NCBI RefSeq assembly: GCF_013122565.1
Contig: NZ_CP053258.1
Length of the DNA: 64,000 nucleotides
Strand: one strand, 5' to 3'
DNA from: Escherichia coli
GTDB lineage: Bacteria > Pseudomonadota > Gammaproteobacteria > Enterobacterales > Enterobacteriaceae
In this document: positions 1-64,000 of the stretch, in pieces
How positions within the stretch are numbered: position 1 is the stretch's first letter
How the letters are laid out: every line of letters begins with the position of its first letter
The notes under the pieces: model-generated
What the model saw: only the letters and a program-made list of their open reading frames with translations
The model's database searches: none
Told to the model about the DNA's origin: nothing
Made by a program: the position numbers and the translations under genes

Positions 1-191
<191 letters not shown>

Positions 192-203
192 ACCGCGTCA
201 AGG

Positions 204-229
204 GTTGCCGGATGTTTCCATCCGGCAAC
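204..229. terminator. Stem-loop between convergent glnB and hmp (candidate bidirectional terminator)
   Basis: Inverted repeat gttgccgga / tccggcaac with 8-nt loop, placed between the two stop codons. Confidence 0.45.
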
Positions 230-235
230 ATCAAA

Positions 236-1426
236 TCACAGCACCTTATGCGGGCCAAAGCATTCGTAATGAATGTTTTCCTGCTTCACGCCCAGATCCA
301 CTAACTGTTTCGCGGCAAACTGCATGAAGCCAACCGGGCCGCAGAGATAGAACTGCATTGTCGGATCGCTGAACGCACCTTCCAGTTTGCTCAAATCCAT
401 CAGACCTTCGCTATCAAACTGACCTTTAGCGCGATCGGCTTCGCTCGGCTGACGATACCAGGTGTGCGCGGTAAAGCGCGGCAGTGACTGCCCCAGTTCC
501 TTAACTTCATCGGCAAAGGCGTGAACATCGCCATTTTCTGCCGCATGGAACCAGTTCACTTGTGCTGTGTGGCCTGCTTTTGCCAGCGTGTCGAGCATTG
601 CCAGCATTGGCGTTTGACCGACACCGGCAGAGATTAACGTCACTGGTGTGTCATCGGCCACAGCCATAAAGAAATCACCTGCCGGAGCGACCAGTTTCAC
701 GACATCGCCAACATTGGCGTGATTGTGCAACCAGTTGGATACCTGCCCGCCATCTTCGCGTTTCACCGCAATACGATAGCCTTTGCCATCCGGTTTGCGA
801 GTCAAAGAGTACTGACGAATTTCCTGATGCGGGAAACCTTCCGGCTTCAGCCAGACGCCGAGATATTGCCCCGGACGGTATTCTGCCACTGCGCCACCGT
901 CGACCGGCTCCAGTTCGAAGCTGGTGATAAGCGCGCTGCGCGGTGTTTTAGCCACAATGCGGAAATCGCGAGTACCTTCCCAACCACCGGCTTTGCTGGC
1001 GTTTTCGTTATAGATTTCCGCCTCGCGATTGATAAATACATTAGCCAGTACGCCATAGGCTTTACCCCACGCGTCCAGCACTTCCTGCCCCGGGCTGAAC
1101 ATTTCGTCCAGCGTTGCCAACAGGTGTTCACCGACGATGTTGTACTGTTCCGGTTTGATCTGGAAACTGGTGTGCTTCTGCGCGATTTTTTCTACCGCTG
1201 GCAGCAGCGCAGGCAGGTTTTCAATATTACTGGCGTAGGCGGCAATAGCGTTAAACAGGGCTTCACGTTGATCGCCATTACGCTGGTTACTCATGTTAAA
1301 AATTTCTTTGAGTTCTGGGTTATGAGTAAACATACGGTCGTAGAAATGGGCGGTTAACTTTGGCCCCGTTTCCACCAGTAAAGGGATGGTGGCTTTTACT
1401 GTAGCGATGGTTTGAGCGTCAAGCAT
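236..1426 (-). CDS. hmp: Flavohemoglobin / nitric oxide dioxygenase
   Basis: ORF 236..1447 translation contains [17 protein letters not shown]... globin plus FAD/NAD reductase domains; start placed at internal ATG (1426) giving 396 aa; the longer ORF start at 1447 falls inside the promoter/operator. Confidence 0.93.
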
Positions 1427-1452
1427 ATGGTCTTCCTTTTTTTGCATCTTAA

Positions 1453-1475
1453 TTGATGTATCTCAAATGCATCTT
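1453..1475. promoter_or_regulatory. NsrR operator in hmp promoter
   Basis: Sequence ttgatgtatctcaaatgcatctt (reverse complement aagatgcatttgagatacatcaa) is an inverted repeat matching the NsrR site I recall for hmp, located just upstream of the hmp start. Confidence 0.65.
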
Positions 1476-1753
1476 ATAAAAAATAGCCCTGCAATGTAAA
1501 TGGTTCTTTGGTGTTTTTCAGAAAGAATGTGATGAAGTGAAAAATTTGCATCACAAACCTGAAAAGAAATCCGTTTCCGGTTGCAAGCTCTTTATTCTCC
1601 AAAGCCTTGCGTAGCCTGAAGGTAATCGTTTGCGTAAATTCCTTTGTCAAGACCTGTTATCGCACAATGATTCGGTTATACTGTTCGCCGTTGTCCAACA
1701 GGACCGCCTATAAAGGCCAAAAATTTTATTGTTAGCTGAGTCAGGAGATGCGG

Positions 1754-3007
1754 ATGTTAAAGCGTGAAATGAACATTGCCGATTATGATGCCGAACTGTG
1801 GCAGGCTATGGAGCAGGAAAAAGTACGTCAGGAAGAGCACATCGAACTGATCGCCTCCGAAAACTACACCAGCCCGCGCGTAATGCAGGCGCAGGGTTCT
1901 CAGCTGACCAACAAATATGCTGAAGGTTATCCGGGCAAACGCTACTACGGCGGTTGCGAGTATGTTGATATTGTTGAACAACTGGCGATCGATCGTGCGA
2001 AAGAACTGTTCGGCGCTGACTACGCTAACGTCCAGCCGCACTCCGGCTCCCAGGCTAACTTTGCGGTCTACACCGCGCTGCTGGAACCAGGTGATACCGT
2101 TCTGGGTATGAACCTGGCGCATGGCGGTCACCTGACTCACGGTTCTCCGGTTAACTTCTCCGGTAAACTGTACAACATCGTTCCTTACGGTATTGATGCT
2201 ACCGGTCATATCGACTACGCCGATCTGGAAAAACAAGCCAAAGAACACAAGCCGAAAATGATTATCGGTGGTTTCTCTGCATATTCCGGCGTGGTTGACT
2301 GGGCGAAAATGCGTGAAATCGCTGACAGCATCGGTGCTTACCTGTTTGTTGATATGGCGCACGTTGCGGGCCTGGTTGCTGCTGGCGTCTACCCGAACCC
2401 GGTTCCTCATGCTCACGTTGTTACTACCACCACTCACAAAACCCTGGCGGGTCCGCGCGGCGGCCTGATCCTGGCGAAAGGTGGTAGCGAAGAGCTGTAC
2501 AAAAAACTGAACTCTGCCGTTTTCCCTGGTGGTCAGGGCGGTCCGTTGATGCACGTAATCGCCGGTAAAGCGGTTGCTCTGAAAGAAGCGATGGAGCCTG
2601 AGTTCAAAACTTACCAGCAGCAGGTCGCTAAAAACGCTAAAGCGATGGTAGAAGTGTTCCTGGAACGCGGCTACAAAGTGGTTTCCGGCGGTACTGATAA
2701 CCATCTGTTCCTGGTTGATCTGGTAGATAAAAACCTGACCGGTAAAGAAGCAGACGCCGCTCTGGGCCGTGCTAACATCACCGTCAACAAAAACAGCGTA
2801 CCGAACGATCCGAAGAGCCCGTTTGTGACCTCCGGTATTCGCGTGGGTACTCCGGCAATTACGCGTCGCGGCTTCAAAGAAGCAGAAGCGAAAGAACTGG
2901 CTGGCTGGATGTGTGACGTGCTGGACAGCATCAATGATGAAGCCGTTATCGAGCGCATCAAAGGTAAAGTTCTCGACATCTGCGCACGTTACCCGGTTTA
3001 CGCATAA
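1754..3007 (+). CDS. glyA: Serine hydroxymethyltransferase
   Basis: ORF translation [22 protein letters not shown]... with PLP-lysine region [14 protein letters not shown]; AGGAG Shine-Dalgarno at 1744-1748; start at second ATG gives 417 aa. Confidence 0.96.
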
Positions 3008-3072
3008 GCGAAACGGTGATTTGCTGACAATGTGCTCGTTGTTCATGTTGGATGCGGCATGAACACCTTCTC

Positions 3073-3147
3073 AGGCCTACAAAATCTTGCAAATTCAATA
3101 TACTGCAATCTCCGTGTAGGCCTGATAAGCGCAGCGCATCAGGCAAT
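3073..3147. repeat. REP/BIME-type palindromic units downstream of glyA
   Basis: aggcctaca...tgtaggcct inverted repeat followed by gataagcgcagcgcatcaggc, typical E. coli REP consensus. Confidence 0.7.
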
Positions 3148-3204
3148 TTTTCGTTTATGATCATCAAGGCTTCCTTCGGGAAGCCTTTCTACGTTATCGC
3201 GCCA

Positions 3205-4404
3205 TCAAATCTGTCGTAACTGCGTCTCAACATACAAATAGCCAATTCCCAGCACCTGTTGTGCGCGGCTTAATTGCCCGAAGCCAATTTGCGTCGCTTT
3301 CACGCTCGGTCCTTCGTCGCGGTCGAACGGGTTAAATCCTGTCTGGCGAATAATGGTATTAAGCCAGTGCTCACCAAAGGCACAACTGCGACCGTACAAC
3401 CAAATCTGATTAATATTGAGGATGTTGAGGAAGTTATACAGACTCAAACCAATGGCATTGGCACTGCGGTCAACCCAGCTGGTGATCCACGGTTCTCCAC
3501 TCTGCCAGGCAGCGATTAACTGCGCGGTTGTCAGTTTTTCAGGATCAAGTTGAGTATTAACCGGTTGTGATTTTAGCCATACCCGCGCCTGTTTTTTTAA
3601 TGCACTTAACGAGGCGACGGTTTCCAGGCAGCCGTAACGTCCACAGTCGCAGACGACGCCATCCGTATTAACGATGGTGTGACCAATCTGTCCGCTACCA
3701 TACAAACTGCCGCGATAAATTTGCTCGTTAATCACGAACGACGAGCCAATGCCGTAATCAACGTTGATCACGCAGAAATCCCGTTCCTGCGAATTATTTT
3801 GCCATTTTTCCGCCAGCGCCAGCATCACGCAGTCATTATCGACCATCACCCGAATGCCCAGCTTCTCTTCCAGCAGATATTTCACCTCAACCGGCGTTGT
3901 CCACGGCGCTTGCGGCATGGTTTGCGACACTCCAGTCACTGGATCAACCTGACCGTGGATTGCCAGCGCCAGATTGATGGTGCGGTCCGGCCACAATTTA
4001 CGGTGGCGATGCCAGCATTTTTCGATTTCGGACAGCAGCGCCTGCGGCGTCGGTGCATCAATCTGTAAATACTCAAATTCACCTTTCGGACTTAAACAAG
4101 CATTAGCAACCTGACACTCAATACTGGTGGGCGTCACGTTCAGGCACAGCGTCCAGTCACCTTCCGGCGCAATCAGCCATGTACCGCTACTATGCCCGCG
4201 CGTCTGGCTTTCATCGTCGATATTCACCACCCGTTTTTCGCTTTCCAGTTCCTGCAAAATATTACTGACTGCCGGAATCGAAATTTGCGCCAGCCGGGCC
4301 AGCGTTGATTTATTGGCGCGCTTTTGCCGGTACAGCAGTTCCAGAATCACGCATTTGTTATGGTGGCGAATCTGTTGATTGTTAATGCAGGCTCTCATCT
4401 TCAC
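3205..4404 (-). CDS. yphH: ROK-family transcriptional regulator (NagC/Mlc-like)
   Basis: ORF translation has an N-terminal HTH region and the ROK zinc motif CDCGRYGCLE; position and sequence match K-12 yphH as I recall it. Start could be the second ATG at 4398. Confidence 0.85.
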   Translation of the reverse strand: MKMRACINNQQIRHHNKCVILELLYRQKRANKSTLARLAQISIPAVSNILQELESEKRVVNIDDESQTRGHSSGTWLIAPEGDWTLCLNVTPTSIECQVANACLSPKGEFEYLQIDAPTPQALLSEIEKCWHRHRKLWPDRTINLALAIHGQVDPVTGVSQTMPQAPWTTPVEVKYLLEEKLGIRVMVDNDCVMLALAEKWQNNSQERDFCVINVDYGIGSSFVINEQIYRGSLYGSGQIGHTIVNTDGVVCDCGRYGCLETVASLSALKKQARVWLKSQPVNTQLDPEKLTTAQLIAAWQSGEPWITSWVDRSANAIGLSLYNFLNILNINQIWLYGRSCAFGEHWLNTIIRQTGFNPFDRDEGPSVKATQIGFGQLSRAQQVLGIGYLYVETQLRQI

Positions 4405-4515
4405 TAAACCTTGTTTAGTTAATTGCGTGATTATTCCGCGAAAACATTGCCAGATTGTTCAATACACTGCCACAAATCTTTTAATTCAGTATGTCTTGTT
4501 AATATTGAGGGCACC

Positions 4516-7500
4516 ATGACTCCAGTAAAAGTGTGGCAAGAGCGCGTTGAGATCCCGACCTATGAAACCGGGCCGCAGGATATACATCCCATGTTCCTCG
4601 AAAATCGCGTTTATCAGGGATCGTCCGGCGCGGTTTATCCCTACGGCGTGACCGATACGCTGAGCGAGCAGAAAACCCTGAAATCCTGGCAGGCGGTGTG
4701 GCTGGAAAACGACTACATCAAAGTGATGATCCTGCCGGAATTGGGCGGTCGGGTGCATCGAGCATGGGATAAAGTGAAACAGCGCGATTTTGTCTATCAC
4801 AATGAAGTCATTAAACCTGCGCTGGTGGGGCTGCTGGGACCGTGGATCTCCGGCGGGATTGAGTTTAACTGGCCGCAACACCATCGCCCGACCACCTTTA
4901 TGCCCGTTGATTTCACCCTCGAAGCCCATGAAGACGGCGCACAGACGGTGTGGGTAGGCGAAACGGAGCCGATGCATGGTTTACAGGTGATGACAGGTTT
5001 CACCCTGCGCCCTGACCGGGCGGCGCTGGAAATCGCCAGCCGCGTCTATAACGGCAACGCCACGCCGCGTCATTTCTTGTGGTGGGCCAACCCGGCAGTG
5101 AAAGGGGGGGAAGGGCATCAGAGCGTCTTCCCGCCGGATGTAACGGCGGTGTTTGATCACGGCAAACGGGCCGTCTCCGCTTTCCCTATCGCCACCGGCA
5201 CTTACTACAAAGTGGACTACTCCGCTGGAGTGGACATTTCTCGCTATAAAAATGTGCCTGTTCCAACCTCATATATGGCCGAAAAATCGCAGTACGATTT
5301 TGTCGGCGCGTGGTGTCACGATGAAGATGGCGGTTTGCTGCACGTTGCCAACCACCATATTGCGCCAGGTAAAAAACAGTGGAGTTGGGGACACAGTGAA
5401 TTTGGCCAGGCGTGGGATAAGAGCCTAACTGATAATAACGGCCCGTATATCGAACTGATGACCGGTATTTTTGCCGATAACCAGCCCGATTTTACCTGGC
5501 TTGATGCTTACGAAGAGAAGCGTTTTGAGCAGTATTTCCTGCCTTATCATTCTTTGGGCATGGTGCAAAATGCCTCCCGCGATGCGGTGATAAAACTCCA
5601 GCGTAGTGAGCGGGGGATTGAGTGGGGGCTGTATGCCATCTCTCCGTTGAACGGATACCGCCTGGCGATCCGCGAAATCGGCAAATGCAACGCGTTACTT
5701 GATGATGCCGTGGCACTGATGCCTGCGACCGCCATCCAGGGCGTGTTGCACGGTATCAATCCTGAAAGGCTGACCATTGAGCTCTCTGATGCCGACGGCA
5801 ATATTGTACTGAGTTATCAGGAACATCAGCCGCAAGAGTTGCCGTTGCCGGACGTCGCCAAAGCGCCACTGGCAGCACAAGACATTACCAGTACAGATGA
5901 AGCCTGGTTTATCGGTCAGCATCTGGAGCAATATCATCACGCGAGCCGTTCACCGTTCGATTACTACCTGCGCGGCGTGGCGCTGGATCCGCTGGATTAC
6001 CGCTGTAACCTGGCGCTGGCGATGCTGGAGTATAACCGCGCAGATTTCCCGCAAGCGGTGGCGTATGCCACTCAGGCTCTGAAACGCGCACATGCGCTGA
6101 ACAAAAATCCGCAGTGCGGACAGGCGAGTTTGATTCGCGCCAGTGCTTACGAACGTCAGGGACAATATCAACAAGCCGAAGAGGATTTCTGGCGTGCGGT
6201 CTGGAGCGGCAACAGTAAAGCCGGAGGCTATTATGGTCTGGCACGACTGGCGGCGCGTAATGGTAACTTCGACGCGGGTCTGGATTTTTGCCAACAAAGT
6301 CTTCGCGCCTGCCCAACCAATCAGGAAGTGCTTTGCCTGCATAATCTGCTGCTGGTGTTAAGTGGTCGTCAGGACAACGCGCGTTTGCAGCGCGAGAAAC
6401 TGCTGCGCGATTATCCGCTGAACGCCACTCTGTGGTGGCTGAACTGGTTCGATGGTCGTAGCGAATCAGCTCTCGCGCAGTGGCGCGGTCTGTGTCAGGG
6501 ACGCGACGTTAACGCCCTGATGACCGCCGGGCAACTGATTAACTGGGGAATGCCCACCCTGGCGGCAGAGATGCTGAACGCACTGGACTGCCAGCGCACG
6601 CTGCCGCTTTACCTGCAAGCCAGCTTGCTGCCGAAAGCCGAACGTGGCGAACTGGTCGCAAAAGCCATTGATGTCTTCCCGCAGTTTGTCCGTTTCCCGA
6701 ATACGCTGGAAGAAGTGGCGGCGCTGGAGAGTATTGAAGAGTGCTGGTTTGCTCGCCATTTACTGGCCTGCTTCTACTACAACAAACGTAGCTACAACAA
6801 AGCCATTGCCTTATGGCAACGTTGCGAAGAGATGTCGCCGGAGTTTGCCGACGGCTGGCGCGGGTTAGCGATCCATGCGTGGAATAAGCAACACGATTAT
6901 GAGCTGGCCGCGCGTTATCTTGATAATGCTTATCAGCTTGCGCCGCAGGATGCACGTCTGCTTTTCGAACGGGATTTGCTTGATAAGTTAAGTGGAGCCA
7001 CACCGGAGAAACGACTGGCGCGTCTGGAAAATAATCTGGAAATTGCGCTGAAACGCGACGACATGACCGCAGAACTGCTCAATTTGTGGCATCTCACGGG
7101 GCAGGCAGACAAAGCGGCGGACATTCTCGCCACGCGCAAATTCCACCCGTGGGAAGGCGGGGAAGGGAAGGTCACCAGTCAGTTTATCCTCAACCAGTTA
7201 TTACGCGCCTGGCAGCATCTTGATGCCAGACAGCCGCAGCAGGCCAGCGAACTGCTTCATGCCGCGCTGCATTATCCGGAGAATTTAAGCGAAGGCCGTT
7301 TACCGGGGCAAACTGATAACGACATCTGGTTCTGGCAGGCGATATGCGCCAACGCGCAGGGCGATGAAACTGAAGCGACGCGTTGTTTACGTCTGGCGGC
7401 GACTGGCGATCGCACCATTAACATTCACAGTTATTACAACGATCAGCCGGTTGATTATCTCTTCTGGCAAGGAATGGCGCTGCGACTGCTGGGCGAACAA

Positions 7501-7797
7501 CAAATCGCACAGCAACTGTTTAGTGAAATGAAACAGTGGGCGCAAGAGATGGCGAAAACCAGTATCGAAGCGGATTTCTTTGCCGTCTCGCAACCTGACT
7601 TGTTGTCGCTGTATGGCGATTTACAACAGCAGCATAAAGAAAAATGCCTGATGGTGGCGATGCTGGCGTCCGCGGGACTCGGGGAGGTTGCGCAATATGA
7701 GTCTGCTCGCGCTGAATTGACGGCGATTAATCCGGCCTGGCCGAAAGCGGCATTATTCACCACTGTGATGCCTTTTATTTTTAACTACGTTCACTAA
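4516..7797 (+). CDS. yphG: Large TPR-repeat protein of unknown function
   Basis: 1124-aa ORF (track start is TTG at 4423); first ATG at 4516 with nearby GAGGG; C-terminal two-thirds is rich in TPR-like helical repeats; divergent from yphH. Confidence 0.8.
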   Translation: MTPVKVWQERVEIPTYETGPQDIHPMFLENRVYQGSSGAVYPYGVTDTLSEQKTLKSWQAVWLENDYIKVMILPELGGRVHRAWDKVKQRDFVYHNEVIKPALVGLLGPWISGGIEFNWPQHHRPTTFMPVDFTLEAHEDGAQTVWVGETEPMHGLQVMTGFTLRPDRAALEIASRVYNGNATPRHFLWWANPAVKGGEGHQSVFPPDVTAVFDHGKRAVSAFPIATGTYYKVDYSAGVDISRYKNVPVPTSYMAEKSQYDFVGAWCHDEDGGLLHVANHHIAPGKKQWSWGHSEFGQAWDKSLTDNNGPYIELMTGIFADNQPDFTWLDAYEEKRFEQYFLPYHSLGMVQNASRDAVIKLQRSERGIEWGLYAISPLNGYRLAIREIGKCNALLDDAVALMPATAIQGVLHGINPERLTIELSDADGNIVLSYQEHQPQELPLPDVAKAPLAAQDITSTDEAWFIGQHLEQYHHASRSPFDYYLRGVALDPLDYRCNLALAMLEYNRADFPQAVAYATQALKRAHALNKNPQCGQASLIRASAYERQGQYQQAEEDFWRAVWSGNSKAGGYYGLARLAARNGNFDAGLDFCQQSLRACPTNQEVLCLHNLLLVLSGRQDNARLQREKLLRDYPLNATLWWLNWFDGRSESALAQWRGLCQGRDVNALMTAGQLINWGMPTLAAEMLNALDCQRTLPLYLQASLLPKAERGELVAKAIDVFPQFVRFPNTLEEVAALESIEECWFARHLLACFYYNKRSYNKAIALWQRCEEMSPEFADGWRGLAIHAWNKQHDYELAARYLDNAYQLAPQDARLLFERDLLDKLSGATPEKRLARLENNLEIALKRDDMTAELLNLWHLTGQADKAADILATRKFHPWEGGEGKVTSQFILNQLLRAWQHLDARQPQQASELLHAALHYPENLSEGRLPGQTDNDIWFWQAICANAQGDETEATRCLRLAATGDRTINIHSYYNDQPVDYLFWQGMALRLLGEQQIAQQLFSEMKQWAQEMAKTSIEADFFAVSQPDLLSLYGDLQQQHKEKCLMVAMLASAGLGEVAQYESARAELTAINPAWPKAALFTTVMPFIFNYVH

Positions 7798-7893
7798 ACC
7801 CTATTAACTGTAATATTTGAGCGGCACGCGCTGCCGCTCATCACAAAATAATTAGAATAAGCCGTTGTTAATAAAAACCCTACAGGAGGCTCT

Positions 7894-8877
7894 ATGCCTA
7901 AAAAAATGAGAACAACCCGTAATCTATTATTAATGGCTACGCTATTAGGTAGCGCTTTATTTGCCAGGGCTGCGGATAAAGAAATGACCATTGGCGCAAT
8001 ATACCTTGATACTCAGGGATATTACGCTGGAGTGCGTCAGGGCGTTCAGGATGCGGCAAAAGATTCTTCAGTACAGGTACAGTTAATTGAAACTAACGCC
8101 CAGGGTGATATTTCGAAAGAAAGTACCTTTGTTGATACCCTCGTGGCGCGTAATGTCGATGCTATTATTTTATCGGCAGTGTCTGAAAATGGCAGTAGCC
8201 GTACCGTTCGTCGCGCCAGTGAAGCGGGTATTCCGGTGATTTGCTACAACACCTGTATTAATCAAAAGGGTGTCGATAAATATGTCTCGGCATATCTGGT
8301 GGGTGACCCGCTGGAATTTGGTAAAAAACTGGGTAACGCTGCCGCCGATTATTTTATTGCCAACAAAATTGACCAGCCGAAAATTGCCGTCATCAATTGC
8401 GAAGCCTTTGAAGTTTGTGTGCAACGACGTAAAGGGTTTGAAGAAGTATTAAAAGCCCGCGTTCCCGGCGCGCAAATTGTCGCTAATCAGGAAGGGACTG
8501 TTTTAGATAAAGCGATTTCCGTTGGTGAAAAACTAATTATCTCTACGCCGGATCTCAACGCCATTATGGGAGAATCGGGCGGTGCGACACTCGGCGCGGT
8601 AAAAGCGGTACGTAATCAAAATCAGGCAGGAAAAATTGCCGTTTTCGGTTCGGATATGACAACCGAAATTGCTCAGGAGCTGGAAAACAATCAGGTGCTG
8701 AAAGCGGTAGTGGATATTTCCGGTAAGAAAATGGGCAATGCTGTTTTCGCGCAAACATTGAAGGTTATCAATAAACAAGCCGACGGTGAAAAAGTGATTC
8801 AGGTGCCAATCGATCTCTATACCAAAACGGAAGACGGTAAACAGTGGCTGGCAACGCACGTTGATGGTCTGCCCTAA
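7894..8877 (+). CDS. yphF: Periplasmic sugar-binding protein of ABC transporter
   Basis: Signal peptide MPKKMRTTRNLLLMATLLGSALFARAADKE, periplasmic binding protein fold type I-like sequence; AGGAGG Shine-Dalgarno at 7885-7890. Confidence 0.88.
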   Translation: MPKKMRTTRNLLLMATLLGSALFARAADKEMTIGAIYLDTQGYYAGVRQGVQDAAKDSSVQVQLIETNAQGDISKESTFVDTLVARNVDAIILSAVSENGSSRTVRRASEAGIPVICYNTCINQKGVDKYVSAYLVGDPLEFGKKLGNAAADYFIANKIDQPKIAVINCEAFEVCVQRRKGFEEVLKARVPGAQIVANQEGTVLDKAISVGEKLIISTPDLNAIMGESGGATLGAVKAVRNQNQAGKIAVFGSDMTTEIAQELENNQVLKAVVDISGKKMGNAVFAQTLKVINKQADGEKVIQVPIDLYTKTEDGKQWLATHVDGLP

Positions 8878-8899
8878 TCGCTGATTCGCAGAGGTCCCT

Positions 8900-10411
8900 A
8901 TGTTCACGGCAACAGAGGCAGTCCCGGTAGCAAAAGTGGTGGCAGGAAATAAGCGTTATCCCGGCGTCGTTGCGTTGGATAACGTTAACTTCACGCTCAA
9001 TAAAGGCGAGGTTCGTGCGCTGTTAGGCAAAAACGGCGCGGGCAAATCGACCCTCATTCGAATGCTTACCGGTAGCGAACGTCCGGATAGCGGTGATATC
9101 TGGATTGGCGAGACGCGACTGGAAGGCGACGAAGCTACGCTGACTCGCCGTGCCGCTGAACTGGGGGTTCGTGCGGTTTATCAGGAGTTAAGTCTGGTGG
9201 AAGGGCTGACGGTGGCGGAAAACCTCTGCCTCGGTCAGTGGCCCCGCCACAACGGCATGATTGATTACCTGCAAATGGCGCAGGATGCCCAACGTTGCTT
9301 ACAGGCGCTGGGCGTTGACGTTAGTCCTGAACAACTTGTTTCAACACTAAGCCCGGCGCATAAGCAGCTGGTGGAAATTGCGCGGGTGATGAAGGGCGAG
9401 CCGCGCGTGGTCATTCTTGATGAACCTACCAGTTCGCTTGCGAGTGCGGAAGTTGAACTGGTGATCAGCGCGGTGAAAAAGATGTCGGCACTGGGCGTGG
9501 CGGTGATTTATGTCAGCCACCGGATGGAAGAAATTCGCCGCATTGCCTCCTGTGCCACCGTTATGCGCGACGGGCAGGTGGCTGGCGATGTGATGCTCGA
9601 AAACACTTCCACGCATCATATTGTGTCGCTAATGCTAGGGCGCGATCACGTTGATATTGCGCCGGTTGCACCTCAGGAAATTGTGGATCAGGCCGTGCTG
9701 GAAGTCCGTGCGTTACGCCATAAGCCCAAGCTGGAGGATATCAGTTTTACGCTACGTCGTGGCGAAGTGCTCGGCATTGCTGGTCTGCTGGGGGCAGGGC
9801 GCAGTGAATTGCTAAAGGCGATAGTTGGGCTGGAGACATATGAACAGGGCGAAATTGTTATCAACGGCGAGAAAATCACTCGCCCCGATTACGGCGACAT
9901 GCTGAAACGCGGCATTGGCTATACGCCAGAAAACCGCAAAGAAGCGGGGATCATTCCCTGGTTGGGCGTTGACGAAAATACAGTGCTGACCAATCGGCAA
10001 AAAATCAGCGCCAACGGTGTGCTGCAATGGTCCACCATCCGCCGCCTGACCGAAGAGGTGATGCAGCGGATGACGGTCAAGGCCGCCAGTAGTGAAACGC
10101 CCATCGGTACGCTTTCTGGCGGCAATCAGCAAAAAGTGGTGATCGGTCGTTGGGTCTATGCCGCCAGCCAGATTTTGTTGCTCGACGAGCCAACGCGCGG
10201 CGTCGATATCGAAGCCAAACAGCAGATTTACCGTATTGTCCGTGAGCTGGCTGCCGAAGGAAAAAGCGTGGTGTTTATCTCCAGTGAAGTGGAGGAGTTG
10301 CCGCTGGTGTGTGACCGCATCCTGTTATTACAGCACGGCACGTTCTCGCAGGAGTTTCACGCTCCGGTCAATGTGGATGAGCTGATGTCCGCCATTCTGT
10401 CTGTGCACTGA
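8900..10411 (+). CDS. yphE: Sugar ABC transporter ATP-binding protein with two ATPase domains
   Basis: Two Walker A motifs (GKNGAGKST and GLLGAGRSE) and two LSGG signature regions in 503 aa. Confidence 0.9.
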   Translation: MFTATEAVPVAKVVAGNKRYPGVVALDNVNFTLNKGEVRALLGKNGAGKSTLIRMLTGSERPDSGDIWIGETRLEGDEATLTRRAAELGVRAVYQELSLVEGLTVAENLCLGQWPRHNGMIDYLQMAQDAQRCLQALGVDVSPEQLVSTLSPAHKQLVEIARVMKGEPRVVILDEPTSSLASAEVELVISAVKKMSALGVAVIYVSHRMEEIRRIASCATVMRDGQVAGDVMLENTSTHHIVSLMLGRDHVDIAPVAPQEIVDQAVLEVRALRHKPKLEDISFTLRRGEVLGIAGLLGAGRSELLKAIVGLETYEQGEIVINGEKITRPDYGDMLKRGIGYTPENRKEAGIIPWLGVDENTVLTNRQKISANGVLQWSTIRRLTEEVMQRMTVKAASSETPIGTLSGGNQQKVVIGRWVYAASQILLLDEPTRGVDIEAKQQIYRIVRELAAEGKSVVFISSEVEELPLVCDRILLLQHGTFSQEFHAPVNVDELMSAILSVH

Positions 10412-10434
10412 TGAATTTTACCGAGGAACCTAAG

Positions 10435-11433
10435 ATGTCTGCTTCGTCATTACCATTGCCGCAGGGCAAGAGCGTCTCGCTCAAACTATTTGTCAGTCGC
10501 CATATTAATGAGATCGGTTTGCTGGTGGTGATTGCCATTCTTTATCTGGTCTTCTCCCTGAACGCGCCTGGCTTTATCTCATTGAATAACCAGATGAACG
10601 TGCTGCGCGATGCCGCCACCATTGGGATTGCCGCCTGGGCGATGACGCTGATTATTATCTCCGGTGAAATTGATGTCAGCGTTGGGCCGATGGTGGCTTT
10701 TGTCTCGGTGTGCCTGGCATTTTTGCTGCAATTTGAAGTTCCGCTGGCGGTGGCGTGTCTGCTGGTGTTGCTGTTAGGCGCGCTGATGGGAACGCTGGCC
10801 GGGGTGCTGCGCGGCGTGTTTAACGTACCAAGTTTCGTTGCCACACTGGGGCTGTGGAGCGCCCTGCGCGGAATGGGGCTGTTTATGACCAACGCACTGC
10901 CAGTGCCGATTGACGAAAACGAGGTGCTGGACTGGCTGGGCGGACAATTTCTCGGTGTGCCGGTATCCGCGCTGATCATGATGGTGCTGTTTGCGCTGTT
11001 TGTGTTCATTAGCCGAAAAACCGCCTTCGGGCGCTCGGTTTTTGCCGTTGGCGGTAATGCCACGGCGGCGCAGTTGTGCGGTATTAACGTTCGTCGGGTA
11101 CGCATTCTTATCTTTACCCTTTCGGGATTATTAGCGGCGGTGACCGGCATTTTGTTGGCGGCGCGCCTCGGTTCTGGTAACGCAGGTGCCGCAAACGGTC
11201 TGGAGTTTGACGTCATCGCCGCGGTCGTGGTCGGCGGTACGGCACTTTCCGGTGGTCGCGGCTCGTTGTTCGGTACGCTGCTTGGCGTACTGGTGATTAC
11301 GCTAATCGGTAACGGTCTGGTGCTGCTCGGGATTAACTCCTTTTTCCAGCAGGTGGTGCGCGGCGTCATCATCGTGGTGGCGGTGCTGGCGAATATCTTG
11401 CTGACCCAGCGTAGCAGTAAAGCGAAACGCTAA
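10435..11433 (+). CDS. yphD: ABC transporter permease
   Basis: Multi-pass hydrophobic protein; chosen start ATG at 10435 follows GAGGAA; an alternative ATG at 10411 overlaps the yphE stop (TGATG). Confidence 0.85.
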   Translation: MSASSLPLPQGKSVSLKLFVSRHINEIGLLVVIAILYLVFSLNAPGFISLNNQMNVLRDAATIGIAAWAMTLIIISGEIDVSVGPMVAFVSVCLAFLLQFEVPLAVACLLVLLLGALMGTLAGVLRGVFNVPSFVATLGLWSALRGMGLFMTNALPVPIDENEVLDWLGGQFLGVPVSALIMMVLFALFVFISRKTAFGRSVFAVGGNATAAQLCGINVRRVRILIFTLSGLLAAVTGILLAARLGSGNAGAANGLEFDVIAAVVVGGTALSGGRGSLFGTLLGVLVITLIGNGLVLLGINSFFQQVVRGVIIVVAVLANILLTQRSSKAKR

Positions 11434-11498
11434 ACCTTAACGCCCCTGGCGCGGGTGCGGCAGGGATGAAAATTAATCGTATTGTTAATGAGGGATTT

Positions 11499-12560
11499 AT
11501 GAAAACGATGCTGGCAGCTTATTTACCAGGAAATTCGACCGTCGATCTGCGGGAAGTTGCGGTGCCGACGCCGGGGATTAACCAGGTACTGATCAAAATG
11601 AAATCCTCCGGGATTTGCGGAAGCGATGTCCACTATATCTACCATCAACACCGCGCCACGGCGGCGGCGCCCGATAAACCGTTATACCAGGGCTTTATCA
11701 ACGGTCATGAGCCGTGCGGGCAAATTGTGGCGATGGGGCAAGGCTGCCGCCATTTTAAAGAGGGCGACCGCGTGCTGGTGTATCACATTTCTGGCTGTGG
11801 TTTTTGCCCGAACTGCCGTCGCGGTTTTCCTATATCTTGTACTGGCGAAGGAAAAGCGGCTTACGGCTGGCAGCGTGACGGCGGTCATGCCGAATATCTG
11901 CTGGCGGAAGAAAAAGATCTGATCCTCCTGCCGGATGCGCTGAGCTACGAAGATGGTGCGTTTATCAGTTGCGGCGTTGGCACGGCCTATGAAGGGATTT
12001 TACGCGGCGAAGTTTCCGGCAGCGATAACGTGCTGGTGGTCGGTCTGGGGCCGGTCGGCATGATGGCGATGATGCTGGCGAAAGGTCGCGGTGCAAAACG
12101 GATCATCGGCGTTGATATGCTGCCGGAACGTCTGGCGATGGCAAAACAGTTAGGGGTGATGGATCACGGTTATTTAGCGACCACCGAAGGTCTGCCGCAG
12201 ATAATTGCTGAACTTACCCACGGTGGCGCGGATGTTGCGCTCGATTGTTCCGGTAATGCCGCAGGTCGCTTGCTGGCACTGCAATCCACTGCTGACTGGG
12301 GGCGGGTGGTTTACATTGGTGAAACCGGAAAAGTGGAATTCGAGGTCAGCGCCGATCTGATGCACCATCAACGGCGGATTATTGGCTCCTGGGTGACCAG
12401 TCTGTTCCATATGGAAAAATGCGCCCACGATTTGACTGACTGGAAGCTGTGGCCGCGTAACGCCATTACCCATCGCTTCTCGCTGGAACAGGCAGGTGAT
12501 GCCTATGCGCTGATGGCGAGCGGCAAATGCGGGAAAGTTGTGATTAACTTCCCGGATTAA
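11499..12560 (+). CDS. yphC: Zinc-dependent alcohol/polyol dehydrogenase (MDR family)
   Basis: GHEPCGQIV and CGFCPNCRRG zinc-ligand motifs, GLGPVG Rossmann motif; start at internal ATG 11499. Confidence 0.85.
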   Translation: MKTMLAAYLPGNSTVDLREVAVPTPGINQVLIKMKSSGICGSDVHYIYHQHRATAAAPDKPLYQGFINGHEPCGQIVAMGQGCRHFKEGDRVLVYHISGCGFCPNCRRGFPISCTGEGKAAYGWQRDGGHAEYLLAEEKDLILLPDALSYEDGAFISCGVGTAYEGILRGEVSGSDNVLVVGLGPVGMMAMMLAKGRGAKRIIGVDMLPERLAMAKQLGVMDHGYLATTEGLPQIIAELTHGGADVALDCSGNAAGRLLALQSTADWGRVVYIGETGKVEFEVSADLMHHQRRIIGSWVTSLFHMEKCAHDLTDWKLWPRNAITHRFSLEQAGDAYALMASGKCGKVVINFPD

Positions 12561-12571
12561 GGAGTTAGCGG

Positions 12572-13444
12572 ATGACCATCTATACCTTATCCCACGGGTC
12601 GCTAAAGCTGGGCGTTTCTGACCAGGGCGGCGTAATCGAAGGCTTCTGGCGCGATACGACGCCGCTCTTACGTCCTGGTAAAAAAAACGGTGTGGCAACC
12701 GATGCCTCCTGTTTTCCGCTGGTGCCGTTTGCAAACCGGGTGAGCGGTAACCGTTTTGTCTGGCAGGGGCGTGAGTATCAACTGCAACCGAATGTTGAAT
12801 GGGATGCGCACTATCTGCACGGCGATGGCTGGCTGGTCGAGTGGCAATGTGTCTCGCACAGCGATGATAGTTTGTGTCTGGTGTATGAACATCGCAGCGG
12901 TGTCTATCACTATCGGGTAAGTCAGGCGTTTCATTTAACGGCGGATACGCTGACGGTGACGCTCTCTGTCACCAATCAAGGGGCAGAGACGCTGCCATTT
13001 GGTACCGGCTGGCATCCTTATTTTCCGTTGTCGCCGCAAACGCGGATTCAGGCACAGGCGAGCGGTTACTGGCTGGAGCGGGAGCAGTGGCTGGCGGGTG
13101 AGTTTTGCGAGCAGCTACCGCAAGAATTGGATTTTAACCAGCTCGCGCCGTTGCCGCGCCAGTGGGTGAACAATGGTTTTGCCGGATGGAATGGTCAGGC
13201 CCGCATCGAGCAGCCGCAGGAGGGTTATGCCATCATCATAGAAACGACGCCATCTGCACCGTGTTATTTCATCTTTGTTTCCGACCCGGCGTTTGATAAA
13301 GGATATGCGTTTGATTTCTTCTGTCTGGAGCCGATGAGCCATGCGCCGGATGACCATCATCGCCCGGAAGGGGGGGACCTCATTGCGCTTGCGCCGGGGG
13401 AATCAACAACCTCAGAGATGTCGTTGCGGGTAGAGTGGCTGTAA
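12572..13444 (+). CDS. yphB: Aldose 1-epimerase (mutarotase) family protein
   Basis: 290-aa ORF in yph cluster, length and position matching K-12 yphB; family assignment from recollection. Confidence 0.8.
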   Translation: MTIYTLSHGSLKLGVSDQGGVIEGFWRDTTPLLRPGKKNGVATDASCFPLVPFANRVSGNRFVWQGREYQLQPNVEWDAHYLHGDGWLVEWQCVSHSDDSLCLVYEHRSGVYHYRVSQAFHLTADTLTVTLSVTNQGAETLPFGTGWHPYFPLSPQTRIQAQASGYWLEREQWLAGEFCEQLPQELDFNQLAPLPRQWVNNGFAGWNGQARIEQPQEGYAIIIETTPSAPCYFIFVSDPAFDKGYAFDFFCLEPMSHAPDDHHRPEGGDLIALAPGESTTSEMSLRVEWL

Positions 13445-13454
13445 TTTATAAAAT

Positions 13455-13484
13455 GCCGGATAAGGCGTTCACGCCGCATCCGGC
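13455..13484. repeat. REP element
   Basis: gccggataaggcgttcacgccgcatccggc matches the REP palindromic unit consensus. Confidence 0.75.
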
Positions 13485-13491
13485 ATCTTTC

Positions 13492-13914
13492 CTAACGGCG
13501 ATCGAGAGAAATTGCCCCCGGCCCGGTAATTGCCAATAGCAAGAACGCGCCAGCGATACTGACATTCTTCCAGAAATTAATCATATTTGGCCCGACGGCA
13601 TCGCCGGTCATATCCCAGTAATGGTGACCAATCACCGCCGTACCCAGCGTGTAGAAAATAAACAGTACCGCCAGCGGACGGGTGAAAAAGCCAAGCACGA
13701 TTAATATCGCGGCGGGCACTTCCATAACTACCGCAATAATCGCTGCCAGCATCGGCATCGGTGCGCCCAGCGAGGCCATATATTGGACCGTACCGTCAAA
13801 GCCCATCATTTTGGGAAAACCAAAAATAATGAAAATTAGGACCACGGCGATACGGGCAATTAATAACAAAACGGGGCGGGCAGCACCAAAATCAAAATAA
13901 CGTAGTGAGTTCAT
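13492..13914 (-). CDS. yphA: DoxX-family inner membrane protein
   Basis: Hydrophobic 140-aa protein [25 protein letters not shown]...; start at internal ATG (cat at 13912-13914). Confidence 0.8.
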
Positions 13915-14010
13915 AACCAATCCCTTTGCAAGATAATGTGATTTAAACGTAATACACACTCTGGTACCTCGCCACGCCCCAAGCGTTGAGATATTCGCTA
14001 ATTATCCTGG

Positions 14011-15222
<1,212 letters not shown>

Positions 15223-16035
15223 TTAAAGATCCAGCCCAGCCGCTACGTGGCGAATGCCGCGAATCGCTAAACCCGCATCAGCGTTGATCATCACACCGCT
15301 TAATGCGCGATTATTGCGCCGCGATGCCAACATCACATACGGACCCGTAAAATCAGCCGGTTGCGGGAAAAATTGCAGCGGTAAAATGGCGGCAATTTTC
15401 TCCGGCGTCAGAGACTGCATTATTGAGGTTTCACTTTGCCCGAGCGCCTGTGGGCCGCGCAGGTCGCTGGCCATACCACAAGGGCCGACGCCATTCACCC
15501 GTACTTTCGGAGCCAGTTCATAAGCCAGTTGGCGAATAAGTCCGGTTGCGGCATGTTTACTGGCGGTGTACAGCGGGCCACCGCCGCCGGGATACCAGGC
15601 GGCATTTGATAGTGTGAAAATCATGCTGCCTTCACCGGCGATTAACGCCGGAGCGCAGGCTTTTGCACCCAGCAGGTAACCGAGTACGTTGACGTTAAAC
15701 AGCTCGTGGAAGCCGGTTTCGAGCGTCTCTGCGGGAGTATTAACCAGTGAGGCATTGTGATCCCAGATGCCCGCATTGCCGATAAAACAATCCAGCTTGC
15801 CGGAACGAGTCAGGATCTGATCGACCGCGCGTTGATAATCGGCATAACAGGTCACGTTGCCTTCCACCGCCAGAATATGTTCACCAAATCGCTGACGCAG
15901 ACTGGCGACTTTCGCCGCCGACAGTTCCAGCGTGGCAACCTGCGCGCCTTCTTCGATAAATCGCTCGACCAGCGCCAGCCCTAATCCCGATCCGCCGCCG
16001 GTAATAAAAATGGACTCGTTATGCAGATCGCTCAT
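15223..16035 (-). CDS. hcaB: 2,3-dihydroxy-2,3-dihydrophenylpropionate dehydrogenase (SDR family)
   Basis: SDR motif TGGGSGLG near N-terminus; 270 aa. Confidence 0.92.
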
Positions 16036-16351
16036 GGCTGCGCCTCCGGTAAGTCGATGAAAATGTCACCACCTTCAACGTGTACTGGATAAGTGGTGAG
16101 CGGATCGGTGGCGGGCAGGCATAACGCTTTCCCCGTTTTCAGGCAAAAACTGGCGGCGTGTAGCGGGCACTCCACCGTGGCGTCATCTTCCAGATACCCT
16201 TCTGACATAGACGCATTACCATGGCTGCAACGATCGTTAATGGCATAAAACTCGCCGCCAACGTTGAACAGGGCGATGACGGGCGAGGTATCGATCCGGA
16301 GAGCCTCACCCTCCGGCACATCCGCAACGGGACACGCATAAATTCGATTCA

Positions 16352-16352
<1 letters not shown>
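16032..16352 (-). CDS. hcaC: Rieske-type ferredoxin of 3-phenylpropionate dioxygenase
   Basis: Rieske motifs [11 protein letters not shown]...CPLHAASF; 4-bp overlap with hcaB. Confidence 0.92.
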
Positions 16353-18264
<1,912 letters not shown>

Positions 18265-18363
18265 CTATTTTTGTGCCATAAGGATGTTGCTGGTTGGTTG
18301 CTAATATGTGAAATAGTTAATTTCTACCAGCTGAGACGTTTTTTCGATAACAAGGGGAAGGTG

Positions 18364-19254
18364 ATGGAACTACGACATTTACGCTATTTCGTCGCAGTGG
18401 CGCAGGCACTGAACTTTACCCGTGCGGCGGAAAAACTGCATACCTCACAGCCTTCGTTAAGCAGCCAGATCCGCGATCTTGAAAACTGTGTCGGTGTTCC
18501 GTTACTGGTGAGGGATAAGCGCAAAGTCGCGTTGACGGCGGCGGGAGAATGTTTTCTCCAGGACGCGCTGGCAATCCTCGAACAAGCGGAAAATGCCAAA
18601 TTACGGGCGCGGAAAATTGTTCAGGAAGACAGACAATTAACCATTGGCTTTGTGCCATCGGCGGAAGTGAATTTACTGCCAAAAGTATTACCGATGTTTC
18701 GTCTCAGACAGCCAGACACCTTGATTGAGCTGGTGAGTTTAATCACCACGCAACAGGAGGAAAAAATTCGCCGTGGTGAACTCGACGTCGGCTTAATGCG
18801 CCATCCTGTTTATAGCCCGGAGATTGATTATCTGGAGCTTTTTGACGAACCATTAGTGGTGGTGTTACCGGTTGATCACCCTTTAGCACATGAAAAAGAG
18901 ATCACCGCCGCGCAACTGGATGGCGTGAATTTCGTCAGTACCGATCCGGCGTATTCCGGTTCGCTTGCGCCGATCGTTAAAGCGTGGTTTGCGCAAGAAA
19001 ACAGCCAGCCAAATATCGTCCAGGTGGCAACGAATATTCTGGTGACCATGAATCTGGTGGGCATGGGGCTGGGCGTCACTTTGATACCCGGTTATATGAA
19101 TAATTTTAATACCGGGCAGGTTGTTTTTCGTCCCATTGCCGGAAATGTGCCTTCCATTGCTTTACTGATGGCGTGGAGGAAAGGGGAGATGAAGCCGGCA
19201 TTACGCGATTTCATCGCCATTGTGCAGGAACGTTTGGCAAGCGTAACGGCATAA
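18364..19254 (+). CDS. hcaR: LysR-family transcriptional activator of hca operon
   Basis: MELRHLRYFVAVAQALNFTRAAEKLHTSQPSLSSQIRDLE HTH; divergent from hcaE; start at internal ATG 18364 (track ORF extends upstream to 18271). Confidence 0.92.
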   Translation: MELRHLRYFVAVAQALNFTRAAEKLHTSQPSLSSQIRDLENCVGVPLLVRDKRKVALTAAGECFLQDALAILEQAENAKLRARKIVQEDRQLTIGFVPSAEVNLLPKVLPMFRLRQPDTLIELVSLITTQQEEKIRRGELDVGLMRHPVYSPEIDYLELFDEPLVVVLPVDHPLAHEKEITAAQLDGVNFVSTDPAYSGSLAPIVKAWFAQENSQPNIVQVATNILVTMNLVGMGLGVTLIPGYMNNFNTGQVVFRPIAGNVPSIALLMAWRKGEMKPALRDFIAIVQERLASVTA

Positions 19255-19413
19255 TTACGCATTATTTTTGCAACATGCGTCGCGGATCGCAGTTTTTTAG
19301 TGCTTGTGAACTGGCGTTACAGACATCGGGAAGCAGACTCGAATATTCTTATTTTTCAACTTGCACCAACATTCGATTAACCCCAGACTAACGCCTCCTG
19401 ACGGGAGGGACTC

Positions 19414-20553
19414 ATGGTTTTGCAATCCACGCGCTGGTTGGCGCTCGGCTATTTCACATACTTTTTTAGTTACGGCATTTTTCTACCTTTCTGGAGCGTC
19501 TGGCTTAAAGGGATTGGTTTAACGCCAGAAACCATCGGCCTGTTATTGGGGGCGGGTCTGGTTGCCCGTTTCCTCGGGAGTTTGCTCATCGCGCCCCGCG
19601 TCAGCGATCCTTCTCGCCTGATTTCCGCCTTGCGCGTGCTGGCACTGCTGACACTTCTCTTTGCTGTCGCCTTCTGGGCGGGGGGGCACGTAGCGTGGCT
19701 GATGCTGGTGATGATTGGCTTTAACCTTTTTTTCTCACCGCTGGTACCGTTGACCGATGCACTGGCGAATACGTGGCAAAAGCAGTTCCCGCTTGATTAC
19801 GGCAAAGTGCGACTGTGGGGCTCGGTGGCGTTTGTCATTGGCTCGGCGCTGACGGGCAAACTGGTCACTATGTTTGATTATCGGGTGATCCTCGCGCTGT
19901 TGACGTTGGGCGTGGCATCCATGCTGCTCGGCTTTCTCATCCGTCCGACGATTCAGCCACAAGGGGCAAGCCGCCAGCAGGAGAGCACCGGTTGGTCAGC
20001 GTGGTTGGCGCTGGTTCGCCAGAACTGGCGCTTTCTGGCCTGCGTTTGTTTATTGCAGGGGGCACATGCGGCCTATTACGGTTTTAGCGCCATTTACTGG
20101 CAGGCCGCTGGCTACTCGGCCTCGGCGGTGGGGTATTTGTGGTCGCTGGGCGTGGTGGCGGAAGTCATTATCTTTGCGCTGAGTAATAAACTTTTCCGCC
20201 GTTGTAGTGCACGCGATATGCTGTTGATCTCGGCGATTTGCGGCGTAGTGCGCTGGGGCATTATGGGAGCAACTACGGCGTTGCCGTGGTTGATAGTGGT
20301 GCAAATTCTGCATTGCGGCACCTTCACGGTCTGCCACCTGGCCGCCATGCGTTATATTGCTGCTCGCCAGGGTAGCGAAGTTATCCGTTTACAGGCGGTT
20401 TACTCTGCCGTCGCGATGGGCGGCAGTATCGCTATCATGACCGTTTTCGCCGGTTTCCTGTATCAATATCTGGGCCACGGCGTGTTCTGGGTGATGGCGC
20501 TGGTGGCGCTTCCGGCAATGTTTTTGCGCCCGAAAGTTGTTCCCTCATGCTGA
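19414..20553 (+). CDS. hcaT: MFS transporter (probable 3-phenylpropionate transporter)
   Basis: 379-aa polytopic membrane protein downstream of hcaR; 3-prime end overlaps csiE convergently by 9 bp. Confidence 0.88.
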   Translation: MVLQSTRWLALGYFTYFFSYGIFLPFWSVWLKGIGLTPETIGLLLGAGLVARFLGSLLIAPRVSDPSRLISALRVLALLTLLFAVAFWAGGHVAWLMLVMIGFNLFFSPLVPLTDALANTWQKQFPLDYGKVRLWGSVAFVIGSALTGKLVTMFDYRVILALLTLGVASMLLGFLIRPTIQPQGASRQQESTGWSAWLALVRQNWRFLACVCLLQGAHAAYYGFSAIYWQAAGYSASAVGYLWSLGVVAEVIIFALSNKLFRRCSARDMLLISAICGVVRWGIMGATTALPWLIVVQILHCGTFTVCHLAAMRYIAARQGSEVIRLQAVYSAVAMGGSIAIMTVFAGFLYQYLGHGVFWVMALVALPAMFLRPKVVPSC

Positions 20554-21825
20554 TTCGAGCATTTTGCGGATCTGCTCCTGTTGATGTGTTGTCAGCGTCA
20601 GGTCCGTATAGATCAGCGGTGGTGAAAAGAGCGGTAACGGCATGGCGTAAGGCGCAATAATCAATGCTGCGCCGCGCGGAGCGCCTGTCTGCAAAAATGC
20701 CTTTACCGACATATGCTTAATGTTGAGCGGCAGTAACGTTAGTTCGCGTAACTGCTGCTCAATCTGCGCTTCTCGCTCGCTATCATTCCCGGTCAGTAGA
20801 ATAATCTGTTTTTCATGCAGATCGTTTTCCTGCATTAGCCAGGCACCGAAAATCACCGCGACCAGACCACTTTCCTCATCAGAAAGATGGACGCCGTATT
20901 CACTTTCAAATCCGGTCAACGCCGCGCGGGTGGTGCGCACCAGGCGTGGGTACAGTCTGGAGAACTCTTCCGGCAGGGTGTTATCAATACCGATGGCAAA
21001 CAAACTGCGATTTAACGCCTGGGCGAGGTGGGTATAAAGCTGATCGCATAACCCCTGTTCATCATAAAAACGAACATTTCCCAGCTCACGAAAATGGTTT
21101 ACCAGACGTTTGATAGACTGACGCAATTGTTTGTCCCGCTGATGCGCATCCCGGAGTGGATCGGGAACCCGCAACATGGAAAAAAGTAATGCCATAAACA
21201 GTGGCTCATCAGGCGGTACAGGCTGGAGCGCCCGACGCTGCCAGTGGCGTCCAATTTCCTGCGCTACTTGAAATTCAAGGCAGGATTCCGCCCAGCGACG
21301 TTGGAGCGGATTAAACTGAGGCGTAATTCCAGCGTGGTGTTGCAGCAAACAATATTGCAGATACAGACACAGGAAATGAATATCGCGCGATTCAAAGCGT
21401 TTTTGCAGCCGTCGGGAGCAGAGATTCACTAACGCTTGTAGATTGGTATCGTCGTAAAAGTTACGCGCAATTCCGCGCCGCTTCAGTTCACTCTTCAGGG
21501 CGGGGGTGAATTGGCTGGTAATAAATGACGGACACAGACGGAAACCACGTCGTAGCCAGTGAAATAAACACAAACGTTGGTTAAGCACTGTACCTTCAAC
21601 CCGGTAGCTACCGTCATAACCAGTCGTCAGTGTGAGTTGATGATAGCGCAGGATCTCCCGTCCTGTTTCGCTGATATCAAGACTGGCAATATCATCATCC
21701 ACACCATTAAGCTCGCTGAAGGTTGCCATGGTGGCGGTCAACCCCGGCTGAAAGAGCGTCAGCAAGATCTGGCAGCGGCGCTGGGGAGCCGAAAGGACAG
21801 ATGGTGGAGCAAGCGTAGGCATCAT
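20545..21825 (-). CDS. csiE: Stationary-phase inducible protein CsiE
   Basis: Translation from internal ATG begins MMPTLAPPSVLSAPQRRCQILL..., matching the CsiE N-terminus as I recall it; 426 aa. Confidence 0.88.
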   Translation of the reverse strand: MMPTLAPPSVLSAPQRRCQILLTLFQPGLTATMATFSELNGVDDDIASLDISETGREILRYHQLTLTTGYDGSYRVEGTVLNQRLCLFHWLRRGFRLCPSFITSQFTPALKSELKRRGIARNFYDDTNLQALVNLCSRRLQKRFESRDIHFLCLYLQYCLLQHHAGITPQFNPLQRRWAESCLEFQVAQEIGRHWQRRALQPVPPDEPLFMALLFSMLRVPDPLRDAHQRDKQLRQSIKRLVNHFRELGNVRFYDEQGLCDQLYTHLAQALNRSLFAIGIDNTLPEEFSRLYPRLVRTTRAALTGFESEYGVHLSDEESGLVAVIFGAWLMQENDLHEKQIILLTGNDSEREAQIEQQLRELTLLPLNIKHMSVKAFLQTGAPRGAALIIAPYAMPLPLFSPPLIYTDLTLTTHQQEQIRKMLESA

Positions 21826-22015
21826 CTGTAGATCTCCCATAAGCATAATTGATAAGAATAGCTAAAGTTTGCTCAGGGAAATGGCGAAGTGAATGCTAAT
21901 CATCAGAAATGTTGGCAAGCGTCACAGAATTTTTCTCATCTTAAACTGTTCTGACCAGTGGATTAGCATGTCTTAAGGTGGTTTTGTGAATGATTATCGC
22001 GCTAGCGATCATGGG

Positions 22016-22870
22016 TTAGTTCTGCGGATTCAACGCGCTAAGGATAAAGTCCACCATCTGTTCGCGATAAACATCGCCGTGACGATCGGAAAAAGCATCA
22101 ATGTGTTCGCCATCCGGGATTAGGATCAACCGTTTTGGCTCTTTTGCCAGGCTATACAACTTTTCGCTGTGCTGCCATGGGATAACGTGATCAGCTTTAC
22201 CATGTATAAGTAAAAGCGGGATCGGGCTGACGCTGGCGATGTAATTTTCGCCGCTGTAACTCTCATCAAGTAAGTAGCCACTGCCGGGGATCATCTGGTT
22301 GGCGATGGTTGCATAAGAGGCAAATGTGGAGTCGAGGATCACCGCACGTATGCCTTCACGATCACCCTGACCAATAACAGCAAGAATATTCGCCCCGCCA
22401 ATACTCTGCCCGAACAGCACCAGCCGTTGTGGGTTTACATCACTGCGATGGCGCACCACATTGATGGCGCTTTGCGTATCGTCCAGCAATCCGGCCTGGG
22501 ACGGCGTGCCTTTTGATTTACCAAACCCGCGATAATCAAACATAAAAACGTTGAAATTACGCTCGGGTAACCAACTGACCAGCGGCCAGTGGGCGGACAT
22601 ATTTCCGGCATTGCCGTGAGCATGAATGATGGTTGCGATGGCGTTGTCAGCAGGGCCCGTCGAAGAAGGGATAAACCAGCCTTGCAGACGAGTACCGTCC
22701 TTAGCCGTAAATTCGACGGATTCCGCCGACCATGGGTCGGGACCGTAAATTTTATCGTCAGGATAATAGAAGAAGTTGATGGCAACGCGCGGCACTAAAT
22801 AAACGCAGAAGGCAACAACAAAGAGAATAAACAGAATTTTGGGAACGCGTTTGTTCACTGGCAGTGCCAT
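22016..22870 (-). CDS. yfhR: Alpha/beta hydrolase family membrane-anchored protein
   Basis: N-terminal TM segment and GQSIGG nucleophile elbow; start at internal ATG giving 284 aa. Confidence 0.85.
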   Translation of the reverse strand: MALPVNKRVPKILFILFVVAFCVYLVPRVAINFFYYPDDKIYGPDPWSAESVEFTAKDGTRLQGWFIPSSTGPADNAIATIIHAHGNAGNMSAHWPLVSWLPERNFNVFMFDYRGFGKSKGTPSQAGLLDDTQSAINVVRHRSDVNPQRLVLFGQSIGGANILAVIGQGDREGIRAVILDSTFASYATIANQMIPGSGYLLDESYSGENYIASVSPIPLLLIHGKADHVIPWQHSEKLYSLAKEPKRLILIPDGEHIDAFSDRHGDVYREQMVDFILSALNPQN

Positions 22871-23014
22871 AACCTTTCCTTGCGACTTCTTTATCATCCA
22901 TTAATCGGGGAAAGATGGTGGGAGAGTGACGAAAGAAAGTAAAGCGGTGAGGAAGTATTTCGGAATAGCGCCTGAAAGGCGAGGGCGGGTGAGTGATATC
23001 ACCCGCCTGAGTCA

Positions 23015-23818
23015 TTAACGCTTCAGAGCGTCGCTTAACTCGTCACGCATGTTCGCCAGCATGGCTTTAACAACACGCGGGTTACCAGCAACGATGTTAC
23101 CGGTCAGCATATAGTTATGACCACCGGTGAAGTCGCTGACGATGCCGCCCGCTTCACGAACCAGCAGCTCGCCTGCAGCGAAGTCCCACGGGCGCAGACC
23201 GATTTCAAAGAAACCGTCAACACGACCCGCAGCGACGTAAGCCAGATCCAGCGCCGCAGAACCGGTACGACGGAAGTCTGCACATTCGTTGAACAGTTTG
23301 CCGACGATGTTGATGTAGGTAGTGGCGTACTGTTTTGCTTTGAACGGGAAGCCGGTCGCCAGAATAGTACCGTCGAGATCGCGAGCGGTGCTGCCGCGCA
23401 GACGGTAGCCGTTCAGCTGTGCGCCCTGACCGCGAGTGGCGGTGAACAGTTCGTTACGCATAGGATCGTATACCACAGCAACTTCGGTGCGGCCTTTGAT
23501 ACGAACGGCGATAGATACCGCGAAGTGCGGCAGACGTTTGATAAAGTTGGTAGTGCCATCCAGTGGATCGATAACCCATTGAACATCCTGATCAGTACCT
23601 TCAAGTTCACCGCTTTCTTCGGTGATGATGGTGTGCTGTGGGTAAGATTTACGAATCGTGTCGATAATCACCGCTTCGGCAGCTTTATCTACGTTGGTCA
23701 CGAAATCGTTACTGCCTTTCTGGCTCGCTTCTACAGCGTCCGGGGTTTCATAGTTTTTGGCAATTAAATTACCCGCCTTGCGCGCTGCGCGCACGGCGAT
23801 GTTCAGCATCGGATGCAT
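23015..23818 (-). CDS. suhB: Inositol monophosphatase family protein SuhB
   Basis: 267-aa ORF with IMPase motifs (DPLDGT, WDFAAG); divergent from trmJ. Confidence 0.93.
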   Translation of the reverse strand: MHPMLNIAVRAARKAGNLIAKNYETPDAVEASQKGSNDFVTNVDKAAEAVIIDTIRKSYPQHTIITEESGELEGTDQDVQWVIDPLDGTTNFIKRLPHFAVSIAVRIKGRTEVAVVYDPMRNELFTATRGQGAQLNGYRLRGSTARDLDGTILATGFPFKAKQYATTYINIVGKLFNECADFRRTGSAALDLAYVAAGRVDGFFEIGLRPWDFAAGELLVREAGGIVSDFTGGHNYMLTGNIVAGNPRVVKAMLANMRDELSDALKR

Positions 23819-23936
23819 CGGTCTCTCTCACTGGATGTTAAAGAACGGGAAAACGGCGCAGATTATAGCAGCGAGATCGGCATCTGTCTTCGTTTTATGA
23901 TAAGATGCGCTAATAATCTTTAGACGAAGAAAGACA

Positions 23937-24674
23937 ATGCTGCAAAATATTCGAATTGTGCTGGTGGAGACGTCACACACCGGCAATATGGGTTCTGTTG
24001 CCCGTGCCATGAAAACAATGGGATTAACCAATCTGTGGCTGGTTAATCCACTGGTGAAACCCGACTCCCAGGCGATTGCCCTGGCAGCAGGGGCCAGCGA
24101 TGTGATTGGTAATGCTCACATCGTCGATACGCTCGACGAAGCGTTAGCCGGTTGTAGCCTGGTGGTGGGCACCAGCGCACGCTCCCGCACGCTGCCGTGG
24201 CCGATGCTCGACCCGCGCGAATGCGGTCTGAAAAGCGTCGCTGAAGCGGCAAATACCCCGGTGGCGCTGGTTTTTGGTCGCGAGCGTGTTGGCTTGACCA
24301 ATGAAGAGTTGCAGAAATGCCATTATCATGTCGCGATTGCCGCGAACCCGGAATACAGCTCGCTGAACCTGGCGATGGCGGTGCAGGTTATTGCCTATGA
24401 AGTGCGTATGGCCTGGCTGGCAACTCAGGAAAACGGCGAGCAGGTCGAGCATGAAGAGACGCCATATCCGCTGGTCGATGATCTGGAGCGTTTTTATGGT
24501 CATCTCGAACAAACGCTGCTGGCAACCGGTTTTATTCGTGAAAACCATCCGGGGCAGGTGATGAATAAACTGCGACGTCTGTTTACCCGTGCGCGCCCGG
24601 AAAGCCAGGAATTGAATATCCTGCGCGGGATTCTGGCTTCTATAGAGCAGCAGAATAAAGGTAATAAGGCCTGA
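23937..24674 (+). CDS. trmJ: tRNA (cytidine/uridine-2-prime-O)-methyltransferase TrmJ (SpoU family)
   Basis: SPOUT-class methyltransferase sequence, 245 aa, directly upstream of iscR. Confidence 0.92.
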
Positions 24675-24696
24675 GGGCTAAGCCAGATAAATGCAC

Positions 24697-24746
24697 GGAC
24701 GGTCCCCTCGCCCCTTCGGGGAGAGGGTTAGGGTGAGGGGAAGAGG
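24697..24746. repeat. GC-rich stem-loop-forming element downstream of trmJ (REP-like / possible terminator)
   Basis: ggacggtcccctcgccccttcggggagagggttagggtgaggggaagagg contains nested inverted repeats (ccccttcgggg; tcccctc/gaggggaa). Confidence 0.35.
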
Positions 24747-24866
24747 CCAGCGCTAATGCGAATAATTGCCCTCAACCCGCCCATGGTCTGGAAGGACAAC
24801 AGGTACAAACGCCACGATAAAAAAATGGCACTGAAGGTTAAATACCCGACTAAATCAGTCAAGTAA

Positions 24867-24891
24867 ATAGTTGACCAATTTACTCGGGAAT
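24867..24891. promoter_or_regulatory. IscR type-1 binding site in iscR promoter
   Basis: atagttgaccaatttactcgggaat fits the IscR type-1 motif ATASYYGACTRwwwYAGTCRRSTAT as I recall it; a second similar site follows at about 24898-24922. Confidence 0.55.
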
Positions 24892-24974
24892 GTCAGACTT
24901 GACCCTGCTATGCAATACCCCCACTTTTACAATAAAAAACCCCGGGCAGGGGCGAGTTTGAGGTGAAGTAAGAC

Positions 24975-25463
24975 ATGAGACTGACATCTAAAGGGCGCTA
25001 TGCCGTGACCGCAATGCTTGACGTTGCGCTCAACTCTGAAGCGGGCCCGGTACCGTTGGCTGATATTTCCGAACGTCAGGGAATTTCCCTTTCTTATCTG
25101 GAACAACTGTTTTCCCGTCTGCGTAAAAATGGTCTGGTTTCCAGCGTACGTGGACCAGGCGGTGGTTATCTGTTAGGCAAAGATGCCAGCAGCATCGCCG
25201 TTGGCGAAGTGATTAGCGCCGTTGACGAATCTGTAGATGCCACCCGTTGTCAGGGTAAAGGCGGCTGCCAGGGCGGCGATAAATGCCTGACCCACGCGCT
25301 GTGGCGTGATTTGAGCGACCGTCTCACCGGTTTTCTCAACAACATTACTTTAGGCGAACTGGTTAATAACCAGGAAGTGCTGGATGTGTCTGGTCGTCAG
25401 CATACTCACGACGCACCACGCACACGCACACAAGACGCGATCGACGTTAAGTTACGCGCTTAA
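24975..25463 (+). CDS. iscR: Fe-S cluster assembly transcriptional regulator IscR (Rrf2 family)
   Basis: [55 protein letters not shown] with Cys ligands; 162 aa. Confidence 0.96.
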
Positions 25464-25476
25464 TAAAAAGAATTCA

Positions 25477-25540
25477 GAATCAGGCCGGGGCGTATCGCGC
25501 TCCGTAAACACGGTCGTACATCCAGCCGGTAGCCTGATTC
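25477..25540. promoter_or_regulatory. Structured iscR-iscS intergenic region (stem-loop; candidate site of RyhB-dependent differential stability)
   Basis: 9-bp arms gaatcaggc / gcctgattc enclosing a GC-rich interior, between the iscR stop and the iscS start codon. Confidence 0.45.
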
Positions 25541-25574
25541 CTTGCATTGAGTGATGTACGGAGTTTATAGAGCA

Positions 25575-26789
25575 ATGAAATTACCGATTTATCTCGACTA
25601 CTCCGCAACCACGCCGGTGGACCCGCGTGTTGCCGAGAAAATGATGCAGTTTATGACGATGGACGGAACCTTTGGTAACCCGGCCTCCCGTTCTCACCGT
25701 TTCGGCTGGCAGGCTGAAGAAGCGGTAGATATCGCCCGTAATCAGATTGCCGATCTGGTCGGCGCAGATCCGCGTGAAATCGTCTTTACCTCTGGTGCAA
25801 CCGAATCTGACAACCTGGCGATCAAAGGTGCAGCCAACTTTTATCAGAAAAAAGGCAAGCACATCATCACCAGCAAAACCGAACACAAAGCAGTACTGGA
25901 TACCTGCCGTCAGCTGGAGCGCGAAGGTTTTGAAGTCACCTACCTGGCACCGCAGCGTAACGGCATTATCGACCTGAAAGAACTTGAAGCAGCGATGCGT
26001 GACGACACCATCCTCGTGTCCATCATGCACGTAAATAACGAAATCGGCGTGGTGCAGGATATCGCGGCTATCGGCGAAATGTGCCGTGCTCGTGGCATTA
26101 TCTATCACGTTGATGCAACCCAGAGCGTGGGCAAACTGCCTATCGACCTGAGCCAGTTGAAAGTTGACCTGATGTCTTTCTCCGGTCACAAAATCTATGG
26201 CCCGAAAGGTATCGGTGCGCTGTATGTGCGTCGTAAACCGCGCGTACGCATCGAAGCGCAAATGCACGGCGGCGGTCACGAGCGCGGTATGCGTTCCGGC
26301 ACTCTGCCTGTTCACCAGATCGTCGGTATGGGCGAAGCCTATCGCATCGCAAAAGAAGAGATGGCGACCGAGATGGAACGTCTGCGCGGCCTGCGTAACC
26401 GTCTGTGGAACGGCATCAAAGATATCGAAGAAGTTTACCTGAACGGTGACCTCGAACACGGTGCGCCGAACATTCTCAACGTCAGCTTTAACTACGTTGA
26501 AGGTGAGTCGCTGATTATGGCGCTGAAAGACCTCGCGGTTTCTTCCGGTTCCGCCTGTACGTCAGCAAGCCTCGAACCGTCCTACGTGCTGCGCGCGCTG
26601 GGGCTGAACGACGAGCTGGCACATAGCTCTATCCGTTTCTCTTTAGGTCGTTTTACTACTGAAGAAGAGATCGACTACACCATCGAGTTAGTTCGTAAAT
26701 CCATCGGTCGTCTGCGTGACCTTTCTCCACTGTGGGAAATGTACAAGCAGGGCGTGGATCTGAACAGCATCGAATGGGCTCATCATTAA
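25575..26789 (+). CDS. iscS: Cysteine desulfurase IscS
   Basis: [19 protein letters not shown]..., PLP-lysine [10 protein letters not shown], active-site Cys region SSGSACTS; 404 aa from internal ATG. Confidence 0.97.
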
Positions 26790-26816
26790 TCGGTATCGGA
26801 ATCAGGAGAATTTATA

Positions 26817-27203
26817 ATGGCTTACAGCGAAAAAGTTATCGACCATTACGAGAATCCGCGTAACGTGGGTTCCTTTGACAACAACGACGAGAACGTCGGC
26901 AGCGGCATGGTGGGTGCACCGGCCTGTGGCGACGTGATGAAGTTGCAGATTAAAGTCAACGATGAAGGTATCATTGAAGACGCGCGTTTTAAAACTTACG
27001 GCTGCGGTTCTGCTATCGCTTCCAGCTCCCTGGTCACCGAATGGGTGAAAGGGAAGTCTCTCGACGAAGCGCAGGCGATCAAAAACACCGATATTGCTGA
27101 AGAACTTGAACTGCCGCCGGTGAAAATTCACTGTTCTATTCTGGCAGAAGACGCGATCAAAGCCGCCATTGCGGACTATAAAAGCAAACGTGAAGCAAAA
27201 TAA
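26817..27203 (+). CDS. iscU: Fe-S cluster scaffold protein IscU
   Basis: Conserved Cys motifs GAPACGDVMKLQ, YGCGSAIASS and LPPVKIHCS; 128 aa. Confidence 0.97.
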   Translation: MAYSEKVIDHYENPRNVGSFDNNDENVGSGMVGAPACGDVMKLQIKVNDEGIIEDARFKTYGCGSAIASSSLVTEWVKGKSLDEAQAIKNTDIAEELELPPVKIHCSILAEDAIKAAIADYKSKREAK

Positions 27204-27219
27204 GAGTTGAGGTTTGGTT

Positions 27220-27543
27220 ATGTCGATTACACTTAGCGACAGTGCAGCAGCGCGAGTAAATACCTTTCTGGCTAACCGTGGCAAAGGGTTTGGCCTGCGT
27301 CTGGGCGTGAGAACCTCCGGATGTTCAGGTATGGCTTATGTACTGGAATTTGTTGACGAACCGACGCCGGAAGACATCGTGTTTGAAGACAAAGGCGTGA
27401 AAGTCGTGGTCGATGGCAAAAGCCTGCAATTTCTGGACGGTACGCAGCTGGACTTCGTAAAAGAAGGCCTGAACGAAGGGTTTAAATTCACCAACCCGAA
27501 CGTTAAAGATGAGTGTGGTTGCGGCGAAAGCTTCCACGTTTGA
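27220..27543 (+). CDS. iscA: Fe-S cluster insertion protein IscA (A-type carrier)
   Basis: [13 protein letters not shown]... with C-terminal CGCGESF; start at ATG 27220. Confidence 0.96.
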
Positions 27544-27638
27544 TGCGCATACCGATAACCCCACCGTGGTCGCCTGCGCGTGGGGTTTGTTTTACCTGAT
27601 TCGCCGTTATCGCGGCGGATCGCAGCCCTGAGAATGTT

Positions 27639-28154
27639 ATGGATTACTTCACCCTCTTTGGCTTGCCTGCCCGTTATCAACTCGATACCCAGGCACTGAG
27701 CCTGCGTTTTCAGGATCTACAACGTCAGTATCATCCTGATAAATTCGCCAGCGGAAGCCAGGCGGAACAACTCGCCGCCGTACAGCAATCTGCAACCATT
27801 AACCAGGCATGGCAAACGCTGCGTCATCCGTTAATGCGCGCGGAATATTTGCTTTCTTTGCACGGCTTTGATCTCGCCAGCGAGCAGCATACTGTGCGCG
27901 ACACCGCGTTCCTGATGGAACAGCTGGAACTGCGCGAAGAACTGGACGAGATCGAACAGGCGAAAGATGAAGCGCGGCTGGAAAACTTTATCAAACGTGT
28001 GAAAAAGATGTTTGATACCCGCCATCAGTTGATGGTTGAACAGTTAGACAACGAGACGTGGGACGCGGCGGCGGATACCGTGCGTAAGCTGCGTTTTCTC
28101 GATAAACTGCAAAGCAGTGCCGAACAACTCGAAGAAAAACTGCTCGATTTTTAA
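27639..28154 (+). CDS. hscB: Co-chaperone HscB (J-domain)
   Basis: J-domain with HPD motif (QRQYHPDKF); 171 aa. Confidence 0.95.
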
Positions 28155-28170
28155 TTTCTGGAAGCTAAAC

Positions 28171-30021
28171 ATGGCCTTATTACAAATTAGTGAACCTGGT
28201 TTGAGTGCTGCGCCGCATCAGCGTCGTCTGGCGGCCGGTATTGACCTGGGCACAACCAACTCGCTGGTGGCGACAGTGCGCAGCGGTCAGGCCGAAACGT
28301 TAGCCGACCATGAAGGCCGTCACCTGCTGCCATCTGTTGTTCACTATCAACAGCAAGGGCATTCGGTGGGTTATGACGCGCGTACTAATGCAGCGCTCGA
28401 TACCGCCAACACAATTAGTTCTGTTAAACGCCTGATGGGACGCTCACTGGCTGATATCCAGCAACGCTATCCGCATCTGCCTTATCAATTCCAGGCCAGC
28501 GAAAACGGCCTGCCGATGATTGAAACGGCGGCGGGGCTGCTGAACCCGGTGCTCGTTTCTGCGGACATCCTCAAAGCACTGGCGGCGCGGGCAACTGAAG
28601 CCCTGGCAGGCGAGCTGGATGGTGTAGTTATCACCGTTCCGGCGTACTTTGACGATGCCCAGCGTCAGGGCACCAAAGACGCGGCGCGTCTGGCGGGCCT
28701 TCACGTCCTGCGCTTACTTAACGAACCGACCGCTGCGGCTATCGCCTACGGGCTGGATTCCGGTCAGGAAGGCGTGATCGCCGTTTATGACCTCGGTGGC
28801 GGGACGTTTGATATTTCCATTCTGCGCTTAAGTCGCGGCGTGTTTGAAGTGCTGGCAACCGGCGGTGATTCCGCGCTCGGCGGCGATGATTTCGACCATC
28901 TGCTGGCGGATTACATTCGTGAGCAGGCGGGCATTCCTGATCGTAGCGATAACCGCGTTCAGCGTGAACTGCTGGATGCCGCCATTGCAGCCAAAATCGC
29001 GCTGAGCGATGCGGACTCCGTGACCGTTAACGTTGCGGGCTGGCAGGGCGAAATCAGCCGTGAACAATTCAATGAACTGATCGCGCCACTGGTAAAACGA
29101 ACCTTACTGGCCTGTCGTCGCGCGCTGAAAGACGCGGGTGTAGAAGCTGATGAAGTGCTGGAAGTGGTGATGGTGGGCGGTTCTACTCGCGTGCCGCTAG
29201 TGCGTGAACGGGTAGGCGAATTTTTCGGTCGTCCACCGCTGACTTCCATCGACCCGGATAAAGTCGTCGCTATTGGCGCGGCGATTCAGGCGGATATTCT
29301 GGTGGGTAACAAGCCAGACAGCGAAATGCTGCTGCTTGATGTGATCCCACTGTCGCTGGGCCTCGAAACGATGGGCGGCCTGGTGGAGAAAGTGATTCCG
29401 CGTAATACCACTATTCCGGTGGCCCGCGCTCAGGATTTCACCACCTTTAAAGATGGTCAGACGGCGATGTCTATCCATGTAATGCAGGGTGAGCGTGAAC
29501 TGGTACAGGACTGCCGCTCGCTGGCGCGTTTTGCGCTGCGTGGTATCCCGGCGTTACCGGCTGGCGGAGCGCATATTCGCGTAACGTTCCAGGTTGATGC
29601 CGACGGTCTTTTGAGCGTGACGGCGATGGAGAAATCCACCGGCGTTGAGGCGTCTATTCAGGTCAAACCGTCTTACGGTCTGACCGATAGAGAAATCGCT
29701 TCGATGATCAAAGACTCAATGAGCTATGCCGAGCAGGACGTAAAAGCCCGAATGCTGGCAGAACAAAAAGTAGAAGCGGCGCGTGTGCTGGAAAGTCTGT
29801 ACGGCGCGCTGGCTGCTGATGCCGCGCTGTTAAGCGCCGCAGAACGTCAGGTCATTGACGATGCTGCCGCTCACCTGAGTGAAGTGGCGCAGGGCGATGA
29901 TGTTGACGCCATCGAACAAGCGATTAAAAACGTAGACAAACAAACCCAGGATTTCGCCGCTCGCCGCATGGACCAGTCGGTTCGTCGTGCGCTGAAAGGC
30001 CATTCCGTGGACGAGGTTTAA
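28171..30021 (+). CDS. hscA: Hsp70-type chaperone HscA
   Basis: [10 protein letters not shown]...[11 protein letters not shown] Hsp70 ATPase motifs; start at internal ATG 28171 giving 616 aa. Confidence 0.96.
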
Positions 30022-30022
30022 T

Positions 30023-30358
30023 ATGCCAAAGATTGTTATTTTGCCTCATCAGGATCTCTGCCCTGATGGCGCTGTTCTGGAAGCTAATAGCGGTGAAACC
30101 ATTCTCGACGCAGCTCTGCGTAACGGTATCGAGATTGAACACGCCTGTGAAAAATCCTGTGCTTGCACCACCTGCCACTGCATCGTTCGTGAAGGTTTTG
30201 ACTCGCTGCCGGAAAGCTCAGAGCAGGAAGACGACATGCTGGACAAAGCCTGGGGACTGGAGCCGGAAAGCCGTTTAAGCTGCCAGGCGCGCGTCACCGA
30301 CGAAGATTTAGTGGTCGAAATCCCGCGTTACACTATCAACCATGCGCGTGAGCATTAA
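30023..30358 (+). CDS. fdx: [2Fe-2S] ferredoxin
   Basis: Cys ligand pattern [12 protein letters not shown]...C; 111 aa. Confidence 0.96.
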
Positions 30359-30369
30359 CAGAGGTTAGT

Positions 30370-30570
30370 ATGGGACTTAAGTGGACCGATAGCCGCGAAA
30401 TTGGCGAAGCACTGTACGATGCGTATCCCGATCTTGATCCGAAAACGGTTCGATTCACCGATATGCATCAGTGGATTTGCGATCTGGAAGATTTCGACGA
30501 CGACCCGCAGGCATCCAACGAGAAAATCCTCGAAGCGATTTTGTTAGTCTGGCTGGACGAAGCCGAGTAA
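30370..30570 (+). CDS. iscX: Fe-S assembly protein IscX
   Basis: 66-aa acidic protein [47 protein letters not shown]. Confidence 0.93.
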
Positions 30571-30747
30571 TTTCCGCGTCATGCTTCACGCCGCAGATGC
30601 GTTGGCTGCGCTCGTTCACCCCAGTCACATAGTTATCTATGCTCCTGGGGCTTCACTCACTTGCCGCCTTCCTGCAACGCGAATCATTTAGCGGAAAAAT
30701 CCTGGGGCTGCCAACTGGCGGCCCTTTTACAAAGAAGGATAACTAAA

Positions 30748-32031
30748 ATGACAGAAGCGATGAAAATTACCCTCTCTACCCAACCTGCCGACGCGCGCTG
30801 GGGAGAAAAAGCAACTTACAGCATTAATAATGACGGCATTACCCTGCATTTGAACGGGGCAGACGATCTGGGGCTGATCCAGCGTGCGGCGCGCAAAATT
30901 GACGGTCTGGGCATCAAACATGTTCAGCTAAGCGGTGAAGGCTGGGATGTGGATCGCTGCTGGGCATTCTGGCAAGGTTACAAAGCCCCGAAAGGCACGC
31001 GTAAAGTGGAGTGGCCGGATCTGGACGATGCCCAGCGCCAGGAACTGGATAACCGCCTGATGATCATCGACTGGGTGCGTGACACCATCAACGCACCGGC
31101 GGAAGAGCTGGGGCCATCGCAACTGGCACAGCGTGCTGTTGATCTGATCAGCAACGTCGCAGGCGATCGTGTGACTTATCGGATCACCAAAGGTGAAGAT
31201 CTGCGTGATCAAGGTTATATGGGGCTGCACACTGTCGGGCGCGGTTCAGAACGTTCTCCGGTATTGCTGGCGCTGGATTACAACCCAACTGGCGATAAAG
31301 AAGCACCGGTGTACGCGTGCCTGGTTGGTAAAGGCATCACTTTTGATTCCGGCGGCTACAGCATCAAACAGACTGCGTTTATGGACTCGATGAAGTCGGA
31401 CATGGGCGGCGCGGCAACGGTTGCCGGGGCGCTGGCATTTGCCATTACGCGCGGACTGAACAAGCGCGTGAAGCTGTTCCTCTGCTGTGCGGATAACCTG
31501 ATTAGCGGCAATGCGTTCAAGCTGGGCGATATCATCACCTATCGCAACGGTAAAAAAGTTGAAGTGATGAACACTGATGCCGAAGGGCGTCTGGTGCTGG
31601 CCGATGGTCTGATTGATGCCAGTGCGCAGAAACCGGAACTGATCATTGATGCGGCGACCCTCACCGGGGCGGCGAAAACCGCGCTGGGTAATGATTATCA
31701 TGCGCTGTTCAGTTTTGACGATGCGCTGGCCGGTCGCTTGCTGGCGAGTGCCGCGCAGGAGAACGAACCATTCTGGCGTCTGCCGCTGGCGGAATTCCAC
31801 CGCAGCCAGCTGCCGTCTAACTTTGCCGAACTGAACAATACCGGAAGCGCGGCGTACCCGGCAGGCGCGAGCACGGCGGCGGGCTTCCTGTCGCACTTTG
31901 TTGAGAACTATCAGCAAGGCTGGCTGCATATCGACTGCTCGGCGACTTACCGTAAAGCGCCGGTTGAACAGTGGTCTGCGGGTGCTACGGGACTTGGTGT
32001 GCGCACGATTGCTAATCTGTTAACGGCGTAA
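30748..32031 (+). CDS. pepB: Peptidase B (M17 leucyl aminopeptidase family)
   Basis: M17 signature [12 protein letters not shown]; start at internal ATG 30748 (AAGGA Shine-Dalgarno) giving 427 aa. Confidence 0.95.
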
Positions 32032-32039
32032 ACTAATAT

Positions 32040-32150
<111 letters not shown>

Positions 32151-32173
32151 ACGTTGAATGAATTGTGGTTCTT

Positions 32174-32950
32174 ATGTCCGAAACAAAAAACGAACTTGAA
32201 GACCTGCTGGAAAAAGCAGCAACCGAACCGGCTCACCGCCCGGCCTTTTTCCGTACTCTACTGGAATCCACCGTCTGGGTGCCGGGTACGGCGGCGCAGG
32301 GCGAGGCAGTAGTTGAAGATAGCGCGCTTGATTTACAGCACTGGGAAAAAGAAGATGGCACCAGCGTCATTCCTTTTTTTACCTCGTTAGAAGCACTTCA
32401 ACAGGCGGTTGAAGACGAACAGGCATTTGTCGTAATGCCCGTTCGCACATTGTTTGAGATGACCCTTGGTGAAACGCTCTTCCTTAATGCCAAACTGCCA
32501 ACCGGTAAAGAGTTTATGCCGCGTGAAATCAGTTTGTTGATTGGTGAAGAAGGGAGTCCGCTGAGTAGTCAGGAAGTACTGGAAGGCGGTGAATCGCTGA
32601 TATTATCGGAAGTCGCAGAGCCGCCAGCACAAATGATTGATTCACTCACCACCTTATTTAAAACCATTAAGCCAGTGAAGCGTGCTTTTATTTGTTCAAT
32701 TAAAGAGAACGAAGAGGCACAGCCTAATTTACTTATTGGCATTGAAGCCGATGGTGATATCGAAGAAATTATTCAGGCGGCGGGAAGTGTAGCGACCGAT
32801 ACATTACCTGGCGATGAACCAATCGATATTTGTCAGGTGAAAAAAGGGGAAAAAGGAATTAGCCACTTTATTACCGAACATATTGCGCCATTCTATGAAC
32901 GTCGCTGGGGTGGTTTTTTGCGTGACTTTAAACAGAATCGGATAATCTAA
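32174..32950 (+). CDS. sseB: Protein SseB (enhances serine sensitivity)
   Basis: MSETKNELEDLLEKAATEPAHRPAFFRTLLEST...; 258 aa from ATG 32174; adjacent to pepB as in K-12. Confidence 0.88.
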   Translation: MSETKNELEDLLEKAATEPAHRPAFFRTLLESTVWVPGTAAQGEAVVEDSALDLQHWEKEDGTSVIPFFTSLEALQQAVEDEQAFVVMPVRTLFEMTLGETLFLNAKLPTGKEFMPREISLLIGEEGSPLSSQEVLEGGESLILSEVAEPPAQMIDSLTTLFKTIKPVKRAFICSIKENEEAQPNLLIGIEADGDIEEIIQAAGSVATDTLPGDEPIDICQVKKGEKGISHFITEHIAPFYERRWGGFLRDFKQNRII

Positions 32951-32953
32951 AAT

Positions 32954-32975
32954 ATGCCGCCCTAAAGGGCGGCAT
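32954..32975. terminator. Stem-loop after sseB, also positioned as terminator of the minus-strand toxin transcript
   Basis: atgccgccc taaa gggcggcat hairpin; on the minus strand it is followed by AUUUUA. Confidence 0.5.
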
Positions 32976-32981
32976 TCTGGC

Positions 32982-33119
32982 TTACCTGCTGTTCTGAAGG
33001 TTGTTAACCACCAGTAAATTGTCGCCGGAGAGACTCCGGTTATTATTTACCTCGGTTAACAGCGCACCAGAAACAATAAGTACGATACAGAAGCACCGTA
33101 TCTTCATTGTGCGGTCCAT
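32982..33119 (-). CDS. Small hydrophobic peptide, candidate type I toxin (TimP/RyfA-encoded-like), copy 1
   Basis: Minus-strand translation MDRTMKIRCFCIVLIVSGALLTEVNNNRSLSGDNLLVVNNLQNSR (internal Met gives 41 aa from 33107); single predicted TM-like segment; lies at the ryfA locus between sseB and sseA; below the 60-aa cutoff of the ORF track. Confidence 0.45.
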   Translation of the reverse strand: MDRTMKIRCFCIVLIVSGALLTEVNNNRSLSGDNLLVVNNLQNSR

Positions 33120-33330
33120 GCGAAGACCGCATCACGACAGCACCACTGGCGATATTGCCGCGATAGCAAGCGCTGAGACGCGCTTGCTCTAAAGGTCGCG
33201 GAACATCCTTTCCTTAAGCCAGCGCCCGCTTGCGAGACGGCGGAAAGGGCCGCAGTGGATAATACACTAACAGAACAATAATAACTCTCTTTTGCTTGAC
33301 AAAAAGAGAGTTACTGGCGAGTATTGTCTC

Positions 33331-33427
33331 CGCTGAGACGCGCTTGCATTACTACGGTAATACAACCTGCTGGAAAGGCCGCGAACCAAACCGGCAACAA
33401 ATAGCCGCCTGATTTTGGCGGTTTTTT
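33331..33427 (+). ncRNA. Divergent small RNA (TimR/RyfB-like antitoxin candidate), copy 1
   Basis: Sigma70-like promoter TTGACA (33296-33301), 17-bp spacer, GAGTAT (33319-33324); terminator ccgcc...ggcgg plus T6 at 33405-33427; 5-prime 17 nt (33331-33347) are the exact complement of the toxin mRNA leader segment at 33171-33187. Confidence 0.45.
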
Positions 33428-33552
33428 GTTGTTTAAAGAAAGTGAAATTACACGTTTAAGTAATATCTTTTATTGGTTAGTATTTTTAATATTAAGCGAA
33501 AATTGTTTATATTTGTCTGAATTCGGACTAATAAGTCAGGTTATTTTAATAT

Positions 33553-33628
33553 CGAACATATTGCGCCATTCTATGAATGTCGCTGGGGTGGGCTTTTGCG
33601 TGACTTTAAACAGAATCGGATAATCTAA
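33553..33628 (+). pseudogene. Duplicated 3-prime fragment of sseB (unit 2)
   Basis: Near-identical copy of sseB 32875-32950 including the stop codon and followed by a copy of the terminator hairpin; no upstream sseB sequence. Confidence 0.8.
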
Positions 33629-33659
33629 AATATGCCGCCCCAAAGGGCGGCATTCGGGC

Positions 33660-33797
33660 TTACTTGCTGCTCTGACGGTTGTTAACCACCAGTAAATTGT
33701 CGCCGGAGAGACTCCGGTTATTATTTACCTCGGTTAACAGCGCACCAGAAACAATAAGTACGATACAGAAGCACCGTATCTTCATTGTGCGGTCCAT
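33660..33797 (-). CDS. Small hydrophobic peptide, candidate type I toxin, copy 2
   Basis: Same ORF as copy 1 with identical hydrophobic core; C-terminal tail differs (…VVNNRQSSK). Confidence 0.45.
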   Translation of the reverse strand: MDRTMKIRCFCIVLIVSGALLTEVNNNRSLSGDNLLVVNNRQSSK

Positions 33798-34008
33798 GCG
33801 AAGACCGCATCACGACAGCACCACTGGCGATATTGCCGCGATAGCAAGCGCTGTGAAACACCTGCATTTACGGCCACGGAACATCCTTTCCTAAAGCCAG
33901 CGCCCGTTTGCGAGACGGCGGAAAGGGCCGGTGTCGATAATACGCTAAATAAACAATAATTACTCTCTTTTGCTTGACAAAAAGAGAGTTGCTGGCGAAT
34001 ATTGCTCT

Positions 34009-34109
34009 GCTGTGAAGCACCTGCGTTGCTCATGCAACACAAGTCAATCTGCTGGAGAGGCCGCGAACCAAACCGGCAACAAATAACCGCCTGATCTTGG
34101 CGGTTTTTT
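34009..34109 (+). ncRNA. Divergent small RNA (TimR/RyfB-like), copy 2
   Basis: TTGACA (33974-33979), 17-bp spacer, GAATAT (33997-34002); terminator at 34087-34109; 5-prime gctgtgaagcacctgc matches mRNA-leader segment 33850-33865 (two positions form G-U pairs). Confidence 0.45.
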
Positions 34110-34234
34110 GTTGCTTAAAGAAAGTGAATTTACATGTTTAAGTAATATCTTTTACCGGTTAGTATTTTTAATATTGAGCGGGATTTGTTTATATTTGTCT
34201 GAATTCGGACTAATAAGCCAGGTCATTTTAATAT

Positions 34235-34310
34235 CGAACATATTGCGCCATTCTATGAACGTCGCTGGGGTGGTTTTTTGCGTGACTTTAAACAGAATCG
34301 GATAATCTAA
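34235..34310 (+). pseudogene. Duplicated 3-prime fragment of sseB (unit 3)
   Basis: Identical to sseB 32875-32950 including stop; followed by terminator hairpin copy. Confidence 0.8.
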
Positions 34311-34341
34311 AATATGCCGCCCCAAAGGGCGGCATTCGGGC

Positions 34342-34479
34342 TTACCTGCTGTTCTGAAGGTTGTTAACCACCAATAAATTGTTGCCGGAGAGACTCCGGT
34401 TATTATTTACCTCAGTTAACAGCGCACCAGAAACAATAAGTACGATACAGAAGCACCGTATCTTCATTGTGCGGTCCAT
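34342..34479 (-). CDS. Small hydrophobic peptide, candidate type I toxin, copy 3
   Basis: Same ORF; relative to copy 1 two synonymous changes and one D-to-N change (…SLSGNNLLVV…). Confidence 0.45.
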   Translation of the reverse strand: MDRTMKIRCFCIVLIVSGALLTEVNNNRSLSGNNLLVVNNLQNSR

Positions 34480-34693
34480 GCGAAGACCGCATCACGACAG
34501 CACCACTGGCGATATTGCCGCGATAGCAAGCACTGTGGGGTGCCTGTATTTACGGTCATGGAACATCCTTTCCTAAAGCCAGTGCCCGTTTGCGAGACGG
34601 CGAAAAGGGCCGTTAAGAATAATACTCTCATGTTTGAATAATTACTCTGTTTATTATCTTGACATGGCCAGGCATAAAAGAGAGTATTTCAAC

Positions 34694-34793
34694 ACTGTGG
34701 GGTGCCTGCGTTGCTCCGGCAACACAAGCCAACCTGCTGGAAAGGCCGCGAACCAGACCAGCAATAAAAAACCGCCAAATTCGGCGGTTTTTT
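34694..34793 (+). ncRNA. Divergent small RNA (TimR/RyfB-like), copy 3
   Basis: TTGACA (34659-34664), 17-bp spacer, GAGTAT (34682-34687); terminator accgcc...ggcgg plus T6 at 34771-34793; 5-prime cactgtggggtgcctg equals mRNA-leader segment 34531-34546. Confidence 0.45.
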
Positions 34794-34809
34794 ATTGCCT
34801 GTAAAAAGC

Positions 34810-35655
34810 TTATTTCACTGGCTCAACCGGTAAATCTGCCCGCGCGCCCCATTCACTCCATGCGCCGTCGTACAGTTTCACGTTTGGCACATCCAGCGTC
34901 GCGAGTGCCAACAAAACCACGGCTGCTGTTACACCAGAGCCGCAGCTGACGATAATCGGTTTGTCATAGCTGACGCCGCGACCAAAAAATATCGCATCCA
35001 GTTCATCGGTCGTTTTTAGTTCGCCTTCGCGCACCAGTTCCGTCCACGGAACGTTCAATGCACCGGGAATATGTCCGCGACGTAAACCTGGGCGAGGTTC
35101 ATCAACTTCTGCGTTAAAACGTGCAGCCGGGCGGGCATCAACAATTTGCGCCGTATTTTCATGGCTTGCCAATAATACATCGGTTACTTTCACCACGGCT
35201 TCAGGATTAAACGCGGCGTTAAACTCTCCTTCCGGCAGCTCTACTGCACCTTCTTCTAACAACAGATCATCGCGCTGCCAGCCTGCAAGTCCACCCCCCA
35301 GAATCGACACTTTCTCTACACCAAAGGTGCGCAGCATCCACCATGCTCGTGGGGCTGAGAAAAGATTACCTTCGTCATAGACAATCAGGTGCTTATCCTG
35401 GTTAACGCCTAATTCACGCATTGCCACGGCGAACGTTTCCGGGCGCGGCAGCATGTGCGGAAGCGGGGAAGTGTGATCAGAAAGCGCTTCGATATCAAAA
35501 AACACTGCGCCGGGAATATGTCCATTCAGATACTCCTGAGCAACGTTACGATCTTCCTGTCCAGGCGACGCCATGCGGGCATCGATAATCTGAATTTCCG
35601 GGTCATCAATATGTTCGGCGAGCCAGTCGGCTCCTACAAACCATGTCGTGGACAT
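34810..35655 (-). CDS. sseA: 3-mercaptopyruvate sulfurtransferase (rhodanese family)
   Basis: Translation from internal ATG begins MSTTWFVGADWLAEHIDDPEIQIIDARM...; tandem rhodanese domains; 281 aa. Confidence 0.92.
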   Translation of the reverse strand: MSTTWFVGADWLAEHIDDPEIQIIDARMASPGQEDRNVAQEYLNGHIPGAVFFDIEALSDHTSPLPHMLPRPETFAVAMRELGVNQDKHLIVYDEGNLFSAPRAWWMLRTFGVEKVSILGGGLAGWQRDDLLLEEGAVELPEGEFNAAFNPEAVVKVTDVLLASHENTAQIVDARPAARFNAEVDEPRPGLRRGHIPGALNVPWTELVREGELKTTDELDAIFFGRGVSYDKPIIVSCGSGVTAAVVLLALATLDVPNVKLYDGAWSEWGARADLPVEPVK

Positions 35656-35861
35656 AGGCATCTCCATTTTTGCCGGGGTTAGGCTAAATTGTCGGATGTT
35701 TAGTGAAAAGCGACAAGCAAAAGAGGCTGATTTGGCTGTCTGAGCCACAATTCTCACTAAAATTCGGATTGTATGGGCGTGATACTGAATTACATAACGT
35801 AAATTCTCACGCATAATAATTATTCGACGTTGCTAACGGGCCATTGTGGCAGGGATGAAAA

Positions 35862-38800
35862 ATGAAAAAGTTACGCTTAGCCGCCTGCATGCTAATGCTG
35901 GCGCTGGCAGGGTGCGACAACAACGATAACGCGCCAACAGCGGTGAAAAAAGATGCGCCTTCTGAAGTTACTAAAGCGGCCTCTTCAGAAAACGCGAGTT
36001 CAGCAAAACTCTCCGCGCCAGAGCGACAAAAACTGGCACAACAGAGTGCCGGTAAGGCGCTGACATTGCTGGATCTCGCTGAAGTCCAACTTGATGGTGC
36101 AGCCACGCTGGTGCTGACGTTCTCCATCCCTCTCGACCCGGATCAGGATTTCTCACGCGTTATTCATGTCGTCGATAAAAAAAGCGGCAAAGTGGATGGT
36201 GCCTGGGAGCTGTCAGATAATCTTAAAGAGCTGCGTTTACGCCACCTCGAACCGAAACGTGATTTGATCGTTACTATTGGCAAGGAGGTCAAAGCACTCA
36301 ACAACGCAACCTTCAGTAAAGATTACGAAAAAACTATAACTACCCGCGACATCCAACCCAGCGTCGGTTTTGCCAGCCGTGGTTCGCTGCTGCCTGGTAA
36401 AGTCGTTGAAGGGCTGCCGGTAATGGCGCTCAACGTTAATAATGTCGATGTTAACTTCTTCCGCGTTAAGCCAGAATCTCTGCCAGCATTCATTAGCCAA
36501 TGGGAATACCGCAATTCGCTGGCGAACTGGCAGTCAGACAAACTGCTGCAGATGGCGGATCTGGTCTACACCGGACGGTTTGATCTCAATCCTGCGCGTA
36601 ACACCCGTGAAAAATTATTGCTGCCGCTGGGCGATATCAAACCGCTTCAGCAGGCGGGCGTGTATCTGGCTGTGATGAATCAGGCTGGACGTTACGATTA
36701 CAGTAATCCCGCGACGCTGTTTACGTTAAGTGATATCGGCGTTTCAGCTCACCGTTATCACAATCGTCTGGATATCTTTACCCAAAGTCTGGAAAACGGC
36801 GCGGCCCAGCAAGGAATTGAAGTCTCTTTATTAAATGAGAAAGGGCAGACTCTGACTCAGGCAACAAGTGACGCTCAGGGGCATGTGCAGCTGGAAAATG
36901 ATAAAAATGCGGCATTACTGCTGGCACGTAAAGACGGTCAGACAACGCTACTCGATTTAAAACTTCCGGCGCTGGACTTAGCAGAATTTAACATTGCTGG
37001 CGCGCCAGGCTATAGCAAACAGTTTTTCATGTTTGGCCCGCGCGATCTTTATCGCCCAGGTGAAACGGTCATCCTCAATGGTTTGCTGCGTGATGCAGAC
37101 GGTAAAGCGTTGCCCGATCAACCCATCAAGTTAGACGTGATTAAACCCGACGGGCAGGTACTCAGGAGCGTCGTTAGTCAGCCGGAGAATGGCCTCTACC
37201 ACTTAACCTGGCCACTCGATAGCAATGCGGCAACCGGTATGTGGCATATTCGCGCTAACACGGGCGATAACCAGTATCGGATGTGGGATTTCCACGTCGA
37301 AGATTTTATGCCAGAGCGCATGGCGCTGAATCTGACCGGTGAGAAAACCCCGCTTATGCCGAAAGATGAAGTGAAATTCTCCGTGGTGGGGTACTACCTG
37401 TACGGTGCACCTGCTAATGGTAATACTTTGCAAGGGCAACTTTTCCTGCGCCCACTGCGTGACGCTGTGTCAGCCTTACCTGGTTTTGAATTCGGCGATA
37501 TAGCTGCCGAAAACCTTTCCCGCACGCTGGATGAAGTTCAGTTGACGCTGGATGATAAAGGGCGCGGCGAAGTTTCTACAGAAAGCCAGTGGAAGGAAAC
37601 GCATTCCCCATTACAGGTTATTTTCCAGGGTAGTTTGCTGGAATCGGGCGGTCGCCCGGTGACGCGCCGCGCTGAGCAGGCTATCTGGCCTGCCGATGCA
37701 TTGCCGGGGATCCGTCCGCAGTTCGCCTCGAAATCGGTTTACGATTATCGCACTGACAGCACGGTGAAACAGCTCATTGTTGATGAAGGCAGTAACGCCG
37801 CTTTTGACATCGTTTATAGCGATGCGCAAGGCGTGAAAAAAGCTGTGTCGGGCTTGCAAGTGCGCCTGATTCGCGAACGCCGTGATTACTACTGGAACTG
37901 GTCAGAAGATGAAGGCTGGCAGTCACAGTTTGATCAAAAAGATCTGATCGAAAATGAACAAACTCTGGATCTTCAGGCGGATGAAACCGGTAAGGTCAGT
38001 TTCCCGGTAGAGTGGGGCGCTTATCGTCTGGAAGTCAAAGCGCCGAATGAAGCGGTCAGTAGCGTGCGTTTCTGGGCTGGCTATAGCTGGCAGGACAACA
38101 GCGACGGGAGCGGTACCGTGCGACCCGACCGTGTCACGCTGAAACTGGATAAAGCCAGTTATCGCCCTGGCGATACCATCAAGTTGCATATTGCCGCGCC
38201 AACGGCGGGTAAAGGTTATGCGATGGTCGAGTCCAGTGAAGGGCCGCTGTGGTGGCAAGAGATTGATGTTCCGGCTCAAGGGCTAGATCTGACGATTCCG
38301 GTCGATAAAACCTGGCATCGTCATGATCTGTATTTAAGTACACTGGTGGTACGTCCTGGCGATAAATCTCGCTCCGCGACGCCAAAACGCGCGGTTGGGG
38401 TGTTGCATCTTCCGCTTGGTGATGAAAACCGTCGCCTCGATCTGGCGCTGGAAACACCAGCAAAAATGCGTCCCAATCAGCCATTAACCGTGAAAATTAA
38501 AGCCAGCAATAAAAATGGTGAGATGCCAAAACAGGTGAATGTGCTGGTGTCTGCCGTTGATAGCGGTGTGCTGAATATTACTGACTACGTTACCCCCGAT
38601 CCGTGGCAGGCGTTCTTTGGTCAGAAACGCTATGGTGCAGACATTTACGATATTTACGGTCAGGTCATTGAAGGTCAGGGGCGTCTGGCAGCTCTGCGTT
38701 TTGGTGGCGATGGTGATGAGCTGAAACGTGGTGGTAAACCGCCGGTCAATCACGTCAATATTGTCGCGCAGCAGGCGCTGCCGGTAACGCTCAATGAACA

Positions 38801-40823
38801 GGGCGAAGGCTCGGTTACACTGCCAATTGGCGATTTTAACGGTGAATTACGCGTCATGGCGCAAGCCTGGACGGCAGATGACTTCGGTAGCAACGAAAGC
38901 AAAGTGATAGTTGCCGCACCGGTGATTGCTGAACTGAACATGCCGCGCTTTATGGCGAGTGGCGATACCTCGCGTCTGACGCTGGATATCACTAATCTTA
39001 CCGATAAACCGCAAAAACTGAACGTTGCCCTGACCGCCAGTGGTTTGCTTGAACTGGTCAGCGATTCACCCGCAGCCGTTGAATTAGCGCCAGGTGTGCG
39101 TACTACGCTGTTTATCCCGGTGCGAGCATTGCCGGGTTATGGCGATGGAGAAATTCAGGCCACCATTAGCGGGTTAGCGTTACCGGGTGAAACCGTTGCC
39201 GATCAGCATAAGCAGTGGAAAATCGGCGTCCGTCCGGCGTTCCCGGCACAAACGGTTAATGACGGTACGGCGTTGCAGCCTGGTGAGTCATGGGCGATTC
39301 CGGCGGATGGATTGCAAAACTTCTCGCCTGTTACGCTGGAAGGGCAATTGTTGTTGAGCGGCAAACCACCGCTGAACATCGCACGTTATATCAAAGAGTT
39401 AAAAGCGTATCCGTACGGCTGTCTCGAGCAAACCGCCAGCGGCCTGTTCCCGTCACTTTATACCAACGCAGCCCAACTGCAGGCGTTGGGCATCAAAGGC
39501 GACAGTGATGAGAAACGCCGTGCATCGGTCGATATCGGCATTTCCCGTTTGCTGCAAATGCAACGTGATAACGGCGGCTTTGCGCTGTGGGATAAAAACG
39601 GTGACGAAGAGTACTGGCTGACGGCTTACGTGATGGATTTCCTGGTCCGCGCAGGCGAACAGGGTTACAGCGTGCCGACAGACGCCATTAACCGGGGTAA
39701 TGAGCGTCTGCTGCGCTATTTACAAGATCCGGGCATGATGTCGATCCCGTACGCGGATAATCTCAAAGCCAGTAAATTCGCCGTACAGTCTTACGCTGCG
39801 CTGGTGTTGGCCCGTCAGCAAAAGGCTCCACTGGGTGCGCTGCGTGAAATCTGGGAGCATCGTGCAGATGCCGCTTCTGGTTTACCGCTGCTGCAACTTG
39901 GCGTTGCGCTGAAAACCATGGGTGATGCAACGCGTGGTGAAGAAGCGATTGTGCTGGCGCTGAAAACGCAGAGAAATAGTGATGAGCGGATATGGCTGGG
40001 TGATTACGGTAGTCCACTGCGCGACAACGCGTTAATGCTCTCCTTGCTGGAAGAAAATAAACTGCTACCCGATGAGCAGTACACTTTGCTGAACACACTT
40101 TCGCAGCAGGCGTTTGGTGAACGCTGGCTATCGACGCAGGAAAGTAACGCGTTGTTCCTGGCTGCCCGTACGATTCAGGATTTACCGGGTAAATGGCAGG
40201 CGCAAACCTCTTTCTCATCTGAGCCGCTGATAGGCGAGAAAGCGCAAAACAGCACTCTGAATAGCGATCAACTTGCCACCTTGCAGGTGACCAACAGTGG
40301 CGATCAGCCGTTATGGCTGCGTGTGGATGCCAGCGGTTATCCGCAATCCGCACCTTTACCGGCGAACAATGTGCTGCAAATCGAGCGTCATATTCTTGGT
40401 ACTGATGGTAAGAGCAAATCGCTGGACTCGTTACGTAGCGGCGATCTGGTGCTGGTCTGGTTGCAGGTAAAAGCCAGTAACAGCGTGCCAGATGCGTTAG
40501 TCGTGGATTTGCTGCCTGCGGGTCTGGAACTGGAAAACCAGAATCTGGCGAACGGTAGCGCCAGCCTGGAGCAAAGTGGTGGCGAAGTGCAAAACTTACT
40601 GAACCAGATGCAGCAGGCGAGTATTAAGCACATTGAGTTCCGTGACGATCGCTTTGTGGCGGCGGTTGCCGTTGATGAATACCAACCGGTAACGCTGGTG
40701 TATCTGGCGCGGGCGGTGACGCCGGGAACGTATCAGGTACCGCAACCGATGGTGGAATCAATGTATGTTCCCCAATGGCGGGCGACTGGCGCGGCTGAAG
40801 ATCTGCTGATTGTCAGACCGTAA
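35862..40823 (+). CDS. yfhM: Alpha-2-macroglobulin family lipoprotein
   Basis: Lipoprotein signal MKKLRLAACMLMLALAGC; thioester motif GCLEQ (about 39420); 1653 aa. Confidence 0.93.
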   Translation: MKKLRLAACMLMLALAGCDNNDNAPTAVKKDAPSEVTKAASSENASSAKLSAPERQKLAQQSAGKALTLLDLAEVQLDGAATLVLTFSIPLDPDQDFSRVIHVVDKKSGKVDGAWELSDNLKELRLRHLEPKRDLIVTIGKEVKALNNATFSKDYEKTITTRDIQPSVGFASRGSLLPGKVVEGLPVMALNVNNVDVNFFRVKPESLPAFISQWEYRNSLANWQSDKLLQMADLVYTGRFDLNPARNTREKLLLPLGDIKPLQQAGVYLAVMNQAGRYDYSNPATLFTLSDIGVSAHRYHNRLDIFTQSLENGAAQQGIEVSLLNEKGQTLTQATSDAQGHVQLENDKNAALLLARKDGQTTLLDLKLPALDLAEFNIAGAPGYSKQFFMFGPRDLYRPGETVILNGLLRDADGKALPDQPIKLDVIKPDGQVLRSVVSQPENGLYHLTWPLDSNAATGMWHIRANTGDNQYRMWDFHVEDFMPERMALNLTGEKTPLMPKDEVKFSVVGYYLYGAPANGNTLQGQLFLRPLRDAVSALPGFEFGDIAAENLSRTLDEVQLTLDDKGRGEVSTESQWKETHSPLQVIFQGSLLESGGRPVTRRAEQAIWPADALPGIRPQFASKSVYDYRTDSTVKQLIVDEGSNAAFDIVYSDAQGVKKAVSGLQVRLIRERRDYYWNWSEDEGWQSQFDQKDLIENEQTLDLQADETGKVSFPVEWGAYRLEVKAPNEAVSSVRFWAGYSWQDNSDGSGTVRPDRVTLKLDKASYRPGDTIKLHIAAPTAGKGYAMVESSEGPLWWQEIDVPAQGLDLTIPVDKTWHRHDLYLSTLVVRPGDKSRSATPKRAVGVLHLPLGDENRRLDLALETPAKMRPNQPLTVKIKASNKNGEMPKQVNVLVSAVDSGVLNITDYVTPDPWQAFFGQKRYGADIYDIYGQVIEGQGRLAALRFGGDGDELKRGGKPPVNHVNIVAQQALPVTLNEQGEGSVTLPIGDFNGELRVMAQAWTADDFGSNESKVIVAAPVIAELNMPRFMASGDTSRLTLDITNLTDKPQKLNVALTASGLLELVSDSPAAVELAPGVRTTLFIPVRALPGYGDGEIQATISGLALPGETVADQHKQWKIGVRPAFPAQTVNDGTALQPGESWAIPADGLQNFSPVTLEGQLLLSGKPPLNIARYIKELKAYPYGCLEQTASGLFPSLYTNAAQLQALGIKGDSDEKRRASVDIGISRLLQMQRDNGGFALWDKNGDEEYWLTAYVMDFLVRAGEQGYSVPTDAINRGNERLLRYLQDPGMMSIPYADNLKASKFAVQSYAALVLARQQKAPLGALREIWEHRADAASGLPLLQLGVALKTMGDATRGEEAIVLALKTQRNSDERIWLGDYGSPLRDNALMLSLLEENKLLPDEQYTLLNTLSQQAFGERWLSTQESNALFLAARTIQDLPGKWQAQTSFSSEPLIGEKAQNSTLNSDQLATLQVTNSGDQPLWLRVDASGYPQSAPLPANNVLQIERHILGTDGKSKSLDSLRSGDLVLVWLQVKASNSVPDALVVDLLPAGLELENQNLANGSASLEQSGGEVQNLLNQMQQASIKHIEFRDDRFVAAVAVDEYQPVTLVYLARAVTPGTYQVPQPMVESMYVPQWRATGAAEDLLIVRP

Positions 40824-43136
40824 ATGCCTCGCCTGTTAACCAAACGCGGCTGCTGGATAACGCTGGCAGCTGCGCCCTTTCTCCTTTTTCTTGCAGCGTG
40901 GGGAGCAGATAAACTCTGGCCTCTACCGCTGCATGAAGTCAATCCCGCACGAGTGGTCGTGGCGCAGGATGGTACGCCGCTCTGGCGCTTCGCCGATGCT
41001 GACGGCATCTGGCGTTATCCGGTAACAATCGAAGATGTTTCTCCACGTTACCTTGAAGCGCTGATCAATTATGAAGATCGCTGGTTCTGGAAGCATCCGG
41101 GGGTGAATCCATTCTCGGTGGCGCGCGCAGCATGGCAAGATCTCACTTCGGGACGGGTTATTTCCGGTGGCAGCACGCTCACTATGCAGGTTGCTCGTCT
41201 GCTTGATCCTCACCCCAAAACATTTGGCGGCAAAATTCGCCAGCTCTGGCGCGCGTTGCAACTGGAGTGGCATTTGTCTAAGCGTGAAATTCTGACCTTG
41301 TATCTTAACCGCGCTCCGTTTGGCGGTACGTTGCAGGGGATCGGTGCGGCAAGTTGGGCTTATCTCGGAAAATCGTCTGCGAATTTAAGCTATTCCGAGG
41401 CGGCAATGCTGGCGGTGTTGCCGCAAGCGCCCAGCCGACTGCGCCCGGATCGCTGGCCGGAACGTGCCGAAGCCGCGCGTAATAAAGTGCTCGAACGGAT
41501 GGCTGCGCAAGGTGTGTGGTCCCGTGAGCAGGTAAAAGAGTCAAGGGAAGAACCCATCTGGCTGGCACCCCGACAAATGCCGCAACTGGCACCGCTGTTT
41601 TCGCGCATGATGCTCGGTAAAAGCAAAAGCGACAAAATTGTTACTACGCTGGATGCCGGTCTTCAACGACGTCTGGAAGAACTGGCGCAAAACTGGAAAG
41701 GACGATTACCACCGAGCAGCTCACTGGCGATGATCGTGGTTGATCATACCGATATGCGTGTTCGCGGCTGGGTGGGATCGGTTGATCTCAACGATGATTC
41801 ACGCTTTGGTCATGTCGATATGGTCAATGCGATCCGATCGCCAGGATCGGTGCTCAAACCGTTTGTTTATGGTCTGGCGCTGGATGAAGGCTTGATCCAC
41901 CCGGCATCACTGCTGCAAGACGTCCCCCGGCGCACCGGTGATTATCGACCAGGTAATTTTGATGGCGGTTTTCATGGCCCGATCAGCATGAGCGAGGCGC
42001 TGGTGCGCTCGCTGAATTTACCTGCTGTGCAGGTGCTGGAAGCCTATGGCCCGAAACGGTTTGCGGCAAAGTTACGCAATGTTGGATTGCCGTTATATTT
42101 GCCCAACGGTGCTGCGCCGAATCTTTCACTCATACTCGGCGGCGCTGGTGCAAAACTGGAAGATATGGCGGCAGCGTATACCGCGTTTGCTCGCCACGGC
42201 AAGGCAGGCAAATTGCGCTTACAGCCTGACGATCCGCTGCTTGAACGGCCTTTAATGTCGTCGGGGGCGGCGTGGATCATTCGCCGGATTATGGCTGATG
42301 AAGCGCAACCCTTGCCGGATAGTGCCTTGCCGCGCGTCGCCCCACTGGCATGGAAAACGGGCACCAGCTATGGCTATCGTGATGCCTGGGCGATTGGGGT
42401 TAACGCTCGCTATGTCATTGGGATCTGGACTGGCAGACCGGATGGCACGCCCGTTGTTGGTCAGTTTGGCTTTGCCAGCGCCGTACCGCTGTTGAATCAG
42501 GTTAATAATATCTTATTGTCGCGCAGTGCTAATCTGCCGGAAGACCCGCGCCCGAACTCAGTCACTCGTGGCGTTATCTGCTGGCCGGGCGGACAGTCTT
42601 TGCCGGAAGGTGACGGTAACTGTCGCCGCCGCCTGGCAACCTGGTTGCTGGACGGGAGCCAGCCGCCAACTCTATTACTGCCGGAGCAGGAAGGCATTAA
42701 TGGCATTCGTTTTCCCATCTGGCTGGATGAAAACGGCAAACGTGTTGCCGCTGATTGCCCTCAGGCGCGACAAGAAATGATAAATGTCTGGCCGCTACCG
42801 CTGGAACCCTGGTTGCCCGCATCAGAACGCCGCGCTGTGCGCTTACCACCGGCCTCGACAATTTGCCCGCCATACGGTCACGATGCACAACTCCCGCTGC
42901 AGCTGACAGGCGTTCGCGATGGCGCGATTATTAAACGTTTACCGGGCGCAGCAGAAGCGACTTTGCCGGTGCAATCAAGTGGAGGAGCAGGTGAACGCTG
43001 GTGGTTTCTGAATGGCGAACCGTTAACTGAACGCGGGCGCAACGTGACCCTGCATTTGATGGATAAAGGCGATTATCAATTGCTGGTGATGGATGAGGTG
43101 GGGCAAATCGCGACAGTGAAATTTGTCATGCAATAG
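40824..43136 (+). CDS. pbpC: Penicillin-binding protein 1C (transglycosylase/transpeptidase)
   Basis: 770 aa; glycosyltransferase family 51 N-terminal region plus transpeptidase region; start ATG immediately follows the yfhM stop. Confidence 0.93.
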   Translation: MPRLLTKRGCWITLAAAPFLLFLAAWGADKLWPLPLHEVNPARVVVAQDGTPLWRFADADGIWRYPVTIEDVSPRYLEALINYEDRWFWKHPGVNPFSVARAAWQDLTSGRVISGGSTLTMQVARLLDPHPKTFGGKIRQLWRALQLEWHLSKREILTLYLNRAPFGGTLQGIGAASWAYLGKSSANLSYSEAAMLAVLPQAPSRLRPDRWPERAEAARNKVLERMAAQGVWSREQVKESREEPIWLAPRQMPQLAPLFSRMMLGKSKSDKIVTTLDAGLQRRLEELAQNWKGRLPPSSSLAMIVVDHTDMRVRGWVGSVDLNDDSRFGHVDMVNAIRSPGSVLKPFVYGLALDEGLIHPASLLQDVPRRTGDYRPGNFDGGFHGPISMSEALVRSLNLPAVQVLEAYGPKRFAAKLRNVGLPLYLPNGAAPNLSLILGGAGAKLEDMAAAYTAFARHGKAGKLRLQPDDPLLERPLMSSGAAWIIRRIMADEAQPLPDSALPRVAPLAWKTGTSYGYRDAWAIGVNARYVIGIWTGRPDGTPVVGQFGFASAVPLLNQVNNILLSRSANLPEDPRPNSVTRGVICWPGGQSLPEGDGNCRRRLATWLLDGSQPPTLLLPEQEGINGIRFPIWLDENGKRVAADCPQARQEMINVWPLPLEPWLPASERRAVRLPPASTICPPYGHDAQLPLQLTGVRDGAIIKRLPGAAEATLPVQSSGGAGERWWFLNGEPLTERGRNVTLHLMDKGDYQLLVMDEVGQIATVKFVMQ

Positions 43137-43284
43137 TCTGTTTTGTCCCTGATTGTTGCTTAAACTGGGTTTATTTTAAAAAAATGTTACCTTCAGCAAT
43201 AGTCAACGGCCCTGTTGCTCATTATAATCCGCGCCATCTCGTACGCTGGTACAGACAACAACAGAACAATTTACAGAGGTAAAC

Positions 43285-43716
43285 ATGGCTATTGAACGTA
43301 CTTTTTCCATCATCAAACCGAACGCGGTAGCAAAAAACGTCATTGGTAATATCTTTGCGCGCTTTGAAGCTGCAGGGTTCAAAATTGTCGGCACCAAAAT
43401 GCTGCACCTGACCGTTGAACAGGCTCGTGGCTTTTATGCTGAACACGATGGAAAACCGTTCTTTGATGGTCTGGTTGAATTCATGACCTCTGGCCCGATC
43501 GTGGTTTCCGTGCTGGAAGGTGAAAACGCCGTTCAGCGTCACCGCGATCTGCTGGGCGCGACCAATCCGGCAAACGCACTGGCCGGTACTCTGCGCGCTG
43601 ATTACGCTGACAGCCTGACCGAAAATGGTACCCACGGTTCTGATTCCGTCGAATCTGCCGCTCGCGAAATCGCTTATTTTTTCGGCGAAGGCGAAGTGTG
43701 CCCGCGCACCCGTTAA
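43285..43716 (+). CDS. ndk: Nucleoside diphosphate kinase
   Basis: [28 protein letters not shown]... with active-site NGTHGSDS; 143 aa. Confidence 0.97.
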
Positions 43717-43775
43717 TAATTTCGTAAATGCCGCGTGCAAACGTGGCATCCGTGCGCCAGAATTTGTACAATGAA

Positions 43776-43819
43776 GCGCCCCCGGACGAGCAGCCGCTCA
43801 CCGGGGCGTTTCTTTTTTC
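43776..43819 (+). terminator. Rho-independent terminator downstream of ndk
   Basis: GC-rich stem gcgcccccgg...ccggggcg followed by tttcttttttc. Confidence 0.7.
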
Positions 43820-43865
43820 AACCCTCCAGGGGCCATAACGTGTAATAACGAGGCCGGAATAGCAT

Positions 43866-45020
43866 ATGTCTGAACAATTAGTCACACCTGAAAACGTCAC
43901 CACGAAAGATGGAAAAATCAACCTGCTGGATCTCAACCGTCAGCAGATGCGGGAGTTTTTTAAAGATTTAGGTGAAAAACCCTTCCGCGCCGATCAGGTG
44001 ATGAAGTGGATGTATCACTATTGCTGCGACAACTTTGATGAGATGACCGACATCAACAAAGTGTTGCGCGGCAAACTGAAAGAGGTGGCGGAGATCCGCG
44101 CACCGGAAGTGGTTGAAGAACAGCGTTCATCTGACGGCACCATTAAATGGGCGATCGCCGTTGGCGATCAGCGCGTCGAAACGGTGTATATCCCGGAAGA
44201 CGACCGTGCCACGCTCTGCGTCTCTTCGCAGGTGGGGTGTGCGCTGGAGTGTAAATTCTGTTCCACCGCCCAGCAGGGCTTTAACCGCAACCTGCGGGTA
44301 TCGGAAATTATCGGTCAGGTGTGGCGTGCGGCGAAAATCGTCGGCGCAGCAAAAGTCACCGGTCAGCGCCCAATCACTAACGTAGTGATGATGGGCATGG
44401 GCGAGCCGCTGCTCAACCTGAACAACGTCGTTCCGGCGATGGAAATCATGCTTGATGATTTCGGTTTTGGCCTGTCTAAACGTCGCGTCACGCTTTCTAC
44501 TTCCGGTGTAGTTCCGGCGCTGGATAAACTGGGCGATATGATCGACGTTGCACTGGCAATTTCCCTGCACGCGCCGAACGACGAAATTCGTGACGAAATT
44601 GTGCCGATCAACAAAAAGTACAATATCGAAACGTTCCTTGCTGCGGTGCGCCGTTATCTGGAGAAATCCAACGCCAATCAGGGCCGAGTCACTATTGAAT
44701 ACGTGATGCTTGACCACGTTAACGACGGCACTGAACACGCGCACCAACTGGCGGAACTGCTGAAAGATACGCCGTGTAAGATCAACCTGATCCCGTGGAA
44801 CCCGTTCCCGGGTGCGCCGTATGGACGCAGCTCGAACAGCCGTATCGACCGTTTCTCAAAAGTGCTGATGAGCTACGGTTTCACCACTATTGTGCGTAAA
44901 ACTCGTGGTGATGATATCGATGCTGCCTGTGGTCAGTTGGCGGGCGATGTTATCGACCGTACAAAACGTACCCTGCGTAAACGGATGCAGGGTGAAGCCA
45001 TCGACATTAAAGCGGTCTGA
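43866..45020 (+). CDS. rlmN: 23S rRNA m2A2503 / tRNA m2A37 methyltransferase, radical SAM
   Basis: Radical SAM motif [10 protein letters not shown]; 384 aa. Confidence 0.95.
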
Positions 45021-45025
45021 TAGCC

Positions 45026-45067
45026 ATTACGCCACGGTTACTTTATGTACCGTGGCGTAATGTTTTA
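45026..45067 (+). terminator. Stem-loop terminator downstream of rlmN
   Basis: 13-bp stem attacgccacggt / accgtggcgtaat, 10-nt loop, followed by gtttta. Confidence 0.55.
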
Positions 45068-45304
45068 TGAATGAAGTATTAAGTTGCAATTGTCTGGTCA
45101 ATATTAACGGTGCGTTTTTGCTGACTTTAAGGCAGTATGTAACGATGCAACAGTAAGTTAGCCTTAGTGAATGTGGGCTTTGTCACGAGCACACAGACGG
45201 TCTTATACTGTATGATAACGGTTAACTTAACGGATGTTTCGCGGTGTGGGTGAGCATGATGGTTCACCGGCATCTCAATTCTCATTTAAACGTACCTGCA
45301 GCGA

Positions 45305-46318
45305 ATGAATACTGAAGCCACGCACGACCAAAATGAAGCACTTACTACCGGCGCTCGCCTGCGTAATGCTCGCGAACAACTAGGACTTAGTCAGCAGGCC
45401 GTTGCCGAGCGACTTTGCCTGAAGGTTTCCACGGTACGCGACATTGAAGAAGATAAGGCACCCGCCGATCTTGCTTCAACATTCCTGCGCGGATATATCC
45501 GCTCTTATGCGCGTCTGGTACATATTCCAGAAGAAGAACTGCTGCCAGGGCTGGAAAAGCAGGCTCCACTACGGGCTGCAAAAGTTGCGCCGATGCAGAG
45601 TTTTTCCCTCGGTAAACGCCGCAAAAAACGTGACGGCTGGCTGATGACCTTCACCTGGCTGGTGTTGTTTGTGGTTATCGGCCTGAGCGGTGCCTGGTGG
45701 TGGCAAGACCACAAAGCTCAGCAGGAAGAGATCACCACTATGGCCGATCAATCTTCGGCGGAACTGAGCAGTAATAGCGAGCAGGGGCAGAGTGTTCCGT
45801 TAAATACGTCGACAACTACAGATCCGGCTACAACGTCCACGCCGCCAGCGTCTGTGGATACTACCGCAACCAACACGCAAACACCTGCCGTAACTGCGCC
45901 AGCACCAGCTGTTGATCCGCAACAGAATGCGGTTGTCTCGCCTTCGCAGGCAAATGTTGAGACCGCCGCGACCCCGGCACCAACGGCAACAACAACGCCA
46001 GATGGCGCTGCGCCGTTGCCAACCGATCAGGCTGGCGTGACCACGCCGGCGGCTGATCCGAATGCGCTGGTGATGAACTTTACTGCCGATTGCTGGCTGG
46101 AGGTCACTGATGCTACCGGTAAAAAATTGTTTAGCGGTATGCAGCGTAAAGACGGTAATTTGAACTTAACCGGCCAGGCACCGTACAAACTGAAAATTGG
46201 TGCGCCAGCCGCAGTACAGATCCAGTATCAAGGGAAACCTGTCGATCTGAGTCGTTTTATCAGAACTAACCAGGTTGCGCGTCTGACCCTCAATGCCGAA
46301 CAATCACCGGCGCAGTAA
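45305..46318 (+). CDS. rodZ: Cytoskeleton protein RodZ
   Basis: N-terminal HTH, single TM segment ([21 protein letters not shown]), T/P-rich linker; 337 aa. Confidence 0.94.
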
Positions 46319-46344
46319 CAGACGGGTAACGCGGGAGATTTTTC

Positions 46345-47463
46345 ATGCATAACCAGGCTCCAATTCAACGTAGAAAATCAACACGTATTTACGTTGGGAA
46401 TGTGCCGATTGGCGATGGTGCTCCCATCGCCGTACAGTCCATGACCAATACGCGTACGACAGACGTCGAAGCAACGGTCAATCAAATCAAGGCGCTGGAA
46501 CGCGTTGGCGCTGATATCGTCCGTGTATCCGTACCGACGATGGACGCGGCAGAAGCGTTCAAACTCATCAAACAGCAGGTTAACGTGCCGCTGGTGGCTG
46601 ACATCCACTTCGACTATCGCATTGCGCTGAAAGTAGCGGAATACGGCGTCGATTGTCTGCGTATTAACCCTGGCAATATCGGTAATGAAGAGCGTATTCG
46701 CATGGTGGTTGACTGTGCGCGCGATAAAAACATTCCAATCCGTATTGGCGTTAACGCCGGATCGCTGGAAAAAGATCTGCAAGAAAAGTATGGCGAACCG
46801 ACGCCGCAGGCGTTGCTGGAATCCGCCATGCGTCATGTTGATCATCTCGATCGCCTGAACTTCGATCAGTTCAAAGTTAGCGTGAAAGCGTCTGACGTCT
46901 TCCTCGCTGTTGAGTCTTATCGTTTGCTGGCAAAACAGATCGATCAGCCACTGCATCTGGGGATCACCGAAGCCGGTGGTGCGCGCAGTGGGGCAGTAAA
47001 ATCCGCCATTGGTTTAGGTCTGCTGCTGTCTGAAGGCATCGGCGACACGCTGCGCGTATCGCTGGCGGCCGATCCGGTCGAAGAGATCAAAGTCGGTTTC
47101 GATATTTTGAAATCGCTGCGTATCCGTTCGCGCGGGATCAACTTCATCGCCTGCCCAACCTGTTCGCGTCAGGAGTTTGATGTTATCGGTACGGTTAACG
47201 CGTTGGAGCAACGCCTGGAAGATATCATCACTCCGATGGACGTTTCGATAATCGGCTGCGTGGTGAATGGCCCAGGTGAGGCGCTGGTTTCTACACTCGG
47301 CGTCACCGGCGGCAACAAGAAAAGCGGCCTCTATGAAGATGGCGTGCGCAAAGACCGTCTGGACAACAACGATATGATCGACCAGCTGGAAGCACGCATT
47401 CGTGCGAAAGCCAGTCAGCTGGACGAAGCGCGTCGAATTGACGTTCAGCAGGTTGAAAAATAA
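46345..47463 (+). CDS. ispG: 4-hydroxy-3-methylbut-2-enyl diphosphate synthase
   Basis: Fe-S ligands CPTCSR...GCVVNGPGE; 372 aa. Confidence 0.96.
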
Positions 47464-47465
47464 TA

Positions 47466-47560
47466 ACGTGATGGGAAGCGCCTCGCTTCCCGTGTATGAT
47501 TGAACCCGCATGGCTCCCGAAACATTGAGGGAAGCGTTGAGGGTTCATTTTTATATTCAG
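47466..47560 (+). ncRNA. sroE: Possible SroE-like sRNA in the ispG-hisS intergenic region
   Basis: Position-only inference: I recall an sRNA (SroE) in the ispG-hisS spacer of E. coli; region contains hairpin gggaagcg-cctc-gcttccc (47473-47491). Sequence identity was not verified. Confidence 0.25.
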
Positions 47561-47573
47561 AAAGAGAATAAAC

Positions 47574-48863
47574 GTGTCGAAGAAAATTCAGTCTGTACGC
47601 GGTATGAATGATTATTTGCCAGTGGAAACCGCTGTATGGCAACGCGTTGAGCGCATAATTAAAAGCGTCGTTGAGTCTTACGGATACAGTGAGATTCGCA
47701 CACCTATTCTTGAGCAAACGCCACTGTTTAAGCGCGCTATCGGTGAAGTTACTGATGTTGTTGAAAAGGAGATGTACACCTTCAACGATCGTGAGCGTGA
47801 TGCGAAAGAGGTTGTTTCGTTAACTCTTCGCCCTGAAGGTACAGCAGGATGTGTACGCGCCGGCATCGAGCATGGCCTTCTGTACAATCAGGAACAGCGT
47901 TTGTGGTATATGGGACCGATGTTCCGCCACGAGCGCCCGCAAAAAGGGCGTTATCGTCAGTTCCACCAAATCGGTCTGGAAGTTTTCGGTCTGCAAGGTC
48001 CGGATATCGACGCTGAACTGATTATGCTCACCGCCCGCTGGTGGCGTGCGCTGGGTATCTCCGAACACGTAACTCTTGAGCTGAACTCTATCGGTTCGCT
48101 GGAAGCACGTGCCAATTACCGCGATGCGCTGGTGGCATTCCTCGAGCAGCATAAAGAAAAGCTGGACGAAGACTGCAAACGTCGCATGTACACTAACCCG
48201 CTGCGCGTGCTGGATTCAAAAAATCCGGAAGTGCAGGCGCTTCTCAACGACGCTCCGGCATTAGGTGATTATCTGGACGAGGAATCTCGTGAGCATTTTG
48301 CCGGTCTGTGCAAACTGCTTGAGAGCGCGGGGATCGCTTACACCGTAAACCAGCGTCTGGTGCGTGGTCTGGATTACTATAACCGTACCGTTTTCGAGTG
48401 GGTGACTAACAGTCTCGGCTCCCAGGGCACCGTGTGTGCAGGCGGTCGTTATGACGGTCTTGTGGAACAACTGGGCGGTCGTGCAACACCGGCTGTCGGT
48501 TTTGCGATGGGCCTCGAACGTCTTGTATTGTTAGTACAGGCCGTTAATCCGGAATTTAAAGCCGATCCTGTTGTCGATATCTATCTGGTGGCTTCAGGTG
48601 CTGATACACAATCTGCGGCTATGGCATTAGCTGAGCGTCTGCGTGATGAATTACCGGGCGTGAAACTGATGACCAACCACGGCGGCGGCAACTTTAAGAA
48701 ACAGTTTGCCCGTGCTGATAAATGGGGTGCCCGCGTTGCTGTGGTGCTGGGTGAGTCTGAAGTGGCTAACGGCACAGCTGTAGTGAAGGATTTGCGCTCT
48801 GGTGAGCAAACGGCAGTTGCGCAGGATAGCGTAGCCGCGCATTTGCGCACGTTACTGGGTTAA
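47574..48863 (+). CDS. hisS: Histidine--tRNA ligase
   Basis: Class II aaRS motifs; GTG start (first in-frame start; next Met would delete the conserved N-terminus); 429 aa; the first ~130 codons look divergent from the K-12 protein as I remember it. Confidence 0.93.
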
Positions 48864-48880
48864 GGAAGGAGAAGGACAGC

Positions 48881-49501
48881 GTGGAAATTTACGAGAACGA
48901 AAACGACCAGGTTGAAGCGGTTAAACGCTTTTTTGCTGAAAATGGCAAAGCACTGGCTGTTGGGGTGATTTTGGGCGTTGGCGCACTGATTGGCTGGCGC
49001 TACTGGAACAGCCATCAGGTTGATTCTGCACGCTCCGCTTCTCTTGCCTATCAAAATGCGATTACCGCAGTGAGCGAAGGCAAACCGGATAGTATCCCGG
49101 CGGCGGAAAAATTTGCTGCTGAAAATAAAAATACCTATGGTGCGCTGGCTTCTTTGGAACTTGCGCAGCAATTTGTTGACAAAAATGAACTAGAGAAAGC
49201 TGCCGCCCAGTTACAACAGGGGCTGGCAGACACGAGCGATGAAAATCTCAAAGCCGTGATAAATCTGCGTCTTGCTCGCGTTCAGATACAGCTCAAGCAG
49301 GCTGATGCCGCGCTGAAAACCCTTGATACCATCAAAGGTGAAGGGTGGGCTGCCATTGTTGCCGACCTGCGTGGTGAAGCATTGCTGAGCAAAGGTGATA
49401 AGCAAGGTGCGCGTAGTGCATGGGAAGCAGGCGTGAAAAGCGATGTTACTCCGGCACTGAGCGAAATGATGCAGATGAAAATTAATAATTTGTCCATCTG
49501 A
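48881..49501 (+). CDS. yfgM: TPR-like membrane-anchored protein YfgM
   Basis: GTG start; translation …EIYENENDQVEAVKRFFAENGKALAVGVILGVGALIGW (TM anchor); 206 aa. Confidence 0.92.
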   Translation: MEIYENENDQVEAVKRFFAENGKALAVGVILGVGALIGWRYWNSHQVDSARSASLAYQNAITAVSEGKPDSIPAAEKFAAENKNTYGALASLELAQQFVDKNELEKAAAQLQQGLADTSDENLKAVINLRLARVQIQLKQADAALKTLDTIKGEGWAAIVADLRGEALLSKGDKQGARSAWEAGVKSDVTPALSEMMQMKINNLSI

Positions 49502-49511
49502 GAGGGACCCG

Positions 49512-50690
49512 ATGCAATTGCGTAAATTACTGCTGCCAGGACTGCTTTCCGTTACCCTTTTAAGCGGCTGTTCGCTGTTTAACAGCGAAGAAGATGTGGT
49601 AAAGATGTCCCCATTGCCGACCGTTGAAAACCAGTTTACGCCGACCACGGCGTGGAGCACTTCCGTTGGTAGCGGCATTGGCAACTTCTATTCCAATCTT
49701 CATCCGGCACTGGCGGACAACGTTGTCTATGCAGCGGACCGCGCTGGTTTAGTAAAAGCGCTGAATGCGGATGATGGCAAAGAAATCTGGTCTGTCAGCC
49801 TGGCCGAGAAAGATGGCTGGTTCTCTAAAGAGCCTGCATTACTTTCTGGCGGTGTGACCGTGTCTGGTGGGCATGTCTACATTGGCAGCGAAAAGGCGCA
49901 GGTTTACGCGCTGAATACCAGCGATGGTACTGTGGCATGGCAAACTAAAGTCGCGGGTGAAGCACTTTCGCGCCCGGTGGTCAGCGACGGTCTGGTGTTA
50001 ATCCACACCAGTAACGGTCAGTTACAGGCGCTGAACGAAGCTGACGGCGCTGTCAAATGGACAGTTAACCTCGATATGCCTTCGCTCTCTTTGCGTGGCG
50101 AGTCTGCGCCAGCAACGGCTTTTGGTGCGGCCGTCGTGGGTGGCGATAATGGTCGCGTCAGTGCAGTGCTGATGGAACAAGGCCAGATGATTTGGCAGCA
50201 GCGTATTTCCCAGGCGACCGGTTCTACCGAAATTGACCGTCTGAGTGATGTTGACACGACTCCCGTCGTTGTTAACGGCGTTGTTTTCGCGCTGGCCTAT
50301 AATGGTAACCTGACGGCGCTTGATCTGCGCAGTGGTCAGATTATGTGGAAACGCGAACTGGGTTCGGTGAATGATTTCATCGTCGACGGCAATCGCATCT
50401 ATCTGGTCGATCAAAATGACCGGGTGATGGCGTTGACCATTGATGGCGGCGTTACGCTGTGGACACAAAGTGATCTGCTACATCGCCTGCTGACTTCTCC
50501 GGTGCTGTATAATGGCAACCTGGTGGTAGGTGACAGTGAAGGTTATCTGCACTGGATTAACGTCGAAGATGGTCGTTTCGTTGCCCAGCAAAAAGTTGAT
50601 AGTTCCGGTTTCCAGACTGAACCGGTTGCCGCTGACGGCAAACTGCTGATCCAGGCAAAAGACGGAACCGTGTACTCTATTACACGTTAA
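49512..50690 (+). CDS. bamB: Outer membrane protein assembly factor BamB (PQQ beta-propeller lipoprotein)
   Basis: Lipoprotein signal with lipobox LSGC; 392 aa. Confidence 0.95.
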   Translation: MQLRKLLLPGLLSVTLLSGCSLFNSEEDVVKMSPLPTVENQFTPTTAWSTSVGSGIGNFYSNLHPALADNVVYAADRAGLVKALNADDGKEIWSVSLAEKDGWFSKEPALLSGGVTVSGGHVYIGSEKAQVYALNTSDGTVAWQTKVAGEALSRPVVSDGLVLIHTSNGQLQALNEADGAVKWTVNLDMPSLSLRGESAPATAFGAAVVGGDNGRVSAVLMEQGQMIWQQRISQATGSTEIDRLSDVDTTPVVVNGVVFALAYNGNLTALDLRSGQIMWKRELGSVNDFIVDGNRIYLVDQNDRVMALTIDGGVTLWTQSDLLHRLLTSPVLYNGNLVVGDSEGYLHWINVEDGRFVAQQKVDSSGFQTEPVAADGKLLIQAKDGTVYSITR

Positions 50691-50711
50691 TCGTCTCTGT
50701 CGTTCACTTTG

Positions 50712-50749
50712 AAAACGGCTCCTGGACAGGGGCCGTTTTCCTGTTTTTA
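50712..50749 (+). terminator. Rho-independent terminator downstream of bamB
   Basis: Stem aaaacggc-t-cctg / cagg-g-gccgtttt followed by cctgttttt. Confidence 0.65.
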
Positions 50750-50807
50750 ACAACGACGCGAATATAGCGTGCGTTGTCTGATGATTTATAAAAATGAGGC
50801 TTTAAAC

Positions 50808-52280
50808 ATGGTACCTGTGGTCGCGCTTGTCGGGCGCCCTAACGTAGGAAAATCCACGTTATTTAACCGTCTAACTCGCACCCGAGATGCGCTGGTTGCG
50901 GATTTCCCGGGTCTGACTCGTGACCGTAAGTACGGTCGTGCGGAAATTGAAGGCCGTGAGTTTATCTGTATTGATACCGGCGGGATTGATGGTACAGAAG
51001 ACGGTGTAGAAACCCGCATGGCGGAACAGTCGCTGCTGGCGATTGAAGAAGCGGACGTCGTACTGTTTATGGTGGATGCGCGCGCGGGCCTGATGCCGGC
51101 AGATGAAGCGATTGCCAAACATCTGCGCTCCCGTGAAAAACCGACCTTCCTGGTGGCAAACAAAACTGACGGTCTGGATCCCGATCAGGCAGTGGTTGAT
51201 TTCTACTCGCTTGGTTTAGGTGAAATCTACCCGATCGCCGCGTCTCACGGTCGTGGCGTATTAAGTCTGCTGGAGCATGTGCTACTGCCGTGGATGGAAG
51301 ATCTCGCACCGCAAGAGGAAGTCGACGAAGACGCTGAATACTGGGCGCAATTTGAAGCGGAAGAGAACGGCGAAGAAGAAGAGGAAGACGACTTCGACCC
51401 GCAAAGTCTGCCGATCAAACTGGCGATTGTGGGTCGTCCGAACGTAGGTAAGTCTACACTCACTAACCGTATTCTTGGTGAAGAGCGCGTTGTTGTTTAT
51501 GACATGCCTGGTACGACGCGTGACAGTATCTACATTCCAATGGAACGCGATGGACGTGAGTATGTGCTCATTGACACCGCTGGCGTACGTAAACGCGGTA
51601 AAATCACCGATGCTGTAGAGAAATTCTCCGTAATCAAAACGTTGCAGGCCATTGAAGATGCCAACGTGGTGATGTTGGTGATTGATGCGCGCGAAGGTAT
51701 TTCCGATCAGGATCTCTCCCTGCTGGGCTTTATTCTCAATAGTGGGCGCTCACTTGTCATTGTGGTGAATAAGTGGGATGGCCTGAGCCAGGAAGTGAAA
51801 GAGCAGGTGAAAGAAACGCTGGACTTCCGTCTGGGCTTTATCGATTTTGCTCGTGTGCACTTTATCTCTGCCTTGCACGGCAGTGGTGTTGGTAACTTGT
51901 TTGAATCAGTACGTGAAGCGTATGACAGCTCCACCCGTCGTGTGGGGACCTCTATGCTGACGCGCATCATGACGATGGCTGTTGAAGATCACCAACCGCC
52001 GCTGGTACGCGGTCGTCGTGTGAAGCTGAAATATGCACACGCCGGTGGTTATAATCCGCCGATTGTGGTGATTCACGGTAACCAGGTGAAAGACCTGCCT
52101 GATTCCTACAAGCGTTACTTGATGAACTACTTCCGCAAATCGCTGGACGTAATGGGATCGCCGATTCGTATTCAGTTCAAAGAAGGGGAAAACCCGTATG
52201 CGAACAAGCGTAACACCCTGACGCCAACCCAGATGCGTAAACGTAAGCGCCTGATGAAGCACATCAAGAAAAGTAAGTAA
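50808..52280 (+). CDS. der: Ribosome assembly GTPase Der (EngA), tandem GTPase domains
   Basis: Two G1 motifs GRPNVGKST (N-terminal and about residue 213), acidic linker, KH-like C-terminus; start at internal ATG 50808 giving 490 aa. Confidence 0.96.
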
Positions 52281-52339
52281 TTACTTATCTGGTTTCCCTT
52301 TTCTCATGGAGAGGGAAACCGAATAACACGCGAGGAGTA

Positions 52340-52558
52340 TTGATGGAATTCAATTGCCCAACCTGCCATAAACCTCTCGAACATCACGGCGAGACGGCTC
52401 ATTGCGTAACTTGCGACAAAGATTTCACCATCCAGGCACTTTGCCCTGACTGCCATCAGCCGCTACAGGTGTTAAAGGCTTGTGGCGCTGTGGACTATTT
52501 CTGCCAACATGGCCACGGATTAATTTCTAAAAAACGCGTTGAGTTTATTATTGCTTAA
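52340..52558 (+). CDS. yfgJ: Small zinc-ribbon protein YfgJ
   Basis: 72 aa with two CxxC…HxxxC pairs (CPTCHKPLEHHGETAHCVTC and CPDCHQPLQVLKACGAVDYFCQHGH); GAGGAG Shine-Dalgarno at 52331-52336. Confidence 0.85.
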   Translation: MMEFNCPTCHKPLEHHGETAHCVTCDKDFTIQALCPDCHQPLQVLKACGAVDYFCQHGHGLISKKRVEFIIA

Positions 52559-52767
52559 TATCATCTGAATGTATGGTTTTATCATTTGTATTTAATATAT
52601 AAATGATAAAGCCATCTCTTATTGGTTAAATCACTAGTACATGTGAGTGAAATCATTTTGATAAATTTTTAGGAATATATTTAGTTTTTCTGACGTGCCT
52701 TCCTGAATGTTCTGGCATAGAATATTAGAGCTTATTCATCAAATTATCATTGCCACAGGGAAAGTGC

Positions 52768-54942
52768 ATGCTGCGATGGAGTCGCTTTATAATGTTACTA
52801 TTTATCTCTGCTGCAACTCCTGCGGCAGAGATAAATAGTAAGCAAAATGAATCGTTACCTGATTTAGGCAGCCAGGCGGCTCAACAAGTAGAACAAACGG
52901 ATAAGGGTAAATCGTTAAAAGAGCGTGGAGCCGATTACGTCATCGATTCTGCTACGCAAGGGTTCGAAAACCTGACCCCCGAGGCGCTGGAATCTCAGGC
53001 CAGAAGCTATCTGCAAAGTCAAATCACCTCAACCGCGCAATCTTATATTGAAGAGACACTCTCTCCCTACGGTAAGGTCCGTTCGAATCTCTCTATTGGT
53101 CAAGGTGGCGATCTGGATGGTAGCTCCATCGATTATTTTGTTCCCTGGTATGATAATCAAACGACCGTTTATTTCAGTCAATTTTCTGCGCAACGAAAAG
53201 AGGACCGTACGATCGGGAATATCGGAATTGGAGCAAGACATAATTTCGATGAATGGCTTTTGGGTGGAAATATATTTTACGATTATGATTTCACCCGTGG
53301 GCATCGACGTTTAGGTTTGGGGACAGAGGCCTGGACCAATTATTTAAAATTTTCTGGCAACTATTATCATCCGCTCTCTGACTGGAAAGACTCTGAAGAT
53401 TTCGACTTTTATGAAGAGCGCCCTGCGCGCGGTTGGGATATTCGCGCTGAAGCCTGGTTACCTTCTTATCCGCAACTGGGGGGCAAAATTGTCTTCGAGC
53501 AATATTACGGTGATGAAGTCGCCCTTTTTGGTACGGATAATTTAGAGAAAGATCCCTATGCGGTGACGCTAGGACTGAATTATCAACCGGTACCGTTACT
53601 GACAGTTGGAACGGATTATAAAGCGGGGACAGGAGATAACAGCGATGTCAGCATTAATGCCACTCTTAATTATCAATTCGGCGTTCCGCTAAAAGATCAA
53701 CTCGACAGCAATAAAGTAAAAGCAGCCCACTCGTTGATGGGCAGTCGCCATGATTTTGTCGAGCGTAATAACTTTATCGTCCTGGAATATAAAGAGAAAG
53801 ACCCTCTGGATGTGACGTTGTGGCTGAAAGCGGATGCGACCAACGAGCACCCTGAGTGCGTCATTAAGGACACTCCAGAAGCGGCGATCGGGCTGGAAAA
53901 ATGTAAGTGGACCATTAACGCACTGATCAATCACCACTACAAAATTGTCGCTGCGTCATGGCAGGCGAAAAACAATGCCGCCCGCACGCTGGTGATGCCG
54001 GTCATCAAAGAAAATACCATCACTGAAGGCAACAACAACCACTGGAATCTGATACTGCCAGCCTGGCAGTACAGCTCTGACAAAGCCGAGCAGGAAAAAC
54101 TCAACACCTGGCGGGTACGGCTGGCGCTGGAAGATGAAAAGGGTAATCGGCAAAACTCCGGCCTGGTTGAGATCACCGTTCAGCAGGACCGTAAAATTGA
54201 GCTGACCGTCAATAACATTGCTGATGTGCCTGATGAGAATAACCACAGCCATGAAGCCAGCGCTCAGGCGGATGGCGTTGATGGTGTGGTCATGGACCTC
54301 GAGGTGACGGACAGTTTTGGCGATAACACGGACCGCAACGGTGATGCTCTGCCAGAAGATAATCTTGCACCGCAGCTCTACGACGCTCAGGACAAAAAAG
54401 TCACGCTAACCAATAAACCCTGCTCGACCGACAACCCCTGCGTGTTTATTGCCAAACAAGATAAAGAAAAGGGAACGGTAACCCTCTCCAGTACATTGCC
54501 AGGCGTTTTCCGCTGGAAAGCGAAAGCGGCTCCCTACGATGACAGTAACTATGTGGATGTCACGTTTATTGGATCTGATATCGGCGGGCTTAATGCTTTC
54601 ATTTACCGGCTTGGGGGAGCGAAGCCAGTCAATTTGATCGGCAATGATAAAGACCCCCTGCCGCTGGGCAACACGTACCGATTTGTGTTGTGGCGTGATG
54701 CCAACAAAGACGGCGTTTTTCAGCAGTCGGAAAAACTAACCGATGAAGAGATGACTCAGTACGACTACAAGTGGGAATTTACCGGCAAGAGCATCAATGG
54801 CGAAGTAGGTGCGCAGGCGAACACATCCAATGCAGACATTGTAATACCGGCGACCAACCGTGAAGCGGCGCAATCCTATGGTGCAAAAGTGGAAGATGGC
54901 TTGCAGGGTTACGGTTTACGCGTGCTGTACACCAAAAAATAA
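52768..54942 (+). CDS. sinH: Intimin/invasin-family outer membrane protein (inverse autotransporter), SinH-like
   Basis: Signal peptide MLRWSRFIMLLFISAATPAAE; central region aligns by eye with the invasin/intimin beta-barrel domain (…EAWTNYLKFSGNYYHP…ERPARGWDIRAEAWLPSYPQLGGKIVFEQYYGDEVALFG…RNNFIVLEYKE); ATG at 52768 (track ORF starts at upstream TTG). Confidence 0.8.
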   Translation: MLRWSRFIMLLFISAATPAAEINSKQNESLPDLGSQAAQQVEQTDKGKSLKERGADYVIDSATQGFENLTPEALESQARSYLQSQITSTAQSYIEETLSPYGKVRSNLSIGQGGDLDGSSIDYFVPWYDNQTTVYFSQFSAQRKEDRTIGNIGIGARHNFDEWLLGGNIFYDYDFTRGHRRLGLGTEAWTNYLKFSGNYYHPLSDWKDSEDFDFYEERPARGWDIRAEAWLPSYPQLGGKIVFEQYYGDEVALFGTDNLEKDPYAVTLGLNYQPVPLLTVGTDYKAGTGDNSDVSINATLNYQFGVPLKDQLDSNKVKAAHSLMGSRHDFVERNNFIVLEYKEKDPLDVTLWLKADATNEHPECVIKDTPEAAIGLEKCKWTINALINHHYKIVAASWQAKNNAARTLVMPVIKENTITEGNNNHWNLILPAWQYSSDKAEQEKLNTWRVRLALEDEKGNRQNSGLVEITVQQDRKIELTVNNIADVPDENNHSHEASAQADGVDGVVMDLEVTDSFGDNTDRNGDALPEDNLAPQLYDAQDKKVTLTNKPCSTDNPCVFIAKQDKEKGTVTLSSTLPGVFRWKAKAAPYDDSNYVDVTFIGSDIGGLNAFIYRLGGAKPVNLIGNDKDPLPLGNTYRFVLWRDANKDGVFQQSEKLTDEEMTQYDYKWEFTGKSINGEVGAQANTSNADIVIPATNREAAQSYGAKVEDGLQGYGLRVLYTKK

Positions 54943-54996
54943 GATTGGCGTAAGGCCAGTCGGCCAGTCGCTGAAGATTCATTAAGGAGAGACTCA

Positions 54997-55974
54997 ATGA
55001 AGCAGGACAAAAGACGCGGTCTGACCCGGATCGCATTGGCGCTGGCACTGGCTGGTTACTGCGTGACGCCCCTGGCGCTGGCGGAAGACAGCGCGTGGAT
55101 CGACAGCGGCGAGACCAATATTTTCCAGGGGACTATTCCGTGGCTCTACCCCGTTGATGAAGATGAGGTAACTGGCGCGGGTCGGGTGACGTTAACCTCT
55201 GACTATAAAGGTACTCGTCCGTCGGGAAGTACATCCGACAAGCGTATGTACTCTGGCGACAAATTAACGCTCAGTTGGGTGATTGGCGATACTGAAGGCG
55301 ACGTCGATCTTGGTACGGCGGGTAAAGATGCAAAAACCATCGACACCATCCGCTGGATGAGCTACAAGGACGCCCAGGGTGGCGATCCGAAAGAGCTGGC
55401 AACAAAGGTGACCACTTACACCCTTACCGATGCCGACCGTGGTCGTTATATCGGTATTGAAATTACCCCAACCACCCAGACGGGTACGCCATACGTTGGG
55501 ACTGCGCTGCATCTTTATGATGTTTCGAATGCTAACGGCGGGGGAAGCGATAAAGATAACGTTGATCCAGGACCGGTAGTTAACCAGAACCTGAAAGTCG
55601 CCATCTTTGTTAAAGACACCTCGACTAACCTCATTAACGGTAGTACGCCAATCCAGTTGGGCAAAACGTACGTCGCCAAACTGTACTCGGATGAGAACAA
55701 AAACGGTCAGTATGACGCAGGTACTGACGTTGATGTTACCGCCAATTACGACTTCCGTTGGGTTCTTTCTGACACCAGCGATCAGCTCGGTACGGGGGGC
55801 GGCATTGTTAACTCAAGCTTCGATAATCAAAACCTGGTCATCCCTGCGACCAACGACGAAGCCAGAACCAACCTTAACGGCCCTGCTCGTGATGGCAAAG
55901 ATGCCCTTGCGATCCCGACCAACGGCGATGGGGTTCAGGGTTACAAACTGCAGATTATCTACAAACACAAATAA
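54997..55974 (+). CDS. sinI: Secreted protein with SinH-like C-terminal domain, SinI-like
   Basis: Signal peptide MKQDKRRGLTRIALALALAGYCVTPLALA; C-terminus (…LVIPATNDEA…DGVQGYKLQIIYKHK) parallels the SinH C-terminus (…IVIPATNREA…DGLQGYGLRVLYTKK). Confidence 0.7.
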   Translation: MKQDKRRGLTRIALALALAGYCVTPLALAEDSAWIDSGETNIFQGTIPWLYPVDEDEVTGAGRVTLTSDYKGTRPSGSTSDKRMYSGDKLTLSWVIGDTEGDVDLGTAGKDAKTIDTIRWMSYKDAQGGDPKELATKVTTYTLTDADRGRYIGIEITPTTQTGTPYVGTALHLYDVSNANGGGSDKDNVDPGPVVNQNLKVAIFVKDTSTNLINGSTPIQLGKTYVAKLYSDENKNGQYDAGTDVDVTANYDFRWVLSDTSDQLGTGGGIVNSSFDNQNLVIPATNDEARTNLNGPARDGKDALAIPTNGDGVQGYKLQIIYKHK

Positions 55975-55983
55975 CACTTGCTC

Positions 55984-56011
55984 AACAGCATTCCCGCAAG
56001 GGAATGCTGTT
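55984..56011 (+). terminator. Terminator-like hairpin downstream of sinI
   Basis: 12-bp stem aacagcattccc / gggaatgctgtt with GCAA loop, followed by T-rich tccgcatatttt. Confidence 0.6.
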
Positions 56012-56015
56012 TCCG

Positions 56016-56050
56016 CATATTTTGCTTAATCCAGGATTAAGCAAAATATG
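56016..56050. promoter_or_regulatory. Perfect 35-bp palindrome upstream of ratA (candidate operator or attenuator)
   Basis: catattttgcttaatcc-a-ggattaagcaaaatatg: 17-bp arms with no mismatches, 45 bp upstream of the ratA ATG. Confidence 0.4.
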
Positions 56051-56094
56051 TTGATGCGGTAACCGTTCGTTAAATAACTGGTGGAGTTCTTTTC

Positions 56095-59000
56095 ATGTCC
56101 CAGCCCCTGAAACCCGGCACTTTTTATGTTCTGCTTGTATTGCTGCTAACCGCAATGCTGCCGGGATGGTCATGGGCGGGCTCATCATGGCAAGACTCAT
56201 CCGATACGGCGGGTGAATTTAACGGTACCGTCCCCAATGCCGACAGCGCCAGTATGCCGGTTTATCAGGGCAGTATTTGGCTTGATCCTGCAAAGCCCCA
56301 TGATGTTTCGTTTTCCGCTAAACCCAATGAATTTAGCGTTAATCTGGATGTGTCGAAGCTGATTGTGACGAACCCGCAGGACCTGGAAGGCGATGTGTTT
56401 ACCAACCCGCGTTGGGAAAACCAAACGCCGCCAGTGGTCTCTTTAGTCTGGGCGGATGCGGCGACACCGGAAACCCCACTTAATCCTCAGCCAGTGGCTG
56501 GGCGTTCCTTTTGTGCGCAAGGGCTTGCCGGGCGTTCGCTGGTTGTCTGGCCGCAGCCAGACCCACAGCAGACCATGCCGCAGCTTTATCTACGCACCTC
56601 GACAGGTTATCCCTATGAAAGTCTTCTGACGCTTGTCGATAAGAAAGTGACGTTAAATATTGCACCGGCCCAGGGCGACTTAATTTCTGTCAGCGCGGCC
56701 GGTTATGACGACACCGTGGGCGGGGCGAAAACTACCGTTGGCGGCAATATCACGTTGACCGTTACCACCAAAGACTGCAGCGGTAACGTTGCCGGAAATA
56801 TTCCTTTTATTATCAAACGCAAAGATGCTGAAAACCGACAGGGCGCAGTCAACAATGCTTCGCCGGTTGTTCTGGACAAAACTGAACTGACCACTATCGC
56901 GACCGAATATCACAGCACCACGGATGCGAACGGCGTTGCGACGATCACGGTCACGCAACCCAACGGCCCTGGTGTAAAAACGCCGCTGGTAGCCAGTCTT
57001 TCAGGTATTGGTCAAACCAGTGAAACGGCAGTGATCTTTACCGTCCTTACCAGCCCGGATGTCCCTCAAGCCATGATGTGGGGCCATATGCCCGATACGC
57101 TAAAGGCCCATGATTATACGTTCAGTCGGCCAAAACTGGCGGCGGAGGTCGATAACGAAAATGGTACCGTTAACGATCACAATGAAACCTGGTCTACCTT
57201 CACCTGGAATGGTGCGGATAAACATTGCGACATTTTGCCTGGTATGCGCCAGTTTGGCGCGTTGGCAACGGTGGTGCCCACGACAGTTCAGGATCTCGTT
57301 GGTTGGCCGATACAGGGTAACTACTACTGGTCATCACTGGCGGGGATGACCGGACAGCACCATGCGGCGGATGTTTCCAACCGTAGCGAAGCGCAAAAAC
57401 CGGACGATACGACGTTTATTGTCAGTTGTGTCGATAAAGACGCTCCTGACGTTGAACCGAAACTGGTGCTAACACCGGGAAGCTATGATTCGACGTTAAA
57501 GGCGATGAAAGTAAAGGTGGGGGAAGAAGCGTCTCTGCGTGTAACCATCACCGATAATAAAAACAATAATCAACCGCTGGCGTATTACTACTTTTCGTTA
57601 CATCTGGATGACGGCATCAACCGTAAAAATCAATCGGATGCGGCATGGGAAGCGCATCCGGTGCAGATAGCGGGTGGCAGCAATGTCCATCAGGTTGACG
57701 CGCATACCTATGAAGGCATTACGGATGTGAACGGTCAGGCATCACTGACGCTAACGCAACCGGGCGGCGCGGGCGTGAAAACACACATTACTGCGAAAAT
57801 GCGCAGCGACTTCACCACGTCGGATGAGAAAGACGTGATTTTTACAGTCATTACCAGCCCCGATACTGACAAAGCCCGGATGTGGGGGCATATGCAGGGT
57901 ATTATTGATTCTAATAATATCTTTAAACGTCCACGGCTGGCAGATGAAACCGACCATGAACTCGATTCAGTGCGAGAGAACAACGAAGACTGGGCGCTGT
58001 TCGACCAAAATGGCAGCATGCAGGCTGAATGTGGTGTAGGTCATATTCCGAGCCAGAATCAATTACAGGGTCTGTTCACGGCGCATCCTGGCAATGCGAT
58101 TGGCACCGAATATGGCTGGCCGACGGCGCAAAAAGATTACCTTAGTGCGGTACAACAAGAGCCACACTCCTCCGTGAACCTGGGCACAGGTAACATCGAC
58201 ACCTATTCAGGCTTTAAGCAGAACTATCTCTCCTGTTCCGGTAATGAGATGGTTGCTCAGATTACCGCAACGACCGATCATGACGTTTCCGTGGGTAGCA
58301 GGGCGCAGGCTAAAGTTGGAGAAACCGTCACCATGACGGTGCATACCTTCAATGCACTGAATAATGCGCCCGTGCCGTTTACCGCCTTCAGCATCACAAA
58401 GGAGATGGGTAAAAACCGTCAGGGGCAGACTACCGGATATACCGATCCGACGAGTGGCGCAATTGAGATGAATGGCAAGCTCTACGGAACATCCCAGGCC
58501 TCGGTGGTTTATTCCGGGACTACGGATGCACAGGGCTACGCAACGGTGGAGATTGAACAACCGCAGGGCGTGGGCTTAGCGACGCCGCTAAATATTGCGC
58601 CTGTGAACTCCTACATTCCCAATACAGTAAATTACAACGTGATTTTCACCACGCCTACCAGCCCGGATGCGGTGGCGGCGCAGATGTGGGGGCATATGGA
58701 TGAGACTATTACAGTCGATTCTTTAACCTTCACCCGGCCTAAACTGGCAGCGGAAGTTTCCAGCCCGGATGCGACATTGACAGAAAATAATGAAGTCTGG
58801 GCGCGTGTGAGTCAGGCGAATACATCCAGTATAAGTAAAGGTGGCTGCGGAGCGAATATGCTGCCGCGTCGATCCCAGCTTAGCGCGCTCTATGATGCCA
58901 ATAACGGTAATGCTGTACAGACAGTACACGGCTGGCCAACTCTGCGTGAGCCTTACTGGAGTAGTTCCCCTGCGGATAAAGTTCCTCATTTTTACACCAT

Positions 59001-62000
59001 TGCTCTCAATGATGGCGCACAGGCTATTGGCGGTAGCAACGCGGTTTATGTCAGCTGCCTGACGACGGCAAATAATCCTGCAAACGCTATTACTTTAGAG
59101 GTGGTGGATCAGGCGCAATGGAACGCGACGGCGAAAGCGGCGAAGCTGAAAAAAGGCGAAACGCTCCAGGTTAAGGTAACGGTGAAGGATGCTCAGGGCA
59201 ATGCACTGTCGGATATGCCATTCACCCTGAAACGTGGCGATGGTTATACTCGCTCAAATGAAAAACATATTGCTGGCAGCGGGGATGCGCTGGTTGCGCC
59301 AGTCATCGTCAACGGTGGCCTGACGGATGAGACTTCACTGAATGACACCGCGACAGCATACGCTACCATGACCGGCAGCGACGGCACTAAAATACTTACC
59401 ATAACCCGCCCTGAGACGCATGGCACCAAAACGGCGCTGATCGCTGCGCTGTATTCTGATGCAACGAAAAACGCCAGCCTCGACACCATTTTTACCGTTG
59501 CGACCAGCCCGGACAGCGATAAGGCGAAAATGTGGGGGCACATGGCGGAAACGGTGACGGCTACTGACGGCACGGTATTTAAACGCCCGCGCTTACTGAA
59601 AGAGTGGTCAACTCAGTCCTCTCTTACTGAAGATAATGAGGTCTGGGGGTTGTATAACATCAGCGATGCAAAATCTACCAGCAATGGCTGTGGCGCTAAT
59701 TATGTTCCTGCGCAGGTTGGGCTGGAGTCACTGTTTGACAATAACCGCAGCAACGCGATGAAAACCGTACAAGGTTGGCCGGTAGATACCCATTATCTTT
59801 CAAATACCTCAAGTACCGACAGTTTATCGCAGCATAATTACAAAGCCGTGGATCTGGGCAATGGTACCAGTACCTCAATATCCGCTTCCGAGAGGAAGTT
59901 GTTAACCTGCCAGACGACCGCGGTGTTACAGGCAAGCCAGATTCTGCTGGACGCAGCGGATCCAACCACCTTCGACAGCACAAATAATGTTGTCAAAGTT
60001 AAAAAAGGCGAAGCGGCAGTGGTGCGTGTAACCACGAAGGATTCGCAGGGGAATCCTGTAGGAAATACCGCATTTACCCTCAAACGAAACCACAGCGTGA
60101 ACAGGGCTAATGCGTCGAATACCACGTCGATTGCTTCACTGGTGGTAACGGATGCATGGGGAAATACTCAGGACAGTTTTCTTTCAACGTCCCTGGTCAT
60201 ATATGGCGTAACGGGGGCCGATGGCACCACCACCTTTACACTGAAACAAGACCAGTCTACCGGCTTAAAAACGGAACTCACGGCAGCGCTGGACTCCTCC
60301 AGCAGCATTACATCGTCGCTTCCCGTCGTCTTTACGGTGCTTACCAGCCCGGATTCGCCAAAAGCCAAATTCTGGGGGCATATGGCTGAAACGGCGACAG
60401 GCGATGACGGTCTCATTTATAAAAGACCATTGCTGAGAGACGAGATTAGCGCCTCTAGCGGTATCAGCACCCTGACAGAAGAGGGGGAAAACTGGTCTGC
60501 ATTCTGGGCGAACAATGCTAATGATACTTCGATAAGTGGTTGTGGCGCAGAGTATGTTCCCTCTGCCGATGAACTTAAGGCCATTTATGCGCACCAGGGG
60601 GGGAGCGCATTGCATGGTGCTATTGGCTGGCCAGTTTCGAAGCCCTATATCTCGAATACCGTCGCAGATATGTTCACTCAACCCTTTAAGTTTGATGTCG
60701 TTTCGCTGAAGACAGGAGATGAAACACAGATTTCATCAGGTAGTGGTGTAGGGCCTCTGAGTTGCCGGACCACACCTGTCGCCGTTGCCAGTCAGATCAT
60801 TGTTGAGGCGAACGATGCGGCGCAATTTGTCAAAGTTGACGATACCTTGAGTGCACTGAAAGTGAAAAAAGGTGAAGACGCGGTGATTCGCGTGGTGACC
60901 AAGGATGCGCAGGGGAATACCGTGCCCAATGTTCCCTTTATTCTCAAGCGCGAGGGCTCGAGAAACCGTCAAAATGTCGAGATGATAAACAAATCGATTA
61001 CGGTGATTAACGCGGCAGGGACTTCTACGAATGTGCTTAGTTCGTCAACACTGCTTTATGGGGTAACGGGCGCGGACGGGACTACCACGTTTACAGTAAA
61101 ACAAGATGATTCTATGGGTCTGATGACCAATATGTACGCTCAGTTGTATCAGTCGACGATAGAATCCAACAAATTACCGGTGATGTTTACCGTTATAACC
61201 AGCCCGGATACGCCTCTGGCAAACTACTGGGGGCATATGTCTGAAACCTTCACGACAAGGTCGGGGGTTGTCTTCAAGCGGCCAATGCTTAGTGCCGAGC
61301 ATCCAGCGGGGCAGTCAACCGTGGATAATAATGAAACCTGGCTTTCCTTGAATACAGCAGCAAAAAATGATGTCAGCAAATCAGGCTGTGACGAACCTTA
61401 TCAACCGTTATTAAGCGAACTTCAGGAGTTGTACAGTGAACATCCTAATGGTGCGATAGGAACCGATTTAGGCCTGCCGCTGACGAAAACCTGGTGGGCT
61501 TACGATAAAGTGGCCAACTCGAATGCCTGGTACGATCAGTCTGTTAATTTGTCGAATGGGTCAAGCGCCAGGGCGTCGTCAACCACCGTGGCGTTTGTGC
61601 CCTGTCTGGTAAACCCTCATCCAGTGGCTGCTTCTATTGAGATAACCTCCACGGCACTGGATGCGGAGAAAACGGCCAGTAACGATGGTCGCCCCAGCGC
61701 AACCGCACCGAAAGGTACGGCGATCCGGATGACGGTGATTGTGCGGGATAGCGCAGGAAATCCATTGCCCGGCGCCAACTTTAACCTCGTACGCGGGACG
61801 GCATTGGATCGTGCAAAATACAGTGTCGATAGTTCAGCTGATGATCTTACTCTCGTGCCTGTCACGCCTGCTGGCGTAAATATGACTCTCACGAGTAATA
61901 CATCAAAAGCACTGTTGACGACAGGCAGTGATGGTAAAGTGACCTTTGATGTGACGCAAAACGGGACTTATGGGCTGGCAACCCCGCTCACTGCAACATT

Positions 62001-64000
62001 GCTACGCGACACTTCAATAAGCGCCACGATGGATGTCATTTTCACGGTGATAACCAGTCCCGACTCACCGAAAGCAAAATACTGGGGTCATATGCCCGAC
62101 ACGTTTACCAGCAGTGCGGGGGTGACCTTTAAACGGCCGCTACTGGCAGCCGAAGCGACCTCCGGGTCCTCGGTTGGCAGTAATAATGAGTCGTGGTCAT
62201 ACATTGGTATTAACGAAAGAGCTACGTCGGATTGCTCACTGGAGTATCAGCCGCGTCTTAATGAGTTACAGGGGTTATATAACGATCATCCTGGCGGGGC
62301 CATACAGACGGATCTGGGGTTACCTGTAGCTGCCGGAAGTGGAAACTGGTGGGCTTATGAAATGAGTATGCCTAACCCCAGCGGGTCGGTGTGGTTTTAC
62401 GGCATCATTAATTTGAAAACGGGACAATCGTCGACCACGTCGAGTGGATTCGCTTTAATGCTCTGCCTGACGCAGCCGCATACGGTACCGGCAAGCCTTA
62501 CACTGTCATCAACCGCCTACGATGAAGGCAGAACCGCCAGCAATGGTGGCACACCTACGTCATCTGTGAAAAAAGGTGAGACGCTTCCCTTAGTGGTGAC
62601 GATCAAAGATGCCAATGGTAACCCCGTTGGCGGCGAAGGCGTTACGCTCAAGCGCGCGCAGGCGAAAAGCCGTTCAGGTATCTCTGTCTCCCCCACTACC
62701 GCCGATGATCTTATTTTAAATGAAGTCACACCGGAATCAGCCAGCTTTTCCTTCGCCGCGGATTTGGCATCATGGAGCGGCATCACCGGCAGTGACGGCA
62801 CTGTAACGTTCAATATTACACAAAAAAATACAATCGGCCTGGTAACGCCGTTTACAGCCTCATTGGGGCGAAATCCGCAGGTCACCGCCAACCAGGACCT
62901 GATGTTCACGGTGGTAACCAGCCCGGATTCGCCGAAGGCAAACTACTGGGGGCATATGCCAGCAACCTTGACGGCAGTGAATGGTGCGGTATTTGAACGC
63001 CCGAAATTGTGGAGTGAACTGCCATCGACCTCCGGCGTCGGCAAGATCAATAACAATAATGAGGACTGGCCGTACTATTCACCGACAAAAAAATCTGATG
63101 AGAGTGTGACCCCTTGCGAAGTGGCAAGACAGCCTCTGCTTAGTGATTTAAATTCGCTGTCTGCGCGTTATCCGAATAACTCCTTCGCTGCTGAAACGGG
63201 CTGGTCTGTGTATTACACCTGGTGGGCAGAGGATAAATCCGCCGCGGGTAAAGATCAGTCGGTGGATTTGAGAGATGGCACGCTGTATACGTATGCATCA
63301 GGAGCATTTCAACCTTGCCTGGTTAACGCGCGTTCAACTGTTTCTAGCGTCACACTTACCTCAACGGCGTTTGACGCTACCACTCAGGCGGCGAAAGTGA
63401 AAAAAGGCGAAGCCATGCCGGTGACGGTCACGGTGAAAGACAGCGCCGGGAAAACGGTGCCGAATGTGGCTTTTACCCTGAAACGCGGTGATGCTGCGCC
63501 AAGAAACCCTGGTATGGCCTTGTACGGTGATGTGGATGCGATGGATGACCTGACCGTTCAACCGACATCGGGAGCGGCGGTGACGTGGTCTGAAAGTGGC
63601 AACTTGCTACAGGGGACCACTGGCTCTGACGGCACCGCGACGTTTATGATTAAACAGGATCATTCGCCGGGCTATAAAACCCCTTTGACGGTCACGTTGG
63701 ACAATAACACCAGCATCACTGCGACAATGGACGCTATTTTCACCGTCGTGACCAGCCCGAATGTCTCAAGCGCCTATTACTGGGGGCACATGGCAGATAC
63801 GACCACGGTGAACGGTAAAACACTGCATCGCCCGTTGTTGGCATCGGAGCTACCTGCGAATGCTTCTTCCCCAGCCACGCCTGACGTAAACAATGAAGCC
63901 TGGGCTATGGGGCATATGGTGGATTCAAGGAATTGGGATATCGAGGCGCAGTGTGGCAGCTTGACCAACGCGCCAAACGATGACGACTTAATGGGTCTGT
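56095..64000 (+). CDS. ratA: Giant repetitive surface/secreted protein, RatA-like; 3-prime end beyond window
   Basis: ATG at 56095 preceded by GGTGGAG; signal-peptide-like N-terminus [28 protein letters not shown]; the frame has no listed ORF (no in-window stop) and every repeat landmark checked lies in this frame; synteny after sinH-sinI. Confidence 0.8.
57049..64000 (+). repeat. In-frame tandem repeats within ratA (~805-865 bp, ~270-290 aa each, at least 9 copies)
   Basis: Motif accagcccggat (TSPD) followed ~30 nt later by tgggg(g)ca(t/c)atg (WGHM) recurs at 57049, 57853, 58657, 59503, 60343, 61198, 62053, 62917 and 63751. Confidence 0.9.

Follow-up and report, generated by a model that had tools for sequence, protein, structure and literature searches.

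The 327 bp from position 1427 to position 1753 of the DNA analysed here, a 64-kb stretch that we refer to as the window, correspond exactly to the whole divergent intergenic region between hmp (minus strand) and glyA (plus strand) of Escherichia coli. We are highly confident that they form a control region shared by the two genes, with NsrR and additionally FNR at hmp, likely MetR sites in the middle and PurR at glyA. The preliminary description, made from the sequence alone, had called this a divergent hmp-glyA control region, and that identification is borne out by the RefSeq start codons and by a comparison with K-12 MG1655, where the corresponding segment (NC_000913.3, 2685508-2685834; K-12 position = 2687261 minus window position) is 100% identical, with 0 differences in 327 bp. 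The window begins with the 3' end of glnB, after which come hmp (minus strand) and glyA (plus strand), and the gene order glnB-hmp-glyA-yphH is the same in the window and in MG1655. The strain is not K-12 itself, because the flanking genes (about 3.4 kb) differ from K-12 at 51 positions, or about 1%. Among complete E. coli genomes, 5384/5425 match the region at 99% identity or more. Since the region is identical to that of K-12, published K-12 knowledge applies to it directly, and there is no difference within it from the glyA-hmp region for which RegulonDB/EcoCyc record NsrR, FNR and MetR at hmp and MetR and PurR at glyA. In other words, what we have here is the glyA-hmp control region already known from E. 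coli, and each element named in the preliminary description had been described before. The intergenic DNA is AT-rich, with a G+C content of 39%, and a search of Rfam at a permissive E-value gave no match inside 1427-1753.

In enteric bacteria, aerobic detoxification of NO falls mainly to the hmp product, a flavohaemoglobin with NO dioxygenase activity. The strong regulator of hmp is the NO-sensitive iron-sulfur repressor NsrR, with further inputs from FNR, Fur (weakly) and MetR, and tight repression of hmp by NsrR matters for fitness in macrophages. The product of glyA, serine hydroxymethyltransferase, supplies one-carbon units for purine, thymidylate and methionine synthesis. The features that we place in the region and at its two edges are the following, with the basis for each.

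1424-1426, minus strand: start codon of hmp, the ATG of MLDAQ in the 396-aa product (RefSeq, MG1655 and strain E2865)
1432-1437, minus strand: hmp Shine-Dalgarno sequence AGGAAG, 5 nt before the ATG (sequence, footprint block)
1440-1450, minus strand: secondary single NsrR-like 11-mer AAGATGCAAAA, a direct repeat of the distal NsrR arm 25 bp away
1445-1447, minus strand: upstream in-frame ATG of the longer mechanical ORF, not the real start (ORF list)
1453-1475, minus strand: NsrR operator, an 11-1-11 imperfect palindrome (published site identity, PWM, conservation)
1453-1466, minus strand: FNR-like box TTGAG-ATAC-ATCAA, nested in the hmp-proximal NsrR arm (pattern search)
1471-1476, minus strand: predicted hmp -10 hexamer TAAGAT (promoter scan, TTTACA-18-TAAGAT; conserved block)
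1495-1500, minus strand: hmp -35 hexamer TTTACA (promoter scan; footprint)
1537-1551, plus strand: candidate MetR site A, GTGAAAAATTTGCAT (order-wide consensus ATGAAAAATTTGCAT; positional conservation)
1558-1572, plus strand: candidate MetR site B, a putative weaker half-dyad CTGAAAAGAAATCC, about 21-22 bp from A toward glyA
1620-1635, plus strand: PurR operator AGGTAATCGTTTGCGT (published 16-mer, PWM, conservation)
1644-1649, plus strand: -35-like hexamer TTGTCA on the glyA side, moderately conserved as TTGTCAAGACCT (promoter scan, TTGTCA-16-AATGAT)
1677-1682, plus strand: glyA -10-like hexamer TATACT (TAnACTGT), the best conserved (footprint)
1693-1704, plus strand: small hairpin GTCC-AACA-GGAC, at the predicted 5' end of the glyA leader
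1743-1747, plus strand: glyA Shine-Dalgarno sequence AGGAG, 6 nt before the ATG at 1754
1754-1756, plus strand: start codon of glyA (RefSeq annotation; ORF list)

Much of the evidence comes from a comparison across the order. One genome per species was scanned for a degenerate pattern that covers the first 11 hmp codons, with at least 120 loci as the result; of the loci listed, 106, all from Enterobacterales species, have the divergent glyA-hmp arrangement, with intergenic regions of 272-468 bp. Because the pattern lay in the hmp N-terminus, retrieval of these orthologues was independent of the operators. A MAFFT alignment of the 104 sequences whose identity to the window is below 90% provided a conservation footprint. 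Its peaks on the hmp side fall on the Shine-Dalgarno sequence of hmp, the NsrR site (1455-1476) and the -35 hexamer TTTACA (1495-1500), and on the glyA side with the PurR box (1623-1638), a block at 1677-1684 and the glyA Shine-Dalgarno block (1736-1750).

We take as an NsrR operator two 11-bp motifs (consensus AAGTTGCATTT) that form an inverted repeat around a single spacer base pair and exceed the published PWM threshold. The inverted repeat that the preliminary description had matched to NsrR on the hmp side is such a site. Positions 1453-1475 read TTGATGTATCTCAAATGCATCTT on the plus strand and AAGATGCATTT-G-AGATACATCAA on the hmp strand, AAGATGCATTT being the distal and AGATACATCAA the proximal arm. 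With a palindromised, leave-one-out PWM built from the 25 other sites of a published table (PMC5320621), the site reaches 18.0 bits, more than any other match in the 64-kb window (P per position 4.4e-7, ln P -14.6, at window composition; 7.4e-6 at AT-rich intergenic composition). The same 23-mer is the hmp entry in Table 4 of the CFT073 NsrR ChIP-seq study, where it lies under the glyA/hmp peak and has a PatSer ln P of -18.22 against a cut-off of -14.28 (PMC5320621). The motif scan that the preliminary description had proposed thus places NsrR above threshold, and it does the same for PurR, discussed below.

Taken singly, the two arms score very differently. The distal arm (1465-1475) is the best single NsrR 11-mer in the window, at 15.8 bits, and the proximal arm falls below 4 bits as a half-site. 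A repeat finder with a 6-nt seed reported no inverted repeat in 1400-1780; it missed the palindrome because the arms are complementary at only 7/11 positions, the exact runs common to both being only 4 nt long, and the site is visible only to the PWM. The second-best NsrR match in the window (26940-26962, 12.0 bits) was dismissed as chance, since it lies below the mean best score of the shuffles (13.7).

Position and conservation add to the motif score. The operator overlaps the predicted, conserved -10 hexamer TAAGAT (1471-1476) by five bases. The listed species, 106/106, all have a site that scores 17.2 bits or more, with a median of 27.4 bits against a 99th percentile of 13.6 for shuffles, and the distance from its center to the hmp ATG is about 38 nt, with an interquartile range of 37-40 nt. 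The weakest palindrome among the 106 is that of Escherichia, which scores 17.2 bits in that scan. An NsrR motif upstream of hmp was first predicted by an earlier comparative study (PMC1274295), and a later review describes NsrR repression of hmp and summarizes the roles of MetR, FNR and NsrR at this gene (PMC2884951). For NsrR occupancy in vivo, and for the direction of regulation at hmp, we rely on the published ChIP data and reviews.

Comparison with other NsrR operators places the hmp site within a familiar design. The ytfE and hcp operators have the same 11-1-11 architecture and the same promoter overlap, and the ytfE distal arm is AAGATGCATTT, as at hmp. The difference lies in the proximal arm: the ytfE palindrome is almost perfect (published ln P -25.1), whereas the hmp site has a degenerate proximal arm that doubles as an FNR box. 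The hmp operators of other Enterobacterales (Pantoea, Kosakonia, Klebsiella, Salmonella) occupy the same position with respect to the ATG, the -10 and the -35 and have the distal arm AAATGCATCTT in common with it, but they score 20-31 bits compared with 17.2 in Escherichia, where TT replaces AA in the arm and C replaces T at two positions.

On the glyA side, the preliminary description had reported a PurR-box-like sequence at 1621-1636, written as tacgcaaacgattacc, the reverse complement of that interval. The box is real and published, although the register was off by one: the canonical 16-mer, AGGTAATCGTTTGCGT, occupies 1620-1635, one base to the left. We define the operator type as a 16-bp dyad, ACGNAAACGTTTGCNT, with a central CG. 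Using a leave-one-out PWM from 27 other sites, the box scores 21.5 bits (P = 3.6e-8 per position), and the runner-up in the window reaches 11.0 bits. A box of at least 12 bits is present in 105/106 listed species, with a median of 18.6 bits against a 99th percentile of 10.2 for shuffles; its distance from the glyA ATG is about 122 nt (interquartile range 119-125 nt), and in the footprint and the alignment the segment CGTTTGCGTAAA within it is nearly invariant. The 64-kb window was also searched for the guaB PurR box as a positive control; this box was absent, and the window therefore does not reach guaBA.

The exact same 16-mer stands in the glyA row of Table 1 of a PurR ChIP-chip study, with an enrichment of 2.08 with adenine and 1.13 without (PMC3159470). 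The published U00096.2 coordinates of this site differ from ours by a constant version offset of 1978 bp. RegulonDB gives the glyA site "confirmed" evidence, footprint and site-mutation evidence for it have been summarized, and among PurR targets that do not belong to the de novo nucleotide pathways glyA alone is rated "confirmed" (PMC3548332). The statement that PurR binds at glyA in vivo is taken from the published ChIP-chip data. With the PurR operators of the pur regulon (purF, purT, purHD and others) the glyA box has in common the 16-bp dyad, the central CG and the half-site CGTTTGCGT, and its 21.5 bits put it in the upper half of the training sites (median 20.3). Its placement is different in one respect: at 44% of PurR targets the operator is situated between the -35 and the -10 (PMC3159470), whereas the glyA box lies upstream of the -35-like hexamer.

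Taken by itself, apart from position, conservation and ChIP data, the E. coli NsrR motif score is only suggestive, and we considered whether both the NsrR-like and the PurR-like matches might be chance resemblances in AT-rich intergenic DNA with no regulatory role. The number of 18-bit NsrR matches expected per 64 kb ranges from about 0.06 to about 1 according to the background model, the upper value being that for a background of 39% G+C; the highest-scoring matches in dinucleotide-shuffled copies of the window have 20 bits for NsrR and 21-22 bits for PurR; and the palindrome arms, as noted, are poorly matched. Within the 327 bp, however, the expected number of matches with such scores is only 2.7e-4 to 4.5e-3 for NsrR and 2e-5 for PurR, the two sites keep their placement in all, or all but one, of the listed species, far above the shuffled controls, and both lie with identical sequence under published ChIP peaks (PMC5320621, PMC3159470). 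The conservation and ChIP data already refute a chance origin, to which we assign practically no weight.

On the hmp side, both promoter hexamers are conserved: the -35 is nearly invariant (mean 1.97 bits over 104 non-Escherichia sequences), and the spacer is 18 bp in E. coli and 17 bp in most species. The hmp transcription start would accordingly lie near 1464. On the glyA side, the -10 chosen by the promoter scan, AATGAT, is poorly conserved, and the footprint instead favours TATACT: the block 1677-1684 (TATACTGT) averages 1.80 bits, and TATACT or TACACT is found in all representative genera. This hexamer, which lies 27-29 bp from TTGTCA, implies a glyA transcription start near 1689-1690. 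With either of the two glyA promoter candidates, the position of the PurR box is upstream of the -35 region. The ROSE supplement contains no transcription start for glyA or hmp. The promoter coordinates, like those of the MetR sites below, should be read as predictions from consensus scans combined with conservation.

The predicted glyA leader would begin close to a small hairpin. A 4-bp hairpin at the same position occurs in 58/91 distinct orthologous leaders, compared with 35% in a cross-species control, and its arm varies (GTCC, GCCC, ACCC, CCCC) together with matching partners. RNAalifold found no consensus structure in the glyA leaders, and their MFE z-scores were not significant (mean -0.54). 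The position-specific pairing test is thus the one analysis that points to the hairpin, and its support is modest. Further downstream, the glyA Shine-Dalgarno sequence lies within a stretch of 22 nt (1732-1753) that shows hardly any variation across the order. Another in-frame glyA ATG is present at 1748, with zero spacing from the Shine-Dalgarno sequence.

Between the two promoters lie the candidate MetR sites; the preliminary description had named MetR only as one of the matrices to scan with. Site A has one mismatch to TGAA-N5-TTCA (7/8 core positions; 8/10 to ATGAA-N5-TTCAT), and site B matches 6/8 core positions. Matches to the MetR consensus are no more frequent in the window than chance predicts (30 versus 26.9 expected), and we have called the sites only from positional conservation because the consensus scan was not above chance. 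A best match within 2 mismatches of ATGAA-N5-TTCAT is found in 80/106 listed species, versus 22% of shuffles, and in 55 of them site A and the PurR box are separated by a fixed 82-85 bp. The TGAA cores of A and B are 22 bp apart; in the alignment, the 15-mer 21 bp from site A has the consensus CCTGAAAAGAAATCC and forms a moderately conserved block. The two sites thus keep a conserved position and a spacing of about two helical turns, and they probably represent a strong-site/weak-site pair of the LysR type. A passage in PMC5002191, citing Lorenz & Stauffer 1995/1996, reports two MetR sites in the hmp-glyA region.

These elements suggest how the region may work. The sigma-70 promoter of hmp would be overlapped by the NsrR operator from the -10 to about +12, a classical arrangement for occlusion, so that the iron-sulfur repressor NsrR, when on its operator, would block RNA polymerase. 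Damage to the NsrR cluster by nitric oxide would cause NsrR to leave and hmp to be derepressed. A second, anaerobic layer of repression may come from FNR in Escherichia, where the promoter-proximal operator arm also matches the FNR box. The two LysR-type dyads about 21 bp apart, the likely MetR sites, would allow MetR with homocysteine to activate glyA and to modulate hmp. At the other end, PurR with hypoxanthine or guanine would bind its box upstream of the promoter, with less glyA transcription when purines are plentiful.

The hmp operator also bears on the choice of the hmp start codon. The ORF list contains a longer hmp frame that begins at the ATG at 1445-1447, and the preliminary description had argued that this frame would start inside the NsrR repeat and that the shorter start was thereby supported. 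The short start (ATG 1424-1426) is indeed right, but the argument is weak, because the upstream ATG lies 6 nt outside the 23-bp palindrome and because an overlap with the operator would in any case prove little. Operators can overlap transcribed or coding DNA. The case for the short start rests on other observations. A Shine-Dalgarno-like core precedes the hmp ATG in 105/106 listed species, and an in-frame ATG at -21 is present in only 4/106; in the alignment, the position of the upstream ATG shows no conservation in Salmonella, Citrobacter or Klebsiella. The crystallised protein of PDB 1GVH (396 aa) aligns with residues 8-403 of the long ORF, the NCBIfam flavohemoprotein profile NF009805 matches the short form from its position 1, and RefSeq annotates the same start.

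That the longer ORF is the true start, or an additional one, is very improbable. It is in frame with no intervening stop, and the predicted transcription start near 1464 would place its ATG inside the mRNA. Against this, it has no Shine-Dalgarno sequence, conservation in the footprint falls immediately upstream of 1432-1437, and the solved protein and the family profile both begin at MLDAQ. The upstream ATG falls inside the secondary 11-mer (1440-1450), which is linked to the distal NsrR arm by a direct repeat, TGCATCTTA, present twice. This 11-mer scores 7.5 bits, which is not above chance alone, and is confined to Escherichia, being absent from Salmonella, Citrobacter, Klebsiella and the rest; it has been given as the weak motif "hmp (19)" under the NsrR ChIP-seq peak (PMC5320621).

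The FNR-like box at 1453-1466 matches 9/10 positions of TTGAT-N4-ATCAA, a level at which the window holds 6 matches versus 2.0 expected. With up to one mismatch, it is found in only 10/106 listed species (Escherichia, Citrobacter, Salmonella and two others), and the FNR site at hmp has been described as conserved only in E. coli and Salmonella (PMC1274295). Judged by its distribution among the listed species, the box is a lineage-specific addition. The substitutions that weaken the Escherichia NsrR palindrome are those that create the FNR box. The one mildly unexpected result is that Escherichia combines the weakest NsrR palindrome of the sampled order with an extra half-site of its own.

One way to account for this pattern, which we put forward tentatively and consider possible but somewhat doubtful, is that the hmp operator was remodelled in Escherichia: the proximal NsrR arm would have drifted from AAGATGTATTT to TTGATGTATCT, the same changes would have completed the FNR box, and an Escherichia-only AAGATGCA half-site would have been gained 25 bp downstream. 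Another reading is that 1453-1475 in E. coli is mainly an FNR operator and that NsrR control is exerted largely through the single 11-mers (1465-1475 and 1440-1450) and not through a true palindrome. The proximal arm, so poor as an NsrR half-site and so close to an FNR box, would fit such an arrangement, as would the lowest palindrome score of the 106 listed species and the second AAGATGCA motif under the ChIP peak 25 bp downstream (PMC5320621); according to a passage in the same paper, citing Partridge 2009, NsrR is able to bind one 11-bp motif by itself. Yet the full 23-mer passes the published palindrome threshold, the extra 11-mer carries little weight by itself, and reviews call NsrR the strong repressor of hmp (PMC2884951); ChIP-seq, for its part, is unable to separate sites 25 bp apart. 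We regard this reading as unlikely, and we retain a palindromic NsrR operator whose proximal arm doubles as an FNR box.

What the analysis contributes is mainly a positive control. A reader working from sequence only found two real operators and the right start codon of hmp, and leave-one-out PWMs together with an order-wide footprint recover the known architecture; no new biology comes from the finding itself. A lineage-specific rewiring of the hmp operator is nevertheless plausible from the comparison of orthologous sequences. Its novelty would be modest, as the pieces (an FNR site limited to close relatives and single 11-mers that bind NsrR) are already in the literature. If functional, the remodelled operator would represent a lineage-specific move of hmp repression, from pure NsrR control to control shared by NsrR and FNR, with a compensating accessory half-site.

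The hmp NsrR operator, an imperfect palindrome at 1453-1475, reaches its minimum score in Escherichia among the 106 Enterobacterales species listed: it scores 17.2 bits there, and the median over all species is 27.4 bits. Escherichia is represented in this comparison by E. coli, E. albertii and Escherichia sp. E1V33. The same bases that deviate from the motif in the hmp-proximal arm of the Escherichia palindrome create an FNR-like box. In addition to the palindrome, the hmp side carries a half-site:

1440-1450: additional AAGATGCAAAA half-site that repeats the distal NsrR arm 25 bp further downstream (direct repeat, two TGCATCTTA copies)

This half-site scores weakly with the position weight matrix (7.5 bits), is restricted to Escherichia among the species listed, and contains the spurious upstream hmp ATG.

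Two other matches to regulator motifs were considered. The second-best NsrR match in the window, TCGTTGACTTTAATCTGCAACTT at 26940-26962 (12.0 bits), is placed between two plus-strand ORFs of 412 and 128 aa; shuffled windows give a higher best score on average, and the match is probably a chance occurrence. Within the intergenic region, ATGTAAATGGTTCTT at 1494-1508 has two mismatches to the MetR 15-mer consensus and overlaps the hmp -35 element, a resemblance that probably follows from the conservation of TTTACAT.

On the glyA side, a consensus scan proposes TTGTCA-16-AATGAT as the promoter (within 1644-1684). The phylogenetic footprint, an alignment of orthologous intergenic regions, peaks on TATACTGT (1677-1684), 27 bp from TTGTCA. 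The conserved TTGTCAAGACCT box may thus have a role different from that of -35 element in the main glyA promoter. A short block, AAAGCCTTG at 1601-1609, is also kept in most genera; it is flanked by the MetR-like sites on one side and the PurR box on the other.

The glyA leader itself carries two small candidate hairpins:

1693-1704: GTCC-AACA-GGAC, a few bases past the inferred glyA transcription start
1706-1717: GCCT-ATAA-AGGC, found only in Enterobacteriaceae among the orthologous leaders compared

In 58 of 91 distinct orthologous glyA leaders a 4-bp hairpin sits where the first one does, as compared with 35% in a cross-species control, and its two arms change together (GTCC/GGAC, GCCC/GGGC and ACCC/GGGT). 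RNAalifold and minimum free energy z-scores computed on the orthologous leaders gave no support for the hairpin. Directly before the glyA ATG, the 22 nt at 1732-1753, TTAGCTGAGTCAGGAGATGCGG, are near-invariant throughout the order, a degree of conservation that exceeds the needs of a Shine-Dalgarno sequence. The block includes an in-frame ATG at 1748, with zero spacing from the Shine-Dalgarno sequence, and could be a translation-initiation region or a contact region for an sRNA or protein.

Downstream of glyA, a stretch of the repeat-rich spacer (3081-3123) resembles the Rfam sRNA ES036 (CssrF) at a score below threshold (26.5 bits, gathering score 37.6, E = 0.04); this stretch is probably a REP-like element. 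Farther along, collinearity with K-12 would place the PurR box of guaB at about 53.1 kb. The box is missing from the window, so collinearity with K-12 does not hold across the full 64 kb. The control region at 1427-1753 has no differences from K-12 and the flanking genes (within 1-3760) have 51 in about 3.4 kb; because of this disparity, the sequence comparison suggests that the control region is under stronger constraint than synonymous sites.

What the first reader, a model, noticed from the sequence alone, without database searches (positions are those of the whole stretch)
3205..13444. yph cluster: regulator, giant TPR protein, sugar ABC transporter, dehydrogenase and mutarotase-like enzyme with no known substrate
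A ROK-family repressor (yphH) is divergent from a seven-gene same-strand cluster. This comprises a ~1,100-aa TPR-rich protein with a non-TPR N-terminal ~400 aa (yphG), a periplasmic binding protein, a fused double-ATPase and a permease (yphFED), a Zn-dependent polyol dehydrogenase (yphC) and an aldose-epimerase-family protein (yphB). The layout implies uptake and oxidation of an unidentified sugar or polyol, and the large TPR protein is unusual in such a locus. As far as I know these remain y-genes of unassigned function.
Basis: partly seen in the sequence, partly recalled or inferred. Interest (0 to 1): 0.45.

Follow-up and report, generated by a model that had tools for sequence, protein, structure and literature searches.

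The report
E. coli yph sugar-utilisation cluster
This is the real, conserved but still unassigned yph gene cluster of E. coli; comparison with other bacteria suggests it takes up and oxidises a galactose-like sugar, and that its giant TPR protein is the conserved core of a widespread, uncharacterised enzyme family rather than an oddity.

Summary
yphH (ROK regulator) is divergent from yphG-F-E-D-C-B, which is six same-strand genes, not seven. The cluster is in 5425 of 5426 complete E. coli genomes, is under strong purifying selection (dN/dS 0.00-0.10), and is still named "putative" in K-12 RefSeq. No paper searched assigns a substrate.

New here:
- **Two modules.** The locus combines two portable modules. 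Module B (yphFEDCB) recurs without yphG or yphH in Acidisoma, Vibrio and another proteobacterium. There it carries a GntR/FCD regulator, and in two of three loci a dehydratase that passes the NCBIfam galactonate-dehydratase cutoff. YphC is therefore more likely an aldose 1-dehydrogenase paired with the mutarotase YphB than a polyol dehydrogenase.
- **YphG is the core.** Module A (regulator, YphG, sugar transporter, mutarotase) occurs across Gammaproteobacteria, Bacteroidota and Bacillota. In 42 of 68 non-gamma loci a galactosidase-family gene lies within 10 kb.
- **Candidate operators.** A 21-bp palindrome occurs twice, at the yphH start and at the yphG/yphF junction.

The substrate (D-galactose-configured sugar) and YphG's chemistry are inferences.

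The parts
3205..4404 (-). yphH: ROK-family regulator with an N-terminal winged-helix region
   Evidence: Pfam ROK E 3e-32 and a weak MarR-type HTH match at residues 18-55. ROK zinc motif CDCGRYGCLE at 252-261. Far below the NagC and Mlc equivalog cutoffs. dN/dS 0.05-0.10.
4402..4422 (.). Candidate operator O1: CACTAAAC-CTT-GTTTAGTTAA, a 7-3-7 inverted repeat centred at 4411 that overlaps the yphH GTG start
   Evidence: Conserved at the start of the ROK gene in Aeromonas, Serratia, Hafnia, Citrobacter, Budvicia and Enterobacter loci. Scores 18.0 bits with a PWM built only from non-Escherichia sites.
4422..4468 (+). Conserved spacer blocks: ATTGCGTGA (4422-4430) and a -10-like TACACT (4463-4468) upstream of yphG
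   Evidence: Both blocks are conserved across gammaproteobacterial ROK/YphG spacers. Their promoter role is inferred. The consensus sigma-70 scan found nothing in the spacer.
4516..5820 (+). yphG N-terminal beta domain (residues 1-435): divergent aldose-1-epimerase fold containing Pfam DUF5107
5893..7797 (+). yphG C-terminal TPR superhelix (residues ~460-1092)
7792..7812 (.). Candidate operator O2: CACTAAACCCTATTAACTGTA, overlapping the yphG stop codon and upstream of yphF
   Evidence: 27.1 bits with the PWM trained only on non-Escherichia sites. It is the top hit in the 64-kb window and exceeds all 200 shuffles, whose highest maximum was 26.6. Conserved in E. albertii and weaker in Budvicia diplopodorum.
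7818..7840 (+). Conserved 9-bp-stem hairpin UGAGCGGCA-N5-UGCCGCUCA in the yphG-yphF spacer, with no U-tract
   Evidence: RNA fold of 7785-7900 gives -25.3 kcal/mol, z = -2.4. The stem is conserved in E. albertii, Enterobacter BIGb0383 and RIT691 while the loop varies.
7894..8877 (+). yphF: periplasmic CUT2-type sugar-binding protein with a signal peptide
   Evidence: Peripla_BP_4. No NCBIfam equivalog reached. 52-53% identical to the binding proteins of the Acidisoma, Vibrio and L091 modules. Signal peptide visible.
8900..10411 (+). yphE: fused double ABC ATPase
   Evidence: Two ABC_tran stretches. AraG, XylG and AlsA are the best matches but all below cutoff. 53-54% identical to module B orthologues.
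10435..11433 (+). yphD: BPD_transp_2 permease
   Evidence: Pfam. 66-70% identical to module B orthologues. dN/dS 0.03.
11466..12560 (+). yphC: Zn-dependent MDR dehydrogenase, proposed aldose 1-dehydrogenase
   Evidence: ADH_N, ADH_zinc_N and Glu_dehyd_C. Putative Zn ligands C51/H81/E82, the C111/C114/C117/C125 motif and GLGPVG are read from the sequence. Orthologues are coupled to a mutarotase and a galactonate dehydratase. dN/dS 0.003.
12572..13444 (+). yphB: aldose 1-epimerase with an intact catalytic His/His/Glu
   Evidence: Pfam E 1e-54. The PDB entry 3NRE is this protein. The catalytic residues align with GalM H104, H175 and E309.

Best explanation
The locus is a composite catabolic island for one galacto-configured aldose. 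D-galactose is the most likely substrate. D-fucose, L-arabinose or a small galactoside are not excluded.

**Module B (yphFEDCB).** YphF binds the sugar in the periplasm and YphED imports it. YphB interconverts the anomers. YphC oxidises C1 with NAD(P)+ to the aldonolactone and then the aldonate. In E. coli the product would enter the separately encoded dgoRKADT (De Ley-Doudoroff) route.

**Module A (yphH-yphG).** This is the older core. YphG is a cytoplasmic enzyme whose catalytic domain is a remodelled aldose-1-epimerase fold. It keeps the catalytic Glu and one His, but the acid His aligns to Asn. The fold is held on a ~630-residue TPR superhelix. YphG acts on the same imported sugar, or a small glycoside of it, next to a canonical mutarotase.

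**Regulation.** YphH represses the locus through two copies of a 21-bp palindrome, at its own start codon and at the yphG/yphF junction.

**Shown:** gene content, folds, module portability, neighbourhood statistics, motif copies and purifying selection.

**Inferred:** substrate identity, the C1-dehydrogenase activity of YphC, any catalysis by YphG, YphH binding to the motif, and the link to dgo.
For: 1. **Module B is portable.** YphC orthologues of 61-75% identity in Acidisoma (L089), Vibrio nigripulchritudo (L090) and GCA_007474635 (L091) sit in the order binding protein, ATPase, permease, dehydrogenase, mutarotase. Every protein is orthologous to YphF/E/D/C/B at 41-75% identity, and YphG and ROK are absent. 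The dehydrogenase and mutarotase genes overlap by 1-4 bases in all three.
2. **Link to galactonate.** The adjacent MR_MLE dehydratase passes the NCBIfam equivalog cutoff for galactonate dehydratase (577 and 339 bits; cutoff 311). The Vibrio protein is 53% identical over its full length to E. coli DgoD. The regulators are GntR/FCD, and the Vibrio one is 32% identical to DgoR.
3. **dgo is present.** E. coli K-12 carries dgoRKADT.
4. **Independent convergence on galactose.** Among 68 Bacteroidota and Bacillota YphG loci, 42 have a galactosidase-family gene within 10 kb: a GH2-like protein closest to the exo-beta-1,4-galactosidase BT4151, or GH35, GH36 or GH97. In addition, 35 have a sugar-porter MFS, 50 an AraC regulator and 11 a mutarotase-type gene (8 GalM-type, 3 DUF4432-type).
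5. **Core of module A in Gammaproteobacteria.** The minimal cluster is ROK, YphG, MFS (XylE-like) and YphB.
6. **The fusion recurs.** A distant MAG (L092) has AraC, YphG-like (36% identity) and YphFEDCB-like genes (YphC 67%, YphB 46%), so the combination is not unique to E. coli.
8. **YphB is intact.** It keeps His/His/Glu.
9. **Motif copies.**
10. **Selection.** dN/dS 0.00-0.10.
Against: - No experiment or paper links yph to galactose.
- YphC's nearest sequence relatives in PDB and NCBIfam are threonine, xylitol, sorbitol and scyllo-inosose dehydrogenases, not known aldose 1-dehydrogenases.
- Only two of four loci with close YphC orthologues carry the dehydratase, and no lactonase was identified.
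- E. coli already has Mgl, GalP and the Leloir pathway for galactose, so a second route needs a rationale.
- Galactonate-dehydratase-type enzymes and galactose dehydrogenases are known (own knowledge) to accept stereochemically related sugars such as L-arabinose and D-fucose.
- MFS-type clusters have YphG and YphB without any dehydrogenase, so YphG's reaction is not explained by the oxidative route.
- The HHalign match between the YphG domain and GalM is only 84% probability, so the His-to-Asn call is provisional.
- The galactosidase association is neighbourhood statistics from my own ORF calling and clustering, not curated annotation.
- O1 overlaps the yphH ribosome-binding site and start codon, which could explain part of its conservation.
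Confidence: 0.42

Rival explanations
1. One reading: YphFED imports a polyol, or a sugar that is reduced. YphC is a sorbitol/xylitol-type polyol 2-dehydrogenase that makes a ketose. YphB and YphG then handle the product.
For: YphC's best PDB and NCBIfam relatives include xylitol, sorbitol and L-iditol dehydrogenases, Tdh and IolM. Ruminococcaceae loci L050 and L063 place a YphC-like gene near another MDR dehydrogenase and a mannitol-dehydrogenase-family gene downstream of YphG.
Against: All those matches are far below equivalog cutoffs, at about 30% identity. In every close orthologous context the dehydrogenase is followed by a canonical aldose mutarotase, overlapping it in three loci. A mutarotase has no role for a polyol substrate. 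Two contexts add a galactonate dehydratase, which needs an aldonate, not a ketose. No kinase for a ketose is present in the cluster.
Confidence: 0.2
2. YphG is not an enzyme. It is a sugar-sensing scaffold: the mutarotase-like domain binds the sugar, and the TPR superhelix binds a partner (YphH, the transporter or another protein) to control expression or transport. This would resemble the control of the ROK repressor Mlc by sequestration.
For: The residue aligned to the mutarotase catalytic-acid His is Asn192. TPR solenoids are typically protein-interaction modules, and the fold hits are OGT, Ski3 and APC subunits. Four invariant residues lie in the TPR part. Mlc, a ROK paralogue, is regulated by protein-protein contact (own knowledge).
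Against: The partner regulator changes between lineages (ROK or AraC, the latter with its own AraC_binding ligand domain) and so does the transporter (MFS, GPH or ABC), yet YphG stays about 40% identical over its full length. The N-terminal domain has a dense set of invariant His, Glu, Asp, Asn, Lys and Trp residues typical of an active site. More distant relatives of about 35% identity have signal peptides, and one of them sits in a polysaccharide-utilisation locus. One family member of 38% identity (P0266) carries a C-terminal CBM9-like domain. These features fit carbohydrate-active enzymes.
Confidence: 0.15
3. YphG is a glycosidase (or lyase or phosphorylase) of a new family. It cleaves a small imported galactoside, such as galactosylglycerol, methyl-galactoside or galactobiose. 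YphB or GalM then mutarotates the released sugar, and in E. coli YphC oxidises it.
Against: CUT2 ABC systems and XylE-like sugar porters mostly carry monosaccharides. In Bacteroidota the neighbouring GH2-like and GH35 enzymes have signal peptides and should already release monosaccharide in the periplasm. No known GH or PL family matches YphG. The module B binding proteins, which work without YphG, are 52% identical to YphF, which argues for a monosaccharide ligand.
Confidence: 0.2

Closest known systems
Galactose mutarotase / aldose 1-epimerase (GalM; Pfam Aldose_epim)
   Different: In YphG the residue aligned to the catalytic-acid His is an invariant Asn (N192). The domain is about 435 residues instead of about 300. 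It is fused to about 630 residues of TPR, and it is encoded beside a canonical mutarotase. It is probably not a simple mutarotase.
BDI_1685 of Parabacteroides distasonis (PDB 5CD6, structural-genomics 'TPR-domain containing protein')
   Different: It is 580 residues long and 21% identical, with only the first part of the TPR region. No function has been published for it, so it gives a fold but no activity.
De Ley-Doudoroff (oxidative) D-galactose pathway and the E. coli dgoRKADT operon
   Same: Orthologous YphFEDCB modules sit next to DgoD-type galactonate dehydratase and GntR/FCD regulators. A mutarotase plus an aldose 1-dehydrogenase is the standard entry to such routes.
   Different: The E. 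coli yph locus has no dehydratase, kinase, aldolase or lactonase, and dgo lies elsewhere. YphC belongs to the MDR Zn family. By my recollection, described bacterial galactose dehydrogenases belong to other families. No activity has been measured.
CUT2 monosaccharide ABC importers (Rbs, Mgl, Ara, Als, Ytf)
   Same: The architecture is the same: a Peripla_BP_4 binding protein, one fused double ATPase and a BPD_transp_2 permease.
   Different: No equivalog cutoff is reached. The best matches are AlsB, MglB and RbsB at 52-64 bits against cutoffs of 335-420. There is a single permease gene.
NagC/Mlc ROK repressors
   Same: YphH has an N-terminal HTH, a ROK domain and the zinc motif. It is divergently transcribed from its presumed target, and two candidate palindromic sites are present, as for NagC, which uses paired operators (PMC4288165).
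   Different: YphH forms its own small, long-branched group and lacks the conserved linker GR motif (PMC4288165). Its candidate operator (ACTAAAC-N3-GTTTAGT) differs from what I recall of NagC/Mlc sites, though I did not compare them directly. The two sites lie 3.4 kb apart.
TPR-plus-catalytic-domain proteins such as O-GlcNAc transferase and SPINDLY
   Same: They have a long TPR superhelix fused to a carbohydrate-related domain, and their TPR parts are among the best fold matches to YphG's.
   Different: The domain order is reversed: the catalytic domain is N-terminal in YphG. The catalytic fold is unrelated. There is no evidence that YphG acts on proteins.

Membership tests
ROK-family transcriptional repressor (YphH) | ROK domain with the CxCGxxGCxE zinc motif | tested here: met
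   Pfam ROK E 3e-32. CDCGRYGCLE at residues 252-261.
ROK-family transcriptional repressor (YphH) | N-terminal DNA-binding winged helix | tested here: inconclusive
   The MarR-type match at residues 18-55 scores 21 bits, below the 24.6 cutoff. PMC4288165 treats YphH as a ROK repressor.
ROK-family transcriptional repressor (YphH) | Binds a palindromic operator at its target promoter and is released by a sugar effector | not testable with these tools
   Two copies of a candidate 21-bp palindrome were found. Binding is untested.
NagC or Mlc equivalog | NCBIfam equivalog score | tested here: not met
   110 and 107 bits against cutoffs of 650 and 530.
CUT2 sugar ABC importer (YphFED) | Peripla_BP_4 binding protein with signal peptide, fused double ATPase and BPD_transp_2 permease | tested here: met
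   Signal peptide MPKKMRTTRNLLLMATLLGSALFARA.
CUT2 sugar ABC importer (YphFED) | Assigned substrate through an equivalog model | tested here: not met
   No equivalog cutoff is reached for F, E or D.
Aldose 1-epimerase (YphB) | Aldose_epim fold and the catalytic His/His/Glu | tested here: met
   Pfam E 1e-54. PDB 3NRE. His, His and Glu align with GalM H104, H175 and E309.
Aldose 1-epimerase (YphG N-terminal domain) | Galactose-mutarotase fold | tested here: met
Aldose 1-epimerase (YphG N-terminal domain) | Catalytic base Glu and catalytic acid His (GalM E309 and H175) | tested here: not met
   E313 aligns with E309 and H122 with H104, but H175 aligns with the invariant N192 (HHalign probability 84%). 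YphG is therefore not filed as a mutarotase.
TPR superhelix (YphG C-terminal part) | Tandem TPR helix pairs | tested here: met
   Pfam TPR_16, TPR_14, TPR_2 and TPR_1. Consensus-TPR proteins match at E 3e-29. The model is helical from residue 460 to 1092.
MDR Zn-dependent dehydrogenase (YphC) | ADH_N/ADH_zinc_N domains, catalytic and structural Zn ligands, and the Rossmann GxGxxG | tested here: met
   C51, H81 and E82 are read from the sequence, and the CxxCxxCx7C motif at C111-C125 and GLGPVG at 193 were found by pattern search.
Aldose 1-dehydrogenase (proposed for YphC) | Oxidises the anomeric carbon of an aldose to the lactone | not testable with these tools
   Context only: coupling to a mutarotase gene and adjacency to a galactonate dehydratase. 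Pfam Glu_dehyd_C E 2.6e-10.
   The best NCBIfam hits, Tdh and IolM, score about 170 bits against cutoffs of 380-450. PDB xylitol and sorbitol dehydrogenases match only at E 1e-29 to 1e-36.
De Ley-Doudoroff galactose pathway | Galactonate dehydratase, KDGal kinase and KDPGal aldolase available to receive the product | tested here: met
   dgoD, dgoK, dgoA, dgoT and dgoR are annotated in K-12. They are not in the yph locus, and a functional link is untested.
Known glycoside hydrolase or polysaccharide lyase family (YphG) | Match to a described catalytic-domain family | tested here: not met

The most novel reading that the evidence does not exclude
YphG founds a new, very widespread family of cytoplasmic carbohydrate enzymes: 3,931 clusters at 50% identity, in Proteobacteria, Bacteroidota and Bacillota, with secreted relatives. 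In this family a remodelled mutarotase active site, scaffolded by a TPR superhelix, carries out a reaction on galactose-type sugars that no known family performs. Candidates are a ring-form or positional isomerisation, or cleavage of a small galactoside. Together with YphFEDCB it would give E. coli a hidden oxidative (De Ley-Doudoroff) entry for galactose that feeds the dgo operon.
Probability: 0.25. Interest if true: 0.7.

Novelty: new variant of a known kind. Interest (0 to 1): 0.5.

Why it matters
- **A core unknown in E. coli.** yph is one of the few multi-gene catabolic loci present in essentially every E. coli genome that still has no substrate.
- **A cheap, testable lead.** The analysis gives a concrete prediction: a galacto-configured aldose, with C1 oxidation feeding dgo. 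Enzyme, binding and growth assays can check it quickly.
- **An uncharacterised family.** DUF5107-TPR proteins emerge as a conserved partner of sugar transporters and galactosidases in gut, rumen, soil and marine polysaccharide degraders.
- **Wider consequences.** Assigning YphG's reaction would annotate thousands of genes. It might also add a step to textbook galactoside catabolism in Bacteroidota and Lachnospiraceae.

Tried and rejected
- **Literature.** Searches on every yph gene name, DUF5107, DUF4432, BDI_1685 and 5CD6 found no functional assignment. yphG appears only as a Klebsiella PCR marker. YphF appears only as one of several sugar-transport proteins raised on levoglucosan relative to fructose. 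DUF5107 appears once, as a marker of phagotrophic stramenopiles.
- **CRP site in the yphH-yphG spacer.** CGTGA-N6-CGCGA matches TGTGA-N6-TCACA at only 5 of 10 positions by hand, so this was dropped.
- **Promoter scan.** The sigma-70 consensus scan found nothing in either spacer.
- **Terminator after yphG.** The hairpin at 7818-7840 has no U-tract. The only terminator-like hit near the 3' end (7749-7772) lies inside the coding sequence. This is inconclusive.
- **YphG as a GH15/GH65/GH94-like sandwich plus (alpha/alpha)6 barrel.** Rejected, because the fold hits to the C-terminal part are TPR solenoids.
- **YphG as a periplasmic protein.** Rejected for the ~40% identity orthologues fetched from genomes, which have no signal peptide. 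More distant relatives of about 35% identity do have one.
- **Decaying, cryptic locus.** Rejected by dN/dS 0.00-0.10, although some strains carry frameshifted or truncated yphG.
- **My first degenerate pattern for the operator.** It was mis-spaced and found nothing. It was replaced by a PWM trained on other genera.
- **afdb50 fold search.** Not available.
- **More distant YphC homologues.** Those at 56-58% identity sit in unrelated contexts, a TRAP transporter and a PL8 polysaccharide-utilisation locus. They were not used for inference.

Full report
**Observation.** The window region 3205-13444 is the E. coli yph locus.
- ORFs lie at the stated coordinates.
- The 10.2-kb stretch matches 5425 of 5426 complete E. 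coli genomes, always on the chromosome. In 5370 of them the match covers at least 80%.
- RefSeq annotates yphH, G, F, E, D, C and B, flanked by glyA and by yphA/hcaD.
- No NCBIfam equivalog cutoff is reached for any of the seven proteins.
- One correction: six genes, not seven, lie on the strand opposite yphH. yphA (DoxX) is convergent.
- All seven genes are under strong purifying selection against K-12 and E. albertii. dN/dS is 0.03-0.10, and 0.003 or lower for yphC. The locus is maintained, not decaying, although the best-matching strain has a frameshifted yphG.

**State of knowledge.**
- K-12 RefSeq still names every product "putative ..." or "DUF5107 domain-containing protein YphG".
- Papers call YphH the third, uncharacterised ROK repressor of E. 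coli, on a long branch of its own (PMC4288165). It is still listed as of unknown function in 2022 (PMC9308461).
- YphF was one of several sugar-transport proteins raised on levoglucosan relative to fructose (PMC8753852).
- yphG is otherwise mentioned only as a Klebsiella PCR marker.
- A single paper in the library contains "DUF5107".

**YphG.**
- The family is large. A search with the N-terminal 480 residues against 1.84 billion representatives found 3,931 clusters at E <= 0.001. Most of the 150 best matches listed are about 1,100 residues long.
- A 50-sequence alignment shows a dense set of invariant or near-invariant residues in the N-terminal domain: E116, N118, H122, H123, R124, N179, N192, D208, H215, D240, K286, K287, D306, E313, N322, Q323 and D325, plus several Trp and Tyr.
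- Four invariant residues lie in the helical part: Y483, W563, R782 and E880.
- The AlphaFold model is confident, with pLDDT 94.2 and pTM 0.92. It has a beta domain at 1-435 and helices at 460-1092.
- The C-terminal part matches TPR superhelices such as OGT, SPINDLY and Ski3.
- A profile-profile alignment to GalM-type enzymes maps H122 to GalM H104 and E313 to the catalytic base E309. The catalytic acid H175 aligns with the invariant N192 (probability 84%).
- YphB and the other mutarotases encoded next to YphG homologues keep all three residues.
- I therefore do not file YphG as a mutarotase. It looks like a remodelled member of that fold.

**Genomic context of YphG.**
- *Gammaproteobacteria.* In Aeromonas, Serratia, Pectobacterium, Hafnia, Budvicia aquatica and a Citrobacter, the cluster is a divergent ROK gene, then YphG, an XylE-like sugar-porter MFS and YphB. 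It has no ABC system and no dehydrogenase.
- *Other phyla.* A scan of one genome per species returned 80 loci with full-length homologues, about 40% identical over roughly 1,050 residues, in Bacteroidota and Bacillota. None of these has a signal peptide. More distant relatives of about 35% identity do, and one of them sits in a polysaccharide-utilisation locus with a GH16 gene and sulfatases.
- *Method.* I called ORFs, clustered the neighbours and annotated cluster representatives.
- *Result for the 68 non-gamma loci* (counts are within 10 kb):

| Neighbour | Loci out of 68 |
|---|---|
| AraC regulator | 50 |
| Sugar-porter MFS | 35 (27 within two genes) |
| ~930-residue GH2-like protein (closest to exo-beta-1,4-galactosidase BT4151 and PDB 8U01) | 30 |
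| GH35 | 12 |
| GalM-type mutarotase | 8 |
| GH36 | 5 |
| GH97 | 3 |
| DUF4432-type mutarotase-like protein | 3 |
| Any galactosidase-family gene | 42 |

- In Bacteroidota the GH2-like and GH35 proteins have signal peptides. In Bacillota they do not.
- Some Lachnospiraceae loci carry a CUT2 ABC system and a GalM-type gene instead of the MFS.
- YphG is thus the constant element. The regulator type and transporter type vary around it.

**Context of YphC and the mosaic structure.**
- YphC homologues of 61-75% identity lie in Acidisoma cellulosilytica (L089), Vibrio nigripulchritudo (L090) and assembly GCA_007474635 (L091). All three loci carry a GntR/FCD regulator, binding protein, ATPase, permease, dehydrogenase and mutarotase. 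In L089 and L090 the order is regulator, transporter genes, dehydrogenase, mutarotase. In L091 the dehydrogenase-mutarotase pair precedes the regulator and the transporter genes. YphG and ROK are absent.
- Each protein is orthologous to the E. coli one: F 52-53%, E 53-54%, D 66-70%, C 61-75% and B 41-50%.
- The dehydrogenase and mutarotase genes overlap by 1-4 bases.
- In L089 and L090 an enolase-superfamily dehydratase lies beside the module. It passes the NCBIfam equivalog cutoff for galactonate dehydratase, scoring 339 and 577 bits against a cutoff of 311.
- The Vibrio protein is 53% identical end to end to E. coli DgoD, and the Acidisoma protein is 40% identical.
- The Vibrio regulator is 32% identical to DgoR.
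- A fourth context, MAG GCA_936418335 (L092), has an AraC regulator, a YphG-like gene (36% identity) and a YphFEDCB-like block (YphC 67%, YphB 46%). This is the E. coli arrangement with a different regulator.
- Homologues at 56-58% identity lie in unrelated contexts and were not used.
- The E. coli locus is therefore a fusion of module A (regulator, YphG, transporter, mutarotase) with module B (ABC importer, dehydrogenase, mutarotase). Module B occupies the position that the MFS gene holds in the MFS-type clusters.

**Interpretation.**
- A dehydrogenase gene followed by, and in three loci overlapping, a canonical aldose mutarotase gene and placed beside an aldonate dehydratase is the standard signature of an aldose 1-dehydrogenase at the head of an oxidative sugar route.
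- The dehydratase equivalog points to D-galactonate. The sugar would then be D-galactose or a sugar of the same configuration, such as D-fucose or L-arabinose.
- The galactosidase-rich neighbourhoods of YphG in other phyla are an independent line of evidence that points the same way.
- E. coli K-12 encodes dgoRKADT elsewhere, so galactonate made by YphC would have a route to pyruvate and glyceraldehyde 3-phosphate.
- These steps are inferred. YphC's nearest sequence relatives are threonine and polyol dehydrogenases at about 30% identity. No lactonase was seen, and no experiment exists.
- YphG's reaction is unknown. It works with a mutarotase but without a dehydrogenase in most genomes. It is cytoplasmic and follows a monosaccharide-type transporter.
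- I favour an enzyme acting on the imported galacto-sugar or a small galactoside.
Each is listed with its tests.

**Regulation.**
- The yphH-yphG spacers of gammaproteobacterial loci share a 21-bp imperfect palindrome. In the window it is CACTAAAC-CTT-GTTTAGTTAA at 4402-4422, overlapping the yphH GTG start.
- They also share an ATTGCGTGA block and a -10-like TAnACT.
- A weight matrix built only from non-Escherichia sites finds two outstanding hits in the 64-kb window. One is 7792-7812 at 27.1 bits, overlapping the yphG stop codon and upstream of yphF. The other is 4402-4422 at 18.0 bits. The next best hit scores 12.8.
- Across 200 shuffles the maximum score averaged 13.7 and never exceeded 26.6.
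- The second site is conserved in E. albertii and weaker in Budvicia diplopodorum. No second site reached the scan threshold in the MFS-type clusters.
- The same spacer holds a conserved 9-bp-stem hairpin without a U-tract.
- I read the two palindromes as candidate YphH operators. Binding is untested, and O1's overlap with the yphH ribosome-binding site may explain part of its conservation.
- Whether yphG and yphFEDCB form one transcript cannot be decided from sequence.

**Verdict.**
- The finding is real and correctly described as an unassigned locus.
- It is not a new kind of system. It is a sugar-utilisation island built from known parts plus one uncharacterised, very widespread protein family.
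- The value added here is a specific substrate and pathway hypothesis, the two-module anatomy, the recognition of YphG as the conserved core, and candidate operators.

Noticed in passing
window 4423-4515: The yphG ORF stays open upstream to a TTG at 4423, which gives 1124 aa. The N-termini of 86 homologues begin at the conserved ...VKVWxExVxIPTY... block, so the ATG at 4516 (1093 aa) is the likely start.
   Followed up: partly
L001 6312-9594 (NZ_AP042570) and proteins P0009, P0033, P0002, P0028, P0037: The closest genome (99.4% identity) has a frameshifted yphG. Truncated E. coli YphG forms of 900 and 692 aa head clusters of 1109 and 1402 member sequences, against 18305 for the full-length form. 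These could be lineage-specific inactivation or assembly fragments.
   Followed up: no
window 10412-10434: The yphE-yphD spacer is 1 nt shorter than in K-12 (23 nt against 24). yphD is also open from an ATG at 10411 that overlaps the yphE stop codon. The curated start corresponds to 10435.
   Followed up: partly
L006 (P0243) and proteins P0245-P0264, P0266, P0237: More distant DUF5107-TPR relatives of about 35% identity have signal peptides, and P0243 sits in a Bacteroidota polysaccharide-utilisation locus with a GH16 gene, sulfatases and beta-helix proteins. P0266 carries a C-terminal CBM9-like domain and P0237 an endonuclease/exonuclease/phosphatase domain.
   Followed up: partly
L021 6335-8563 and L061 (cluster c68): A 742-aa protein with no Pfam or NCBIfam match lies next to the MFS-YphG-GalM genes in Mucilaginibacter and Chitinophaga. 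It may be another uncharacterised carbohydrate-active protein.
   Followed up: no
L030, L039, L049, L054, L071, L072, L076: Marine Flavobacteriia share a fixed gene order, MFS, GDSL esterase, GH2-like, YphG, usually flanked by sulfatases. This suggests a sulfated and acetylated galactan as the source polymer.
   Followed up: no
L032, L042, L045: In Paenibacillus and Ruminiclostridium the gene next to YphG encodes a 332-aa DUF4432/Aldose_epim-like protein. In my alignment it has His, His and Glu at the mutarotase catalytic positions. It would be a third, unrelated-looking mutarotase partner for YphG.
   Followed up: partly
window 11466-12560: YphC is exceptionally constrained. It has no amino-acid change against K-12 at dS 0.12, and dN/dS is 0.003 against E. 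albertii. This is far lower than for its neighbours (0.03-0.10).
   Followed up: partly
PMC8163842, Table 1: A DUF5107 orthologue group is one of the markers of phagotrophic lifestyle among 30 stramenopile genomes, listed alongside digestive enzymes. The family therefore extends to eukaryotes.
   Followed up: no
window 13492-13959: yphA (DoxX family) is convergent with yphB. It gives a below-cutoff match (40.8 bits; cutoff 80) to the HvfX family of Cu-binding RiPP maturation proteins. It is conserved next to the cluster only in the closest Enterobacteriaceae and is probably unrelated to it.
   Followed up: no

Follow-up and report, generated by a model that had tools for sequence, protein, structure and literature searches.

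The iscR-iscS spacer and its inverted repeat

The window is the whole 64,000-nucleotide stretch of E. coli DNA that was analysed. It carries suhB (- strand), trmJ, iscR, iscS, iscU, iscA, hscB and hscA, in the same order as in Escherichia coli K-12. The iscR stop codon TAA occupies positions 25461-25463 and the iscS ATG positions 25575-25577, leaving an intervening spacer (25464-25574) of exactly 111 nt, which is the length that the 2009 work of Desnoyers et al. reportedly gave for the non-translated section. The following features were located in this part of the window.

24975-25463, + strand: iscR coding sequence (162 aa), the upstream cistron, whose mRNA would be the one protected (open reading frame list; annotated iscR in matching E. 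coli genomes)
25477-25485, + strand: 5' arm of helix P1, GAAUCAGGC (pair probabilities; paired in 100% of cells, 18 sequences; 2 compensatory pairs)
25532-25540, + strand: 3' arm of helix P1, GCCUGAUUC (complementarity; covariation; RNAalifold; pair probabilities)
25560-25563, + strand: iscS Shine-Dalgarno sequence GGAG, 11 nt 5' of the ATG and invariant in the alignment
25575-26789, + strand: iscS coding sequence (MKLPIYLDY...), the first downstream cistron that RyhB-promoted decay would hit (open reading frame list; annotated iscS)

A sequence-only reading of the spacer had described 9-bp arms at 25477-25485 and 25532-25540. They were found exactly there: GAATCAGGC and GCCTGATTC are 9 nt long, 100% complementary and 46 nt apart. 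The interior (25486-25531), which had been called GC-rich, has a G+C content of 63% vs 52% for the window. The same reading spoke of a long inverted repeat; the arms are real, but "long" was an overstatement, as they amount to 9 bp closing a three-way junction and not to a single long hairpin. The Shine-Dalgarno GGAG begins 20 nt past the 3' arm.

Perfect 9-nt inverted repeats with a loop of at most 60 nt numbered 32 in the window vs 12.1 ± 2.9 in dinucleotide shuffles of the 64 kb, and a perfect 9-nt repeat was present in 49 of 5000 shuffles of the spacer itself (approximately 1%). Since such repeats are not rare in shuffled sequences, the 9-nt repeat alone is weak evidence.

Identity with RF01517 and comparison with K-12

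A search against Rfam assigned nearly the entire spacer to one family.

25464-25573, + strand: Rfam RF01517, "iscRS, iscR stability element" (134 bits vs a gathering score of 40; model positions 1-110 of 110)

The E-value of this match was 2.6e-36 to 1.2e-34, depending on the search size, and the corresponding sequence of K-12 MG1655 scored 138.1 bits. The match lies on the sense strand between iscR and iscS, which are followed by iscU, iscA, hscB and hscA, and in the Rfam consensus the arms are the nine-pair helix that surrounds two inner hairpins, P2 and P3. The proposal that this is the spacer structure protecting iscR is supported by the full-length RF01517 match at 134 bits, and the mechanism described with it agrees with published accounts. 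The inverted repeat in the window is very probably helix P1 of the iscRS iscR stability element RF01517, a cis-acting RNA in the iscRSUA mRNA, with the RyhB mechanism proposed for it. The feature is already known and curated and this genome carries a standard, intact copy, so that its presence here confirms a known element and adds no new biology.

Comparison with K-12 showed 102 of 111 spacer positions to be identical. All nine differences fall within 25489-25499, at the tip of P2, and the arms are unchanged. In the window allele, P2 has an 8-bp stem (CGGGGCGU / GCGCUCCG) and a 3-nt loop, AUC; in the K-12 allele, it has a 7-bp stem (CGGAGUG / UACUCCG) and a 5-nt loop, CUAAA. Between the two alleles, both bases of one pair differ (U-A to C-G), and in two further pairs a single base does. 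A divergence from K-12 that would keep the stem from forming, which the sequence-only reading had named as fatal to its proposal, was not found in the spacer, because the nine differences are confined to the P2 tip and the hairpin is kept; both arms are identical and P2 still forms. Relative to RF01517 and the K-12 structure of Desnoyers et al. 2009 (EMBO J 28:1551), the position, strand, P1 arms, P3, P4, Shine-Dalgarno sequence and RyhB site are identical, whereas the P2 tip of the window carries nine substitutions and its core is predicted to be approximately 4 kcal/mol more stable. Judging from near-identity to the characterised K-12 sequence, the element probably has the same function in this strain.

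Predicted fold

P1 closes a 64-nt, Y-shaped three-way junction with inner hairpins P2 and P3 (core 25477-25540). The remaining helices, including two that belong to the Rfam model, are as follows.

25486-25504, + strand: P2, inner hairpin, CGGGGCGU-AUC-GCGCUCCG (fold; K-12 alignment; 5/6 pairs changed on both sides across genera)
25508-25530, + strand: P3, inner hairpin, AC-CGG / CCGGU stem with a 12-nt apical loop, UCGUACAUCCAG (Rfam consensus; 5/5 pairs covary)
25471-25475 with 25561-25565, + strand: P0, outer 5-bp helix of the Rfam model, AAUUC with GAGUU, overlapping the Shine-Dalgarno sequence (Rfam consensus)
25543-25558, + strand: P4, small 3' hairpin of the Rfam model (Rfam consensus)

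The core folds with a dG of -29.5 kcal/mol (z = -4.06), and none of 200 shuffles was equally stable. Folding of the spacer as a 117-nt segment, the check suggested by the sequence-only reading, gave -35.4 kcal/mol (z = -2.2) with P1-P3 present. Minimum free energy (MFE) and centroid structures both contain P1, P2 and P3. In each of three contexts exceeding the spacer in length, all nine pairs of P1 have probabilities of at least 0.97; folding the 111-nt spacer by itself lowers the outermost two to 0.81 and 0.86, with the other pairs reaching up to 1.0. P1 and P2 had pair probabilities of 0.95-1.0, and P3 of 0.67-1.0, in the 460-nt and 1300-nt contexts and in a transcript ending at 25545; two pairs of P3 were at approximately 0.7 in contexts longer than the spacer.

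P0 and P4 are able to form in the isolated spacer. Across 18 sequences, P0 is paired in 74% of cells and shows no covariation, and its probability is 0.69 in the isolated spacer and 0.0 in longer contexts; P4 is paired in 87.5% of cells with no double changes, and its probability is below 0.01 in longer contexts. Because they show no double changes and are lost in longer contexts, these two helices were treated as uncertain, being context-dependent and poorly supported.

Conservation across Enterobacterales

Loci were gathered from species-representative genomes via the IscR protein, which was used as bait because selection on the spacer itself is thereby avoided. Eighteen spacers from at least 11 enterobacterial genera were aligned with MAFFT, without reference to structure. 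P1 is paired in 100% of cells in the 18 sequences, closes the MFE fold of 18/18 cores and was recovered unaided by RNAalifold. It contains two compensatory double changes, A-U to G-C in Enterobacter sp. Bisph1 and G-C to A-U in Klebsiella sp. BIGb0407, and four of its pairs vary through G-U wobble only. Double changes were seen in 5/6 pairs of P2 and 5/5 pairs of P3 in the same 18 sequences. For the whole structure, 86.8% of cells are paired vs 35-47% with slid partners, and none of 500 shuffles reached the observed covariation.

The length of the iscR-iscS spacer varies among lineages: approximately 27-33 nt in Vibrionaceae, 49-70 nt in Yersinia, Serratia, Dickeya, Photorhabdus and Hafnia, and 107-242 nt in the RF01517-positive Enterobacteriaceae (sensu stricto). 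Equally long spacers in a few genera outside Enterobacteriaceae, exemplified by those of Brenneria, Pectobacterium, Rahnella and Rouxiella, gave no RF01517 match. Scores at or above gathering were obtained only in Escherichia, Citrobacter, Pluralibacter, Enterobacter spp., Pseudocitrobacter, Superficieibacter, Cedecea sulfonylureivorans and Shimwellia. Cedecea neteri fell just under the gathering score (39.0 bits), and Mangrovibacter and an isolate named Klebsiella sp. fell further under.

A different family, the IscS-1 ICR thermometer RF02783, was detected at the orthologous iscR-iscS junction in Serratia, Hafnia, Yersinia, Photorhabdus, Dickeya, Brenneria and one unclassified Enterobacteriaceae metagenome-assembled genome, with matches of 62-212 bits in loci L015, L019, L021, L024, L026, L028 and L038 (at about 1596-1800; 488-694 in L038). 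Like RF01517, the RF02783 element known from Yersinia is a cis-acting RNA structure in the orthologous Enterobacterales iscR-iscS spacer; unlike it, RF02783 is a separate model, running from the 3' end of iscR up to the start of iscS. The role proposed for it is temperature control of iscS translation, not iscR stabilisation. The window gave no RF02783 match, either at the gathering score (58 bits) or at an E-value of up to 10. Since the relatives match RF02783 instead and the spacers of Vibrionaceae are short, the RF01517 structure looks like an acquisition specific to Enterobacteriaceae.

P3 loop and a possible long-range contact

The P3 loop, UCGUACAUCCAG (25514-25525), has 10 of 12 columns invariant vs 2 of 23 in P2 (11 sequences). 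Its core, CGUACAUC (25515-25522), is a perfect 8-nt complement of GAUGUACG (25553-25560), a segment that borders the iscS Shine-Dalgarno sequence and falls within the RyhB site predicted below. This pairing is kept in 87.6% of cells vs 17-47% for slid controls, the structure tested being one derived from one of the sequences compared. As the 3' partner is invariant, such a pseudoknot is beyond the reach of covariation. The contact is absent from the Rfam consensus structure and the conservation of the P3 loop goes beyond the curated model. A pseudoknot or other long-range contact tying the stability module to the iscS ribosome-binding site is nevertheless quite unlikely in our estimation; if true, it might tune iscS translation, compete with RyhB or position the point at which decay stops.

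A further complementarity of 9 nt was noticed between ACAUCCAGC (25518-25526) and GCUGGAUGU in the iscR coding sequence (25379-25387). It was set aside, as the pairing competes with P3 and translating ribosomes would disrupt it.

Predicted pairing with RyhB

RyhB was taken from K-12. Plain RNAduplex of RyhB against 25400-25700 returned a meaningless 126-nt "duplex" and gave way to duplexes computed window by window, with opening energies taken into account. The best predicted site lies immediately downstream of the structure and covers both the Shine-Dalgarno sequence and the AUG of iscS.

25549-25577, + strand: predicted RyhB site; RyhB nt 39-68 would pair with three blocks, GAGUGAUG, GGAGU (the Shine-Dalgarno sequence) and GAGCAAUG, the last containing the AUG

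The hybridisation energy of this duplex is -22.7 kcal/mol and the total -7.7 kcal/mol, the site itself being predicted to be largely base-paired (opening cost 11.7 kcal/mol). Shuffled RyhB cores hybridised equally well in 9 of 1000 cases, and 132 of the 6394 60-nt windows in the 64 kb matched the hybridisation score, which places the site in the top 2%. The hybridisation energy is not specific alone; therefore, the pairing claim rests on position, conservation and the literature. Positions 25549-25577 are nearly invariant in the 18 sequences, and RyhB is described as binding the iscS Shine-Dalgarno sequence or translation start (PMC11572966, PMC10020718, PMC3089445, PMC8300815). Pairing of RyhB at the iscS ribosome-binding site is an in silico prediction for the window.

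Proposed mechanism

The genes iscRSUA are transcribed as one polycistronic mRNA (PMC12533949, PMC11572966, PMC5040110). RyhB-dependent cleavage and structure-dependent accumulation of iscR are described for K-12 in passages of PMC12533949 and PMC11572966 (citing Desnoyers et al. 2009), and the mechanism is also stated in PMC5040110, PMC3089445 and PMC8300815. In these and related accounts, the iscSUA 3' part is degraded via RNase E and iscR persists (PMC11572966, PMC10020718, PMC5040110, PMC3089445, PMC8300815). A literature search for Term-seq data on the iscR 3' end found none.

Applied to the window, the sequence of events would be as follows. Under iron limitation, Fur repression of ryhB would be lifted, and RyhB together with Hfq would pair with the iscS Shine-Dalgarno/AUG region just downstream of the structure (about 25549-25577). 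Translation of iscS would then be blocked and RNase E would cleave the downstream iscSUA part. Decay of the upstream fragment would halt at the stable P1-P3, and a translatable iscR mRNA ending in the structure would accumulate; the resulting apo-IscR would tilt expression towards the Suf system. The present analysis computed the fold with its conservation and covariation, the assignment to RF01517, the close match to K-12 and the complementarity to RyhB. We infer that P1-P3 would physically block 3'-to-5' exonucleases and/or RNase E.

The element is a textbook example of how a small RNA can give the parts of a single polycistronic mRNA different fates, by which cells would keep IscR synthesis for the switch to Suf while the Isc machinery is shut down when iron is scarce. 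Stabilising intercistronic hairpins and REP sequences, e.g. in malE-malF, protect upstream mRNA from 3'-to-5' exonucleases, and resemble the present element in principle: through a stable structure at the 3' side of one cistron, parts of an operon's mRNA come to differ in stability. Unlike these, the window element is single-copy, locus-specific and folded as a three-way junction, and its effect would be coupled to cleavage induced by a small RNA. Another parallel is Spot 42 on galETKM, where a small RNA pairs at an internal cistron's ribosome-binding site while expression of the genes before it continues (PMC3089445, PMC10020718); iscRS differs from it in having a dedicated upstream structure credited with preserving the 5' fragment, as well as in the small RNA, the operon and the signal.

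Alternative explanations

The structure might act mainly on iscS translation, insulating or repressing its ribosome-binding site, possibly as a temperature or condition switch like RF02783 of Yersinia. Several pairings reach into this site: P0 (25471-25475 / 25561-25565) overlaps the Shine-Dalgarno sequence, CUCCGUA at 25500-25506 is complementary to UACGGAG at 25557-25563, and CGUACAUC in the P3 loop (25515-25522) is complementary to GAUGUACG (25553-25560). The Shine-Dalgarno sequence and AUG are moreover predicted to be paired in longer contexts (unpaired probability at most 0.33), and sister families have a different curated cis-regulator in the same spacer. However, P0, at 74% pairing, lacks covariation and is gone in longer contexts; complementarity between the interior and the downstream segment exceeds that of shuffles only in Escherichia and one Enterobacter; RF02783 finds no match in the window even at an E-value of up to 10; and the robust, covarying P1-P3 excludes the Shine-Dalgarno sequence. 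We consider a main role in iscS translation unlikely, and such a role could coexist with the stability function and need not replace it. An intrinsic terminator or attenuator after iscR, working independently of RyhB, would account for a strong, G+C-rich structure soon after a stop codon, but it is very unlikely: neither strand of 25300-25700 holds a terminator-like site, and the scan of this region returned no promoter-like site, the sequence past the 3' arm, CCUUGCAUUGAG (CCUUGCAUUG), is without a U run, and iscRSUA is described as a single polycistronic mRNA.

Two further readings concern the origin of the repeat. One takes it for a dispersed REP/BIME palindrome or a mobile-element remnant that acts as a generic stabiliser of upstream mRNA. 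The ATCAGGC/GCCTGAT of the arms presumably resembles REP-type motifs, the long spacer is confined to one lineage, and an ERIC-like mobile repeat does enter the spacer in 493 E. coli genomes and in Citrobacter werkmanii. Against this, each of 5424 E. coli genomes has the element at a single place, with no copies elsewhere or on plasmids; it always lies between iscR and iscS, in at least 11 genera; and its interior evolves by compensatory change while the architecture is fixed. A REP or mobile-element origin, which we judge extremely improbable, was rejected on the single copy per genome. The other reading, a functionless chance repeat, would draw on the approximately 12 perfect 9-nt inverted repeats (loop of at most 60 nt) expected in 64 kb, yet P1 is paired in 100% of cells with covariation across genera, the core has a z of -4.06 and the Rfam match is full-length. 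Its probability is vanishingly small, chance origin being refuted by the Rfam match, the covariation and the fold stability. The iscR stability element RF01517 is the preferred reading of the spacer.

Alleles of the element in E. coli

With a 241-nt query, 5424 of 5426 complete E. coli genomes proved to have the element, each at a single place. The region 25400-25640 had no exact match among complete E. coli genomes (best 98.8%), and for the 6-kb housekeeping stretch 23000-29000 no complete E. coli genome was more than 99.0% identical.

The P2 tip (25489-25499) is dimorphic in E. coli, with nine differences in 11 nt, flanks otherwise identical and the hairpin kept. Searches with 57-nt queries found the window type, GGGGCGTATCGCGCTCC, in 1875 of 5426 genomes and the K-12 type, GGAGTGCTAAATACTCC, in 3205 of 5426, again at a single place in each genome, making the window allele the second most common in E. 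coli; E. albertii carries the window type. At position 25537, E. coli 118UI, E. albertii, Citrobacter and a number of further genera differ in the 3' arm, which in them is GCCUGGUUC; this natural variant turns a U-A pair of P1 into a U-G wobble in 7 of the 18 sequences. A replacement of GAAUCAGGC by GAAAGUGGC may be given as an example of a hypothetical P1-arm substitution.

Directly after the iscR stop codon (equivalent to window 25464/25465), 493 of the 5426 complete E. coli genomes carry a 127-nt ERIC/IRU-like insertion, as at L003:366-492 (E. coli NZ_CP062851). It matches, at 18 of 22 bases each, what we take to be the ERIC1R and ERIC2 primer sequences. What the insertion changes is the 5' strand of P0; P1-P3, the 9-bp arms included, are intact and RF01517 still scores 119.9 bits. 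Citrobacter werkmanii has an ERIC-like element at the equivalent site (L006:1698-1821, 76% identity), and a diverged copy (68% identity) is present in the window itself at 30577-30691, approximately 550 nt beyond the end of hscA (stop at 30021). Together, the swap of the P2 tip, the wobble variants of the arms and the insertion of the ERIC-like element form a natural allele series, that is, ready-made variants for testing how much of the structure is needed.

Other RNAs in the window

Three tandem, full-length ryfA copies (RF00126; 314-324 bits) were found on the - strand at 32949-33253, 33627-33931 and 34309-34613, interleaved with two IS128 RNAs (RF00125) at 33385-33595 and 34067-34277. The array (32949-34613) has a repeat unit of approximately 680 nt with hairpins of the form ATGCCGCCC-4 nt-GGGCGGCAT; K-12 presumably has one ryfA. 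The sroE small RNA (RF00371) was located at 47463-47554 on the + strand, with a score of 116.6 bits.

Follow-up and report, generated by a model that had tools for sequence, protein, structure and literature searches.

The sseB–sseA intergenic region of the analysed DNA (the window, 64,000 nucleotides of the Escherichia coli contig NZ_CP053258.1) very probably holds three complete tandem timP/timR (ryfA/ryfB) type I toxin–antitoxin modules, probably old specificity cassettes that are predicted to be largely orthogonal to one another. As read from the nucleotide sequence, the parts of the module are intact and present in every one of the three units. The module itself and its two-copy form are known. 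The triple arrangement is a rare variant of this characterised system, which accounts for the locus without any new element. No description of a three-copy timP/ryfA array was found in the literature searched.

The spacer is 1,859 bp long and lies between the end of sseB at 32950 and that of sseA, encoded on the minus strand, at 34810. A repeat search found the unit three times in direct orientation, from 32867, 33545, and 34227 onward, with a period of 678 and 682 bp, which agrees with the earlier note's description of 1.86 kb made of three ~680-bp units. The first 300 nt of the units are 97–98% identical among the three copies, and the mean column identity in a MAFFT alignment of the entire units is 88%. 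Tandem Repeats Finder reported no array at the longest period searched, 500 nt, because the unit exceeds this limit. The following features delimit the array:

32174..32950, plus strand: sseB CDS, 258 aa (ORF list, RefSeq annotation of homologous loci, Pfam SseB)
32867–32950, plus strand: final 84 bp of sseB, the template of the sseB' tails (sequence comparison)
32867..33544: repeat unit 1, 678 bp, specificity type A, CGCGT allele (repeat search, alignment, classification)
33428..33544: AT-rich inter-unit spacer 1, 117 bp, 24% GC, between units 1 and 2
33545..34226: repeat unit 2, 682 bp, specificity type B, TGTTT allele (repeat search, alignment, classification)
33545..33628, plus strand: sseB' tail fragment 1, 84 bp, differing from authentic sseB at 5 positions (3 of these within the final 76 bp)
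34110..34226: AT-rich inter-unit spacer 2, 117 bp, 30% GC, between units 2 and 3
34227..34809: repeat unit 3, 583 bp, without the spacer, specificity type C, CACCC allele (repeat search, alignment, classification)
34227..34310, plus strand: sseB' tail fragment 2, 84 bp, the last 76 bp being those of authentic sseB with 0 mismatches
34810..35655, minus strand: sseA CDS, 281 aa, bounding the array on its right side (ORF list, RefSeq annotation of homologous loci)

The repeated unit crosses the 3' end of sseB, as had been proposed; the homology begins at 32867, which makes the copied tail 84 bp long and not ~76 bp. Over the last 76 bp the fragment in unit 3 is identical to sseB and that in unit 2 has diverged (0 versus 3 mismatches), again as claimed. 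Tail fragment 1 is labelled in RefSeq as an SseB pseudogene fragment in genomes of like architecture. The AT-rich spacer indeed follows units 1 and 2 only, at 117 bp versus the ~125 bp given before, and its absence makes unit 3 shorter; its GC content (24% and 30%) contrasts with 46% across the array. The divergence of the "seeds" is also real: alignment columns ~306–335 and ~465–490 vary between the units and match each other inside each unit.

The minus strand of each unit would be transcribed into a timP mRNA of ~305 nt coding for TimP, a 41-aa inner-membrane toxin with a Sec signal, and a divergent promoter on the plus strand would yield the TimR antitoxin RNA of ~100 nt. The components are located as follows:

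32949..33253, minus strand: timP-A mRNA, ryfA copy 1, 305 nt (RF00126, 314.0 bits, full model)
32982..33107, minus strand: TimP ORF 1, 41 aa (NCBIfam NF040796 toxic_TimP, 84.2 bits)
33171..33187, minus strand: TimR-binding patch of timP-A (5'UTR stem-loop 2, SL2), plus-strand sequence CGCTGAGACGCGCTTGC, an exact 17-nt direct repeat of 33331–33347
33331..33427, plus strand: TimR-A antitoxin sRNA, ~97 nt, 5' end approximate (sequence, promoter spacing, terminator scan)
33627..33931, minus strand: timP-B mRNA, ryfA copy 2 (RF00126, 316.0 bits)
33660–33785, minus strand: TimP ORF of unit 2 (NCBIfam, 84.3 bits)
33850–33865, minus strand: SL2 patch of timP-B
34009..34109, plus strand: TimR-B antitoxin sRNA, ~101 nt (sequence, terminator scan)
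34309..34613, minus strand: timP-C mRNA, ryfA copy 3 (RF00126, 324.1 bits)
34342–34467, minus strand: TimP ORF of unit 3 (NCBIfam, 84.2 bits)
34531–34546, minus strand: SL2 patch of timP-C
34694..34793, plus strand: TimR-C antitoxin sRNA, ~100 nt (sequence; terminator by eye)

All three ryfA matches are untruncated (model positions 1–296 of 296; threshold 80 bits), and their E-values of 1e-87 to 1e-90 exclude chance; likewise, all three 41-aa ORFs score above the curated NF040796 cutoff of 45. The assignment to ryfA made in the earlier note is thus upheld, though not as merely an sRNA, as the module is a timP/timR type I toxin–antitoxin system. A TATTAT −10 box lies 5 nt upstream of the ryfA 5' end in every unit, and the terminator scan gave one terminator per timP, that of timP-A (hairpin 32954–32975) being common to it and sseB. 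The AUG of TimP ORF 1 is at +147 of the timP RNA; an in-frame ATG upstream, at 33119, offers a 45-aa alternative. Complementary 7-mers are found in all three units in SL1 (nt 30–36, CGCUGGC/CACUGGC) and SL3 (nt 104–110, GCCAGUG); they are candidate partners of the published pseudoknot. The SL4 hairpin GCGGUCUUCGCAUGGACCGC is kept in all three units.

Upstream of timP, each of the three units has a divergent sRNA with 5'-end complementarity to SL2 and an intrinsic terminator. The 5' ends of the TimR RNAs were placed from promoter spacing. TimR-A comprises a −35 box TTGACA (33296–33301), the 5' patch (33331–33347), and a terminator (33403–33423), TimR-B a promoter TTGACA-18-AATATT (33974–34003), the patch (34009–34024), and a terminator (34085–34105), and TimR-C a −35 box TTGACA (34659–34664), the patch (34693–34708), and a terminator read by eye, CCGCCAAATTCGGCGG followed by a T-run (about 34768–34793), directly after which comes the sseA stop. 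The −10 boxes of TimR-A and TimR-C (GAGTAT) are below the threshold of the promoter scan. The patches are of 16–17 nt and unit-specific, one sequence occurring both in the timP SL2 and at the TimR 5' end; the SL2 hairpin of timP-A has a predicted folding energy of −17.3 kcal/mol. When the 5' 32 nt of TimR were paired with nt 50–100 of timP in RNAduplex, the cognate duplexes reached −38.2 (A; 17 contiguous Watson–Crick pairs), −40.1 (B), and −40.1 kcal/mol (C), and the non-cognate ones −15.1 to −30.7 kcal/mol. The TimR-B patch pairs with timP-B with one G·U (20 contiguous pairs counting G·U). The non-cognate value of −30.7 kcal/mol belongs to TimR-C with timP-B, a duplex of 18 contiguous pairs that include 6 G·U, and cross-talk between B and C is therefore possible. 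Longer inputs (45 nt versus 150 nt) gave long gapped duplexes and were set aside as uninformative. Since the SL2/TimR patches vary between the units and match inside them, each TimR would, according to these thermodynamic predictions, silence its own toxin, and the three pairs would be largely orthogonal. The cell would thus contain three near-identical toxin mRNAs differing essentially in the antitoxin-binding stem-loop, a natural test set for RNA–RNA specificity.

The inter-unit junctions coincide with a further Rfam family, IS128 (RF00125), which has two full-length matches in the window, at 33385–33595 (minus strand) and 34067–34277 (203 and 225 bits; cutoff 80 bits), each covering the spacer with its flanks. 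K-12-like genomes have a single match of 261 bits. At every inspected locus IS128 is the inter-unit junction in the minus-strand reading, which runs from sequence antisense to the 3' end of TimR through the AT-rich spacer into the sseB' tail (in K-12, a ryfA 5' remnant), and for this reason the family appears to be a structural by-product of the array without the status of a gene of its own. A search for homologs of the spacer in single-unit loci, other species, and the rest of the window found none. Two 65-aa ORFs spanning the spacers (33426–33623 and 34108–34305) were considered as genes and taken as non-coding: the copies differ by 7 amino acids and the sseB frame is not kept.

The three-unit state is not the common arrangement. 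Among 5,426 complete E. coli genomes, most have one copy at the sseB–sseA locus, two units are present in about 156, and three in at least 4, in which timP is already annotated three times in RefSeq; in total, 5,589 ryfA copies were counted in 5,425 genomes, with a maximum copy number of 3. Cognate pairs of type A occur in 2,904 genomes, of type B in 1,930, and of type C in 524, and each type is found as a single-copy allele across E. coli. The arrays found were A|B|C, B|A|C, B|A, B|C, and A|C, besides one more three-unit array in which a type-C timP adjoins an orphan TimR-A. Outside E. coli, E. whittamii carries type A and Escherichia sp. E1V33 type C; among GTDB species representatives the ryfA core pattern gave only 6 loci, every one single-copy. 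The conserved timP body does not track the specificity type (6.4 mismatches within the same type versus 6.6 between different ones). At every inspected locus an intact timP is accompanied by its cognate TimR, as expected under selection against an unrepressed toxin, and the three apparent toxin-only genomes inspected were due to a SNP, an IS insertion sparing TimR, and an inactivating deletion. The identical SseB protein occurs with single, K-12-like, and other arrangements and so is not lineage-specific, unlike the identical YfhM protein match.

The earlier note gives K-12 a single ryfA. This is correct for ryfA itself; however, K-12 also retains the fossil of a second unit, in which 13–14 nt from the sseB' tail and the spacer survive together with a TimR left as an orphan, and judged by its sequence the K-12 locus is a decayed two-unit array. 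The K-12 timP-B adjoins the orphan TimR-A, predicted to be non-cognate, and the cognate TimR-B is about 320 bp farther. The same is predicted for the K-12-like genomes (about 1,500 of the 5,426), where the proximal TimR would be non-cognate and the cognate one farther off, a layout that affects the design and reading of timR deletions in E. coli and the interpretation of ryfA phenotypes.

That the assembler expanded a one- or two-unit locus is hardly credible. Tandem repeats of ~680 bp are prone to assembly errors, and two units (B|C, unit A being absent) are present in GCA_052983875.1, the closest draft genome; yet all the units of the window are distinct in their patches, promoter regions, and TimR bodies at 88% mean identity, so three could not be derived from fewer, and the same three-unit layout exists on four RefSeq E. 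coli chromosomes. Moreover, a short-read contig from Logan (SRR11451224) is 100% identical to 34502–45823 and ends exactly 30 nt into a 117-nt stretch common to all units, just where a k=31 graph is expected to break given at least two copies of that stretch. The draft genome shows only 2 mismatches to the window over 33677–45823, but its identity over pepB–sseB falls to 98.7%, which makes it a different recombinant rather than one with a collapsed copy; the comparison gives sequence evidence for recombination. Among complete E. coli genomes, the best match reaches 98.3% identity over 8 kb.

Equally real copies could have arisen if a single ryfA module had recently been amplified in the present strain for dosage, under selection for more RyfA/TimP, and the copies had then drifted apart. 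The head-to-tail order, the precise common junction in the sseB tail, and the 97–98% identity at the unit starts would fit such an origin, as would the slightly greater similarity of units within a genome (4.4 mismatches per 221 nt versus about 6.5 between genomes), although this surplus is also compatible with gene conversion. It is nevertheless very improbable: the A, B, and C alleles occur singly in thousands of E. coli, and A and C in other Escherichia; drift would not yield the perfect co-variation of toxin and antitoxin patches inside the units; and strain MEW has the same A|B|C order despite flanks only 95–97% identical to the window. The three tandem modules put forward in the earlier note stand, but its word amplification is not to be taken as meaning a recent event. 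A real array with at least one unit being a silent remnant, or with RNAs acting mainly as regulatory sRNAs in stress and virulence, is on balance unlikely but has more to recommend it. Extra units have often decayed: K-12-like genomes retain just TimR and the spacer of the second one, and about 1,590 genomes have an orphan TimR-A. In uropathogenic E. coli, ryfA phenotypes are independent of the TimP ORF, as ORF-less alleles complemented the deletion (PMC8205139), and the RNAs may hence act mainly as regulators; in Salmonella, a timR deletion still permitted growth (PMC7667032). Against this, the three ORFs, the SL1–SL4 elements, the terminators, and the cognate patches are all intact in the window, and none of the inspected loci has an intact timP deprived of its cognate TimR.

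The array probably combines three old specificity cassettes and did not arise through recent amplification in the present strain. Homologous recombination, acting through the conserved timP body and the sseB tail copies, would cause these cassettes to be gained, lost, and reshuffled. More tentatively, the sseB–sseA spacer of E. coli may as a whole be a polymorphic array in which three or more mutually orthogonal cassettes for RNA recognition serve a single toxin–antitoxin module. The cassettes would be old, recombination would add, delete, and shuffle them with the timP body and the sseB tail as portable homology, and the rule would be that every intact toxin keeps its cognate antitoxin while orphan antitoxins are tolerated, K-12 being the plainest example. 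If so, the A|B|C array of the window is the complete set of the three common types.

The closest characterised system is timP–timR of Salmonella enterica. As described in the available parts of PMC7667032 and PMC11228461, it shares with the window the locus (sseB/sseA), the RNA family RF00126, and the protein family NF040796, and also the divergent antitoxin whose 5' end pairs with SL2 of the 5'UTR, the ORF at about +145/+147, the SL4 hairpin round the start region, and the complementary SL1 and SL3 elements. In Salmonella, the pairing of the TimR 5' end with SL2 represses timP by destabilising the SL1–SL3 pseudoknot needed for its translation, and it is in Salmonella only that the toxicity of over-expressed TimP and its translational repression by TimR have been demonstrated (same sources, in the portions available). 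The Salmonella module is single, whereas the window has three in tandem with three different recognition patches, known here from sequence.

Shigella dysenteriae has, as the earlier note says, two copies, the tandem pair RyfA1/RyfA2 with RyfB1/RyfB2, of which RyfB1 lowers RyfA1 and leaves RyfA2 unaffected (Fris et al. 2017, PMC5333039). As in the window, each ryfA of the pair is accompanied by a divergent RNA of ~100 nt and the variable region overlaps the complementarity; the window alleles CGCGT (A), TGTTT (B), and CACCC (C) are three of the four published in that study, the other being CCCCC. There the RyfA RNAs were treated as non-coding, while each copy in the window encodes a TimP ORF. 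With three units in place of two, the window goes beyond the published sibling pair, and its three allele classes lie together in one array.

In E. coli, several other type I toxin–antitoxin loci are tandemly repeated, namely ldr/rdl, ibs/sib, and zorO-orzO/zorP-orzP. Tandem repetition is regarded as a trait of such loci (PMC8594479), and zor/orz has been compared with ryfA (PMC5333039). Like the array in the window, they combine a small membrane toxin and an antitoxin RNA, consist of head-to-tail intergenic paralogs, and show paralog-specific pairing. Their sequences are unrelated to it, and the array described here differs in that its repeat takes in part of the adjacent gene as well as an AT-rich spacer, and in a copy number and cassette order that vary between strains.

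The gap between sseB and sseA is 1,859 bp long and, as the earlier note had stated, holds three tandem units. The repeat search placed these direct repeats at 32867, 33545, and 34227 (spacing of 678 and 682 bp), with 97–98% identity over their first 300 nt, while the mean column identity in a three-way alignment of the units is 88%. Units 2 and 3 open with a copy of the sseB 3' end (sseB'), whose presence had been recognized correctly, although its length is 84 bp and not 76 bp; over the last 76 bp the copy in unit 3 is that of authentic sseB and the copy in unit 2 has diverged (zero and three mismatches, respectively), again as described. The AT-rich spacer, found after units 1 and 2 only, measures 117 bp, with a G+C content of 24% and 30% against 46% in the array. 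A homolog of it was sought elsewhere in the window, in single-unit loci, and in other species, and only inter-unit junctions matched. The features are as follows:

32174–32950, plus strand, sseB
34810–35655, minus strand, sseA
33428–33544 and 34110–34226, AT-rich spacers
32949–33253, minus strand, ryfA RNA of unit 1 (Rfam RF00126)
33627–33931, minus strand, ryfA RNA of unit 2 (RF00126)
34309–34613, minus strand, ryfA RNA of unit 3 (RF00126)
32982–33107, TimP ORF of unit 1, 41 aa (NCBIfam NF040796)
33660–33785, TimP ORF of unit 2, 41 aa (NF040796)
34342–34467, TimP ORF of unit 3, 41 aa (NF040796)
~33331–33427, plus strand, predicted TimR RNA of unit 1 (~100 nt)
~34009–34109, plus strand, predicted TimR RNA of unit 2 (~100 nt)
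~34694–34793, plus strand, predicted TimR RNA of unit 3 (~100 nt)

On their plus strand the spacers also contain sites resembling promoters (33486–33513 and 34168–34195), and they are overlapped by 65-aa ORFs (33426–33623 and 34108–34305) that look non-coding. Between pepB and sseB lie REP-like palindromes (32026–32122), which match naRNA4 at 40.3 bits and ES036 at 28.9 bits, both below threshold.

Judged by their sequence, the three units are timP/timR type I toxin–antitoxin modules. The ryfA copies score 314–324 bits (gathering threshold of 80 bits) and each TimP ORF 84 bits (cutoff of 45 bits); timP is annotated at the sseB–sseA locus of E. coli in RefSeq. A TATTAT −10 box lies 5 nt 5' of the RNA start of every timP, the timP terminator is the same hairpin as that of sseB or sseB', and upstream of each timP the plus strand carries a TTGACA promoter, TimR, and an intrinsic terminator. 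All three units retain the SL2 and SL4 hairpins and the candidate 7-mers of SL1 (CGCUGGC or CACUGGC) and SL3 (GCCAGUG).

The "diverged seeds" of the earlier note proved to be real, namely matched, unit-specific toxin–antitoxin recognition patches. Within every unit, one sequence of 16–17 nt occurs twice as a direct repeat, in timP SL2 and at the TimR 5' end, and since timP and TimR are transcribed off opposite strands, the repeated patches are complementary between the two RNAs. On the plus strand they read:

Unit 1, type A, CGCTGAGACGCGCTTGC, SL2 33171–33187, TimR 5' end 33331–33347
Unit 2, type B, GCTGTGAA(A/G)CACCTGC, SL2 33850–33865, TimR 5' end 34009–34024
Unit 3, type C, CACTGTGGGGTGCCTG, SL2 34531–34546, TimR 5' end 34693–34708

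On the RNA strand, A, B, and C are the "variable regions" CGCGT, TGTTT, and CACCC of Fris et al. (PMC5333039). Duplex prediction (the TimR 5' 32 nt against timP nt 50–100) gave −38.2 kcal/mol for the cognate pair A/A and −40.1 kcal/mol for both B/B and C/C, against −15.1 to −30.7 kcal/mol for non-cognate duplexes. The three pairs are thus predicted to be orthogonal, with some B/C cross-talk possible, the closest non-cognate duplex being TimR-C with timP-B (−30.7 kcal/mol; 18 contiguous pairs, including 6 G·U pairs).

The locus is present in 5,425 of 5,426 complete E. coli genomes, which carry 5,589 ryfA copies in total and at most three each. The three-unit state, tested there as the possible common one, is rare, being found in at least four genomes (~0.1%; MEW, 19KM1831, PapRG-04-4, and PapM-32-1); these and the 164 excess copies leave about 156 two-unit genomes (~3%). 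RefSeq annotates three timP genes and two SseB pseudogene fragments in each of the four, so the three-module form is visible there already; no description of three-copy ryfA/timP was found in the literature searched, from which its discussion is apparently absent. By word-based counts from combined toxin- and antitoxin-patch queries, either patch of type A occurs in 4,543 genomes (cognate pair in 2,904), of type B in 2,101 (1,930), and of type C in 577 (524), with TimR-A lacking timP-A in about 1,590.

Among the ~30 loci classified, the order A|B|C is shared by the window and MEW; the other multi-unit orders are B|A|C, B|A, B|C, and A|C. Single units were of type B in an O2:K2:H1 strain, C in O157:H7 and the GTDB E. 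coli representative, and A in another E. coli locus and E. whittamii. In one three-unit array a type-C timP adjoins an orphan TimR-A. The K-12-like order is timP-B, orphan TimR-A, AT-rich spacer, 13–14 nt of sseB' tail, and cognate TimR-B: the non-cognate TimR-A lies directly upstream of timP-B (2196–2660 in E. coli 3A, K-12 coordinates; also in a K-12 record), and TimR-B follows ~320 bp beyond it, past the spacer and a deletion scar. A 533-bp spacing is likewise found in a K-12 record. The second timP of K-12-like genomes was lost by deletion. Rfam IS128 matches the inter-unit junction in the window and in K-12-type loci, and probably is this junction. A further orphan TimR-like gene in E. 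coli CB7286 (1540–1700; TTGACA-17-GAGTAT promoter, terminal-type terminator) carries a fourth patch, GAGTAGACGAGATACACTTGCAGTAATAC, for which no matching timP was seen among the loci inspected.

In each locus inspected, a small sample, every intact timP is accompanied by a cognate TimR, and orphan TimRs are frequent. Three apparently toxin-only genomes of the BLAST screen were inspected: one carries a TimR-A SNP but keeps an intact pair; in another, timP-B and TimR-B are both present but separated by an IS element; and in the third, the toxin is inactivated because the segment between the patch repeats, with both promoters and SL1, has been deleted. This small sample and the word-based counts suggest the pattern expected under selection against an unrepressed toxin. 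In E. coli Z0117EC0013 (3190–5686) an ISEcp1–blaCTX-M-14 transposition unit lies exactly between the divergent timP/timR promoters, parting toxin gene from antitoxin gene, and a second locus has another IS at the same site. In E. coli 06-00048 (1500–1660) a deletion between the 16-nt type-C patch repeats joins timP SL2 to the TimR-C body, with both promoters and SL1 gone, and the TimR terminator is interrupted by ISEcB1.

The exact 1,653-aa YfhM of the window is encoded by only two public contigs. The Logan contig of SRR11451224, 100% identical to 34502–45823, ends 30 nt into a 117-nt stretch identical across the three units, the graph break expected at k=31 given at least two copies. GCA_052983875.1 has a B|C array without unit A and shows two mismatches to the window over 33677–45823 and 28 across pepB–sseB, a pattern indicating that this genome and that of the window differ by a recombination tract of ~3 kb; the tract ends on the right within unit 2, in the sseB' tail and the 3' region of timP, and it adds or removes one unit. 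The best identity of 36000–44000 to complete RefSeq E. coli genomes is 98.3% over 8 kb, with many tied, and the comparison suggests a lineage outside those sampled. Farther on, the window encodes the inverse autotransporter SinH (52750–54942; NF033423, 1465 bits), SinI (54997–55974; NF040711, 322 bits), and an ORF of >2,642 aa running past the window end (region 52750–64000), taken to be a putative RatA-like giant surface protein of a CS54-like island.

That the three copies are an assembly artefact is unlikely, as each unit is individually unique, the same architecture occurs in four RefSeq chromosomes, and the short-read graph break supports multiple copies; the three-unit finding is real and was read correctly at the first stage. 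Recent dosage amplification of one module is contradicted by ancient alleles shared among strains and by the co-variation of toxin and antitoxin patches. The 221-nt timP body differs on average by 6.4 mismatches within a type, 6.6 between types, and 4.4 within a genome, the first two values meaning that it does not cluster by type, and the TimR terminator type tracks array position, not patch type. These comparisons support the view that the array is a mosaic put together from old cassettes and did not arise by fresh amplification. It is possible that the units are silent, given that extra units decay in other strains, or that the RNAs are chiefly regulators, as UPEC ryfA phenotypes are independent of the ORF (PMC8205139).

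The main value of the mosaic array lies in its natural three-way specificity set, and population dynamics at the locus look cassette-like, one instance being the non-cognate TimR proximal to timP in K-12. With its three modules, the array is a rare form of a known system, timPR/ryfAB. In that system the product of ryfA is TimP, a toxic protein of the inner membrane, and its translation is blocked when TimR, a divergently transcribed sRNA, pairs with the timP 5'UTR (PMC7667032). The target of TimR is SL2, and timP translation requires an SL1–SL3 pseudoknot (PMC11228461). S. dysenteriae carries two tandem siblings, and RyfB1 reduces RyfA1 but not RyfA2 (Fris et al., PMC5333039). The timP ORF starts at +145 of the RNA in Salmonella, and at +147 in all three units of the window.

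Follow-up and report, generated by a model that had tools for sequence, protein, structure and literature searches.

Described timP-timR systems and the locus in the window

TimP of Salmonella enterica is a small membrane toxin encoded within the ryfA RNA and silenced by a neighbouring sRNA, TimR (Andresen et al. 2020; Eleftheraki & Holmqvist 2024; Eleftheraki et al. 2026). The translation, start codon, membrane localisation and toxicity of the Salmonella protein are established, while native TimP is undetectable in the wild-type strain and its de-repression by timR deletion does not slow growth (PMC7667032). A saturation screen in Salmonella found that missense and nonsense loss-of-function mutations cluster in the signal-peptide codons (PMC13000454). 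TimP is a textbook case of a small gene that escapes ORF-length cutoffs; its characterisation dates from 2020, and the NCBI pipeline now annotates it automatically.

Tandem ryfA copies at the same locus were described in Shigella dysenteriae as RyfA1/RyfA2 with their sibling sRNAs RyfB1/RyfB2 (Fris et al. 2017). There, as in the DNA analysed here, each ryfA copy is accompanied by a divergent transcript of approximately 100 nt, with 16-18 nt of complementarity across a 5-nt variable region. The S. dysenteriae strain had two copies, and the RNAs were read as non-coding, a different predicted ORF (30 aa) having been tested. The E. coli pairs zorO-orzO, shoB-ohsC, tisB-istR1 and dinQ-agrB resemble timPR: the toxin is small and hydrophobic, the antitoxin sRNA is divergent, does not overlap and has a short complementary seed, and the ribosome binding site is hidden in RNA structure; zor-orz also forms tandem paralogous pairs with pair-specific seeds. 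However, these toxins are unrelated to TimP in sequence. Their mRNAs depend on processing by ribonucleases or on a standby site, while for timP refolding is enough for activation. The N-terminus of TimP resembles a signal peptide, while the other toxins have a plain transmembrane helix (PMC7667032).

We analysed a stretch of 64,000 nucleotides from an Escherichia coli chromosome (contig NZ_CP053258.1; "the window"). With a probability of about 90%, timP-timR type I toxin-antitoxin modules, three of them in tandem, occupy the intergenic region between sseB and sseA in this chromosome of E. coli/Shigella type (Table 1). The system is already known, and the window holds three tandem copies of the described module, compared to one in Salmonella. 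The ORFs, their assignment to protein and RNA families, synteny, complementarity and the conservation of structural elements were computed here; published work on the Salmonella allele supplies the start of translation, the location in the membrane, toxicity, repression by TimR and the RNA switch.

Table 1. Features of the three modules in the window (positions in the window; basis or remark in the last column)
Feature	Position	Strand	Basis or remark
timP mRNA 1 (formerly ryfA sRNA), approximate 5' end to intrinsic terminator, class CGCGT	32949..33253	-	RF00126, 314.0 bits, model 1-296 of 296; terminator 32975-32954
timP mRNA 2 (ryfA), class TGTTT (class of E. coli K-12)	33627..33931	-	RF00126, 316.0 bits
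timP mRNA 3 (ryfA), class CACCC	34309..34613	-	RF00126, 324.1 bits
45-codon ORFs, units 1/2/3	32982-33119, 33660-33797, 34342-34479	-	ORF listing, translation
timP copy 1 CDS, 41 aa, MKIRCFCIVLIVSGALLTEVNNNRSLSGDNLLVVNNLQNSR	32982..33107	-	NCBIfam match; upstream in-frame AUG at 33119 gives the 45-aa form
timP copy 2 CDS, 41 aa, C-terminus ...NNRQSSK	33660..33785	-	upstream in-frame AUG at 33797
timP copy 3 CDS, 41 aa, D29N (41-aa numbering)	34342..34467	-	upstream in-frame AUG at 34479
SL4 hairpin GCGGUCUUCGCAUGGACCGC	33111..33130	-	Rfam structure line, MFE folds; same sequence at 33789-33808 (unit 2) and 34471-34490 (unit 3)
Putative pseudoknot site 1, C(G/A)CUGGC	33218..33224 (unit 1), 33896-33902 (unit 2), 34578-34584 (unit 3)	-	sequence
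Putative pseudoknot site 3, GCCAGUG	33144-33150 (unit 1), 33822-33828 (unit 2), 34504-34510 (unit 3)	-	sequence
Switch site 2, unit 1, GACCUU	33192..33197	-	numbering mapped onto Salmonella
Switch site 2, GGCCGU (unit 2), GACCGU (unit 3)	33870-33875 (unit 2), 34552-34557 (unit 3)	-	numbering mapped onto Salmonella
Predicted TimR1 (RyfB-type) antitoxin sRNA	33331..33431	+	promoter TTGACA (33296-33301)-18 nt-AGTATT (33320-33325); terminator 33403-33423 and T-run; ends estimated
Predicted TimR2 antitoxin sRNA	34010..34113	+	promoter TTGACA-18 nt-AATATT at 33974-34003; terminator 34085-34105; ends estimated
Predicted TimR3 antitoxin sRNA	34695..34797	+	promoter TTGACA (34659-34664)-18 nt-AGTATT (34683-34688); terminator hairpin AACCGCCAAATTCGGCGGTT and T-run, end at about 34797; ends estimated
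TimR target in timP1 leader (SL2 5' arm and loop)	33171..33187	-	17 nt of perfect complementarity to TimR1
TimR target in timP2 leader	33849-33868	-	20-bp uninterrupted helix with TimR2, including 3 G.U
TimR target in timP3 leader	34531-34546	-	16 nt of perfect complementarity to TimR3
Duplicated 3' fragment of sseB, first copy	33545..33628	+	accompanies each extra unit
Duplicated 3' fragment of sseB, second copy	34227-34310	+	intact sseB ends at 32950

Three timP copies between sseB and sseA

The modules sit between sseB and sseA (the latter ending at 34810), and this synteny agrees with the RefSeq E. coli records. No STM2534-like gene lies between sseA and timP in the window. The boundaries of the units are marked by the sseB fragments, which RefSeq calls partial SseB pseudogenes in E. 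coli MEW.

The sequence-only reading had placed a small hydrophobic peptide in each unit, and this was borne out by the ORF listing and by our own translation, which gave three 45-codon ORFs on the minus strand. All three begin with M(DRTM)KIRCFCIVLIVSGALLTEV… and their product is MDRTMKIRCFCIVLIVSGALLTEVNNNRSLSG(D/N)NLLVVNN(LQNSR/RQSSK). The differences between copies that had been counted before were reproduced exactly by codon-by-codon comparison: two synonymous changes (T22 ACC>ACT, L36 CTG>TTG) and D33N in unit 3 compared to unit 1, and changes confined to the last residues (L41R, N43S, R45K) in unit 2 compared to unit 1. The peptide has a basic N-terminus (K2 and R4 in 41-aa numbering), and its mean Kyte-Doolittle hydropathy, calculated without a dedicated signal-peptide predictor, was 1.63 in residues 1-19 vs. 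-0.70 in the polar C-terminal tail. The layout is that of TimP, a basic and hydrophobic signal-like N-terminal segment followed by a polar tail.

Family matches identify the peptide as TimP. All three copies matched the NCBIfam family NF040796 (toxic_TimP) with 83.7-83.8 bits (cutoff 45, E = 7e-24) over profile positions 1-39/40 of 40 (copy 1: 83.8 bits, residues 5-43 of the 45-aa form), and each ORF sits within a full-length Rfam ryfA match (314-324 bits, gathering score 80). The Salmonella reference was P0076 (MKIRCFCIVLLVSGALCLHADRSYSGNFAPVTRNVQSR), which agrees with the published 38 aa, Ala20-Asp21 and Leu18. BLASTP against P0076, the protein comparison that had been proposed as a check, gave 22/39 identities and 29/39 positives (E = 3e-13); identity was 56% overall, and 15 of the 16 residues of the signal-peptide-like beginning were identical. 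A resemblance to the TimR-repressed TimP that Salmonella encodes in ryfA had been suggested in the sequence-only reading; it is supported by Rfam, NCBIfam, RefSeq, BLASTP and the divergent sRNA with complementarity to the leader. The Salmonella and window loci have both the RNA family (ryfA, RF00126) and the protein family (NF040796) in common, as well as the N-terminal segment MKIRCFCIVL(I/L)VSGAL. By contrast, the ORF starts at +147 in the window and at +145 in Salmonella, the protein has 41 vs. 38 aa, the C-terminal half is diverged (LTEVNNNRSLSG… in the window, CLHADRSYSG… in Salmonella) and the predicted Ala20|Asp21 cleavage motif of Salmonella is absent from the TimP of the window.

The exact 41-aa sequences of all three copies are already deposited in public databases under the name TimP, and RefSeq annotates timP at the same sseB/sseA position in E. 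coli, with up to three copies. A match was present in 5,425 of 5,426 complete E. coli genomes, with a maximum of three copies per genome. The copy-3 protein is widespread. Protein searches found homologues named TimP in Escherichia, Shigella, Citrobacter and Salmonella. The search with a single peptide, which required a 5-residue word, reached only Escherichia and Shigella; Salmonella TimP was reached by a second search using an alignment of Escherichia and Citrobacter proteins. The importance of the locus past correct annotation is small, and the value added is contextual.

By analogy with Salmonella, the three alleles of the window would act like the Salmonella allele: they would be translated, located in the inner membrane and toxic when over-expressed. 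The minus-strand transcript of approximately 305 nt, historically the ryfA sRNA, would be the mRNA, and its second AUG would open the 41-codon timP. The product would combine a Sec-signal-like hydrophobic N-terminus with a polar tail and, when over-produced as in Salmonella, would insert in the inner membrane and make it leaky. TimR (= RyfB), a divergent sRNA of approximately 100 nt made from the adjacent promoter, would use its 5' end to pair with SL2 of the cognate leader (5' arm and loop), holding the timP mRNA in an inactive fold.

Coding frame, start codon and other roles of RyfA

The ORF might be a by-product of a structured non-coding RNA, kept open by chance or by constraints on RNA structure, and no gene. 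Within the window its conservation does not exceed that of the non-coding RNA around it: 6 of 126 sites vary among the three copies in the ORF, compared to 0 of 59 at mRNA positions 88-146 (non-coding, SL3 and SL4). As the copies are recent duplicates and the upstream non-coding segment is even less variable, the invariance of the ORF among copies says nothing about coding. Moreover, part of the ORF lies in hairpins predicted by the Rfam structure, and an overlapping +1-frame ORF (26-31 codons) is open in 8 of the 9 copies, showing that open frames are not rare here. The real coding signal, as judged by comparison of genera, is the preservation of frame by indels relative to Citrobacter. In three Citrobacter ryfA homologues, the frame, the start and the aligned stop are all retained. 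Their C-terminal halves are strongly diverged and differ by indels whose lengths, 6 nt and 3 nt, are divisible by three. These loci came from a strict DNA pattern scan of genome contigs, with a pattern on SL4 and the start region, which gave 6 loci from Escherichia and Citrobacter and none from Salmonella; such a sample suits frame conservation, but is too small for broad covariation or dN/dS. A chance ORF was rejected because the frame is conserved across genera. The by-product explanation also leaves aside the match to a curated protein family, the Salmonella orthologue, which is translated from a known start codon, membrane-located and toxic, and the concentration of loss-of-function mutations in its signal-peptide codons, and we consider it extremely improbable. 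Coding in another frame was rejected: no family matched the +1-frame ORF, and in one Citrobacter copy its start is lost.

For the TimP reading, the start supported by homology is the second AUG, giving 41 aa (start at +147, stop ending at +272, relative to the RF00126 model of the ryfA RNA). It is favoured because residue 5 of the 45-aa form is where the NF040796 profile starts, because the RefSeq CDSs have 126 nt and because the Salmonella start was proven by ATG>AAG at +145, which is +147 here (PMC7667032). The sequence-only reading saw no obvious Shine-Dalgarno (SD) sequence; this is fair in that the SD is weak, but incomplete, as the 3' arm of SL4 contains a GGA (anti-SD duplex of -3.0 kcal/mol) placed 6-7 nt upstream of the second AUG. 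Its suggestion that translation is structurally gated was correct: the SD is sequestered in SL4 and, in the published switch, freed by a pseudoknot and by long-range site 2-4 pairing (PMC11228461, PMC13000454). The 45-aa form starting at the upstream AUG, as predicted for UPEC CFT073 (ORF at +135 to +270; PMC8205139), is an unlikely product. The upstream AUG is kept in 9 of the 9 Escherichia and Citrobacter copies compared, and some Citrobacter records annotate 42-aa MDR(T/A)MKIR… proteins. However, this AUG is part of SL4 and runs into the SD that serves the second AUG (AUGGA), and its conservation is therefore explained by RNA structure. Furthermore, it is preceded by no better SD (-2.4 kcal/mol), the NCBIfam profile and nearly all RefSeq CDSs begin at MKIR, and mutating the +145 AUG abolished the Salmonella protein. 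On these grounds the 45-aa form was rejected as the main product. A role of RyfA as a trans-acting regulator carries more weight, and we put it at somewhat under even odds. RyfA in Escherichia and Shigella would then be chiefly or additionally a regulatory RNA, TimR/RyfB would be its sponge or antagonist and the ORF would add little to the phenotypes, making ryfA a dual-function RNA instead of a pure toxin mRNA. Loss of ryfA in UPEC alters fimbriae, motility, oxidative-stress resistance and macrophage survival, and three ORF-disrupted alleles complement every ryfA-deletion phenotype of UPEC CFT073 (PMC8205139). In S. dysenteriae, ompC mRNA and cell-to-cell spread are both abolished when RyfA1 is over-produced (PMC5333039), ryfA and timR phenotypes have been reported in APEC (PMC13188913), and the greater conservation of positions 88-146 than of the ORF fits this role too. 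Nevertheless, a regulatory role leaves unexplained the frame-preserving indels, the start and stop conserved across genera and the signal-like N-terminus conserved from Escherichia to Salmonella. The negative translation test in Shigella used the predicted 30-aa ORF, most likely the overlapping +1 frame (MRSSHGPHNEDTV…) and not the timP frame. Regulation in trans is compatible with the toxin reading and not an alternative to it.

RNA switch elements and predicted cognate TimR pairing

The timP mRNAs of the window have the same SD-sequestering SL4 as Salmonella timP, and the site 1-3 and site 2-4 complementarities are present. SL4, whose role is taken from PMC11228461, is identical in all three copies; its 3' arm carries the weak SD, and its loop and stem carry the upstream AUG. 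[quoted passage not shown] Sites 1 and 3 can form 7 bp in all three copies, unit 3 having an A instead of a G opposite U in site 1 (G.U to A-U), and they probably correspond to the published pseudoknot (PMC11228461). Site 2, assigned by mapping onto Salmonella C57/C58/G59 and G125/C138 (PMC13000454), pairs with the 5' arm of SL4 over 6 bp in units 2 and 3, while the pairing is interrupted in unit 1. In unit 1, the nucleotide that corresponds to Salmonella G59 carries a G>U change, and in Salmonella this nucleotide is a hot spot for loss of function within site 2 (PMC13000454). Copy 1 has a natural mutation at this hot spot, and at least this copy may be poorly translated.

Every unit has a divergent adjacent gene for a predicted TimR-type sRNA, with a promoter (TTGACA-18 nt-A(G/A)TATT), a 5' seed complementary to SL2 and an intrinsic terminator. 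As in Salmonella, the part of SL2 with which the 5' end of the sRNA can pair is over 60 nt upstream of the ribosome binding site. Within the unit, the hypervariable segment is the one with the TimR target: 16 of 33 sites are variable at mRNA positions 55-87, compared to 0 of 59 at 88-146. Most differences between the units fall in this SL2/TimR-seed segment, so that the best partner of each TimR is its own timP: in silico, cognate duplexes had energies of -37.3, -34.9 and -36.2 kcal/mol, and the six non-cognate pairs ranged from -12.1 to -25.1 kcal/mol. These values are from a seed-restricted comparison, used in place of long-segment predictions, which gave inflated and unrealistic duplexes. 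timP2 can still form wobble-rich helices with TimR1 and TimR3 (-25 and -24 kcal/mol respectively).

A tentative view, which we hold to be rather doubtful, is that the modules are an actively diversifying and decaying array of mutually orthogonal toxin-antitoxin pairs. Specificity would come from the co-varying SL2/TimR-seed segment only, the cross-talk of timP2 would be asymmetric and copy 1 would possibly be silenced by its private site-2 G>U change. No paper on the three-copy state or on natural switch mutants was found in a literature search that mostly returned unrelated TIMP2 papers and was thus uninformative. Three of the four variable-region classes of Fris et al. (CGCGT, TGTTT and CACCC, classes as defined in PMC5333039) stand next to one another here, each accompanied by a TimR seed that matches it, and the locus is thereby a natural test bed both for the specificity of the antitoxins and for the RNA switch described in Salmonella. 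In S. dysenteriae, RyfB1 lowered RyfA1 but not RyfA2 (PMC5333039), which fits the cognate-only pairing computed here.

Identity and distribution of the tandem timP genes

Three head-to-tail units of approximately 680 bp each were located in the window between the 3′ ends of sseB and sseA, with flanking genes showing 98.6% identity to E. coli, which places the window on a chromosome of the E. coli/Shigella type. A duplicated sseB 3′-end fragment (~84 nt) accompanies units 2 and 3. Each unit carries a 45-codon ORF whose product reads MDRTMKIRCFCIVLIVSGALLTEVNNNRSLSG(D/N)NLLVVNN and ends in LQNSR or RQSSK. Compared with the unit 1 ORF, that of unit 3 has D33N plus two synonymous substitutions, and that of unit 2 departs from it only within the final five codons, three of which are altered. 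The sequence-only reading had reported one minus-strand peptide per unit with these difference counts, and codon comparison of the three ORFs showed it to be exact.

The Rfam ryfA family (RF00126, gathering score 80) surrounds each ORF (314.0, 316.0 and 324.1 bits), with 296/296 model positions matched in every unit. In the 45-aa form, the TimP protein-family match begins with residue 5. A peptide search followed by an alignment search returned sequences from Escherichia, Shigella, Citrobacter and Salmonella, all of them either proteins bearing the name TimP or fragments with no name. The proposed likeness to Salmonella TimP was confirmed: the 38-aa database protein (P0076, which agrees with the published description in Ala20-Asp21 and Leu at -3) shares 22/39 identities with the window peptide (E = 3e-13), and 15 of the first 16 residues are identical. 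Each of the three 41-aa sequences has an exact, previously deposited counterpart named TimP in the public protein collection, one of them in the sseA/sseB position on many contigs. Judged by these comparisons, the peptides are TimP; they are real, had been correctly interpreted, and were both previously known and previously annotated by automatic means.

The region was found by megablast in 5,425 of the 5,426 complete E. coli genomes, always on the chromosome, and RefSeq annotates one, two or three copies of timP at the matched locus. In E. coli MEW the three units are laid out identically, and the annotation there shows timP CDSs of 126 nt together with partial sseB pseudogenes. A single-unit query matched 5,595 places in 5,425 genomes (median 1, maximum 3 per genome); therefore, extra copies occur in at most ~3% of genomes and triplets are rare. 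The three-copy arrangement is uncommon, yet present in RefSeq genomes.

Some deposited genomes carry TimP variants, which are read-through, fusion or frameshift forms of 63-68 aa or a 38-aa form with a foreign tail (database proteins P0004, P0005, P0036, P0049 and P0067), indicating occasional disruption or mis-calling of the gene in natural isolates. The inter-unit spacer, composed of the TimR terminator antisense, the sseB 3′ fragment and a stretch rich in A and T, gave full-length matches to Rfam IS128 (RF00125); since these matches cover the spacer, the 'IS128 sRNA' family seems to be a piece of the repeat unit and not an independent gene. Just upstream of sseB, sub-threshold matches to naRNA4 (40.3 bits, gathering score 59.5) and ES036 (28.9 bits, gathering score 37.6) probably represent a REP-type repeat.

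Features of the timP-timR array and its surroundings (window positions)
Feature	Position	Strand	Basis
naRNA4/ES036 sub-threshold matches	32026-32116		Rfam
sseB stop (left border of array)	32950	+	
timP ORF, unit 1 (45 codons)	32982-33119	-	translation
timP ORF, unit 2 (45 codons)	33660-33797	-	translation
timP ORF, unit 3 (45 codons)	34342-34479	-	translation
Overlapping +1-frame ORFs	33043-33135, 33721-33867, 34412-34495	-	
Site 2, copy 1	33192-33197	-	
Palindrome, units 1 and 2	33280-33315, 33962-33989		
timP-timR spacer, unit 3	34653-34698		
Predicted TimR1	~33331-33431	+	promoter and terminator
Predicted TimR2	~34010-34113	+	promoter and terminator
Predicted TimR3	~34695-34797	+	promoter and terminator
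TimR body	33368-33384, 34050-34066, 34734-34750	+	
IS128 matches	33385-33595 (203 bits), 34067-34277 (225 bits)	-	Rfam
sseA stop (right border of array)	34810	-	

Coding status and function of the ryfA RNA

Invariance of the hydrophobic core across copies, as noted in the sequence-only reading, does not by itself establish more than chance. Six of 126 ORF sites vary among the three copies, and 0/59 vary in the non-coding nucleotides just upstream; because the copies are recent duplicates and this adjoining stretch is fully invariant, ORF invariance is not proof of coding. We therefore relied on a cross-genus comparison with six further ryfA loci, obtained from a DNA pattern scan and verified with Rfam. 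The frame, the AUG pair and the aligned UAA are all retained in three Citrobacter copies, even though the C-terminal half is nearly unalignable and shows indels of 6 and 3 nt. This frame conservation in other genera argues convincingly for coding.

The product of Salmonella timP, a gene earlier called ryfA, is a protein of 38 aa translated from an AUG at +145 and found in the inner-membrane fraction; its over-expression causes propidium-iodide permeability and Cpx induction and lowers viability 10^3- to 10^4-fold (PMC7667032). Toxicity and translation have been demonstrated for the Salmonella allele only. A serious further reading, compatible with the toxin, is that ryfA/timP is a dual-function RNA. 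In UPEC CFT073, where the identical 45-aa ORF was noted, ORF-disrupted alleles complement all ryfA-deletion phenotypes (PMC8205139), and a 2026 APEC study left toxic-peptide coding by E. coli ryfA to be determined (PMC13188913). A purely non-coding ryfA is not tenable, with the Citrobacter frame conservation and the Salmonella genetics against it. In Shigella, Fris et al. (2017) detected no protein from a predicted 30-aa ORF (PMC5333039), which is probably the overlapping +1-frame MRSSHGPHNEDTV… and not the timP frame. All three copies and most homologues keep this +1-frame ORF, (M)MRSSHGPHNEDTVLLYRTYCFWCAVN… (26-48 codons), open; its AUG is missing in one Citrobacter copy.

Predicted TimR antitoxins

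In Salmonella, TimR is a divergently transcribed sRNA that blocks timP translation by base-pairing of its 5′ end to 18 nt of the leader, as proven by compensatory mutations (PMC7667032). Upstream of each timP in the window we found a plus-strand promoter (TTGACA-18 nt-A(G/A)TATT) and, ~100 nt further on, an intrinsic terminator. The predicted TimR 5′ end is complementary to the SL2 5′ arm and loop of the adjacent timP in every unit (17 bp perfect for TimR1, 20 bp including 3 G.U for TimR2, 16 bp perfect for TimR3). In seed-restricted calculations, cognate duplexes 1, 2 and 3 reached -37.3, -34.9 and -36.2 kcal/mol, compared to -12.1 to -25.1 kcal/mol for the six non-cognate pairs. The target segment is the sole hypervariable part of the unit (16/33 sites variable among copies), and the three copies carry the 'variable region' versions CGCGT, TGTTT and CACCC catalogued by Fris et al. 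Together with RF00126, the RefSeq timP annotation and the TimP homologues, this seed complementarity bears out the sequence-only proposal of a TimP encoded in ryfA and repressed by TimR. S. dysenteriae has two tandem copies (RyfA1/2 with RyfB1/2), compared to three in the window, and RyfB1 lowered RyfA1 but not RyfA2 (Fris et al., PMC5333039).

The K-12 derivative RP437 (NZ_CP083410.1, L008 986-1500) has a single timP of the TGTTT class. The adjoining TimR gene matches CGCGT, the non-cognate class. Its cognate counterpart is found ~405 nt farther upstream, where 17 nt remain of a second timP, and the Rfam 'IS128' model spans the intervening spacer. Given this arrangement, deletion or recombination appears to have reshuffled the K-12 array.

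Each predicted TimR also has a conserved body, CUGGA(A/G)AGGCCGC, complementary with one bulge to the first ~15 nt of timP mRNA (…GGCCCUUU(C/U)C…; dG -15 to -22 kcal/mol). It is possibly a second contact or an evolutionary vestige, and the cited timP/ryfA literature makes no mention of such a contact. Between timP and timR, units 1 and 2 share the long palindrome ACTCTCTTTTTGTCAAGCAAAAGAGAGT, one strand of which includes the TimR promoter's TTGACA and the other a TTGTCA; it is a possible shared operator; the spacer of unit 3 is different.

Switch elements and start codon

The Salmonella timP mRNA undergoes no processing and its SD is trapped in SL4. Translation requires a 7-bp SL1-SL3 pseudoknot (PMC11228461) and likewise that site 2 form 6 bp with the SL4 5′ arm; if site 2 pairs with site 1 instead, the mRNA is locked in its inactive form (PMC13000454). 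The three copies in the window have the same SL4 sequence, GCGGUCUUCGCAUGGACCGC. The sequence-only reading of no obvious SD and structurally gated translation was essentially right, but an SD does exist and is itself the gated element: a weak GGA in the SL4 3′ arm, separated from the second AUG by 6-7 nt (anti-SD duplex -3.0 kcal/mol). The upstream AUG sits within the SL4 hairpin and has no better SD; homology supports the second AUG as the probable timP start (41 aa).

Window mRNA numbering equals that of Salmonella plus 2, so that the Salmonella uORF AUG (53-55) falls at 55-57 and the mutated pair G125/C138 at G127/C140; C57 pairs with G125 in Salmonella, just as its counterpart C59 pairs with G127 here. 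The 7-bp pseudoknot potential is present in every copy, between C(G/A)CUGGC (mRNA 30-36) and GCCAGUG (104-110). Site 2 reads GACCUU in copy 1 compared to G(A/G)CCGU in copies 2 and 3 and in all eight other Escherichia/Citrobacter copies compared, making the G>U change private to copy 1. The changed base is equivalent to Salmonella G59, within the C57-C58-G59 loss-of-function hot spot (PMC13000454), and by this analogy the toxin gene of copy 1 may have been silenced naturally.
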